Shown here: in pieces, positions 1 to 26,006 of the stretch
How positions within the stretch are numbered: the stretch's first letter is position 1
Layout of the letters: every line of letters starts with the position of its first letter
Assembly (NCBI GenBank): GCA_965263355.1
Contig: CBDHHL010000027.1
Span: forward strand, 1 to 26,006
DNA from: Leptolyngbyaceae cyanobacterium
GTDB taxonomy: Bacteria; Cyanobacteriota; Cyanobacteriia; Phormidesmidales; Phormidesmidaceae
Direction: 5' to 3'
DNA: 26,006 nucleotides
The notes under the pieces: generated by a model
What the model was told of the DNA's origin: nothing
The model's input: only the letters and a program-made list of their open reading frames with translations
The model's database searches: none
Translations under genes and position numbers: made by a program

Positions 1-1
1 C

Positions 2-775
2 ATCTACCAAGCCCAACTGGCCCACGCTTCTTATCTGCAAAACCCAGCTGGCTTTCTTGAGCACTATAAAAAAATAACGATAGAAAATAATGTCGCTTGG
101 TATCTCAAAAGCAAAGAAAAAACAACCATTATTTTCAGGGGCACCGATACCCTATGGTCTGACTGGAAACAATCTAATCTAATTTTTTGGCCCCATAAAG
201 AATGCAAAGATTTCAAGGCTCATGCTGGGTTCTATGATGGTGCTTTGAAGTTTATGCAGCATTGCCAGAAAGAACATTTATTAGATAGCCCGTTAGAACT
301 GATTGGCCATAGCCTTGGAGGCGCGATCGCTTTGATGTTCGGCATAATTGCCGCTGACAATGGTTTTCCTGTAGAAAGTATCAGCACCTTTGGAGCACCC
401 AGGGGCATGGATGAAGCCGGGGCCGATAAACACCGGGCATTAGGCCTAGAAAGTAAAACTTGGCAGGTCCGCAATGGGTCAGACCCTGTGTGTAGAATTA
501 TGCTGAGCTTCGATACAACCAAAAAAGTACTAGACCTAATCGGCTTAGATGTCAGAGTCGGTGCGTCTCATCCATGGTGCCATGAGATAATCACGAACCA
601 TCAGACGGGAAAAATCATAGAAAGCCCTGACGAATGGCAAAATGTCAGGGCCAAAGAGCCTGACACAGTAACCCGTATCGAAAAGTTTGCCTCAGCGATC
701 AAGGGGCTGACCGCTGAGGCTTTCATAGTTGATGACCATATGATTTGGAACTATATCAAAGGACTTGGAGGTTGA
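2..775 (+). CDS. Class 3 lipase / alpha-beta hydrolase, 5'-truncated by the window edge
   Basis: The frame stays open upstream of the listed 245 start back to base 2 (IYQAQLAHASY...IIFRGTDTLWSDW...HAGFY). Lipase_3 motifs occur in order: FRGT..DW, H.GF, GHSLGG nucleophile elbow, TFGAP, N.SDPV, DH. Confidence 0.88.
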   Translation: MYQAQLAHASYLQNPAGFLEHYKKITIENNVAWYLKSKEKTTIIFRGTDTLWSDWKQSNLIFWPHKECKDFKAHAGFYDGALKFMQHCQKEHLLDSPLELIGHSLGGAIALMFGIIAADNGFPVESISTFGAPRGMDEAGADKHRALGLESKTWQVRNGSDPVCRIMLSFDTTKKVLDLIGLDVRVGASHPWCHEIITNHQTGKIIESPDEWQNVRAKEPDTVTRIEKFASAIKGLTAEAFIVDDHMIWNYIKGLGG

Positions 776-777
776 TT

Positions 778-972
778 TTGAAGGCGAATATCACAATTCC
801 AGTGGACTCAGCTGTACTTGAAAAGGCTAGGCAGCTGGGGATCCCAGTGCAAGATTTACTAAGAGACGAAATATTAGCGGCAGCCGATAAAGTTCTACTG
901 CCATTAATTGGAGAATATGCGGCTAATTGCGATCGTACTGACTATGTTCCAAGCTGGGCTAAGCGACGTTGA
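778..972 (+). CDS. Small ribbon-helix-helix protein, CcdA-antitoxin-like
   Basis: KANITIPVDSAVLEKARQLGIPVQDLLRDEI resembles the CcdA pattern (N.S.D..L...AR.LGI). GGAGG at 767-771 precedes the TTG at 778. Confidence 0.55.
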   Translation: MKANITIPVDSAVLEKARQLGIPVQDLLRDEILAAADKVLLPLIGEYAANCDRTDYVPSWAKRR

Positions 973-1204
973 GTTGCTTCATATGTTTGCCACGTTCATC
1001 ACTGGAAACGACGCCTCTTTGCCCTATCCAATACATCAGTTGTCCAGTCGTCACAGCTCCATTTTTATCACGGGCAAACTTAAGATGACTACGGACGACA
1101 CGAACGGTGATTTCAAGCTCTCTGGCAATTTTTTTATTATACCAGCCCTTGCTAATGAGCATAATAATCTCATACTGCCTAGGCGTTAATACTACTGGTT
1201 CCAC
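959..1204 (-). CDS. Stand-alone LuxR-type HTH regulator
   Basis: LTPRQYEIIMLISKGWYNKKIARELEITVRVVRSHL matches the LuxR/GerE HTH signature. There is no receiver or ligand domain. Confidence 0.85.
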   Translation of the reverse strand: MEPVVLTPRQYEIIMLISKGWYNKKIARELEITVRVVRSHLKFARDKNGAVTTGQLMYWIGQRGVVSSDERGKHMKQLNVA

Positions 1205-1265
1205 AAATTTCCCCTACGGCAAAACATTCAAACAAACAATACGACACATGCGAGATTCGCGGTTG

Positions 1266-1400
1266 TTATCGTCTTTGTCCCTCGGCAAACATCCATGCCC
1301 ATACAAGGCGGAACAAAGCTTTATCGCCTGCATACGCTCGCCATTTTTTATTGATTTCATTTTGGCGAGCAATTATTTTAATTTCTTCTGGACAGTTCAC
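1266..1400 (-). CDS. Small hypothetical protein (44 aa), not in ORF track
   Basis: Hand translation MNCPEEIKIIARQNEINKKWRAYAGDKALFRLVWAWMFAEGQRR. GTG start preceded by GAGAGGA; fills the gap in the minus-strand operon. Confidence 0.45.
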   Translation of the reverse strand: MNCPEEIKIIARQNEINKKWRAYAGDKALFRLVWAWMFAEGQRR

Positions 1401-2052
1401 GCTTAGTTCCTCTCAAGTATTGTTTAGCTTTATTGATTTCCCCGTTAAATAACAGGGCAAAAACATAGTCTTTCTGACTTTCCCTTAACACTTGATATTC
1501 CAAGATATCGGCATATTCCAAGCCAGCAAACGGGGAAACTTCGCGAATTGGGTCTTGTCTAAAAATTCTTGGTCTAGAATATATCTCTGTTTGAATTGTC
1601 CGTTGCCTATTGCTTTTGAACCATAGCTTTCTGACCAGCTCAGTCGCATGAAAATCATAACGGCCTGAGCCAGACTCTATTAACTTTAGCCTTATAAGTG
1701 CATCACGGACCCGCTGATTCATAGGAGTGTGCATAGTCAAGAAACTCTCGAATTCTCTAGCCTGAATATCAGTTAGTAACTCAAACGCTGTTTCGATTAA
1801 TTCAACCTCAGTAAATGGTTCAAGTTTTTTATACTTCATCCATATTTCACGGACTCCAGGGGCAAGCTCATTGTTTTCTATGAGCAATCCAGCCCGACGA
1901 AATGCGCTTAAAACGGCACCTGATCGAGACGGCGGCAGAACATGGCCCCCACCCTGGCAAATCATATTTAAGATCTTGGTTCTAATCTTTCTGGACTGTT
2001 CGTATTTTTCAACTTCGTTCTTAATTTGTTCTAATGTCCATTCAGCCATCAA
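1378..2052 (-). CDS. Hypothetical protein (224 aa)
   Basis: Long ORF coupled to the upstream methylase stop; no motif recognised. Confidence 0.7.
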   Translation of the reverse strand: MMAEWTLEQIKNEVEKYEQSRKIRTKILNMICQGGGHVLPPSRSGAVLSAFRRAGLLIENNELAPGVREIWMKYKKLEPFTEVELIETAFELLTDIQAREFESFLTMHTPMNQRVRDALIRLKLIESGSGRYDFHATELVRKLWFKSNRQRTIQTEIYSRPRIFRQDPIREVSPFAGLEYADILEYQVLRESQKDYVFALLFNGEINKAKQYLRGTKRELSRRN

Positions 2053-3083
2053 ACCGCCAGCTCCAATAAACTTTTTTGCTCATATTTGCCCAACGTAAAA
2101 TCACCCCCGAATTCCCAAAAACCCTCAACAAACTGATCGTCTCGACTATTGCCGTTAATCCCGTTGTTGCCCCCAGTCAAAACGCTAAGAGGTGTTAACC
2201 GCCAATCACGGCCAAATTTATTTATCCGTTCAATCGCCTCACACAATGGGTCTGAAATATAATTAGTCATCACAACCCGTTCAATTCGAGGGTTAGCCAA
2301 CAGCCTTTCTAGCGTGCTAACAATCAAATCAAACAACTCAATTCCCTGTGGGTCACCATGGCAAATGTAAGACGGTGTTAATGCCCCTGTCCCCCGTCGT
2401 CCCGGTCTAGACCCTTTCGGCACCCAATAAGGTGCATCATGCAAAGCGATCGTTTTGCCAGTAAAAGACAGTTCAAAACTATCAATGCAAGCATGAGCGT
2501 CATTAGAAAAGTGAAGCCTCCAATTAGGGCTAAACCAGGGCATCTTATAACCCCAGCCATCATTCAAGGACTCAAGTAACTCTGGCGATAATTGAGGTTC
2601 ATTTTTCACAAACCCAGACTTTTTTTTGAGGCTGGCTACCTTATCTCGACTCTCTTTTACGTTTAATCGCCCCTTAGTATTCGCCCTGAGGCAGCTCATA
2701 AACGTGAACTCGCGAATCAACAGAGATGCGGCAGCAAGTGTTACACAGTCGCTTGTATCCTTAGTATCAACAATAGCTTTAAGGTTGTCATAGACAACCT
2801 TTGGCCCCTTGGAGAGCACTTCTTTAGACCAATTATTAATAGTCTTCTCTACTTGCTGCCTTAGACTGTCATCTTGCCAGCATTTATAAATTACCTGAAC
2901 AACAGGATCTATATCAGCCAAGAAAGCCCGCTTAACAATTCCGTTGCCGAGCATCCAATGACTGAAGTGGCCAGCACAGGCAAAAGGCTCAATGCTGGCA
3001 TCATAAACATAACGCCTATCCCATACAGGATACTTAACGCGATCTTTTTTGCTGCCAGGGGTGGGGAATAAACCTGTTTTCAT
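2049..3083 (-). CDS. DNA adenine methyltransferase, Dam/D12-like, with variant motifs
   Basis: Motif order X-I-II...IV of alpha-class MTases: FPTPGSK, IEPFACAG, LADID, HDAPYW (normally DPPY), VVMTNY. Confidence 0.75.
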   Translation of the reverse strand: MKTGLFPTPGSKKDRVKYPVWDRRYVYDASIEPFACAGHFSHWMLGNGIVKRAFLADIDPVVQVIYKCWQDDSLRQQVEKTINNWSKEVLSKGPKVVYDNLKAIVDTKDTSDCVTLAAASLLIREFTFMSCLRANTKGRLNVKESRDKVASLKKKSGFVKNEPQLSPELLESLNDGWGYKMPWFSPNWRLHFSNDAHACIDSFELSFTGKTIALHDAPYWVPKGSRPGRRGTGALTPSYICHGDPQGIELFDLIVSTLERLLANPRIERVVMTNYISDPLCEAIERINKFGRDWRLTPLSVLTGGNNGINGNSRDDQFVEGFWEFGGDFTLGKYEQKSLLELAV

Positions 3084-3088
3084 TAGCC

Positions 3089-3322
3089 TTAACTTTCAAG
3101 AAACCCCCGTACTTTCTGTTGTTCAGCCCAGAAATGAAGTACTTTTGTTGAATTTTTCAGCACTATGCCATCAATAGAAAAAATTGTCCCTTGCCCCAGG
3201 TAGTGCCAGGATTCATAAACAGGATTTTTATTCATATCGCACGCGTCATAGTGCAGTAACTGACCATCAATTAATGCAGTGCATACTTTCTTCTCTTCAT
3301 CACCTAGTTTTACTGTCATCAT
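3089..3322 (-). CDS. Hypothetical protein (77 aa)
   Basis: In operon, 5 bp from the methylase start. Confidence 0.55.
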   Translation of the reverse strand: MMTVKLGDEEKKVCTALIDGQLLHYDACDMNKNPVYESWHYLGQGTIFSIDGIVLKNSTKVLHFWAEQQKVRGFLES

Positions 3323-3387
3323 TTCTTTTCCTAGTATCGGCTAACATCAATGCAGAGGCCATGACGACCCCTGCATCAAACTAACTA

Positions 3388-4569
3388 TTAAATAGCGGCT
3401 GGCTGAGGAGCCTTAGAGTTCTCAGCAATACGAGCCTTGATGCCCGCAACAAAAGAACTTTGAGAAGATTCAGGCAAACGTAAACGACAAATAACTCGCT
3501 TGTTCTTGTTCTTCATCTCTTCAATCCTATCAATAGAAAGGATTGCAGGGGCATCAATGCTTAATTGAGTAGTAGAGCCCAAAAGCACCCGTTTAATATA
3601 AGTATTGCCATTGATCGTCTTCTCAGAGCCATCAACAATGGCATAAATTTCAACCCCATCACCAAACTTGCCCTGAGTCTTTTTGTAACCAACTATCTTA
3701 TATTCAACCTCAGGGCTAAGCTCGGAAAGCTTCATGTAATTGCCTCCCGTCAGCTCAAACTCATGCCCATTGACACTAAGTTTTTTGCCTTCCTTGGAAA
3801 CGGTTAGTTCTTCAGCGAACCAACCATTTTCATCAATAGAAAACTTTGCCCAATCTTCTTTATTGCCTGGTGCGTAAAAAAGCACTGGTTTTTCACCGAT
3901 AGCACCTAAGATAGATCCGTAAAATTCACCTTCTTTGTCTCTCTTGGGAACCCATTTAATATGGGCAAACTCAATATCTGAACCGTCTTCTACATCCCCC
4001 CACTTGATTCTTTCCTCACCTCGCAACAAAAACCCAGTAAGTTTTTCAGGCGTATTTGCCATAGATAAACGAGCACTAACGAGTTTTCGCCCATCTTCAG
4101 AGCGATGCTCATACTGTAAGCGAACAGGGCAAACCAACGCATATCCAGATGGATCTAAAATCAGCGTGTCATCGCCTAAATTAAGCGCGTACAAATCGCT
4201 AGGAAATACAGTTTCATTAGGGATGACAAATCGCTGCTGTCCCCATCTGACACAAATCCCGTCTTCATAAGCGTAAACAGCAGGTGTGGCTAAATAACCG
4301 CCATTATCATTGTTTACAAAAACGCAAGTACAGCCATCTGGATTGTACTCAGTAAAACCCAGCTTGCTGCAAAGCTGGTTAAACGCCTCACGAATATCTT
4401 CCGGCAAACTCTGATCTGGAATGTCAATTTTATCTTCGCTAATCCCAGCACTCAATAACTCTGTCTCAAGGTCCATTAACCTTTGAGTAAGATTGATGTT
4501 TGGTGCAATCGCAGTTGCAGTAGTTTCAACAGCTTGAGTGCTAGAGCCTTTCTTTTGAAATCGGGCCAT
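3388..4569 (-). CDS. Hypothetical beta-rich protein, possibly ssDNA-binding
   Basis: Long ORF (probable start MARFQKK) transcribed divergently from the primase. The C-terminal part (YKIVGYKKTQGKFGDGVEIYAIVDG) looks OB-fold-like; function is inference only. Confidence 0.7.
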   Translation of the reverse strand: MARFQKKGSSTQAVETTATAIAPNINLTQRLMDLETELLSAGISEDKIDIPDQSLPEDIREAFNQLCSKLGFTEYNPDGCTCVFVNNDNGGYLATPAVYAYEDGICVRWGQQRFVIPNETVFPSDLYALNLGDDTLILDPSGYALVCPVRLQYEHRSEDGRKLVSARLSMANTPEKLTGFLLRGEERIKWGDVEDGSDIEFAHIKWVPKRDKEGEFYGSILGAIGEKPVLFYAPGNKEDWAKFSIDENGWFAEELTVSKEGKKLSVNGHEFELTGGNYMKLSELSPEVEYKIVGYKKTQGKFGDGVEIYAIVDGSEKTINGNTYIKRVLLGSTTQLSIDAPAILSIDRIEEMKNKNKRVICRLRLPESSQSSFVAGIKARIAENSKAPQPAAI

Positions 4570-4644
4570 AATAATAAATTCCAATTTTTGAACATCGAGT
4601 TAGGGCAAACGTGGCATCGAACCGCCCTAAACCTTACAAGTACA

Positions 4645-4708
4645 ACACTAAAAAATACAATCAAGTTTGTCAAGGGGCTTGACAAAAAAGAAAAAATACA
4701 GCCATGCT
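4645..4708. promoter_or_regulatory. Back-to-back divergent sigma70-type promoters
   Basis: Perfect inverted repeat TTTGTCAAG-ggg-CTTGACAAA (4666-4686) gives TTGACA on both strands. Leftward -10 TAGTGT at 17 bp; rightward -10 CATGCT at 18 bp. Confidence 0.6.
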
Positions 4709-4771
4709 TGTAAAGCAATGCCATTATATAAAACGCAGCAAATATAATGGGCTTCCTGGAATTTAATAAAT

Positions 4772-7021
4772 ATGAGTGGATTAGGAGCTGATTTTGGATG
4801 GAAATCAATACGCAAGTTTATTCCCGAGCTGCCCGAGCAGCACTATCTAGAAGCCCATCACGTTAGTCATTTAGCAGAAAGCGGTATAAGTCCCAGTGCT
4901 GCCCTAGTAGCTGGCATATTTAGCGCTGATGCTGCCTTAGCTAGAACGCTCACAGGCCACGGTAGAGCCGGTCTGATATTCACTTATTTCACGATTGACG
5001 GCAAAGATGTATATCGATGGGGGGATGATAGCAGGCCATTTTTTAGACTCAGGCCAGACAACCCGCCAAGCCCAAAATGCACATATCTGTCCCCAAAAGG
5101 GGCGCCCCCACGGATTTATTTTCCGAGAGTGGCTAACAAAGTCGATTTTACTAAGCTTTCAGGCCTTAATCTAGCCTTAACAGAAGGCGAGAAAAAAAGC
5201 CTACTGGCAACACTCTGTAATATTCCATGCATAGGGATTGGAGGGGTTTACAGTTACAAGACTGGCGATAGAGACGAATGGGGCAACCGTGCTTTAGGAT
5301 GCCTGGTTGATGAGATTGATCTTAGATCCGCGCAAAACTTAACCATAGTTTTTGATAGCGACATCACCCACAAACATCAGGTTGCTAGGGCCATCAAAGC
5401 ATTGGCTGGAAATTTAATAGAGGCTTATCATCAGCTCGAAATAAATGAGACAGGCTCTAATGAGCGAGTGCCTGCCCGAACACTAGCATTAGCTAAAAAA
5501 ATAAAATATGCGCTGCTCCCAACACGGTTAAAGCTTAGCAATGAAAAAAAGACCAAAAAACTAGGCTTAGATGACGCAATTGTGCTATTAGGCGAGTCCC
5601 CAGTAAAGGAGTTGTTAGCCCACGCATTGCCATTAGTAAAATGCAAGTGGGAGGACAAATCATTAGATACTGAGTGCCTGTTTGCGTCTGAACCGCTGGG
5701 AGACGACGCCCACAAAGATACTCCTATTAATAAACAGCATCATGTTAGAGGGTTAATCAGTTGGCTATCCTTGCATGGGATTTATGCAAATATTCCTGAT
5801 TATTCAAAACGTCAATATTATCCAGAAGGCATCTGGAAAGACGTAGGCGAGGAAGCTTGGAAATTACTTTCCGAACAAATAGCTGACGCTCAATACTGGC
5901 TAAATAGGAAGCGTGCGATCGCGGCGCAAGAACTTAGATTTGTAGAGAACAAGACCCGATTAAGTAAAGACCAATTTGACCAACCGCATCTACTAGGATT
6001 TATTAATGGAGTGCTGGAGCTTAATAAAAAAGAGCTTATTCCACATTCTCCTCAAAATTATATTACTCAGACATTAGGATTTTCATATGACCCTGAAGCC
6101 CAATGTATCCAATGGCTAACCTGGCTAAATTGGATATTCGAAGATGATGAAAAGTGGCCAGAGATTATTCAAGCCCTTATTCGTTGGACGATCACGCCTA
6201 AAGAAAAAGGTCCCTATCCCATTCATATATGGCCTGTTCTAATTGGCCCAGCTGGCATCGGTAAAGGGACATTTTTAAGTGTGTTAACGCAGCTAGTAGG
6301 CGAAGGCAGTTATGCCGCCTGGAATTATCACAACGTGAATGACGCTCGCGGCATGAACAGTATGTCCGGCAAACGAGCTTGTTTTGCAATGGACCTTAAA
6401 GGCGAATTGGGCAGTCAGGCAGTTGGAAATATCAACTCAATCTGTGTCAACGAGCCTCTAGACGTAGAAGCTAAATATAAAGACAAACGAACCGAAGAGT
6501 TCAAAACTGTCTTATGGGCAGCCATGAACCAGCCGATCAAGTCCAGGGCAGCTGACCAAGAAGGACTTAGTAGGCGAGTACTATATATCCCATTTAGCCG
6601 CAAACCCGCCGAGATCGATACTGAGCTGGCCAACAAATTAAAAACTGAGCTACCAGGAATATTTAATTGGGCTTGGGCTATCTCCCTAGATGAAGCAGTG
6701 GAAACACTAAAAACCCACCTCAAGTCTGAGGAGAACATAGCATTACAGCAACGTCACTTGGCAGAGTCAAATACTGTCTACGAATGGATGGAACATCTAG
6801 AACTATCCGTTGCTCAAACTCAGATAATTAGTGTCTGGTACAATCGTTATAAAGAATGGGTACTTAACACAGGCTGCAAACCATTAAAAATGAGAAATTG
6901 GAAAAAATACATCCTTGCCGCCGGGGCCGAAACTCAGAGGAAGACAGGAGAAGGCATCCCGCTAACACTACCTCCCCTAAAAGACGTTGACATTAGAAAA
7001 ATGCTAGGACTATTCAACTGA
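4772..7021 (+). CDS. DUF3854 (TOPRIM-like) + D5_N + SF3 helicase primase-helicase, P4 alpha/D5 family
   Basis: YLSPKG..PRIYFP, LTEGEKKS, IGIGGV, IVFDSD, GLDD (TOPRIM); LGFINGVLEL..PHSPQNYIT (D5_N); Walker A GPAGIGKGT; VEAKYKD, AMNQP, LSRRVLYIPF, ELPGIFNWA; C-terminal winged-helix-like domain. Confidence 0.92.
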   Translation: MSGLGADFGWKSIRKFIPELPEQHYLEAHHVSHLAESGISPSAALVAGIFSADAALARTLTGHGRAGLIFTYFTIDGKDVYRWGDDSRPFFRLRPDNPPSPKCTYLSPKGAPPRIYFPRVANKVDFTKLSGLNLALTEGEKKSLLATLCNIPCIGIGGVYSYKTGDRDEWGNRALGCLVDEIDLRSAQNLTIVFDSDITHKHQVARAIKALAGNLIEAYHQLEINETGSNERVPARTLALAKKIKYALLPTRLKLSNEKKTKKLGLDDAIVLLGESPVKELLAHALPLVKCKWEDKSLDTECLFASEPLGDDAHKDTPINKQHHVRGLISWLSLHGIYANIPDYSKRQYYPEGIWKDVGEEAWKLLSEQIADAQYWLNRKRAIAAQELRFVENKTRLSKDQFDQPHLLGFINGVLELNKKELIPHSPQNYITQTLGFSYDPEAQCIQWLTWLNWIFEDDEKWPEIIQALIRWTITPKEKGPYPIHIWPVLIGPAGIGKGTFLSVLTQLVGEGSYAAWNYHNVNDARGMNSMSGKRACFAMDLKGELGSQAVGNINSICVNEPLDVEAKYKDKRTEEFKTVLWAAMNQPIKSRAADQEGLSRRVLYIPFSRKPAEIDTELANKLKTELPGIFNWAWAISLDEAVETLKTHLKSEENIALQQRHLAESNTVYEWMEHLELSVAQTQIISVWYNRYKEWVLNTGCKPLKMRNWKKYILAAGAETQRKTGEGIPLTLPPLKDVDIRKMLGLFN

Positions 7022-7051
7022 ACTACAAACATCGAAACAGACAACTACACG

Positions 7052-7084
7052 AGCGCTTCAGGCCACCAAACCTGAGGCGCTTTT
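7052..7084 (+). terminator. Intrinsic terminator after the primase-helicase
   Basis: AGCGCTTCAGG-ccaccaaa-CCTGAGGCGCT hairpin (one G-U pair) followed by a T run. Confidence 0.7.
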
Positions 7085-7850
7085 ACTTTGGCCAGTATCG
7101 ACCGCTACAACCAGTCCTAGAGCCAGCAAAACAAAACTGCCGCCGCTTCCCCCCTCACCCTTTCCTAGAACGAGGGGACCTAAGAAAAGCTTAGCGATGT
7201 ATCAAATGACACCAAGTAGGCTGTCTTCATAAAACTCTGGTTGAGTGTGCCAGTTGATAGTGATTTGTAGGATTAGTGGTAGTTAAGCCCAAAAAGTGAT
7301 CAGTTTTTTCACAAAAATCATTAGTAAATCCCTAGGAATTTCACTAAAACTTGAATTTTGAAATCCTTTTATATCAATGGTTTCAGCGATTTTTTTATCG
7401 AAATGGCCATTTTTTGGCTCAAACTTTCTGTTTTCTATGGGAGTGCTCCTTATCTATGCCCTATTAGCCTCTATCTATTTCTAAAACAGAAAGTTTGAAA
7501 TTGAAATATATAAAATATTAGAGTATAGAAAACGCTGCAATGTATATATAGCAAGGGATGCAGCCGACAAAAAGCACTTGAAATAACTATGAAATAACTA
7601 CTGAAAAGCAGTGAATTAGTAGGTGAAACCCAGTGATTTTTTGAATGCTTTTTTGCAGAATCCAGGGGGTTAACGTCTGTTAAATAGAATCTAAGTTTCA
7701 CCCAAAGATTATAGTACTGATGCACTAAAGCTAAAAAGCGCTGAAACCCGCATTCTGTCGTTAAATTTGCTTTTTAGTGTGCCAGTTGCTCTGATTTTTG
7801 CTTTTGAAGGACTCGCTTGCTGGCCTGTCAGTGGCGTTTATTTTTTGTCA
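7085..7850. other. Putative replication origin
   Basis: Longest non-coding stretch, directly after the primase, with an AT-rich core. Direct repeat AGTGTGCCAGTTG (7244-7256, 7776-7788). Inverted repeats 7419-7434/7483-7498 and 7379-7394/7733-7748. A/C-rich to G/T-rich switch across it. Confidence 0.6.
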
Positions 7851-7856
7851 AGTGTC

Positions 7857-7885
7857 TTTACAGGTATGGTTGTGGTTGCTACTAT
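7857..7885 (+). promoter_or_regulatory. Sigma70-type promoter of the helicase operon
   Basis: TTTACA-17 bp-TACTAT, preceded by TGTCAAG as in the 4666-4686 palindrome. Confidence 0.6.
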
Positions 7886-7905
7886 TGTGGTTGTAGAGAT
7901 TTTGG

Positions 7906-9633
7906 GTGATTTGTATGGTTGAGGCGATTCAGTCGTCATTATTGATGGCTACTGGCGATGACGAATCGCCAAAAATAACGTTGACAGGCCAGCAAGAGGT
8001 TCTTAAAGCTGAGGTACTGGAATGGCTAAGGCTTAAGCCTTCTAAGCTTGCTCGTGTGACTGGCTTTGCTGGGACGGGAAAGACCACCGTGATTAAATAT
8101 GTTGTGCAGGCTGCTATTGAAGAGGGGCTTATTAATGGTCCTGTCTGGGCTTGCGCTCCTACTCATCAAGCTAAAGGGGTGATTGAGAACTCGTTGAGGG
8201 GAAGTGCTGTCACTGAGGTGACCACCGCTCATTCATTGCTTGGTTTGCGGCCTAAGACAGTTGAGTTCAAACGAAAGGACCAAGATAAATTAGATGTCCT
8301 TTTAGGCATTAAAGAAGAGCTTAGAAGTACGGATGAATCGGCGTTAATTGATGCTTTGTTGATACGTCGCAACGCTTCAGACGCTGAAGTTCAATCGTTT
8401 GTGCCTAGCGGAAAGCTCAAGGAAGGAATAGAAAAAGTCAGGTTTTTGTTAGTTGATGAATGGTCAATGATCGACAAGCTTCTATATGGGCTTTTTTGCG
8501 AACTAGCGAATGACCCAGTGATGCACCCTGACTTTCAAATTATTTTCTTGGGGGATCCTGCTCAGCTGCCACCTATTGGCGAAACAATTAGCAAGGTTGA
8601 GTCTTTGCCGTCATTCCAAGAGTTAACAGAGGTTGTTCGCTATAAAGGCGCAATTCTTGAATACTGCAATAAGGTCCGTACTGAACGAGATTACAACTGG
8701 CTGCATCAGCGAGTGGAGGAAGATGACACTTTAATGGTTCTGCAAGAGTGGGAAGTCATGCCTCAACTTAAAGAACTGTACGCAGCTGGGGAATCTATCC
8801 GATTTGCTGCAGCGACTAACGCTAGGGTAATGGCCCTTAATTATCAGATTCGCGGCATTCTCAAAGATGGGGATTTGTCTGGACTATTTTACGATCCAGG
8901 GGATGTTGTGTTGACGTTGAATGCTGTTAGCCGTAGCAGTTCATATGCTTATGACGTTGCTTGCGGTGGGAAAAAATCGAAGCTGGAAGAGCACACCAGC
9001 ACACTTTTAGAACTTGGCGACCTATGCGGACCGGGTGCATATGTAAGTCTTGGCACTTCTGGAACAATTCTTACAGACCAGTCATTTGAGATGACATCAA
9101 AGCTTGGTACTAAATTTAGCCGGATGATTTTTCGGTATCGGCGTTATGAGTCAGGGCTACCGTTCTCGGAACGAAAAGCAATATGTTTGCTCAACCCAGC
9201 TCAGTACGACCAATGGCAGCTTGAATGTAAGCAGCTAGCTAGCCGAGCAAAAGTTACTCAGACCCGCAGTCGTAAATCTACAGGTATTAGAGGACAGGAA
9301 GGGGAGCAGGCTAAGGCTGTTTGGGAAGAGTTTGGTTTAAAAAATTGGTGGAAAAAGAAGAACGGCGAACCTTTACAGCAGTATGAATATCAAAAGCTTA
9401 AAACGGGATTGTGGATAGACTACTTTGACTTGGCCAACTTTGCTGATAAGGCCAGTTACAGCTATGTGAGCACTTGCCATCGGCTGCAAGGCGTAACAGT
9501 AGATATTGTCGTGCTTGACATGAAGACTCTTATGTCGAACGCACAAGCAAAATTTGACGAAACTTGGGATCCTCGAAAGCTGCTGTACACCGCAGCTACT
9601 AGGGCACGTAAACAGTTGATTTTTATGTGCTAA
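7906..9633 (+). CDS. SF1B helicase, Dda/RecD-like
   Basis: GFAGTGKTT, ACAPTHQAK, TAHSLL, VDEWSM, GDPAQLPPI, LTEVVRY, TCHRLQGVT, LLYTAATRAR. Confidence 0.92.
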   Translation: MICMVEAIQSSLLMATGDDESPKITLTGQQEVLKAEVLEWLRLKPSKLARVTGFAGTGKTTVIKYVVQAAIEEGLINGPVWACAPTHQAKGVIENSLRGSAVTEVTTAHSLLGLRPKTVEFKRKDQDKLDVLLGIKEELRSTDESALIDALLIRRNASDAEVQSFVPSGKLKEGIEKVRFLLVDEWSMIDKLLYGLFCELANDPVMHPDFQIIFLGDPAQLPPIGETISKVESLPSFQELTEVVRYKGAILEYCNKVRTERDYNWLHQRVEEDDTLMVLQEWEVMPQLKELYAAGESIRFAAATNARVMALNYQIRGILKDGDLSGLFYDPGDVVLTLNAVSRSSSYAYDVACGGKKSKLEEHTSTLLELGDLCGPGAYVSLGTSGTILTDQSFEMTSKLGTKFSRMIFRYRRYESGLPFSERKAICLLNPAQYDQWQLECKQLASRAKVTQTRSRKSTGIRGQEGEQAKAVWEEFGLKNWWKKKNGEPLQQYEYQKLKTGLWIDYFDLANFADKASYSYVSTCHRLQGVTVDIVVLDMKTLMSNAQAKFDETWDPRKLLYTAATRARKQLIFMC

Positions 9634-9704
9634 CTAGTCAAGTTCGTCAATTCACGGTGCATCAATTCAAGTAATTCAAATCAAACAAGAAAAGGCTAAA
9701 AACT

Positions 9705-10544
9705 ATGACCATAAACACTTCCAACGACAATAACGATTCCAATATCGTTCGCAGCTTTAATCAAGTTGATATCTGGCAAAAGCGAGAAGATGGCTATATC
9801 AATCTCAATCAGATGGCTAATGCTACCGGCAAGCGAATTGATCATTGGCTAAAAACCGAGCCCACGAAAGAATTGTTTGATGAGTTTTTAAGACATCAAA
9901 AGTGTCCGTACTTATCTACCCCCTCAGAGGGGGAGTTTTCAGAAAATGCTAGTGATAGCAAGGATATTGAGCCACCTATTAGAACCATCCAAGGCCGTAA
10001 TGGTGGGACATGGGCACACCCTGATATTGCTATTCAATTTGCAATGTGGTGCAGCCCAGCATTTGCCCTGCAAGTTAGCAAATGGGTTCGTACTTATATG
10101 ACTGAAGGCCGATTGGAGGCTGAAGAGTCAATCCCAGCTCATGAACTTAAGTTCATTAAGATGGTTGAGCAAATCGAAGATGTGTTTCCAAAGGACTGCG
10201 CCCAATCCCGAGACCTTAAGCACCGAGCTGCACTAATTTGTTATCCAGAGTATGCATGCGCTCAATTGATTGCAGAAGATAATCGTAAAAAGTACCTTAT
10301 CAAACGAAAGCGTGAATTACAGGCGCGCAGTGTTGAGAACTGGTTGGCTAGCTTAGCTTTGATTAGAAACCAACAAAAACCAATTTCTAAATGGTATCAA
10401 AGCTATAAAGAATGGTGCTTGCAAGAATTCGACATGGTTCCATTGGCCATGTACAAGTGGAAAGCTTATTTGATTGATAATGAATTCGCTCAAGTCCTGA
10501 AAAAAACAGGTGCAGGTATCCCACTAGAAATCTTTCCTGTATAA
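9705..10544 (+). CDS. KilA-N domain protein fused to a primase-type C-terminal winged-helix domain
   Basis: EDGYINLNQMANATGKRIDHWL...GGTWAHPDIAIQFAMWCSPAFALQVSKWV is KilA-N. The last ~70 aa align with the C-terminus of 4772..7021. Confidence 0.9.
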   Translation: MTINTSNDNNDSNIVRSFNQVDIWQKREDGYINLNQMANATGKRIDHWLKTEPTKELFDEFLRHQKCPYLSTPSEGEFSENASDSKDIEPPIRTIQGRNGGTWAHPDIAIQFAMWCSPAFALQVSKWVRTYMTEGRLEAEESIPAHELKFIKMVEQIEDVFPKDCAQSRDLKHRAALICYPEYACAQLIAEDNRKKYLIKRKRELQARSVENWLASLALIRNQQKPISKWYQSYKEWCLQEFDMVPLAMYKWKAYLIDNEFAQVLKKTGAGIPLEIFPV

Positions 10545-10546
10545 CC

Positions 10547-10906
10547 ATGCCTCACCAATTAGAACTACCCTTAACCCGTCGTTCTAAAACCAAATGCACT
10601 GCTTCGCCAAATGCCATCATCCCAGGCTTAGACGCTAGCTTATGCCGCTGTGATTATTGTCTAACTCGTTCTGATGGCATTTGGTGGGTAGATGTTGACC
10701 AACGGCTTGACTGCCTCAATAAGAAAAAGCATAAAATCCCTTACTTAATTGAGGTATACCGTCGCCAAGCTGTTGGTGTGGCCCACGACGACGATACAAA
10801 AGAAACAGAAGCTCAAAATGCGAAACGTAAGCACGCACAATGGGCCGGTCAAAAGTTCAAACAAACTAATAAATCATGTCAGCAACAACAATTACTAGAC
10901 CAGTAA
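10547..10906 (+). CDS. Hypothetical Cys-containing protein (119 aa)
   Basis: Tightly packed in the operon; C..CRCDYC may bind metal. Confidence 0.6.
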   Translation: MPHQLELPLTRRSKTKCTASPNAIIPGLDASLCRCDYCLTRSDGIWWVDVDQRLDCLNKKKHKIPYLIEVYRRQAVGVAHDDDTKETEAQNAKRKHAQWAGQKFKQTNKSCQQQQLLDQ

Positions 10907-12414
10907 CAGAACCAAAGTTCAGCTCTTATCCTTATCCTAAGGAGGGGGCCACAGGTGCCGAGTGGCGAGCTTGGCTAGAAGGAATGGTTGGGGATCTTTG
11001 GCATGACATCGCAGTTGAATTAACCCCCCTATTAAATAATGTGCAAGTTGAGCGATTCCCAGTTGAATTTATCCCAACATTTGCCGAGGTGGGCGGCAGT
11101 GGTTGGGCTCGTCTTGATGAGGGCAGCTGGCAATGCATTTCCCCTGATGACCTGCCTGCAACCATGGTTCTCGATGTTGAATCCATTGAATTGCAAGCAT
11201 TCACGGCAAACGCTGATATAGACGCATGGTTGCCTTGCCTATGCATTTGCTATGGGGCCGATGGTTACTGGTATGCATGGCAAGAGCAAAATCCAATGTA
11301 TCGCTGGACGGAAACTAAGCGGCGTACTATTCCGTTCCCAACTGGTTGCATCATAATCACTCAGAACGGCGCTGCCCATGATTCGCAATTTCTTAGTAGT
11401 TCTTATGCAGAGTATGGACCAGAGCGTTGTCTATTTATAGATGTGATGGCCCTGGCAATGCTTGTCAGAGGCGTGCATAAAGAACAGCGATCGCAGTATG
11501 AGAAGTACAAGGTTGCGATCGCTAATGGTAAGCCTGCTCCCGATTGGGTAACTCAGGCATCCGACATGGATCTGGCCAGCTTAGCTAGTGACGTACTGGG
11601 AATTGAGATTCTGAAAACAGTTGGAGGGGAAGGGCCACAGACGCTGTTTGAATATTGTGCTCAAGATGTCTGGATAACCCTTCGATTGTTTCAAGAACTA
11701 TGGCCACTGGTTGCGAATATCTATTGCCCCAGTCCAGTAATTTTGTATGGCATGGCGGCAACGACTGGGCTTAGATATCCGGTTGGTGATTGGCAAGAAC
11801 TTGTTTCGTATATAGAAACTGAATACGAAAAAGCCAAAAAAATTAAGCCTAGCAAACGAGATTCTAATGATATTGCTCTAGTCAATTGGGGCAAATCACA
11901 TTTGCGTACATTTCGCGATGGATACAGCGTTAACGGCATGACCAATATGGGCTTTAACCCTGCTCACGATGTATCAGGGATGCCCAAAAGCACCATCTGG
12001 AGTCATCACTGGATGATTCGGCAATTTTTAATTACTGGAGTTAGTGATCAGCCGACCACTAGTTACATGCTGTTTGAAGCTAGGGTTCCGATGCCGATTA
12101 TCCCAGGGAATGCATTAGCTAAGACATTAGCCAGCCAGCCGAACATTAAAACGCATTTTGCTAAGCCCCCTGAGCCAGTGAAAGCCAACAAAAAAGCTAA
12201 GGCTGATTGGCTGCAATTAAGACCATTAACCGATGCTATGCATGTCATGATCTGCCTGATTGACTGTTTTTGTGAAGAGTACGAAATTGACGGGTTTCTT
12301 GCAATCCCAGGGCTAGAAACATTGTGGTACGCCGTCGACTCTGCTCAGGAAAAAGAATTTCAAGAATGCATCGCTAAAGCTCAAAGTTTAGTTTACAAAT
12401 TGATGGCTGATTGA
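10876..12414 (+). CDS. DNA polymerase gamma-like protein: intact 3'-5' exonuclease, degenerate polymerase domain
   Basis: GWARL, MVLDVE (ExoI), WYAW, QNGAAHD (ExoII), FIDVMALAMLVRG, YCAQDVW (ExoIII) and CPSPVILYGM follow the POLG/Mip1 order (GWTRY, LVFDVE, WYSW, GHNVSFD, FLDTMSMHMAISG, YCAQDVW, CPHPVTLAGM; recalled from memory). Confidence 0.85.
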   Translation: MSATTITRPVTEPKFSSYPYPKEGATGAEWRAWLEGMVGDLWHDIAVELTPLLNNVQVERFPVEFIPTFAEVGGSGWARLDEGSWQCISPDDLPATMVLDVESIELQAFTANADIDAWLPCLCICYGADGYWYAWQEQNPMYRWTETKRRTIPFPTGCIIITQNGAAHDSQFLSSSYAEYGPERCLFIDVMALAMLVRGVHKEQRSQYEKYKVAIANGKPAPDWVTQASDMDLASLASDVLGIEILKTVGGEGPQTLFEYCAQDVWITLRLFQELWPLVANIYCPSPVILYGMAATTGLRYPVGDWQELVSYIETEYEKAKKIKPSKRDSNDIALVNWGKSHLRTFRDGYSVNGMTNMGFNPAHDVSGMPKSTIWSHHWMIRQFLITGVSDQPTTSYMLFEARVPMPIIPGNALAKTLASQPNIKTHFAKPPEPVKANKKAKADWLQLRPLTDAMHVMICLIDCFCEEYEIDGFLAIPGLETLWYAVDSAQEKEFQECIAKAQSLVYKLMAD

Positions 12415-12490
12415 GCGAAAAATCTAAATAACCCTTTCACAGCATGGGTTTGACAGATCTTGGGAAAAAATTTGATGTTTATATTTTTGT

Positions 12491-13345
12491 GTGATAGTGA
12501 ACAACCTAATTATTGTTGATACGTCTGTGATCGCCTTCCAAATGTCGGCCCAGATTGACAAGGCAGGCCTAACCGAAACTAATGCTAAAGTTTACGCCTA
12601 CATGGCGGCAGAATGGGTTAATTCACTAGGCTGGATTCCCGCGTTGCAATCAACTGGTAAATGCGTTTGGGCAATTGACTCTAAGCCCTACTGGCGTAAT
12701 CAGCTATTCCCCGATTACAAAGCAGGCCGCAAACCTAAACCCGCATCATTCCATACTGCGATGGAGGGCATATTAAGCAGCAGTGCTTCTTTGATTGATA
12801 TAAAATCACAAGAAGCCGACGACGTAGCCGCTGCTATTGTTCGGCTATGGCTAGATAGCAGCTCAGGATTGATCGATCAAATCTATTTGGCTACCGTTGA
12901 TAGTGACTGGCATGGGTTAGTCCAAAACCCTGATATTTTTTGGTTAAATACTCGCAACCACCCTCCACGCGTTCGAAGTCGAGAAGAGATATTTAATTGG
13001 CTTTGCAGCAAATGGAACCAGCAATCTAAGAAACGTCAGAAATGGTGGGCATTGCCTAGCTATCAATCATTTAGATGTGATGACGTTTGGCGATGGAAGA
13101 TAGCAGTCGGCGATAAAGCCGATAACTTAAGCGATGGTTCAGCAAAATACTTAATTGATTTACTGCGACCTCCCAAACAATTTGATATCCTAGAATCAAA
13201 GGAATCTGTAAATACTATTTACAGAGGAGTAAATTTAGCAAGCAAGCCTGATTTGAGCCTTGCTCATGAATGTAAGCAGGGCATGCTGTCACTAGGGGCA
13301 CTTCCCCCCATCGAAATGATTAGCCTGAAAGTTTTAGTTTCATAG
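12491..13345 (+). CDS. 5'-3' exonuclease / flap endonuclease (T5 D15, T4 RNase H, Pol I N-terminal-like)
   Basis: LIIVD, AIDSKPYWRNQLFPDYKAGRK, EADD, TVDSDW, GDKADNL. Confidence 0.9.
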   Translation: MIVNNLIIVDTSVIAFQMSAQIDKAGLTETNAKVYAYMAAEWVNSLGWIPALQSTGKCVWAIDSKPYWRNQLFPDYKAGRKPKPASFHTAMEGILSSSASLIDIKSQEADDVAAAIVRLWLDSSSGLIDQIYLATVDSDWHGLVQNPDIFWLNTRNHPPRVRSREEIFNWLCSKWNQQSKKRQKWWALPSYQSFRCDDVWRWKIAVGDKADNLSDGSAKYLIDLLRPPKQFDILESKESVNTIYRGVNLASKPDLSLAHECKQGMLSLGALPPIEMISLKVLVS

Positions 13346-13355
13346 TTTAACGGCC

Positions 13356-13709
13356 ATGAGAGCATCAACGCAATATAAACAAAGATTATCAGAGCTGCTA
13401 TCGAAAAAGATACTTAAAGCAGCTGGAATTGATGCAACGGTTCGAGACCTAAGCGATCGCTGCGATGGACTAGCAAGTCATCAAACAATTGCGGCTTGGC
13501 GTTCTGGCAATTATGTTAAGCAACTAGACGACTTTTCTTTTCAGGCATTAGAAAAGATTTTGGCCCATAGAGGGCTAAAGGCTCATGAAATTAGCTACTA
13601 TCTTGAGCATGGTGTTTGGCTAGAGAAAAAACAGTCCAAAAGGCTAGGCAGCCTTTGGCAGAAGCGAGAGCAGATTAATCAATCAATTCAACAGTTTGCG
13701 GCAATTTAG
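13356..13709 (+). CDS. Putative XRE-like HTH regulator
   Basis: TVRDLSDRCDGLASHQTIAAWRSG has HTH spacing. Confidence 0.55.
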   Translation: MRASTQYKQRLSELLSKKILKAAGIDATVRDLSDRCDGLASHQTIAAWRSGNYVKQLDDFSFQALEKILAHRGLKAHEISYYLEHGVWLEKKQSKRLGSLWQKREQINQSIQQFAAI

Positions 13710-13711
13710 TA

Positions 13712-13740
13712 TTGACAGATTTGGAAATAACATCCATAAT
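13712..13740 (+). promoter_or_regulatory. Strong sigma70-type promoter
   Basis: TTGACA-17 bp-CATAAT. Confidence 0.75.
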
Positions 13741-13769
13741 TGGAATTGAACACTTTCCAAAAATGGAAA

Positions 13770-13892
13770 ATGACTTTCACTAAGATAGGCATCGACTCCT
13801 GGTCTATTTATCTGCCAGGTGAAGTTTACCAGGGCTGCATAGAACTTAACTGGACCGTTACTAAAAACCTAGACAAATCCGTACAGATGTAG
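13770..13892 (+). pseudogene. Small ORF (40 aa), probably interrupted near 13855 by an IscB-type element
   Basis: MTFTKIGIDSWSIYLPGEVYQGCIELNW resembles the N-terminus of 14165..14506. The similarity ends where the omega-RNA locus begins. Confidence 0.4.
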
Positions 13893-14150
13893 TCAAACCT
13901 GCTTAGCAGGGAAGTAACGTGCAGAATCTTCAGAAATGACTGAAGTTGCGAAAGCAAGGGTTTAAGTATCCACGTTGAGAAAGTGACGCTTTAATGCGAC
14001 TCACCTGCGAATGACCGCCAGTTTGTAGCTCTGAGGACTTGAGATTAAACAGTATAGACGAACGGTTTATAAGCCTGTGTCTCTTGTCTATCAACCTTTC
14101 CCAACAGTTTCGAGGCAAACTTTACAGCAATGCTTGGGAGAAGATCCCAC
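13892..14150 (+). ncRNA. IscB-type omega-RNA (HEARO-like) scaffold, orphan
   Basis: Ordered hallmarks CACGTT, CACCTGCGAATG..GCCAGTTTGTAGCTCTG, TTAAACAG, AACA.TTTCGAGGCAAACTTTAC. Long-range stem GTTGAGAAAG (13974-83)/CTTTCCCAAC (14096-105). Stem CTGCGAA/TTTGTAG. The 5' boundary is uncertain (13855-13892). Confidence 0.75.
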
Positions 14151-14164
14151 AATTATTTAGCCTT

Positions 14165-14506
14165 ATGACCACCATAACATTTCGCCAAACTCACAGCACT
14201 CAATGGATTGTCCTGAACGAGGCAGAGAAACTGGGCCACATCGGATTCAATCTCACAGCTATGCGCTGGGAGTATTCGCCATATGGCCAGCCAGTTGCAG
14301 CAACAGGCTCCCTGGAGGATTGCAAAGCTGCAGCCATTGCCGAGAATAAACAGCATCCAAACTATCCGCTAAGACCTATTAACGGTTATCAGTCTGGGGA
14401 TATCGCTGAAGTCTTTATCGAGCCGTCAAAGCGTCGAAAACACAGCGGTTTATATGTTGGGAAACTCTCTGTTACTTGCCTAAAAACGGAAAATGAGCGT
14501 ACATGA
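14165..14506 (+). CDS. Chimeric ORF: small phage-like N-terminal domain plus IscB C-terminal fragment
   Basis: ATG sits where iscB would start. The C-terminal NGYQSGDIAEVFIEPSKRRKHSGLYVGKLSV matches the IscB GFQTGD...GTYVGRV segment. No PLMP, RuvC or HNH motifs. Confidence 0.6.
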   Translation: MTTITFRQTHSTQWIVLNEAEKLGHIGFNLTAMRWEYSPYGQPVAATGSLEDCKAAAIAENKQHPNYPLRPINGYQSGDIAEVFIEPSKRRKHSGLYVGKLSVTCLKTENERT

Positions 14507-14753
14507 TTGTCTTTCAGCGCTTGCTAACCCTGGCCGACTGGAGGTTATGCAAGTGCTGAAAAGAGAAAGCGTGCTCACTAGCGGCGAGGTTGCGATCGCG
14601 TTAGGGGTGCATCATCCTACGGCTTCTAGGCATTTGAAGCAGTTAGAAGCTGCGGGTCTTGTGACTGGTGTAAGACGGGCAAGTTTCGTTAATTACACCA
14701 GGAATGAACAGGGCATTAGGAAATTTATTGAAGAATTAAAAAAGGAATTGTAA
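14493..14753 (+). CDS. ArsR/SmtB-family HTH regulator
   Basis: LSALANPGRLEVMQVL...SGEVAIALGVHHPTASRHLKQLEAAGLV...RRASFVNY. Confidence 0.88.
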   Translation: MSVHDCLSALANPGRLEVMQVLKRESVLTSGEVAIALGVHHPTASRHLKQLEAAGLVTGVRRASFVNYTRNEQGIRKFIEELKKEL

Positions 14754-14766
14754 GCAATGTTTATAC

Positions 14767-15000
14767 TTAGCACGAAAAGAAAGACATTCAATGACCCCCA
14801 CCTTAAAGAGGATGGGGGAGTGCCAGGAGTAAGACTGGCGTAACTGCGAATAGGCCATTGAGCAAGATTGCGGTTAACACTTCCAAAGGCTTCTCTACTT
14901 TGGACTCCTGTAAGCCTTTTTACTGAGGCGTAGCTAACGGCTAGACATCTGCAATCTTGTGGCTTAAGAGACCTGTAGTAACTGAGATTATCTCTCAACC
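14767..15000 (+). ncRNA. IsrB omega-RNA with 5' flank-derived guide
   Basis: Structured leader between the left end and isrB (ACTTCCAAAGGCTTCTCTACTTTGGA hairpin; CAAGATTGC/GCAATCTTG long-range stem). The guide is expected from ~14767-14786. Confidence 0.75.
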
Positions 15001-16182
15001 AACTATGTTCAGAATTCCAACACTCAACCCAGACGGTTCACCAGCAATGCCCACTAAGCTCGCCAGAGCTAAAAAGTGGGTAGAGCAAGGTAAAGCAGTT
15101 TGGGTTAAGACCGACCTTCGGATCAAAGCTGTCAGGCTAGTATCCGAACCATCAGGTAGAGCTACCCAGCCAATAGCGGTCGGTATCGATCCGGGAAAAT
15201 TATTCTCCGGCGTAGCCTGTCAGTCTGCTAAAGCAACATTGTTCACAGCTCATCTACTCTTACCCTTCAAGCGGGCAAAAGATCGGATGGAGTCACGGGC
15301 AATGATGCGACGTGGCAGGCGTGGTAGGCGCATTAACCGTAGTTTGCCTTTTGAATTGCGGGCACATCGTCAAAAGCGGTTTGACAACCGTAAGCAAACA
15401 AAAGTGCCTCCCAGTATTCGGGCTAATCGCCAACTTGAACTTAGGGTAGTAACTGAGCTTTGCAAGCTATTCCCTGTTTCAAGAATCGTCTTTGAATACG
15501 TTAAAGCTCGAACTAAGAAAGGTTGCTCGTTCAGCCCGGTACAGGTTGGGCAAAAATGGGCCATCGCTCAATTGGAAAAGCTTGCACCTGTCCGCACTCT
15601 TTACGGGTGGCAGACTGCCACCATGAGAGATCATTTGGGCTTAGAAAAGTCTAAGAACAAAGCGGAGCAATCCCCCCAATCTCATGCCGTTGACGGCATA
15701 GCTTTAGCAGCCAGTGAGTTTGTGGAATATCGCAAATATCACAGCAATGACTCAAGAGGTGCTGACTGGTTTGGCTCGGTCAATATCACGTCAGCTCACT
15801 TTGTAGTCGTTCATCGGCCACCCGTAAGCCGTCGTCAACTCCATTTAATGGTGCCCGCTAAGGGTGGATTAAGGCGGAAGTATGGGGGCACTGTGACTCG
15901 TCACGGGTTTAGAAAAGGCGATTTGGTTATTGCTGAAAAGAAAGGCATCCAATCAATCGGTTGGGTGTCTGGGGATACAAAAAATAAGGTGTCGGTGTCT
16001 GATTTCAACTGGAAGCGAATCGCCCAATTTACCGCGTCTAAAGTCCAGCTTCTCTATCGTTCTACGGGGTTGCTGGTTAATTGCCCACAGAGATTGTCAG
16101 TCAGCAACGCATCGAGCGTAGCAGCCTGACTCTCCTTTCCTCCCCCACTTGAACGAAGATGGGGGTTTCACGGAGTTTTGTG
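14787..16182 (+). mobile_element. Non-autonomous IS200/IS605-superfamily element carrying isrB and omega-RNA
   Basis: Similar subterminal hairpins at both ends: CCCCCACCTTAAAGAGGATGGGGG (~14795) and CCCCCACTTGAACGAAGATGGGGG (16142). No tnpA. ATGA immediately 3' of the right end. Confidence 0.85.
15005..16129 (+). CDS. isrB: IsrB RNA-guided nickase (RRXRR/PLMP, split RuvC, no HNH)
   Basis: PDGSPAMPT (PLMP), VGIDPG (RuvC-I), RAMMRRGRRGRR bridge helix, IVFEYV (RuvC-II), SHAVDG (RuvC-III), GFRKGD. No HNH between RuvC-II and III; 374 aa. Confidence 0.9.
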   Translation: MFRIPTLNPDGSPAMPTKLARAKKWVEQGKAVWVKTDLRIKAVRLVSEPSGRATQPIAVGIDPGKLFSGVACQSAKATLFTAHLLLPFKRAKDRMESRAMMRRGRRGRRINRSLPFELRAHRQKRFDNRKQTKVPPSIRANRQLELRVVTELCKLFPVSRIVFEYVKARTKKGCSFSPVQVGQKWAIAQLEKLAPVRTLYGWQTATMRDHLGLEKSKNKAEQSPQSHAVDGIALAASEFVEYRKYHSNDSRGADWFGSVNITSAHFVVVHRPPVSRRQLHLMVPAKGGLRRKYGGTVTRHGFRKGDLVIAEKKGIQSIGWVSGDTKNKVSVSDFNWKRIAQFTASKVQLLYRSTGLLVNCPQRLSVSNASSVAA

Positions 16183-16332
16183 ATGAAAAATAAACCAATC
16201 AAACCCCCAACCGATGGCGTAGTAGCCCAACCTACAACTGCACATCAATCAGGCGAGTTGCTTGGACTCAGGGCTCAAATATATAGTCCGTTATTGCCTA
16301 ATGTTCAGCAATCTAACAATAAAAATGGCTGA
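16183..16332 (+). CDS. Small hypothetical protein (49 aa), not in ORF track
   Basis: MKNKPIKPPTDGVVAQ...NKNG; GGAG in the IS right end lies 7 nt upstream; its stop overlaps the next start. Confidence 0.45.
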   Translation: MKNKPIKPPTDGVVAQPTTAHQSGELLGLRAQIYSPLLPNVQQSNNKNG

Positions 16333-16516
16333 AGTTTTAAGCTCTGAAGAATGGCGACAATTTGTGATCAAAACGATCGCTACAGCTACAGGGCCAACGG
16401 CGCTAAACCTGGCAATCCGTCAGTATGCAGCCATAACAGGTATGCCGGTCAAAACTCAAAAACAACGTGAAATCGTTATTTCAAAAGCAATGGGAGAATA
16501 TCTTGAAAAATTGTGA
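16325..16516 (+). CDS. Hypothetical protein
   Basis: Probable start MAEVLSSEEW; coupled to neighbours. Confidence 0.55.
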   Translation: MAEVLSSEEWRQFVIKTIATATGPTALNLAIRQYAAITGMPVKTQKQREIVISKAMGEYLEKL

Positions 16517-16778
16517 TAGTCAACGGGTCATTCAGTGGCCTTTCAAGCATAAGGGACAAGACATTAATTTGTCTTTTGATACTGTTACAGGAGATGCATT
16601 TCTGCCGCGTGTTGGTTGGCTTAGTGTGGCGGCATTAAAGGCGCTCGGCTATGTGCAACAGTCGATCGCGAAGCCGTCAGGAAGTCATCGGAAAACATCA
16701 TTTGGGGACTCTAAAGCTCATGATGGAGGTTTTTATAAAACGCAGTTTAGACAAAGAAGGAATTCATGGAAATACTAA
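16467..16778 (+). CDS. Hypothetical protein (start uncertain)
   Basis: ORF track; fits the operon. Confidence 0.45.
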   Translation: MKSLFQKQWENILKNCDSQRVIQWPFKHKGQDINLSFDTVTGDAFLPRVGWLSVAALKALGYVQQSIAKPSGSHRKTSFGDSKAHDGGFYKTQFRQRRNSWKY

Positions 16779-16945
16779 GCAGTCTAATTGCAGATAGAAG
16801 CATAGATTTAGCGCTTGCGGAAGCGGCTAAAAAAGCTCAAAAACAATCAGGTGTATCACGAGAAAAATTGTTATTGGAAATGTTCGGCAAGAGTAGTCAA
16901 GATTATGAAGCAGAAGCTGCAGACGTTCAAGTTCAAAATAAATAA
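16766..16945 (+). CDS. Small hypothetical protein (59 aa), not in ORF track
   Basis: MEILSSLIADRSIDLALAEAAKKAQ...VQNK, preceded by AAGGA. Confidence 0.5.
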   Translation: MEILSSLIADRSIDLALAEAAKKAQKQSGVSREKLLLEMFGKSSQDYEAEAADVQVQNK

Positions 16946-17039
16946 TGGTCCAACGGTTGAATACGTTTACCAAGATTATGCTCAAGCCTTGAGAGAGGCA
17001 AGGGCCGATAATCCAGGGGCGACGGTGACTGTGGTTTGA
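16905..17039 (+). CDS. Small hypothetical protein (44 aa)
   Basis: MKQKLQTFKFK...NPGATVTVV. Its 3' end is duplicated downstream with synonymous changes, which supports coding status. Confidence 0.55.
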   Translation: MKQKLQTFKFKINNGPTVEYVYQDYAQALREARADNPGATVTVV

Positions 17040-17127
17040 AATCTTCCCATGTACGCGTGGGTTTGTCTCCAGGTGCAACAGTGACTGTGGTGAGTAAGAT
17101 TTGAAATCTTCCCATGTACGCGTGGGT
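17035..17127 (+). repeat. Two identical 28-bp direct repeats, 37-bp spacer
   Basis: TTTGAAATCTTCCCATGTACGCGTGGGT at 17035-17062 and 17100-17127. Confidence 0.9.
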
Positions 17128-17166
17128 GATGTGACAGTAACATGTGCCACTTTCTTGAAAAATCCC

Positions 17167-17195
17167 TTGACACCCATGTGCACATGGGATATTAT
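17167..17195 (+). promoter_or_regulatory. Sigma70-type promoter with palindromic operator between -35 and -10
   Basis: TTGACA-17 bp-TATTAT; the spacer holds the perfect palindrome CCCATGTGCACATGGG (17173-17188). Confidence 0.8.
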
Positions 17196-17201
17196 ATACA
17201 T

Positions 17202-17437
17202 ATACCGCAAAGGGGAGCGGACATTGAGGCGATAAAAAGCCGATTGAACCTGCGGGGCACCGCTCCCCTGAGGCTATCGGGACACCAAATCTGGCAGAGG
17301 TGGATAAATTAAAACGGCCAGTCGTCAGTGCGGTTACAACTGGGGTCAACAGCGTACGGCCCATACAAACCCGCTAGAAAACCCCGTGAGGCAGTCTGAG
17401 AGGACAATGGCCCTCACGGGGTTCTCTTTTGCTTTTT
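17202..17437 (+). ncRNA. Candidate structured small RNA (~230 nt)
   Basis: Bounded by the promoter and a terminator-like stem; GC-rich; 10-bp stem 17211-17220/17260-17269; no convincing ORF. Confidence 0.45.
17380..17437 (+). terminator. Terminator-like stem-loop
   Basis: AACCCCGTGAGG (17380-91)/CCTCACGGGGTT (17412-23) followed by CTCTTTTGCTTTTT. Confidence 0.6.
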
Positions 17438-17451
17438 GCGGCATATCGGAC

Positions 17452-17631
17452 ATGAGAAAAGACACACGATTTCAGCCAGAAGGGAAAAATGTAGCTGCAA
17501 AGGCGAGTCAGTCTGTCGGAATTCGTTTCCCGGTAGAAATCATCGAGGCTTTGCAGGCTGTTCCCGGTGGTAGGCAGGAGTATGTACGAAAGGCTGTTTT
17601 GGACGCGCTAAAAGCCGATGGCTTGATCTGA
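17452..17631 (+). CDS. Small ribbon-helix-helix/CopG-like DNA-binding protein
   Basis: VGIRFPVEIIEALQAVPGGRQEYVRKAVLDAL: beta-strand plus two helices. Confidence 0.65.
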   Translation: MRKDTRFQPEGKNVAAKASQSVGIRFPVEIIEALQAVPGGRQEYVRKAVLDALKADGLI

Positions 17632-17654
17632 CCTGGCTACTATTAAAGTTTTTG

Positions 17655-17915
17655 ATGAAACTTATATTTTGTCCAAAATGCGAAGACATCAGAGCTTTGG
17701 CCTATGAACTTCGTTATTGCTCCTGTGCCAGCTCTTGGGGTTACTATCGACGCGATGGACTAAACGCTGTTATTGGTGGTAAGGCTATCCCGTTGGGGTT
17801 AAATAATCAAAGCTTCGTTAAGGCACTCAAAAATAGGCCAGCGCAAGGTCTAGGCCAACGGTTTGAAGCATTCGTTATTCCTGAAAATTGTCCTACATTG
17901 ATGGATGAAGGCTAA
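17655..17915 (+). CDS. Hypothetical zinc-ribbon-like phage protein
   Basis: CPKC...CSC. Confidence 0.65.
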   Translation: MKLIFCPKCEDIRALAYELRYCSCASSWGYYRRDGLNAVIGGKAIPLGLNNQSFVKALKNRPAQGLGQRFEAFVIPENCPTLMDEG

Positions 17916-17953
17916 AGCTCTACATTCAGCCATTCGATCTCGCGACTTGCAGC

Positions 17954-18181
17954 CTATTTATCTGAATTGGCTAACGGCAAATCTACCAGGTTCACCCAAT
18001 CACTTGGGTTAAAATCAGCATCTTCTGCCTTAATAAGGCGAATCATCAGCGAGCCACCCTGGGTCTCTAGCACCAAAGATAGACCGTTGCCCCCAAATAA
18101 TTCATCCAGCTCCCTTAGAAACGCTTTGAGCCATAGGTCTTGTATTTCTTGAGTGATTTGCTGCTTACTCATCTTTCCCAT
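17954..18181 (-). CDS. Hypothetical protein
   Basis: Last gene of a minus-strand operon. Confidence 0.55.
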   Translation of the reverse strand: MGKMSKQQITQEIQDLWLKAFLRELDELFGGNGLSLVLETQGGSLMIRLIKAEDADFNPSDWVNLVDLPLANSDK

Positions 18182-18492
18182 GTCTCCGAGATGATTCTGT
18201 TCTCTCTTCTAGTCAAGAAGCCCGTGCTTCTAACTTCTTCAAGCGTGGTTAACTCACTAAGCGCATCCCCAGGCAGCAGACATTCGCCAATTGAAACCTG
18301 GGTTTTAGTGACATGGGCCTCTACGTCAGTCCCAATCAGGCCACTCAAGCAAGAAGCAAACGCCCAAGCATTCCCTCTTTGCGTTGATTCAGCAGTGATA
18401 ATCAACAAACTGTTTGATTTTCGTAAAACGATTTCTAGTTTGGTTGAGCATTCGGTGGATTCTGCTTTCAATTCTTTCAATACATAAGTCAT
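18169..18492 (-). CDS. Hypothetical protein
   Basis: ORF in the minus-strand operon. Confidence 0.55.
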   Translation of the reverse strand: MTYVLKELKAESTECSTKLEIVLRKSNSLLIITAESTQRGNAWAFASCLSGLIGTDVEAHVTKTQVSIGECLLPGDALSELTTLEEVRSTGFLTRRENRIISETWER

Positions 18493-18613
18493 GGCTTAAA
18501 AACTTGAATTAAATATCTGTTCAGCCTGTTTATTTACTTTTGCGATCGCTTGCAGCTTAACCAAATTCATCGTCTTTTTGCACGGTTTTAATTTTCTTGA
18601 GCGAACCAATGGT

Positions 18614-18922
18614 TTATTTTTTATCATTTTCACCCGGTAAAGACTGCTTGATCTGGCCAATAATTTGTCTTTGAGTTTTTAGCGCATCTATGATAGCGGC
18701 TTCAGTGCGCCTCTTAGCCTCATCAACAAAATCTTTTTCCACCCTAGAGAACCGATTTGAGTTCTCGAATAACTCGTCTAGCATCTTCAGCGCCATGCCA
18801 ATTGTGATTTCTTCCGGCCAATCGAAAGTAGAAACGGCGAACGCATACACTCCCAACGCATTTGTTAGCTGGGCGATGGTGGCAGCGGTTAGGTCTTGGC
18901 GCAATTCTTCTAGGTTATTCAT
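18614..18922 (-). CDS. Hypothetical helical protein
   Basis: Probable start MNNLEELRQ overlapping the upstream stop. Confidence 0.6.
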   Translation of the reverse strand: MNNLEELRQDLTAATIAQLTNALGVYAFAVSTFDWPEEITIGMALKMLDELFENSNRFSRVEKDFVDEAKRRTEAAIIDALKTQRQIIGQIKQSLPGENDKK

Positions 18923-19130
18923 AGTTATTTTTTTCTCTTGGATGTGACGCGACATTATCTAAATACTTTTGATATTCAGAACTATACAGATAATTCCTGA
19001 GCAACGTGATCGCTGCTGATGTTGGCGAATCGACTCCAGCCAACGTCATATAGGAACGAATGGCGGCTGCCATGCCTGGATCAATTATGCCTTGGATGCG
19101 AAGCGTCTTGTCCGATTCATTCGTTCCCAT
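18915..19130 (-). CDS. Putative ribbon-helix-helix regulator
   Basis: LRIQGIIDPGMAAAIRSYMTLAGVDSPTSAAITLLRNYL; divergent from 19181 across 50 bp. Confidence 0.55.
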   Translation of the reverse strand: MGTNESDKTLRIQGIIDPGMAAAIRSYMTLAGVDSPTSAAITLLRNYLYSSEYQKYLDNVASHPREKNNYE

Positions 19131-19180
19131 ATTAGTATAGATTGAGTTAAACTAAGCTGAATTCAGTATCAATTAAGTGT

Positions 19181-19633
19181 ATGCTAGACCAGAGGCTTCA
19201 GCAACTTGGCGTCATTACGGACCTAACTAAGGTAAAGCCCGAAGATGTAACGGCAATGGCTCAGTCTGCTGAGCTAGCAAAAGTACAGGCTCAGTATGCC
19301 ACCGTTTACGCTAGGGCTGTTAAATCTAAGCTCAGATCTATCTCTAAAACGGTTAAAACCCAGGCTGATTTATATAAGACAGCTGACGAGCAACTTAGAG
19401 AAATTGACAAACAAAAATTACAAATGCTGAAGTCTGTCCTAGGCCATCAAGGGCATATGACCACTATGGAGGCCAAGGCAGAAACTGTTAAGCAGCTATC
19501 CCAAGCTAAAGCGGCTAGTGATGTTGAAGTTGAGCAGACAAAGCGTCAGAGGCTGTTAATTGAGCTAGGCAGAAAACATCACAAGCGGTTGCAGGGCGGG
19601 AAACAAAAAGGATTGAGGAGATTATTTAGCTAA
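19181..19633 (+). CDS. Coiled-coil hypothetical protein
   Basis: Helical, K/Q/A-rich; first gene of the ATPase operon. Confidence 0.7.
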   Translation: MLDQRLQQLGVITDLTKVKPEDVTAMAQSAELAKVQAQYATVYARAVKSKLRSISKTVKTQADLYKTADEQLREIDKQKLQMLKSVLGHQGHMTTMEAKAETVKQLSQAKAASDVEVEQTKRQRLLIELGRKHHKRLQGGKQKGLRRLFS

Positions 19634-20043
19634 TGGATTTACAACAACAATTATTCAACGCACAACCGCCATTACAGGCACCACAGTTAACCGTATGGGG
19701 CCGCTCCCGTCGTGCATGCCTTTATGTAGGGATGGCATCGCTTAGTTGCTTTTTGACACAGCTGGCTAGGACTATGCCGCCTATTGCCCCTGTGATTGGT
19801 ATCGCTATGGGAGCTAGCGCGATCGCGTTATTGGCATGGGCGGCACTAACGCCAGGTGATCAACGATTGTCTATTACTTTGGCGGGCTTGGCTAAATTGT
19901 CAGGGATTGCATTAGGGTCTTGGGATGCTGCTGAAATATTGCAGTTAGTCGGGCTTAAGCACTGGGTAGCAATTGTAGTTATCGGAATTATTGGAGCATT
20001 TGTATTTTTGAGCGAGGGCCGGAACAATGGACGGAAGGATTAA
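19633..20043 (+). CDS. Membrane protein (~4 TM)
   Basis: Several hydrophobic stretches. Confidence 0.7.
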   Translation: MDLQQQLFNAQPPLQAPQLTVWGRSRRACLYVGMASLSCFLTQLARTMPPIAPVIGIAMGASAIALLAWAALTPGDQRLSITLAGLAKLSGIALGSWDAAEILQLVGLKHWVAIVVIGIIGAFVFLSEGRNNGRKD

Positions 20044-21238
20044 AGCTGCAATCGTTGGGGCCGCGTCGATTAGCCTCACTCTTTTAGCAGGTGTAGGGCG
20101 GCTAGAACCCACGTATACCCTGCAGGATGGACAGCGGGTCAGTTCATGGGCTGTTGCTCAATCGACTAATAAACAAGTTATCGACGTTAGCCCTAGCTAT
20201 GGCTGGCTAAAGATTATCGCCTCTGCAGCTGGGTTCGGTATGGCAACATGGGCATTTTTTCTGGTTGGCAAAGCTGAGGAGTTTGAAGAAACCAGGCTGG
20301 CGACTCAAGCTGTAATTTTAGACGCTGAAGTTCAACAGCAACAATTAATTACTGCGAGTGAATTAGAGGCGATGAAGCCTGTTGCCGAGTCAGCAGCCGC
20401 GACAAAAGCTGAAGCTAAATTAGCTGAATTATCAGTCAAAGGAGCTATGGCACTGCCTAAGGTTCAAGCCGAACCCGCAGCTAAACCGACTGAAAGGACG
20501 AAGCCAACCGCATTTTTAACATTATTAAAATCGCCATTCATCTCTAGAGCCATCTTTGGAGGACAGAGAACGGGCAAAAGTTACCTGGCAGCTTGTGCTT
20601 CACTCGCGTTACATCGGCTGCAGCAAACTAAAGTATTTCACATAAATCTATGCAGCTATGGCGAAGAAGAAGACGGCATATACTGGCAACACGCAAAATC
20701 TGTCCGCTGCGATTTATCCTCTGTCGATGCCAATACTGCCGTCAATAAAATTCAGGATGCGATCGCGTTAGTGCTGGAATGGTTTCAGGAACCGAACAGC
20801 TTATTAATATTTGACGAACTGGCTTACACGGGCTCAGTTAGCAATATCTATTCAGAGACACTAGATCAGTTGATGCATGTTGTCGCTGATAAAATTGCAA
20901 CTTTAACCAGTGCAGGCGCAAAAAGACAGCGGGCAATCTGGACGCTTGCGCCAGAGTTCACAGCAACGACCCTGGTAGATGATGCTAAGGCAGTGAAAAA
21001 ATTGAATCTTTGCTACGTCTCTGTATCGCCTACAGATTCTATCGAATGGAAAGGGCAGACCTTTACATTTGACAAGGGACTTTATGAACAAGTTGCCAGA
21101 AACTTCAAAGGCATTACAATGCCGCCCGTCTCCGCAGATTTAGCGGGCCATTCTCGCATCTGCTTTATCGACGGGTCTTGGATGCCGGTGGGCGTCGATC
21201 AGCACACATTAGCTAAGTACAGCGCCCAAAAGGTCTAA
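20027..21238 (+). CDS. Membrane-anchored P-loop ATPase, FtsK/HerA or coupling-protein-like
   Basis: Two N-terminal hydrophobic segments, helical linker, Walker A GGQRTGKS, Walker B LLIFDE. Confidence 0.75.
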   Translation: MDGRIKAAIVGAASISLTLLAGVGRLEPTYTLQDGQRVSSWAVAQSTNKQVIDVSPSYGWLKIIASAAGFGMATWAFFLVGKAEEFEETRLATQAVILDAEVQQQQLITASELEAMKPVAESAAATKAEAKLAELSVKGAMALPKVQAEPAAKPTERTKPTAFLTLLKSPFISRAIFGGQRTGKSYLAACASLALHRLQQTKVFHINLCSYGEEEDGIYWQHAKSVRCDLSSVDANTAVNKIQDAIALVLEWFQEPNSLLIFDELAYTGSVSNIYSETLDQLMHVVADKIATLTSAGAKRQRAIWTLAPEFTATTLVDDAKAVKKLNLCYVSVSPTDSIEWKGQTFTFDKGLYEQVARNFKGITMPPVSADLAGHSRICFIDGSWMPVGVDQHTLAKYSAQKV

Positions 21239-21266
21239 CCGCGTGACACAACTAAATATTTTTTTC

Positions 21267-21298
21267 AGCCCATCTTTACCTAAAAAGATGGGCTTTTT
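21267..21298 (+). terminator. Intrinsic terminator
   Basis: AGCCCATCTTT-acctaa-AAAGATGGGCT followed by TTTT. Confidence 0.8.
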
Positions 21299-21489
21299 GC
21301 TGCAAATCTGAATTTTTTGTCCTTAACCCCTTACGAGGACCCTTTACAGCTTAGAACCCTTTCCAGTCAAAGAATTCACCCTAAGTCAGAATAATTCCGT
21401 GAAGCATGTTATACAACTAAAACGGTAGCGAATTATACAGAACAAGGCAAAGACATCGAGTGCATACCGCACGCACCAGAAATAAACCG

Positions 21490-21517
21490 TTGACAGGCTA
21501 GTTTTTACTGCTAAGAT
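21490..21517 (+). promoter_or_regulatory. Sigma70-type promoter
   Basis: TTGACA-16 bp-TAAGAT; overlapping inverted repeat TTACTGCT...AGCAGTAA. Confidence 0.5.
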
Positions 21518-21544
21518 ACTGACAGAAAGTCAAAAAGCAGTAAG

Positions 21545-21931
21545 ATGTTGCCTTGGTTGAGTGTTCAAAAAGTTGAATCGCCTTCTAACTTACTAACGCT
21601 AAGAGAAGCGGGGCAGCTTTTTGGTCGTTCGCATTCTGCCTTGGCTCAGGATTGCAAGTATTTGAAGATTGATGTTTCTAGGGTGAACTGCTCTAGCGGT
21701 TGCATTGATCGTCATGATGCTTGGATTTTGTATGCATTCCTGTGTTGGAAGCTTTGGAAGTCAAGTTGCAATCCATGCTGGCGAGGTGATCGCAAAGACT
21801 ACGCGATTGATTGCCCTACTGATGAGACAAAGCTGGGATATGTGGATCTAGTCGGTGGGTCACGCGATGATCTTGAAAGTCGCTTCGAGCAAGCATTAGT
21901 TGAAAAAAGAAAACGATTATTGGGAGAATGA
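21545..21931 (+). CDS. Putative HTH DNA-binding protein
   Basis: LLTLREAGQLFGRSHSALAQDC is HTH-like. Confidence 0.6.
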   Translation: MLPWLSVQKVESPSNLLTLREAGQLFGRSHSALAQDCKYLKIDVSRVNCSSGCIDRHDAWILYAFLCWKLWKSSCNPCWRGDRKDYAIDCPTDETKLGYVDLVGGSRDDLESRFEQALVEKRKRLLGE

Positions 21932-22299
21932 TAATGAGTGAATTTCAGGCAAAACCTAAGAACAGCGCGCTAGCTACTGCTAACGCCGTTCAAAACAATG
22001 AAATTGAACGGCGCACTAAAAAGCGTAGTACTGCCAAGTTGGACGGTACTCAGGCCGCAAAGAATATCAAGACTGAGGTGTCTGCTCCGGTTACGCCAGA
22101 GCAAATTGCTATCTCCAACGCAACTGCATGGAAAGCGGCTACAGCTAATGCCTACTTAAAAGAGATGAATACAGCTGCACAAGACGTTGTGCACTTTATG
22201 GAAGAGGTGAATGCGCAAGTAGCAGATATGCTTATTACCTCCGTTCAGGATGCATATGCGCCTATTGCCGAAGATCTATTAGTGGTTGAGGAAGGCTAG
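21928..22299 (+). CDS. Hypothetical helical protein
   Basis: Coupled ORF. Confidence 0.65.
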   Translation: MIMSEFQAKPKNSALATANAVQNNEIERRTKKRSTAKLDGTQAAKNIKTEVSAPVTPEQIAISNATAWKAATANAYLKEMNTAAQDVVHFMEEVNAQVADMLITSVQDAYAPIAEDLLVVEEG

Positions 22300-22303
22300 G
22301 AAG

Positions 22304-22591
22304 ATGTCAAATATCGTCAGGGCTGAACAGCAGCCTATTACGACAATCAAAATTACCAGCCCTGACGGCACTTGTTTTGAGTACGAAGGGGATGCAACCG
22401 AGGCTTCACTTATCCTCAGTCAGGTGCAAAAAAAGTCTTTATTGTCCAATAGGTTAAAAGAGTATCAGTCATTGTTTATAGCGGCTATTTTTGCACTGCT
22501 GTCTATGTGGCTTTTGCTTTGGACGGTTAGAGTACCACGACAACAGCAACCACAGCCTTACTCTCGGTTGGAGGTGAGCCATGTCAGTTGA
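22304..22591 (+). CDS. Single-TM membrane protein
   Basis: LFIAAIFALLSMWLLLW; probable start MSNIVRAE. Confidence 0.65.
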   Translation: MSNIVRAEQQPITTIKITSPDGTCFEYEGDATEASLILSQVQKKSLLSNRLKEYQSLFIAAIFALLSMWLLLWTVRVPRQQQPQPYSRLEVSHVS

Positions 22592-22868
22592 TCCGTTTAA
22601 CTATGGCAATCTCCCAGGTTGGACTGCTACTACTGCTGAAAAAACTATTAATATCACTGCTCAATCCATTGCCAAGCAACCTAAATATTTTTCATTAGCT
22701 TGCGGGGTGGGGGCTTGTTTCGGAGTATTGTTTTTAGCTCAGTTATTACTAGCGATCGCATCCGGTGACTTAAAGGGCTATCGGGCTCGCAGTATTGATA
22801 CAGCGTCAATGGCTAGCGGAGTAGGCGCGATCGTGTTGGGCGTAGTGGTTTGGAGAAAACAACAGTGA
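22581..22868 (+). CDS. Two-TM membrane protein
   Basis: GGAGGTG RBS; two hydrophobic segments. Confidence 0.7.
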   Translation: MSVDPFNYGNLPGWTATTAEKTINITAQSIAKQPKYFSLACGVGACFGVLFLAQLLLAIASGDLKGYRARSIDTASMASGVGAIVLGVVVWRKQQ

Positions 22869-22917
22869 AAAGATTTTTGTTTTTAGCCTGCATGATGGGT
22901 ATGTATGCATTTGGAGG

Positions 22918-23292
22918 ATGGTCGGGATGGCAAGCACAGAAATACAAGTCAAATCCCAATCTGCTAATCGTCTTGTTAATGGAACAGGACAATTGGGAAT
23001 TACCTTGGCAGAGCAACAATTAACCATCCTCAAAGATTCGTACCATCAACGATACGAACAAGGCATAACTAATTTTTGGCAGACTCAAGTATATATGTCA
23101 GAAGAAGGTGGTGAAGAGCTGGCCGCGTTAAAACTTGAAGCTCAAAGGCAGTTCGCAATCAAAGTTTTTAGGACTGTTTTATTGTTAGGCGTCCCCTGTG
23201 GGTTAGTTGGCGCTTGGGGATTTGGGATTGTAGTAGGCGTTATTTTGTTTGTTTGTTCGATTTTTTTAGGAATTTATTTTGGAGCTAAATGA
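22918..23292 (+). CDS. Membrane protein (C-terminal TM pair)
   Basis: Hydrophobic C-terminus; GGAGG near the start. Confidence 0.6.
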   Translation: MVGMASTEIQVKSQSANRLVNGTGQLGITLAEQQLTILKDSYHQRYEQGITNFWQTQVYMSEEGGEELAALKLEAQRQFAIKVFRTVLLLGVPCGLVGAWGFGIVVGVILFVCSIFLGIYFGAK

Positions 23293-23438
23293 CCATGCCA
23301 CCAGAAGTCATTTTTGGATTCTTACTAGCAGGAATTCTGTGGACATTTTTCCCTGATGGACCAGGCGGTCGTAATGGCGGTCAAGAAAGAATGTCGCAAG
23401 ATCAAATTGAGATGATAAAGAGGATGAAGGGTCATTGA
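23289..23438 (+). CDS. Small single-TM protein (49 aa), not in ORF track
   Basis: MTMPPEVIFGFLLAGILWTFFPDGPGG...DQIEMIKRMKGH; ATGA and TGATG coupling on both sides. Confidence 0.6.
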   Translation: MTMPPEVIFGFLLAGILWTFFPDGPGGRNGGQERMSQDQIEMIKRMKGH

Positions 23439-24142
23439 TGAATTTTGAAAGCGAAAAAGAACTTCAATCATTTATTCATAGCTTTATTGGCGGGAAAAGA
23501 GAAGTAACTTTCTCTGACGGCTCCCGTGTTGACATCTTGACCAAGAAATATGCTATTGAAGTAAAGCCAAAACTGACTCGTTCTGCCTTGCTGCAAGCAT
23601 TGGGGCAGGCCACTATATATAGGACTAATTGCCCTGACAAAACTCATGTAGTGGCTGGCTTAACACCAAAAAGTAAATCAGACTCATATGCTACTGCTGC
23701 CAGGGTGGAAAAGTCTGGGACACAAGTTTGGTATGTAGATCAAATGCCTCAATTCATTGAACACTGGGATAATTCTTGTGCTATCAGCTCTAAGACGCAA
23801 GATCATACTTTTTCACAACCTGCAGATGATTCCTCAGAAGAAAGTATTTTTGATTTCCCTGACTGGGCTATAGCTGCTTTTGTTTGCATTTTCGGCTTAA
23901 TGCTTTTTGGTGGTGGATTTCAGTCGACAACCCAGCCTTCTGCTGATACTACTCCAGTTTTTTCTGAGCCCGTCATGGGTGCTACAGTCATAGACAGCAT
24001 CTCTAGTGAAGCTAACGTTAAAGTGAAGGATTGCGAAGGTAAGTTTGTCAAAATTCAGTACGGACAGCGCTCTGGATGGGTCAGGGATATCGAATTTGAT
24101 CGTCCAGTTTGTCGATCTCAAGGGCCGCAGTCAAAGCAATAA
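23438..24142 (+). CDS. PD-(D/E)XK nuclease - TM - SH3b-like fusion
   Basis: EKELQ..REVTFSDGSRVDILT..AIEVK..ALGQATIY; TM WAIAAFVCIFGLMLFG; VKVKDCEGKFVKIQYGQRSGWV. Confidence 0.75.
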   Translation: MNFESEKELQSFIHSFIGGKREVTFSDGSRVDILTKKYAIEVKPKLTRSALLQALGQATIYRTNCPDKTHVVAGLTPKSKSDSYATAARVEKSGTQVWYVDQMPQFIEHWDNSCAISSKTQDHTFSQPADDSSEESIFDFPDWAIAAFVCIFGLMLFGGGFQSTTQPSADTTPVFSEPVMGATVIDSISSEANVKVKDCEGKFVKIQYGQRSGWVRDIEFDRPVCRSQGPQSKQ

Positions 24143-24204
24143 GCCGATGATAGTGATGGACAGAAAAGACCAAATTGAAATAATGCGACGTATGCGAGGT
24201 GATC

Positions 24205-24585
24205 ATGAAGCACTTTAAGGTCCAAGGCTACGACTCAGATAACAATCGCCACGTGGTAGATGTCATTGCTAACGCGCCATTAAAAACAGATGACATATCC
24301 TGGGTGACGAGCATCAAAAATGAATTAACTAGTCAGCAGAGCGATCTCTGGCTAACTCTGTTTATTAGCTCTAGCAGTCAAAAAACTTTCATTGATAAAC
24401 AAATCTTTGTCAATGAAATCAAAGCAATGCAACAGTTAATGGCCGACGAAACAGGGGAGGCTATCAGCCCAGAGCGAGCACGAAGAAAGCTTTACTGGGA
24501 AGTCATTCAGGCTATTTCTGATCCCATTGATGCCATTAAAGATGAAGACATTTCACACTTACCAACGGTTGAGCCTTCACTATGA
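24205..24585 (+). CDS. Hypothetical protein
   Basis: GAGGTG RBS before the ATG at 24205. Confidence 0.6.
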   Translation: MKHFKVQGYDSDNNRHVVDVIANAPLKTDDISWVTSIKNELTSQQSDLWLTLFISSSSQKTFIDKQIFVNEIKAMQQLMADETGEAISPERARRKLYWEVIQAISDPIDAIKDEDISHLPTVEPSL

Positions 24586-24854
24586 TCGAAATCGCAGACG
24601 TAACAGATAATGAGGTTTATTATCCCTGTGGTTATTTTGAGTCTTTAGAAGAAGCAAATGCTGCCATAGACTCTTATTTTCAAAAGCACGGCATACCACC
24701 AAATTTTGAGGCCACAGACGGATTCGTGATTAAGCTTGAACTAAGGAAGTTGCCTATCGGTTTAACAACTTCAAAAAACGTAGTTTCTCGACGCATTTGG
24801 ACGGAAGAATACGACTCAGAAAAAGATATCTATTACTGGTGTGAAAATATTTAA
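24582..24854 (+). CDS. Hypothetical acidic protein
   Basis: ATGA-coupled ORF. Confidence 0.6.
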   Translation: MIEIADVTDNEVYYPCGYFESLEEANAAIDSYFQKHGIPPNFEATDGFVIKLELRKLPIGLTTSKNVVSRRIWTEEYDSEKDIYYWCENI

Positions 24855-25281
24855 CTCTAATCGCACTGGCCATGTTACAGCCGCGATCGCTGTCGGCTGT
24901 AGCTTGCTTGGAGGTGCAATCGTTCTAAACTTGCCTTGGCAATTTTTCGTTACTGCCGCAACTATCCCACTGTGGGAATTATGGGGCACATGCGACAATG
25001 ACGTGAACTCTAGAAGTCTTAAAAAAGGCCGTTGGTATCGTCGTTTTTGGGTGTGGTGGTGGAAGGACTACGCCCTAACCGTTGCGCATCGTTCAAGGTT
25101 TAGTCATTCAATTATTCCTGGAACAATCATCAGATTGATTGTTAGTGGCTGGGTTTTCTTTCTAATTTGCAAACCTGACCTGTTAATTGCATTGCCTGTC
25201 TTGGCTGGATGTGTGATAGCGGATTGTGTGCATATGCTTAAAGATGGATACTGGCCTCAAGAAATTTTATTCGGGAGATGA
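24841..25281 (+). CDS. DUF2227-like metal-binding membrane protein
   Basis: GH, CDND (PDLD-like), W..Y....HRSRFSHSIIPGTIIRL, H...D. Confidence 0.7.
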   Translation: MKIFNSNRTGHVTAAIAVGCSLLGGAIVLNLPWQFFVTAATIPLWELWGTCDNDVNSRSLKKGRWYRRFWVWWWKDYALTVAHRSRFSHSIIPGTIIRLIVSGWVFFLICKPDLLIALPVLAGCVIADCVHMLKDGYWPQEILFGR

Positions 25282-25285
25282 GATA

Positions 25286-25468
25286 ATGACACCTATTTTC
25301 TTGAATTCGAATTCAATTAAGCTCATGGCTGAATGCCGTGATGCTGCTGAAAGAATCGTCTACAGAATGGACAATCGCGACTTTGCAGAACGCACCACAG
25401 AAAAAGATCAACAGGTTCATGAAGTGATGCTTGCTTTATTCAATGCGCAAATCAACAAAAACAAATAA
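25286..25468 (+). CDS. Hypothetical protein
   Basis: Probable start MTPIFLN after GGAG/GAGA. Confidence 0.5.
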   Translation: MTPIFLNSNSIKLMAECRDAAERIVYRMDNRDFAERTTEKDQQVHEVMLALFNAQINKNK

Positions 25469-25595
25469 TTCACAGCAACCGCCCACGATCGCGCCGTCCG
25501 ACCGAATACAAAGCCAGTCGCCACCACTGCCGACAAACCAAAATAAGTCTTTTTTAAGAAACCTGCATTGCCTGACTATCCTGTGGCGATGCAGG

Positions 25596-25862
25596 TTACT
25601 TTTTACGATTACCTGTGGCATTAGAAAATTTCGCTTTCTTGCCAGTGGAATGGTTAACCCAAAAATAACGGCTGAACAAGTCCCAGCCCCCGATAGCAAA
25701 CCCGTCCTGTAAAATTCCATCATCTGAATAAGCAGGCTTGCCTAGTTCAGCCAAAGCCCATGTGTTGATAGATTTTTGAGCTGGAATACTGATACGCCGA
25801 TCCCGGCGAAGAACTTCGCTGGCCTTGTTCAGCGCGATCGCTTTTGCTAATTGATTAAACAT
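25596..25862 (-). CDS. Hypothetical protein
   Basis: Convergent minus-strand ORF. Confidence 0.5.
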   Translation of the reverse strand: MFNQLAKAIALNKASEVLRRDRRISIPAQKSINTWALAELGKPAYSDDGILQDGFAIGGWDLFSRYFWVNHSTGKKAKFSNATGNRKK

Positions 25863-26006
25863 CAGTAGTAGTTAATGCACGACTGTTAAAGCATTCACAA
25901 TTTTGGCAGCAACATCCGGATTTGTATTTTGCGTAACAATTATTACCAGTGCTAAAATCAAAAAACTAGGCTAATATCCAAACAACGCCGTAAATTACTA
26001 TCTGCA

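Follow-up and report, generated by a model that had tools for sequence, protein, structure and literature searches.

The KilA-N protein encoded at 9705-10544 of the 26,006-nucleotide stretch of cyanobacterial DNA analysed here (the window) likely ends in a diverged copy of the C-terminal winged helix of the same phage's own primase-helicase, a relationship that is well supported as homology. The protein is likely an accessory regulator with two DNA-binding domains, both of which would contact DNA, and the window is likely the replication region of a cyanobacterial prophage. The features on which the argument turns are as follows.

4772-7021, + strand: primase-helicase, 749 amino acids, with DUF3854, D5_N, SF3 helicase (DUF5906) and a C-terminal winged helix
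6743-6979, + strand: likely donor domain, primase residues 658-736 (BLASTP; weak Pox_D5 match)
7022-7905, no strand: non-coding, origin-like stretch with a putative origin function
7906-9633, + strand: Dda/RecD-like superfamily 1 helicase, 575 amino acids (phrog_325, E 2e-59)
9705-10544, + strand: gene for KilA-N domain, helical middle and winged helix, 279 amino acids (P0001)
9774-10103, + strand: KilA-N domain, KilA residues 24-133 (Pfam PF04383, E 1e-25)
10110-10289, + strand: KilA middle region, residues 136-195, helical in a low-confidence model
10290-10541, + strand: KilA tail, likely copy of the primase C-terminal domain, residues 196-279, predicted winged helix
10547-13345, + strand: genes 3' of KilA, a 119-amino-acid ORF and then two exonuclease genes
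10876-12414, + strand: 3'-5' exonuclease-like gene
12491-13345, + strand: 5'-3' exonuclease gene

The KilA-N domain matched PF04383 with 90 bits against a cut-off of 23.8. Relatives of the middle region (residues 136-195) were looked for outside its own lineage and none were found. The tail carries a net charge of +6 and ends without the final 13 residues of the primase, which themselves end in a motif kept in all seven aligned primases.

Homology and predicted fold of the KilA tail

The original prediction had quoted matching C-terminal motifs for the KilA-N protein and the primase, and both are present in the sequence where they had been placed. BLASTP aligned KilA residues 199-279 with residues 658-736 of the primase-helicase with 29 of 81 positions identical (36%), 54% positive and an E-value of 1e-11; the second-best segment between the two full-length proteins had an E-value of 1.4. 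The Smith-Waterman score of the tail against its own primase was 128, to be compared with a mean of 26.6, a standard deviation of 4.9 and a maximum of 57 over 500 shuffles. The pairwise alignment is therefore significant and the proposed homology is borne out. An iterated profile of about 98 domains, the KilA tail being part of its seed, scored the tail at 4e-11. At the DNA level the longest exact match remaining between the tail and the corresponding coding stretch of the primase was 12 bases, so that the copy is old. In all, 64% of the winged-helix residues differ between the two, and the residues at KilA positions 248, 250 and 251, where the predicted recognition helix begins, differ from those of the primase.

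AlphaFold2 modelled KilA residues 196-279 with a pLDDT of 89.3 and a pTM of 0.77, the order being a helix (197-217), a strand, two further helices (227-241 and 249-258) and two strands. Eight of the nine rows in the input alignment were primase tails, and the model consequently leans towards the primase fold. Comparison with 48,161 solved chains gave winged helices as the top matches, with Z-scores of 8.0 to 5.6 and none standing clear; these included cullin WHB (8.0), RFX5 (7.5) and RFX1 (6.2), and the P4 origin-binding domain (PDB 1ka8) was matched with a Z-score of 5.6 and an rmsd of 3.0 over 72 aligned residues. The winged-helix label originally given to the tail thus holds by prediction, on the model confidence and on these structural matches, and the tail is best described as a predicted D5/RFX-type winged helix. 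A model of the whole protein, built from nine near-identical alleles, had a pLDDT of 42 and was discarded for fold searches.

Family-level searches gave less. Pfam Pox_D5 (PF03288) matched the primase tail weakly (E 0.017, 16 bits, cut-off 21.4) and the tails of three primase relatives with 14.8-20.3 bits against the same cut-off; a Pfam scan of the KilA tail returned nothing at an E-value of 10, Pox_D5 included. Searching the sequences of solved structures with a three-row profile gave five weak, unrelated matches. Foldseek found no match at E 0.001 in the PDB or among viral models, and its rows are taken as leads: the named top rows among the viral models were phage primases and helicases, and two viral leads were Bro-N and N1R/p28 (KilA-N-type) proteins, the name in each case being that of the whole protein, not of the matching domain.

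Origin of the copied domain

The tail is not nearer to unrelated primases, since its own primase came first of 91 distinct primase winged helices with a score of 128, the next being 77. It scored 57 on the primase P0045 (57% identical) and 77 on the primase of the related prophage L001 (48%), and these two primases and the window's own score 214-262 against one another, closer than any of them is to the KilA copy. A 21-row, 81-column tree made the copy sister to its own primase with an unstarred support of 92/85, within a subfamily clade that was starred (98/94). The stem of the copy measured 2.26 changes per column, versus 0.19 for the primase. The alternatives in which the own primase groups with P0045 and L001 were not rejected (AU p of 0.098 and 0.147).

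Ten residues of the KilA tail are common to its own primase and to at most one of six other primases, each of which gave a matching count of one to three; P0048 was left out of this comparison and one row was a fragment. Six of the ten sit in the predicted recognition helix (helix 3) and wing, parts that contact DNA in RFX as PMC2777425 describes it, a clustering that is not significant (about 0.08, binomial by hand). Four are hydrophobic or proline.

The tail was found in three clusters comprising nine sequences. A profile search of 1.84 billion representatives returned ten matches, including one KilA-type protein, five subfamily primases and one primase fragment; the remaining three were P0055, a protein of 234 amino acids that consists of three tandem Pox_D5/RFX winged helices without an enzyme domain, and two repeat proteins taken as noise. 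Direct scans of IMG/VR and of annotated phages found no relatives of the primase or of the KilA protein, and a metagenome scan gave distant N-terminal matches only. The sample of the subfamily comprised seven other full-length primases, a small number. It is probable that the domain was duplicated locally after the phage lineage had split from its relatives and that the copy then diverged fast.

Genomic setting and a syntenic prophage

The helicase, KilA, 119-amino-acid ORF and exonuclease genes likely form one operon. The KilA and primase genes had been described as flanking a single intergenic region that would hold the origin. This proved incorrect as a statement of adjacency, because the Dda-like helicase gene at 7906-9633 intervenes and separates 7022-7905 from the KilA gene. 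The 12 HIP1 sites in the window and its synteny with the prophage L001 favour its reading as the replication region of a cyanobacterial prophage. Virion and integration genes were not recognised within the window.

L001 is a syntenic prophage lying beside host genes in a cyanobacterial MAG. Its gene order is a divergent 400-amino-acid gene, the primase, a non-coding stretch, a Dda-like helicase, a 119-amino-acid gene and two exonucleases, their likeness to the neighbours in the window being judged by eye. Genes for a serine recombinase-like protein, tape measure, terminase, portal and major head lie on the same contig. The slot occupied by KilA in the window is filled in L001 by three unrelated small genes, and a search of that genome, from an incomplete MAG, turned up neither a KilA-N match nor another copy of the winged helix. 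The KilA gene is dispensable in L001.

Several other features of the window were recorded. The 512-amino-acid product of 10876-12414, which is kept in L001, matched a polymerase-type 3'-5' exonuclease alone with no match to a polymerase domain, and no polymerase gene was recognised in the window. A 398-amino-acid gene divergent from the primase (3388-4584, - strand) is also kept in L001 and lacks a Pfam match; from its position and acidic, beta-rich look, one might guess at a single-strand binding or annealing protein. The 190-bp gap between this gene and the primase contains a 25-nt direct pair and two small inverted repeats and is a second candidate control site. A 344-amino-acid protein (2049-3083, - strand) shows methyltransferase-like motifs by eye with no Pfam or PHROGs match, and L001 has methyltransferase-like genes in the matching region. 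In the primase itself, the Walker B strand (residues 535-541) ends without the usual acidic pair, a place at which the aligned relatives vary too. A Lipase class 3 gene (2-775), cut at the window start, lies in this phage-like element. Finally, a 30-nt repeat in two copies 65 bases apart forms a CRISPR-like mini array at 17012-17127, with an RRXRR gene (14957-16129) some 900 bases upstream of it, and the stretches beside the repeats resemble one another; no cas gene was recognised and the array had no Rfam match. An Rfam scan of the window named no family, hence no C4/isrK-type RNA.

The non-coding stretch downstream of the primase

The stretch at 7022-7905 contains the following elements.

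7051-7082: terminator-like hairpin
7322-7521: core of about 70% A+T
7419-7434 and 7483-7498: perfect 16-bp inverted repeat, reached in 0 of 500 shuffles
7379 and 7739: 10-bp inverted pair
about 7244 and 7776: 13-bp direct pair, reached in 8 of 500 shuffles
7857-7885: promoter-like site

An iteron array was looked for in 7022-7905 and none was found, and the counts of promoters and terminators were not above those of shuffles. Two short ORFs overlap the stretch. The L001 counterpart holds four copies of another 12-mer, and the repeats of the two intergenic regions differ. The stretch lies directly 3' of the primase gene, as do PICI origins, which are placed downstream of the primase gene in PMC10111431, and the C-terminal winged helices of the D5 family are described in PMC4889955 as the origin-binding part. 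We infer that 7022-7905 holds the origin and the promoter of the operon. Since it precedes the helicase, KilA and exonuclease genes, a protein bound there could affect transcription as well as initiation.

Variation among alleles

The KilA reading frame was intact in all nine alleles, whose C-terminal parts were 94-98% identical. Variation was concentrated in the loop of the KilA-N domain (residues 49-100), which was swapped among alleles and variable at 42 of 52 positions; the middle region (136-195) was nearly invariant (2 of 60), and the tail varied at 10 of 84 positions, mostly by conservative changes, compared with 3 of 95 in seven primase tails. At 9850-10005 the loop occurs as three allele types between near-identical flanks, and a joint from 9815 to 10001 was seen in contigs of all three runs.

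In this lineage 13 contigs carried the KilA gene, versus at least 21 for the primase. Contigs of three runs from one study diverge from the window at 7918-7920, and one run rejoins it at 10474. These loose contig ends make the helicase-KilA block appear exchangeable in the population, and suggest that an alternative cassette replaces the helicase and most of the KilA gene (7920-10474) in part of it.

Second copies in other phages and exchange of tails

Second copies of a primase winged helix were sought up to 10 kb either side of the primase. The 54 viral loci with DUF3854 primases contained one, in L033. Two more, in L183 and L248, came from the best 80 of 548 viral loci bearing P4-like primases; a winged helix was detectable in 78 of the 80, and grouping at 60% identity gave 38 groups. 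The three are unrelated phages.

L033, 943-1407: 154 amino acids, 29% identical over 94 amino acids to its own primase (E 3e-9), in an early regulatory cluster
L183, 5857-6348: 163 amino acids, with an N-terminus without a named domain
L248, 1374-2183: copy fused to a Rha domain

Among the 91 winged helices the own primase ranked first for the L033 copy (score 100, next 88) and the L183 copy (93, next 64) and 23rd for the Rha-fused copy of L248, so that, counting the window's, the own primase is the best match for three of the four copies. A large quick tree, which contained no starred sets, supported the pairing with the own primase for L183 and the window and left it unsupported for L033 and L248, the L033 copy lying nearer to L067 and L071.

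Several matches were not accepted as second copies. The 372-amino-acid match in L070 proved false, being a sugar dehydratase-like gene, and was excluded from later seeds; the short matches in L185, L213 and L260 are helicase genes split or cut by a contig end. The L033 copy also matched six Moraxella phages, where the one match inspected falls in a 559-amino-acid helicase-type gene. Searching annotated phages with two primase tails gave primase genes only (3 and 10 records). Across 401 cyanobacterial genomes Pox_D5 matched 22 times, in 21 of them, and every matching frame was at least 424 amino acids long.

This tail was borne by none of the KilA proteins at 28 cyanobacterial KilA-N loci (25 of 401 genomes), nor at the best 80 of 463 viral KilA-N loci, many of which are near-identical. 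The sampled proteins bear ParB, ANT-like and unnamed tails. The KilA-N gene of L074 has taken up, as a fusion, a copy of the neighbouring ParB gene's N-terminal part (1399-2511 and 110-1309), and this copy retains 67% protein identity to its neighbour and 85% DNA identity over 153 bases. C-terminal domains are described as being exchanged among KilA-N, Rha and Bro-N proteins (PMC10111431, PMC6145125). What is seen in the window is likely a local domain capture by a Bro-network regulator.

Possible roles of the two-domain protein

The likeliest single reading, which we hold tentatively, is that the two-headed KilA-N/winged-helix protein reads primase-related sites in 7022-7905 and damps initiation or transcription of the operon. 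Its tail would be a copy of the winged helix in the primase-helicase that the phage itself encodes, and the protein would then bind DNA related to the primase's sites within this stretch. Once bound, it would damp the start of replication, or transcription of the replication operon that houses its gene, and the two heads would lend it an avidity that a lone winged helix lacks. With neither a helicase nor a primase part, it could not start replication itself. The origin reading is weakened by the missing iteron array, by the absence of the KilA gene from L001 and by the extent of change in the domain; the long stem of the copy together with the altered residues 248, 250 and 251 means that its DNA specificity may have moved. 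It is weakened further by pRN1, whose winged helix bound DNA weakly and without sequence preference according to PMC2777425.

Close behind comes a second tentative reading in which the protein is a product of the shuffling typical of the Bro network: the winged helix of a neighbour would have been captured, its specificity changed, and the protein would regulate transcription or act as an antirepressor-like factor, unconnected with the origin. The C-terminal swaps already cited and the varied tails of the cyanobacterial KilA-N proteins sampled are consistent with this, as are the long stem of the copy and the L248 protein, a Rha domain with a non-cognate winged helix. The ParB fusion of L074 shows that KilA-N genes capture their neighbours generally, which, like the L248 copy, counts against the origin reading. 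Closeness to the neighbour follows from the capture mechanism alone, and the cognate closeness of the tail therefore cannot separate the two readings. Against shuffling without an origin tie stand the ten lineage-specific residues, which persist though the DNA similarity has gone, the position of the gene within the replication operon, and the best score on the own primase for three of the four copies.

A third and rather unlikely reading is that of a Cnr-like partner, in which the copy would pair with the winged helix of the helicase and block or redirect its origin binding, the KilA-N domain serving as a tether to DNA. Copy number is controlled by cnr in P4, as PMC8628076 describes, and predicted helices 1 and 3 together hold four of the ten cognate-specific residues; helix 1, however, is the least conserved part of the tail relative to the primase. 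It is improbable that a related element other than this phage supplied the domain from its primase, or that the domain now rides along with no function: the alternative trees that were not rejected, the apparent exchangeability of the helicase-KilA block and the small number of primases sampled speak for it, but the own primase was clearly the best of 91 and all nine alleles were intact, with the C-terminal part conserved while the KilA-N loop was swapped.

Comparison with known systems

The protein resembles the Bro-network regulators in having KilA-N as its first domain, a linker and a second predicted DNA-binding domain, in being an accessory gene and in its size of 270-280 amino acids. It differs in that the second domain is a D5/RFX-type winged helix from a replicative primase-helicase, rather than KilA-C, ANT and the like. 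Bro-network regulators (KilA-N, Bro-N, Rha, AntA) with swapped C-terminal domains were reportedly described by Iyer, Koonin and Aravind in 2002. Pox_D5 does not figure among the ten Pfam models that PMC10111431 gives for the network. That study rejected segments found mainly outside Bro proteins, a rule by which a primase-derived segment could have been removed; the 144 groups in its Supplementary File 2 may nonetheless hold a KilA-N and winged-helix fusion. A literature search covering titles and the starts of abstracts, with most subscription papers outside its reach, found no description of a fusion of KilA-N to a primase winged helix.

The tail shares its predicted fold with the P4 alpha origin-binding domain (1ka8), and its donor is likewise a D5-family primase-helicase; unlike P4 alpha, the window's enzyme has a DUF3854 primase domain, and no iteron array is visible at 7022-7905. 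The winged helix of pRN1 ORF904 also follows an SF3 helicase and has an origin candidate downstream of its gene, whereas a second copy is not reported for it as far as PMC2777425 describes that system. To our knowledge, P4 Cnr is the only known regulator of D5-type replicons. It was reportedly proposed by Yeo et al. in 2002 as a winged-helix partner of the origin-binding domain, and for this reason the earlier description of the KilA protein as an undescribed replication-control device is an overstatement. Both fit the concept of a small protein without enzymatic activity that is related to a winged helix or acts on one; the KilA protein differs in that the cognate domain is recognisably copied in it and joined to KilA-N. 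In the account of PMC8628076, P4 cnr lies directly upstream of the primase gene and Cnr is near-universal in its family (90% of P4-like elements); the KilA gene is 2.7 kb downstream, behind a helicase gene. Membership of the Cnr family was rejected on this position and on the absence of the gene from L001, and Pfam and PHROGs scans of the tail named no Cnr family.

Conclusions

Proteins of the KilA-N, Bro-N and Rha types are common in phages, and for most of them no target is known. A tail that derives from the cognate replication initiator offers a concrete, testable one, namely the origin and the helicase, and the Bro network is seen to draw new domains from neighbouring genes, from a primase here and from ParB in L074. 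The KilA protein may tune replication or the replication genes, and, if the copy acts at the origin, it would add an extra layer of control to D5-type replicons. It is conceivable, if doubtful, that phages repeatedly copy the origin-reading winged helix of their own primase onto KilA-N, Rha or small helix-turn-helix carriers, keeping the cognate surface for competition at the origin or pairing with the helicase. Were this so, widespread and polyphyletic Cnr-like controllers would be hidden among the 'antirepressors', regulators of lysis and lysogeny would be linked to the start of replication, and each copy would also indicate the origin sequence of its phage.

Follow-up and report, generated by a model that had tools for sequence, protein, structure and literature searches.

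The gene at positions 10876..12414 (+) of the window, the 26,006-nt stretch of DNA analyzed here, encodes a fingerless, polymerase-dead protein of 512 amino acids, P0001, that is derived from Pol gamma. P0001 retains the Pol gamma exonuclease domain with its DEDDy catalytic residues. It also keeps the thumb base and a shortened palm, and these parts are placed relative to one another as they are in POLG. What it has lost is the spacer, motif B together with the fingers, and the catalytic carboxylates of both motif A and motif C. A small family of deeply diverged relatives has conserved this stripped-down build. We infer that P0001 is a polymerase-dead derivative of a cyanophage-type Pol gamma that probably acts as a stand-alone, DNA-bound 3′–5′ exonuclease.

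The reading frame is open from ATG to stop, as the first-pass annotation of this DNA had stated. In Pfam, P0001 matched PF18136 (DNApol_Exo, mitochondrial polymerase exonuclease; 2.8e-10, 40.2 bits, cut-off 26.7) and gave no match to the polymerase domain PF00476; neither NCBIfam nor PADLOC had a family for it. A phmmer comparison with POLG gave 1.9e-09, and POLG was the sole family matched at E < 0.01 in a sequence search of the PDB. The AF2 model, made from a 13-sequence input, was confident throughout. When the model was compared with known structures using Foldseek, as the first-pass annotation had proposed, ranks 1–34 were all Pol gamma (E from 2.2e-17), and among family A polymerases Pol gamma is the nearest in fold across both the exonuclease and the palm.

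Residues 1–74 (10876..11097, +) align to the N termini of full-length relatives, with a family mean pairwise identity of 0.23, and carry a YPYP motif (18–21) and a long predicted helix (27–54). The 3′–5′ exonuclease domain of the Pol gamma type (PF18136) follows at residues 75–300 (11098..11775, +). Its mean pairwise identity of 0.39 is the highest of all regions of the family, compared with 0.25 for the less conserved C-terminal half. The acidic exonuclease residues had been described as retained, and the catalytic positions are indeed present in P0001 and kept in 11–13 of the 13 aligned family members. Exo I is D100-V-E102 (11173..11181, +), with D100 in 13/13 and an acidic residue at 102 in 12/13 (E in 11, D in one, S in one). 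Exo II is N164...H168-D169 (11365..11382, +), with N164 and D169 in 13/13 and H168 in 12/13. Exo III, Y260-C-A-Q-D264 (11653..11667, +), has Y260 in 11/13 and both Q263 and D264 in 13/13, and it is the highest-scoring part of P0001 against POLG. Exo I and Exo III (the latter as Y260-CAQDVW) start at the coordinates originally given for them, and the DEDDy set (Exo I D-x-E, Exo II N-x(3,4)-D, Exo III Y-x(3)-D) is complete. The presence of these residues is not in itself proof of enzymatic activity. The other strings singled out in the annotation correspond to residues 284–293 (CPSPVILYGM), 398–404 (LFEARVP), and 453–487 (DAMHVM...LWYAV). After the exonuclease, residues 301–350 (11776..11925, +) form two helices (306–321 and 330–347) that we read as the thumb base from the order of elements; R328 and W338-G339-K340 are near-invariant in the short-form family, and W338 is matched in hhalign to the "LDW" found in full-length forms.

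The polymerase domain is reduced. Residues 351–438 (11926..12189, +), which contain the invariant G388 and a strand at 397–403, replace ~450 residues of full-length relatives (spacer, motif A strand, and fingers/motif B). The palm remnant, residues 439–512 (12190..12411, +), consists of a helix (439–468), the motif C hairpin (473–477/482–488), and a last helix (489–510), with pLDDT values of 91–97 for blocks 401–510 in the AF2 model. In BLASTP, P0001 was alignable to full-length relatives only at residues 12–327 and 441–503, and P0015, the closest full-length relative, was alignable to P0001 only at 3–306 and 753–815; ~113 residues separate the two aligned blocks in P0001, compared with ~450 in full-length forms. 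The palm stretch reached significance when compared with prokaryotic relatives of full length (BLASTP 8e-10 to P0015 753–815; hmmsearch 3.7e-10 against their polymerase-domain profile), and six of 14 full-length forms used as tblastn queries against the window matched it (E 1.2e-07 to 6.1e-04). P0001 matched the 292-position profile only at positions 226–282; among 15 short forms, 12 matched only from position 179 on and three did not match. An alignment of this region to human POLG, given in the first-pass annotation, was reproduced by HMMER, which pairs POLG 1027–1074 with residues 440–487, but alone this match is insignificant (i-Evalue 2.3e+02).

In the 14 full-length forms, D608 and E613 of motif A, R660, K664, F668, Y672, and G675 of motif B, and H792 and D793 of motif C are invariant. 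Motif C was claimed to have changed from HDE to LET in P0001, and the ungapped BLASTP alignment with P0015 bears this out: L480-E481-T482 (12313..12321, +) occupies the place of the H-D-(E/S) of active relatives, with HDS of P0015 opposite LET and L480-E481 opposite H792-D793. The column of the motif C Asp reads E, E, E, R, E, D, Y, R, A, G, V, F, and K in the 13 rows and is acidic in five. The claimed loss of motif A also holds, with no conserved carboxylate at either candidate place (column 390 is D in one of 13). The suggestion that LFEARVP stands at motif A is only partly borne out; the modeled strand 397–403 coincides with it, but hhalign instead sets the G of "GAD" at G388. Across residues 319–452, no column has D/E in more than eight of 13 rows and none holds a conserved carboxylate. 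Two catalytic carboxylates in the palm had been named as grounds for abandoning the dead-polymerase reading, and two conserved ones were not found in the family palm. The motif B pattern (R..K...F...YG) and the fingers had been reported absent, and BLASTP, hhalign, and profile searches likewise revealed no counterpart. Position 442 is basic (K/R/H) in 12 of 13 members and is paired with R754 of P0015, the equivalent of which we take to contact DNA in family A enzymes. P0001 cannot be filed as a polymerase, because ~450 residues are missing and motifs A and C have no conserved catalytic residues.

The same build is found in relatives. Fourteen clusters of 469–550 amino acids, with ≤50% identity to one another, group together on the exonuclease tree as one side of a branch with SH-aLRT 90 (95 for a core of 11). 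They share the build down to ~23–30% identity, and their frames are open on contigs of up to 124,835 bp. It had been considered that close relatives might all be full length, but every relative that aligns end to end has 469–550 amino acids and is without the motif A/B region. PF18136 scored above its cut-off in seven of 10 short or fragment forms scanned and below it only in P0012 (21.4) and P0014 (25.8). Selection was assessed against the orthologue on contig C1, which carries a ~95-kb cyanobacterial prophage that is seen whole and is temperate, as indicated by its serine integrase. Here, dN was 0.355 for the exonuclease and 0.519 for the C-terminal half, far lower than dS, which was saturated (undefined by NG86 for the whole gene); omega was 0.31 and 0.18 in two sub-regions, the only ones computable. 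Whether the motif loss is under constraint was a question put by the first-pass annotation, and the 14 clusters on one side of a branch, the open frames, and dN of 0.36–0.52 with saturated dS indicate that it is. Because the same stripped build is conserved across relatives, it looks repurposed rather than broken. These data support the earlier interpretation of an exapted Pol gamma with a dead polymerase, as the observations named against it failed to appear and the build is conserved.

The family is rare and known from metagenomes only. It was present in none of 400 other genomes sampled from the phylum, and cluster sizes range from 1 to 16. A tblastn search of 50,697 phage records with P0001 as query gave no match at E 1e-3, and IMG/VR scans with A3, P0012, and P0005 as queries gave no relative. 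A metagenome scan returned only L002, a weak 76-residue match within a 259-amino-acid ORF on a high-GC contig. Among sequencing runs, three carriers were listed, all of one study and none of them RNA. Longer relatives (897–2560 amino acids) were not returned by a word-indexed search, whereas an exhaustive search recovered full-length ones. Scanning IMG/VR with four full-length forms yielded five loci (L015–L019), at which only the flap endonuclease of the window's nine module proteins was matched, in two of the five; these loci are therefore uninformative about synteny.

P0001 lies within a phage replication module. The order of genes for a 77-amino-acid protein, a 398-amino-acid protein, primase-helicase, Dda helicase, a 119-amino-acid protein, P0001, flap endonuclease, and a 117-amino-acid protein is common to the window and the C1 prophage, with 37–60% identity. 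The 77- and 398-amino-acid (P0078) genes, divergently transcribed at 3089..4584 (−), form the left edge and have C1 orthologues at 40% and 37% identity; the single family match of P0078 is phrog_25892 (function unknown). They are followed by a 749-amino-acid primase-helicase of the P4 family (DUF3854/Toprim-like, D5_N, DUF5906; 4772..7021, +; C1 orthologue 48% identical) and a 575-amino-acid SF1B Dda/RecD-like helicase (7906..9633, +; 60%). Immediately upstream of P0001 is P0076, a Cys-rich protein of 119 amino acids (10547..10906, +) whose gene overlaps the start of P0001 by 31 nt at its 3′ end. A 55% identical orthologue of P0076 sits in the same place on C1, and no known family was matched in Pfam, PHROG, PADLOC, or NCBIfam. 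The next gene downstream encodes a flap endonuclease/5′–3′ exonuclease (FEN) of 284 amino acids (12491..13345, +; PF02739 at 6.5e-13; phrog_26716, phrog_107), and its 54% identical orthologue adjoins the P0001 orthologue on C1. P0077, of 117 amino acids (13356..13709, +), is the last conserved module gene; its C1 orthologue, found at the corresponding position, is 37% identical, and it has no family match. PADLOC also gave no match for P0077, P0078, or FEN; only the SF1 helicase was matched, to helicase-type models. Rfam (gathering) and ARAGORN returned nothing from the window, and a scan of 4400–14200 for promoters and terminators found sites no more numerous than in shuffles.

Within this module, P0001 would serve beside the flap endonuclease as a stand-alone, structure-guided 3′–5′ exonuclease. 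Homology suggests that the palm and thumb remnant may hold the protein on duplex or primer-template DNA, so that a 3′ end would be fed into the exonuclease site of the bound protein. P0001 might then trim or proofread 3′ ends, with DNA synthesis itself presumably carried out by a host polymerase. In a bolder version, which we regard as improbable, a temperate cyanophage lineage has reorganized its replisome with a pseudo-polymerase at the center, which retains the ancestral docking to the primase-helicase and the primer-template and proofreads in trans for a hijacked host polymerase. P0001 would then be a naturally occurring "exonuclease plus DNA clamp" module derived from the enzyme family that replicates mitochondrial DNA.

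An active 3′–5′ exonuclease could instead work outside replication and proofreading, in recombination end processing, host DNA breakdown, or defense-related removal of nucleic acid; we consider this rather unlikely. The Dda/RecD-like helicase and FEN would suit recombination-dependent replication or repair just as well, and phage DEDD exonucleases with roles of this kind exist, such as T4 DexA. However, PADLOC matched neither P0001 nor its small neighbors, and a temperate phage, as judged from the C1 serine integrase, is not expected to break down host DNA on a large scale. P0001 also descends from a replicative polymerase and sits in the slot that Pol gamma takes beside FEN, helicase, and primase in the named cyanophages covered by the accessible text of PMC7156551, as around P0001.

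It is unlikely that P0001 is a pseudo-enzyme scaffold, kept for its surfaces in the replisome place of the ancestral polymerase, with exonuclease activity secondary or absent. Such a protein would bind the primase-helicase and/or the 119-amino-acid neighbor and recruit a host polymerase or clamp. A catalytically useless palm remnant has been retained, with the high pLDDT given above and omega well below 1. The family member P0012 carries E102S, H168S, and Y260D at exonuclease positions and still has an open frame, so selection there may be for something other than exonuclease catalysis. In addition, a second group of "mid" forms (726–769 amino acids) is likewise without the conserved motif A/B/C residues, which implies that dead forms were kept repeatedly or for a long time; the 500- and 730-amino-acid dead forms grouped together at an SH-aLRT of only 62.9, and the AF2 model of the mid forms, from five sequences, had a pLDDT of 51.8, too low for a structure search. 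Inactivated polymerase modules with structural roles are described in the accessible parts of the papers on Pol epsilon (PMC2669801) and iPolY (PMC12926913). On the other hand, no positions in the whole protein are more conserved than the five catalytic ones of the exonuclease (11–13 of 13), which is unexpected if catalysis is irrelevant, and no partner was identified. A predicted complex of P0001 with P0076, run without controls, scored 0.00, a value that counts neither for nor against an interaction.

We strongly disfavor a third possibility, that P0001 is still a DNA polymerase with an unconventional active site or with fingers and motifs A and B supplied in trans. In P0008, columns 390 and 481, the two catalytic candidates, are both Asp, split family A polymerases occur in T7-like phages according to the accessible text of PMC10201439, and the Mic1 Pol gamma gene lies in two ORFs in the part of PMC7156551 available. 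Against this, the catalytic columns are unconserved (481 acidic in 5/13, 390 D in 1/13), nothing like motif B or fingers is present in P0001, and tblastn with the 14 full-length forms found no fingers-supplying or other second Pol gamma piece in the window or C1. We also considered and rejected a polymerase split by an intron or intein, on the model of Mic1; both ends of the enzyme are in one frame, with no middle piece nearby. A full-length polymerase elsewhere, a search for which had been suggested, was found neither in the window nor in the whole C1 prophage. C1 and its entire MAG, which is incomplete, contained no match to PolA, PolB, DnaE, Prim-Pol, or protein-primed PolB families, and no polymerase was recognized among 89 C1 ORFs with Pfam or 25 with PHROGs, many C1 proteins being without any family. 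The result describes one relative and relies on family models, which are blind to novel polymerases; the window covers only 26 kb of the phage, so a polymerase could lie outside it. P0078 was considered as a possible cryptic polymerase, and its best Atlas score was 0.83, to unnamed viral clusters, with a PDB phmmer E of ~1, neither of them informative.

Finally, the idea of a decaying, one-off polymerase remnant left open by chance in a dying prophage, to which the rarity of the family (0/400 genomes, clusters of 1–16) might point, is refuted by 14 same-length clusters on one branch side that share the build and open frames to ~23–30% identity, by dN far under saturated dS, and by the confident 13-sequence AF2 model.

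As a probable stand-alone exonuclease, P0001 would show which part of the Pol gamma fold suffices for retention in its own right. It is also a small natural construct (512 amino acids versus ~1200 in POLG) with which to study how a Pol gamma exonuclease engages DNA without a polymerase site. The practical weight is modest, given a rare, metagenome-only family known here from sequence and models. The module raises the question of who copies the DNA of a phage with a primase-helicase, a helicase, a FEN, and a proofreader but no polymerase.

P0001 belongs to the same exonuclease family (PF18136), with the same DEDDy motifs, as POLG/Mip1 and the Pol gamma of A-HIS1/A-HIS2, S-TIM5, S-CBWM1, and Mic1; the best phage matches of P0015 are Mic1 "DNA polymerase gamma," S-CBWM1, S-TIM5, and A-HIS2 polg. 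Unlike full-length Pol gamma, P0001 is without ~450 residues (spacer, most of the thumb, motif A region, and fingers/motif B), and its family does not conserve the residues used for catalysis in motifs A and C. The main texts of the open papers searched held no description of a fingerless, polymerase-dead Pol gamma, and the 2023 family A reclassification, in its accessible text, takes strict conservation of catalytic residues to imply that every subfamily is a functional polymerase (PMC10201439). Retention of a polymerase fold after loss of catalysis has parallels in the C-terminal inactivated exonuclease-polymerase module of Pol epsilon (PMC2669801), in bacterial PolX, which has a dead polymerase site and a conserved PHP 3′–5′ exonuclease, and in the inactivated iPolY (both PMC12926913); as in PolX, the exonuclease is more constrained than the polymerase in the P0001 family. 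As portrayed in the available portions of these papers, however, those proteins belong to families B, X, and Y rather than family A/Pol gamma, are point-inactivated with their fingers not stripped, and are not part of a phage replication module. Like Pol III epsilon (DnaQ-type) and the split T7-like PolA, P0001 is a DEDD-type 3′–5′ exonuclease encoded apart from a polymerase; in the accessible accounts (PMC10201439, PMC12926913), those exonucleases are bare domains operating alongside a cognate polymerase subunit, whereas P0001 has its own palm/thumb remnant attached, is a DEDDy enzyme of the PolA type, and has no cognate phage polymerase that we could find. A further comparison is with divPolA1 and divPolA2, which are likewise family A derivatives from phages, have subdomains missing or truncated, and were recognized through structure prediction (PMC11348598). 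There, as the accessible text of that paper describes for odd phage family A forms, the exonuclease rather than the polymerase was lost: both proteins keep the palm catalytic residues, and their 3′–5′ exonuclease is inactivated or absent. The P0001 family is the reverse case, having shed the fingers and catalytic carboxylates and kept the proofreading site.

The gene at 10876–12414 (+) is open from ATG to stop, which confirmed the uninterrupted frame of the first-pass annotation, and its 512-residue product is called P0001 here. P0001 scored 40.2 bits against the Pfam exonuclease domain of mitochondrial polymerases (PF18136; curated cut-off 26.7, E 2.8e-10) and had no Pfam match to the polymerase domain PF00476. 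Pol gamma was the sole family at E <0.01 in a search of PDB sequences, with human and mouse Pol gamma at ~2e-09 and yeast Mip1 at 1.2e-03; the best-matching stretch was residues 252–329, around Exo III. The POLG/Mip1-type exonuclease proposed earlier, with its acidic residues, was thus recovered, and every landmark named for the protein was found in its place. In an alignment of 13 members of the short family (fingerless relatives of 469–550 aa), the exonuclease catalytic positions were the best kept. Exo I (D100-V-E102, from 11173, +) retains D100 in all 13 rows and an acidic residue at position 102 in 12; Exo II (N164...H168-D169, +) retains N164 and D169 throughout; and Exo III (Y260-CAQDVW, from 11653, +) retains Y260 in 11 rows and both Q263 and D264 in 13. 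A further exonuclease landmark, CPSPVILYGM, occupies residues 284–293. P0001 is a homologue of Pol gamma, belongs to the Pol gamma exonuclease family and has an intact-looking DEDDy site.

The C-terminal part of P0001 is a real palm remnant. Long relatives (~750–1330 aa) have both PF18136 and PF00476, and the closest full-length form, P0015 (867 aa), pairs with P0001 in two blocks only: P0001 residues 12–327 with P0015 3–306 (3e-39) and P0001 residues 441–503 with P0015 753–815 (8e-10, ungapped). A polymerase-domain profile of 292 positions, built from 14 full-length forms, matched P0001 only at positions 226–282 (3.7e-10), in agreement with the earlier reading that this part traces the Pol gamma palm and that motif B and the fingers are missing. 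HMMER does align the POLG string quoted in that reading (POLG 1027–1074) with residues 440–487, a stretch that includes DAMHVM...LWYAV (453–487) and whose pairing is not significant when taken alone (i-Evalue ~2e+02). When the window was searched by tblastn with the 14 full-length forms, the exonuclease block was found by 13 (all but P0074) and the motif-C block by 6 (E 1.2e-07 to 6.1e-04), with no other match in the window at E <0.27.

Invariant residues in the alignment of the 14 full-length forms are D608 and E613 in motif A, R660, K664, F668, Y672 and G675 in motif B, and H792 and D793 in motif C. The reported change of motif C from HDE to LET is borne out by the ungapped P0015 alignment, in which G-L-E-T of P0001 faces I-H-D-S, and the motif C Asp column reads E,E,E,R,E,D,Y,R,A,G,V,F,K across the 13 short rows. 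The loss of motif A also stands: Asp or Glu exceeds 8 of 13 sequences in no column of residues 319–452. Its replacement by LFEARVP (398–404) is unsettled, as the candidate sites disagree, one being the strand at 397–403 that carries this sequence and the other, favored by hhalign, pairing the G of "GAD" with the invariant G388. The choice is irrelevant to the verdict because residues 319–452 hold no conserved carboxylate. In 1 of the 13 rows, P0008 (500 aa, on a 93,872-bp contig), column 390 holds Asp; no other member of the short family has Asp both there and at column 481 (motif C), the two candidate catalytic positions. Column 390 is a motif A site only if the hhalign placement is correct, and the pair may reflect chance or a less degraded member. 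None of the three motifs (A, B and C) that define a family A polymerase is intact in P0001, which should therefore not be annotated as one. Polymerase activity is very unlikely because the fingers and motif B are missing and the catalytic carboxylates are not conserved; everything needed for dNTP binding and catalysis of synthesis has been lost.

An AlphaFold2 model of P0001, made from an alignment of 13 family members, was confident, with a pLDDT of 89.7 and a pTM of 0.90, falling below 50 only at residues 1–10. As the first-pass annotation anticipated, Pol gamma (human, mouse and yeast) filled ranks 1–34 in a Foldseek search of the PDB (E from 2.2e-17), and other family A polymerases came next at ~1e-06. 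Two helices after the exonuclease (306–321 and 330–347) were read as the thumb base, short strands including 397–403 as a reduced palm, a long helix (439–468) as the helix before motif C, a hairpin (473–477/482–488) as the motif C hairpin, and the final helix (489–510) as the C-terminal helix. The residue-by-residue assignment of these names is our inference, as the structural alignments reported just their start and end residues. In the model, the palm and thumb-base scaffold is kept in the Pol gamma arrangement.

A word-indexed search returned P0002, which is 98% identical and encoded on a 99-kb contig, and relatives of the same length at 51, 49 and 42% identity, so the close relatives are not all full length. 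When 1.84 billion representatives were searched exhaustively without a profile, 71 proteins matched at E 1e-3 or better. By length and coverage of the polymerase profile, 75 proteins were sorted into 44 full-length, 15 short (469–550 aa, counting P0001 and its near-copy) and 7 intermediate forms and 9 fragments of <400 aa. Among the short forms, the polymerase profile matched in its last part only (position >=179) in 12 of 15 and nowhere in the other 3. A quick IQ-TREE exonuclease-domain tree (63 rows, 331 columns) was built without the 9 fragments, P0002, P0074 (exonuclease match <150 residues) and P0065 (no local match). All 14 short rows fell on one side of a branch with SH-aLRT 90, with a core of 11 at 95; being unrooted, the tree is compatible with a single origin of the short forms and is no proof of it. 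The short build is that of a family and no accident. The family is rare, with no other carrier among 400 sampled genomes from the phylum of the cyanobacterial MAG G001. Four intermediate forms (726–769 aa, two from cyanobacterial MAGs) made their own clade (SH-aLRT 100), without motif B and with unconserved motif A and C positions; in the best tree they join the short forms on one side of a branch with support of only 62.9. The remaining three intermediate rows were placed with the full-length forms and resemble truncated gene calls. P0006, P0024, P0033, P0036 and P0093 form a second Pol-gamma-like group of 726–769 aa, and three of these five members are named as cyanobacterial-MAG proteins. 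This group keeps the exonuclease together with a longer thumb/spacer region, likewise lacks motif B and conserved motif A and C residues, and makes a clade (SH-aLRT 100) that adjoins the short family; the AF2 model of 726–769-aa forms was of poor quality.

Mean pairwise identity was 0.39 in the exonuclease core vs 0.25 in residues 326–512 (12 rows, P0029 left out). Near-invariant residues of the C-terminal half are R328, W338-G339, P362, W375, G388, W445 and D453, and a basic residue occupies position 442, paired with R754 of P0015, in 12 of 13 rows. The orthologue used for comparison lies on C1, a 121,982-bp contig of MAG G001; dN was 0.355 for the exonuclease and 0.519 for residues 326–512, with synonymous sites saturated. 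Where NG86 gave a dS (1.57 and 2.96), omega was 0.31 and 0.18. The remnant is therefore under purifying selection, weaker than that on the exonuclease.

The replication module in the window comprises a P4/D5-type primase-helicase (4772–7021), an SF1B Dda/RecD-like helicase (7906–9633), a 279-aa KilA-N protein (9705–10544, +), a 119-aa Cys-rich protein whose gene end overlaps the P0001 gene start by 31 nt, P0001, a flap endonuclease (12491–13345) and a 117-aa protein. Module genes occur in the same order on C1, the one related locus compared, at 37–60% identity; the KilA-N slot, filled there by three unrelated small ORFs, is a variable spot within an otherwise conserved module. Between the two helicase genes lies a gene-free, AT-rich gap of ~880 nt (7021–7906; GC 0.395 for 7001–8000) with a strong terminator-like hairpin (7051–7082), a perfect 16-nt inverted repeat (7419–7434/7483–7498), a tandem 11-mer (7579–7600) and several direct repeats. 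C1 has a ~790-nt gap at the equivalent place (27920–28710), and the window gap is a candidate origin of replication.

The C1 prophage runs from ~18.9 kb to ~113 kb, in the order serine integrase, DNA methylases, replication module, tape-measure, large terminase, portal, major head protein and lysozyme, and the host chromosome on C1 carries GGDEF/EAL, spermidine synthase, ABC transporter and glutaminase genes. Beyond the module, window and C1 share only a class 3 lipase and two weak matches. The lipase (PF01764; window 2–775, +; C1 112918–113718; 32% identical) directly follows lysozyme and peptidase M15 genes on C1 and may assist lysis through an action on the cyanobacterial envelope. DNA methyltransferases lie left of the module in both phages: N6_N4_Mtase and MT-A70 genes on C1 (20893–22484) and a 344-aa protein in the window (2049–3083, −) whose sole match is to a type II MTase model in PADLOC (7.4e-06). 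The window also encodes a 390-aa RRXRR/HNH protein (14957–16129, +; PF14239 3.7e-41, phrog_32617 1.3e-150) that is below the NCBIfam IscB (RNA-guided endonuclease) cut-off (86.4 vs 175 bits), with no Rfam family beside it at gathering thresholds; it has no C1 counterpart and therefore may be a mobile insertion. A 120-aa C1 prophage protein (50447–50806) with an Acb2/Tad1 hairpin domain (PF24729; 1.5e-06, 28.7 bits vs cut-off 27) may act as a sponge for nucleotides used in defence signalling.

A full-length polymerase elsewhere, as the first-pass annotation suggested looking for, was found neither in the window, which is only 26 kb of phage (18 ORFs by Pfam, 34 by PHROGs), nor on C1 (89 ORFs by Pfam at 1e-5, 25 large ORFs by PHROGs), an absence that applies to known polymerase families. 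PF00476, PF00136, PF07733, PF09250 and PF03175 were absent from the whole of the incomplete MAG that includes C1, and tblastn found no second Pol gamma piece on C1. The best phage matches of P0015 were the Pol gamma cyanophages A-HIS1/2, S-CBWM1 and Mic1, which are reported to have Pol gamma, FEN, helicase and primase in common (PMC7156551). In the simplest history, an ancestral phage carried a full Pol gamma in this slot, and its polymerase half was cut down in the P0001 lineage.

The build of P0001 is under long-term conservation, and its place is in the replication operon next to the flap endonuclease. We think it probable, with real room for doubt, that P0001 works as a stand-alone 3'-5' exonuclease: the palm/thumb remnant would still hold duplex or primer-template DNA and present the 3' end to the exonuclease site for trimming or proofreading, and a host polymerase would make the phage DNA. 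We regard as unlikely an active exonuclease with a role in recombination, degradation or another process. Rather unlikely, too, is a scaffold kept for its surfaces, which would suit the conserved dead palm and the short-family member P0012, with changes at three exonuclease positions (E102S, H168S and Y260D), and would leave the near-invariance of these positions in other rows to be explained. A still-active or trans-completed polymerase is highly improbable on the motif evidence, and a decaying remnant is scarcely credible for a gene family under purifying selection.

In the literature searched, which was largely open access, no account of a Pol gamma derivative lacking the fingers was found; all family members are nameless or "hypothetical protein" in their source records, and BFVD held no look-alike of P0001 size (best matches 959 and 608 aa). 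Analogues come from other families: Pol epsilon has an exonuclease-polymerase module that is inactivated (PMC2669801), some PolX proteins combine a dead polymerase site with a conserved PHP exonuclease, and Y-family polymerases that have been inactivated are described as well (both PMC12926913). Within family A, one survey describes catalytic residues as strictly conserved across all 19 subfamilies (PMC10201439). The diverged phage family A forms described lost the exonuclease instead (PMC11348598), whereas P0001 retains the exonuclease domain without the polymerase.

Follow-up and report, generated by a model that had tools for sequence, protein, structure and literature searches.

IscB is the small ancestor of Cas9. 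The scaffold of its omega-RNA, as defined by the HEARO family (RF02033) and by the part of the OgeuIscB report used here (PMC9640706), comprises a central stem, a pseudoknot hairpin with its partner, a nexus and a terminal hairpin; it lies upstream of the iscB start, and the Rfam model opens with a 5' guide-adaptor hairpin. Effector-less scaffolds also occur as stand-alone omega-RNAs, which act in trans and whose biological role is stated to be unknown in the sections of PMC10691335 cited here, and as PATE-like gene-less elements (PMC10055086, in part). ISC elements, with their IS200/IS605 ends, are non-autonomous, carry iscB antisense to the tnpB of elements that share their ends, and have Y1 hairpins and GT|GG, GT|RA or N|ATGA targets (PMC4810608). 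At the level of gene neighbours, the part of the Meers preprint drawn on here (PMC10055086) did not find iscB associated with a serine tnpA. Elements of the IS607 family encode a serine TnpA and TnpB; a GG core is needed, TGGG is preferred and the RNA end reads CGG, according to the parts of the sources used here (bioRxiv 2023.11.20.567912, PMC13565253).

In the window (the whole stretch of DNA analysed, 26,006 nt), a segment starting at 13855 shares with HEARO RNAs all four scaffold parts and the position upstream of the iscB start. It differs from them in having a multi-branch domain built from an IS607-type end in place of the guide-adaptor hairpin, in scoring below the gathering threshold, and in having no nuclease gene after the RNA. 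With stand-alone omega-RNAs and PATE-like elements it has in common an effector-less scaffold and possible action in trans, but it includes part of a captured gene together with a remnant of iscB, and it lacks far-end repeats, so it is probably not mobile; no second copy was seen in the window. Its clade resembles ISC elements in being non-autonomous and in having iscB antisense to the tnpB of end-sharing elements, but its ends are CC-cored with short repeats. The IS607 family, exemplified by CboIStron (bioRxiv 2023.11.20.567912, in part), is like this clade in the GG core at both junctions, the GGG target on the tnpB strand, the right end ending in CGG and the short subterminal repeats, whereas its effector is TnpB and that of the window's clade is IscB, with no serine tnpA adjoining iscB at any locus examined. 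The segment is probably the remnant of a non-autonomous IscB transposon with IS607-type ends that has kept its RNA scaffold, is immobile and decaying, and would be transcribed only through a host promoter. Its features and those around it are the following.

13712 to 13740, plus strand: sigma-70-like promoter of the host operon, outside the element (TTGACA-17-CATAAT), common to the alternative allele
13754 to 13769, no strand: operator-like 6-bp inverted repeat (6 of 6 pairs), of putative function
13770 to 13892, plus strand: ORF-A, a small host ORF, native to 13854 and cut by the element, with its stop at 13890 to 13892
13835 to 13854, plus strand: predicted guide in the flank just outside the element end, deduced from that end and from IscB biology (PMC10691335, in part)
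13855 to 13890, plus strand: transposon end with CC core and subterminal motif, the reverse complement of an IS607 right end
13856 to 14149, plus strand: omega-RNA (HEARO) scaffold, from covariance-model match, alignments, pairings and covariation
13856 to 13862 with 13913 to 13919: 5' stem of the scaffold
13924 to 13926 with 14109 to 14111: nexus of the scaffold
13974 to 13983 with 14096 to 14105: long stem of the scaffold
14005 to 14028: pseudoknot hairpin of the scaffold
14135 to 14149: terminal hairpin of the scaffold
14165 to 14365, plus strand: ORF-B, the 5' portion of a small gene of foreign origin, beginning where the iscB start codon would lie
14366 to 14468, plus strand: iscB 3' scrap of 34 codons, in frame with ORF-B, from protein and nucleotide identity to intact IscBs
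14469 to 14480, plus strand: possibly the last 12 nt of the element's far end (a match to the clade's end motif), or host DNA
14481 to 14506, plus strand: tail of the interrupted host ORF, with a similar tail in the alternative allele; it supplies the stop of the chimera within the ArsR-like gene
14493 to 14753, plus strand: ArsR-like HTH gene of the host operon (PF12840, E 1e-12; PF01022, E 1.7e-10), behind both alleles
14787 to 16129, plus strand: separate, independently polymorphic IsrB element, with its own RNA at 14787 to 14978 and its ORF at 15005 to 16129

Position 13855 is the exact end of an IscB transposon, and three comparisons fix it. A DNA search of 401 cyanobacterial genomes gave matches in three; in G266 an intact IscB element is present twice, and the flanks of the copies part right before the CC aligned to 13855; two closer relatives from metagenomes (L142 and L148) start at the same CC; and an alternative allele of the locus has its polymorphic junction at 13854/5. 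The scaffold thus begins at 13855/6, the transposon end, and not at 13892, a start considered in the preliminary description. In a FastTree phylogeny of 37 proteins, all 16 IscBs with this type of 5' end group in one clade (support 1.0; five loci yielded no protein). In G673 the motif of this end recurs 16 times (of 22 matches), where it forms the right end of TnpB elements that run the other way. Nine such TnpB-element loci were analysed whole; two have an intact gene for a MerR-HTH serine transposase and most of the others have its remains, and the transposase of L121 matches Resolvase at E 1.1e-18. By these signatures the TnpB loci that share the clade's end motif are assigned to IS607.

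The far ends are consistent with the same assignment. A motif downstream of iscB, whose end is CC with a third C after it, is found in 13 of 15 clade elements and in 0 of 20 other IscB loci, a comparison in which the motif was derived from part of the same set and L092 and L131 were too short; among held-out full-length elements it is found in 4 of 4 from the clade and 0 of 4 others. At one site a clean empty site is seen (L043 compared with G475), with a single CCC between both flanks. At all four orthologous sites of L020 and L039 the left flank is followed by CCC and the right flank is not contiguous; two more loci were too distant for this comparison and one was without a flank. The targets of the clade are CCC, unlike those of ISC and IS200/IS605 elements, and its ends differ from those of 20 ordinary IscB loci. 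The clade was likely moved by an enzyme other than that of other IscB elements; the ends it shares with L121 and L124 suggest that this was likely a serine TnpA acting in trans. We found no description of an IscB with IS607 ends in the literature searched, which included PMC9956272 and PMC10691335 and did not extend to Altae-Tran et al. 2021 and its supplements. In that literature the pairing of IscB with IS607-type ends is undescribed; the locus itself is a gutted member of a known element type.

In the window the GG (CC) core and the IS607 right-end motif are present at the RNA-side end. At the far end, a 12-nt tip matches at 14469 to 14480 (chance about 0.7% in 25 positions; the next base is T, not C) and the inner repeats are absent; the tip may be host DNA. 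No exact empty site for the window's element was seen in the runs. The flanks of the intact elements L020, L022 and L039 are not contiguous in relatives, which suggests inter-copy rearrangements or adjacent deletions. Two IscB elements (L199 and L202) have another type of 5' end, neither ordinary hairpin nor CC, and at L066 (G564:C45 from 58104) an IS607-type end motif is followed directly by a tandem array of repeats of about 100 nt.

The omega-RNA-like scaffold proposed in the preliminary description is borne out by the Rfam covariance model, which matches 13892 to 14125 with 64.2 bits (E 4.9e-11). This falls short of the gathering score of 83. Two intact, iscB-linked relatives score 68 bits and likewise miss it, so that the window's low score is normal for the clade; the shortfall reflects the clade's differing 5' domain. 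The pairings that had been noted are kept: 13974 to 13983 with 14096 to 14105 has 9 of 10 pairs, with one A-C mismatch, 14005 to 14011 with 14022 to 14028 has 7 of 7, and the loop GCC at 14017 to 14019 pairs with GGC at 14114 to 14116. Three hairpins described as extra are indeed present, at 13898 to 13910, 13928 to 13945 and 13946 to 13957; the first lies within the standard 5' domain of the clade and the other two in a region that varies across all relatives. The 10-nt stretches 13945 to 13954 and 13974 to 13983 differ by one base and each could pair 9 of 10 with 14096 to 14105, which may reflect an alternative fold or the origin of the GAAA hairpin.

The window keeps 3 of 3 nexus pairs, 6 of 6 in the 5' stem, 3 of 3 in the pseudoknot, 8 of 8 in the hairpin and 9 of 10 in the long stem. 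Of 18 sequences scored (L142, which offered no anchor, was left out), every one has a complete nexus, 14 have all 6 pairs of the 5' stem and 16 have all 3 of the pseudoknot, and compensatory changes occur; RNAalifold on 13 sequences found changes on both sides in 31 of 47 pairs. Consensus pairs are kept at 36 of 47 in the window and at 41 to 47 in 12 relatives, a gap that is partly misalignment, and there are real A-C and U-U mismatches in the window. At -2.34, its folding z-score is inside the span of -1.38 to -3.73 obtained for 11 relatives (the L142 and L148 rows were left out). An intact core of this kind is a point against decay. Because the element is young, the retained pairs are no proof of selection after the loss of the nuclease. 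In species genomes the RNA pattern gave four matches, of which L001 alone is a plausible RNA remnant (a 32-nt match, E 2.2e-6); it matches HEARO weakly.

The ORF in the iscB position consists of three parts. It most likely starts at ATG 14165, which aligns with the iscB ATG of L142 and L148, and encodes 113 aa (14165 to 14506). Its N-terminus is unrelated to IscB, as had been seen from the letters, and represents a genuine protein domain: about the first 65 residues fall into a family of 82- to 213-aa proteins, to which they are 40 to 54% identical over the matched part. The family as aligned comprises 11 of 17 matches, five long repeat-protein matches, three of which were inspected, having been set aside. 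ORF-B would be a small cyanobacterial mobile-element protein of which about 65 codons were captured. It was not found in the 401 cyanobacterial genomes in a search that had no positive control, and ORF-A and ORF-B were rejected as paralogues (E 9.8). AlphaFold2 predicts a small sheet and helix for residues 1 to 63 (pLDDT 80 to 90) and values below 50 for residues 67 to 113. The scrap is unfolded in this model, which is weak evidence in that no alignment supported the prediction there. Fold comparisons with ORF-B pointed to no named function: there was no PDB match at E 0.001, the best Z was 5.3, and the one resemblance, with E values from 0.004 upwards, is to small phage proteins that are mostly uncharacterised; the ESM Atlas returned nothing for P0027.

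The IscB C-terminal segment of the ORF is also real and, at 14366 to 14468, slightly longer than previously noted. At the protein level this scrap is 97% identical to P0043 and 91% to P0044, both intact IscBs that keep their RuvC and HNH motifs, and 93 of its 103 nt are identical to L173. The chimeric ORF has no Pfam match, and with a 34-aa C-terminal scrap it lacks the PLMP, RuvC, bridge helix and HNH of IscB. Both junctions of the chimera are in frame, for which the chance is 1 in 9, and this is a further point against decay. The overlap with the ArsR-like gene, also noted earlier, is 14 nt.

Close relatives of the locus were sought in viral contigs (with the ORF, the exonuclease, the RNA pattern and the ORF-B alignment), species genomes (exonuclease), JGI metagenomes (RNA pattern) and plasmids (RNA and iscB scrap), and none were found; blastn of 13350 to 16300 against plasmids and phages gave matches confined to the IsrB part. 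The arrangement of RNA, chimera and ArsR-like gene, whose conservation had been raised as a question, was found nowhere outside its own 90% cluster. The region is contained in three runs, from two samples of one study, from which the window itself may come. The alternative allele, present in all three, shares the promoter and ORF-A up to 13854, continues the ORF-A frame in other letters, and rejoins the window at 14494 after a tail that resembles the window from 14476 onward. It follows from this layout that the element interrupted ORF-A, which has lost its middle part; a search for longer homologues of it, a weak test, found none. Contig depths are 71/69/55 for the alternative allele and 177/143/109 for the cassette; such depths give no share of cells, and comparisons between them are hints.

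Among the 40 differences listed (of 45), none lies inside 13855 to 14493 save those of a low-depth ORF-B homologue; over the surrounding 11 kb, other lineages included, about 2 places per 100 nt are changed. The chimeric ORF has 3 cluster members on 9 contigs and the gene upstream 5 on 17, and one variant of the ORF carries T47I and S77F. In run X3 the cassette stands on two upstream haplotypes, and it occurs on backgrounds with and without the IsrB element (120/107/30). This uniformity on several backgrounds suggests a recent spread of the already gutted form; it is also a point against decay and, of all the observations, argues most for an RNA that is still active in trans. X3 record 20 stops at 14365, but this is a contig end and was rejected as junction evidence. 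Further polymorphic segments lie at 9816 to 10000, 10665 to 10855 and 16506 to 16755 (in or beside the KilA-N gene, the next small gene and a small ORF pair), which speaks for a mosaic replicon population.

One alternative is that an intact IscB from the same clade, present in the same cell, takes up the orphan RNA and with it cuts insertion-free sibling replicons, thereby driving the cassette through the population. The core pairings are kept and transcription from the host promoter would run through the guide. A further contig, present in all three runs, shares 13908 to 13928 and 14108 to 14159 and then enters an IscB start that agrees with P0044; its depth (185/127/100) is similar to that of the cassette, which makes it, too, a point against decay, but similar depth in runs of one study is no proof of the same cell, and the middle of its RNA does not align at 80%. 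Stand-alone omega-RNAs can act in this way, and TnpB drives elements through plasmid populations in the part of PMC11870625 cited here. The trans guide put forward in the preliminary description is thus possible as far as the RNA core and a clade IscB element in the same runs go, but no cleavable target was seen among the window, the viral matches and the alternative allele. The predicted guide has only one match within the window. An 18-nt degenerate pattern gave 7 partial matches in IMG/VR; with neither CC nor flank homology, these were rejected as targets and taken as chance. In the alternative allele guide position -5 is changed and the guide is not followed by CC; mismatches close to the TAM stop IscB from cutting, according to the part of PMC9640706 used here. 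One cassette-bearing haplotype differs at guide positions -2 and -5, differences that homing should have erased, and the flanks are not contiguous, so that no perfect empty site could be regenerated. On balance we consider trans guidance unlikely. The -5 mismatch and missing CC fit a finished drive and plain drift equally. It is rather improbable that a nuclease-less cassette from an IS607-ended clade with a predicted CCC TAM borrowed IscB and spread as a parasitic gene drive, leaving only resistant alleles behind; in that case it would have taken a captured phage-like gene domain with it through a natural population of cyanobacterial replicons. For trans guidance as such, a better model than the window is L127/L085 (G428:C1 near 3110800, on the minus strand), a full stand-alone omega-RNA of the clade whose genome has intact copies as well.

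A decaying IscB element, the first of the options in the preliminary description, fits best. The scrap is 97% identical to an intact IscB, so its origin is recent, the segment is polymorphic, and decay of the same kind is common in relatives: 5 of 20 RNA-bearing loci have only part of iscB. At L085 the RNA is full, iscB is missing and no far end appears over 900 nt, and L211 has an internal deletion. At L137, 140 nt of the RNA and an iscB 3' scrap remain; with half its RNA deleted, it was rejected as an intact stand-alone RNA. L137 (G585), L043 (G673) and L139 (G475) represent one orthologous site in three states, namely a 371-bp deletion derivative, the full 1632 bp and empty. A domesticated RNA, by contrast, is not borne out: the segment is polymorphic and recent and absent from the other collections searched, and a variant of the ORF changes two residues.

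The promoter reported upstream of the scaffold stands, with 11 of 12 consensus positions at 13712 to 13740; a promoter scan found 3 sites where shuffles gave 4.0 expected, and this one is notable for its quality alone. The perfect 6-bp inverted repeat 3' of it is a possible operator. A 117-aa gene at 13356 to 13709, which ends 3 nt before the promoter, has no Pfam match, looks HTH-like by eye and is 97 to 99% conserved over 5 cluster members. The replication module of the window (D5-type primase, Dda/RecD-like helicase, KilA-N, polymerase exonuclease domain and 5'-3' exonuclease) is followed by many small ORFs without known function, and assembled contigs of up to 165 kb carry proteins of this region. 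Comparison of 28 window proteins with PHROGs revealed no structural phage gene, so that the replicon may be either a phage or a plasmid. Its host is likely a cyanobacterium, judging from the named relatives of ORF-B (Adonisia turfae and another cyanobacterial MAG) and from the best plasmid match of the IsrB, in Acaryochloris. Between two genes at 17375 to 17428 there is a strong GC-rich hairpin with a weak Rfam F6 match (E 0.16), near which, at 17911 to 17967, the runs have variable ends.

The cassette might be kept as an expression unit, with the RNA as a structured leader, the iscB start driving the ORF-B domain, and translation coupled to that of the ArsR-like gene. The ATG stands at the iscB position, the whole conserved ORF-B domain is kept and folds (a natural relative, P0028, is little longer at 82 aa), and the 14-nt ArsR overlap is the same in the alternative allele. 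That allele, however, does without the cassette, the arrangement is confined to one cluster, the conserved C-terminal tail of the ORF-B family is lost, and one variant has two amino-acid changes. We therefore regard this reading as very unlikely.

The neighbouring IsrB element raises the further question of whether the RNA serves as a second guide for IsrB, or else as a decoy that titrates host IscB. There is a strong promoter upstream and IsrB lies 500 nt downstream, but IsrB, whose ORF has RRXRR without HNH, has its own RNA of the ordinary hairpin-ended type (a weak HEARO match, E 0.016), which makes it an unlikely partner for the orphan RNA. It also varies independently of the cassette (depth 177 vs 120, 109 vs 30), and no threat from host IscB to the replicon was shown. 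A decoy or second guide is highly improbable, and domestication and decoy readings alike have little support. The operon thus contains two unrelated OMEGA elements within 300 nt. The stretch 14787 to 16369 (IsrB and about 240 nt beyond) is polymorphic too, and in one alternative allele the letters that come after 14786 are ATGA, a kind of target reported for cyanobacterial ISC elements (PMC4810608).

A history of the decaying remnant may be sketched as follows. On a phage- or plasmid-like replicon of a cyanobacterium, an intact IscB element would have inserted at CC within a small ORF. A serine transposase in trans probably placed it there, and the element probably spread among sibling replicons while its nuclease was active. 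Illegitimate recombination would then have replaced most of iscB by the 5' part of an unrelated small gene, and a deletion would have taken the end of iscB, the far end's inner repeats and the central part of the host ORF. For IS607, an adjacent deletion was not found in the literature searched, and the mechanism proposed for this one is our own. What remains would be one open frame from the old iscB start to the stop overlapping the ArsR-like gene, and an open frame through the remnant would spare that gene from polarity. The remnant itself appears to have no present function.

The ends of the clade predict that its elements are mobilised in trans by a serine TnpA. They also predict a C-rich TAM (CCC), which would broaden the targeting range of compact IscB editors. 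A population with an orphan RNA, a mismatched alternative allele and a related IscB element would offer a natural setting in which to test trans-driven spread.
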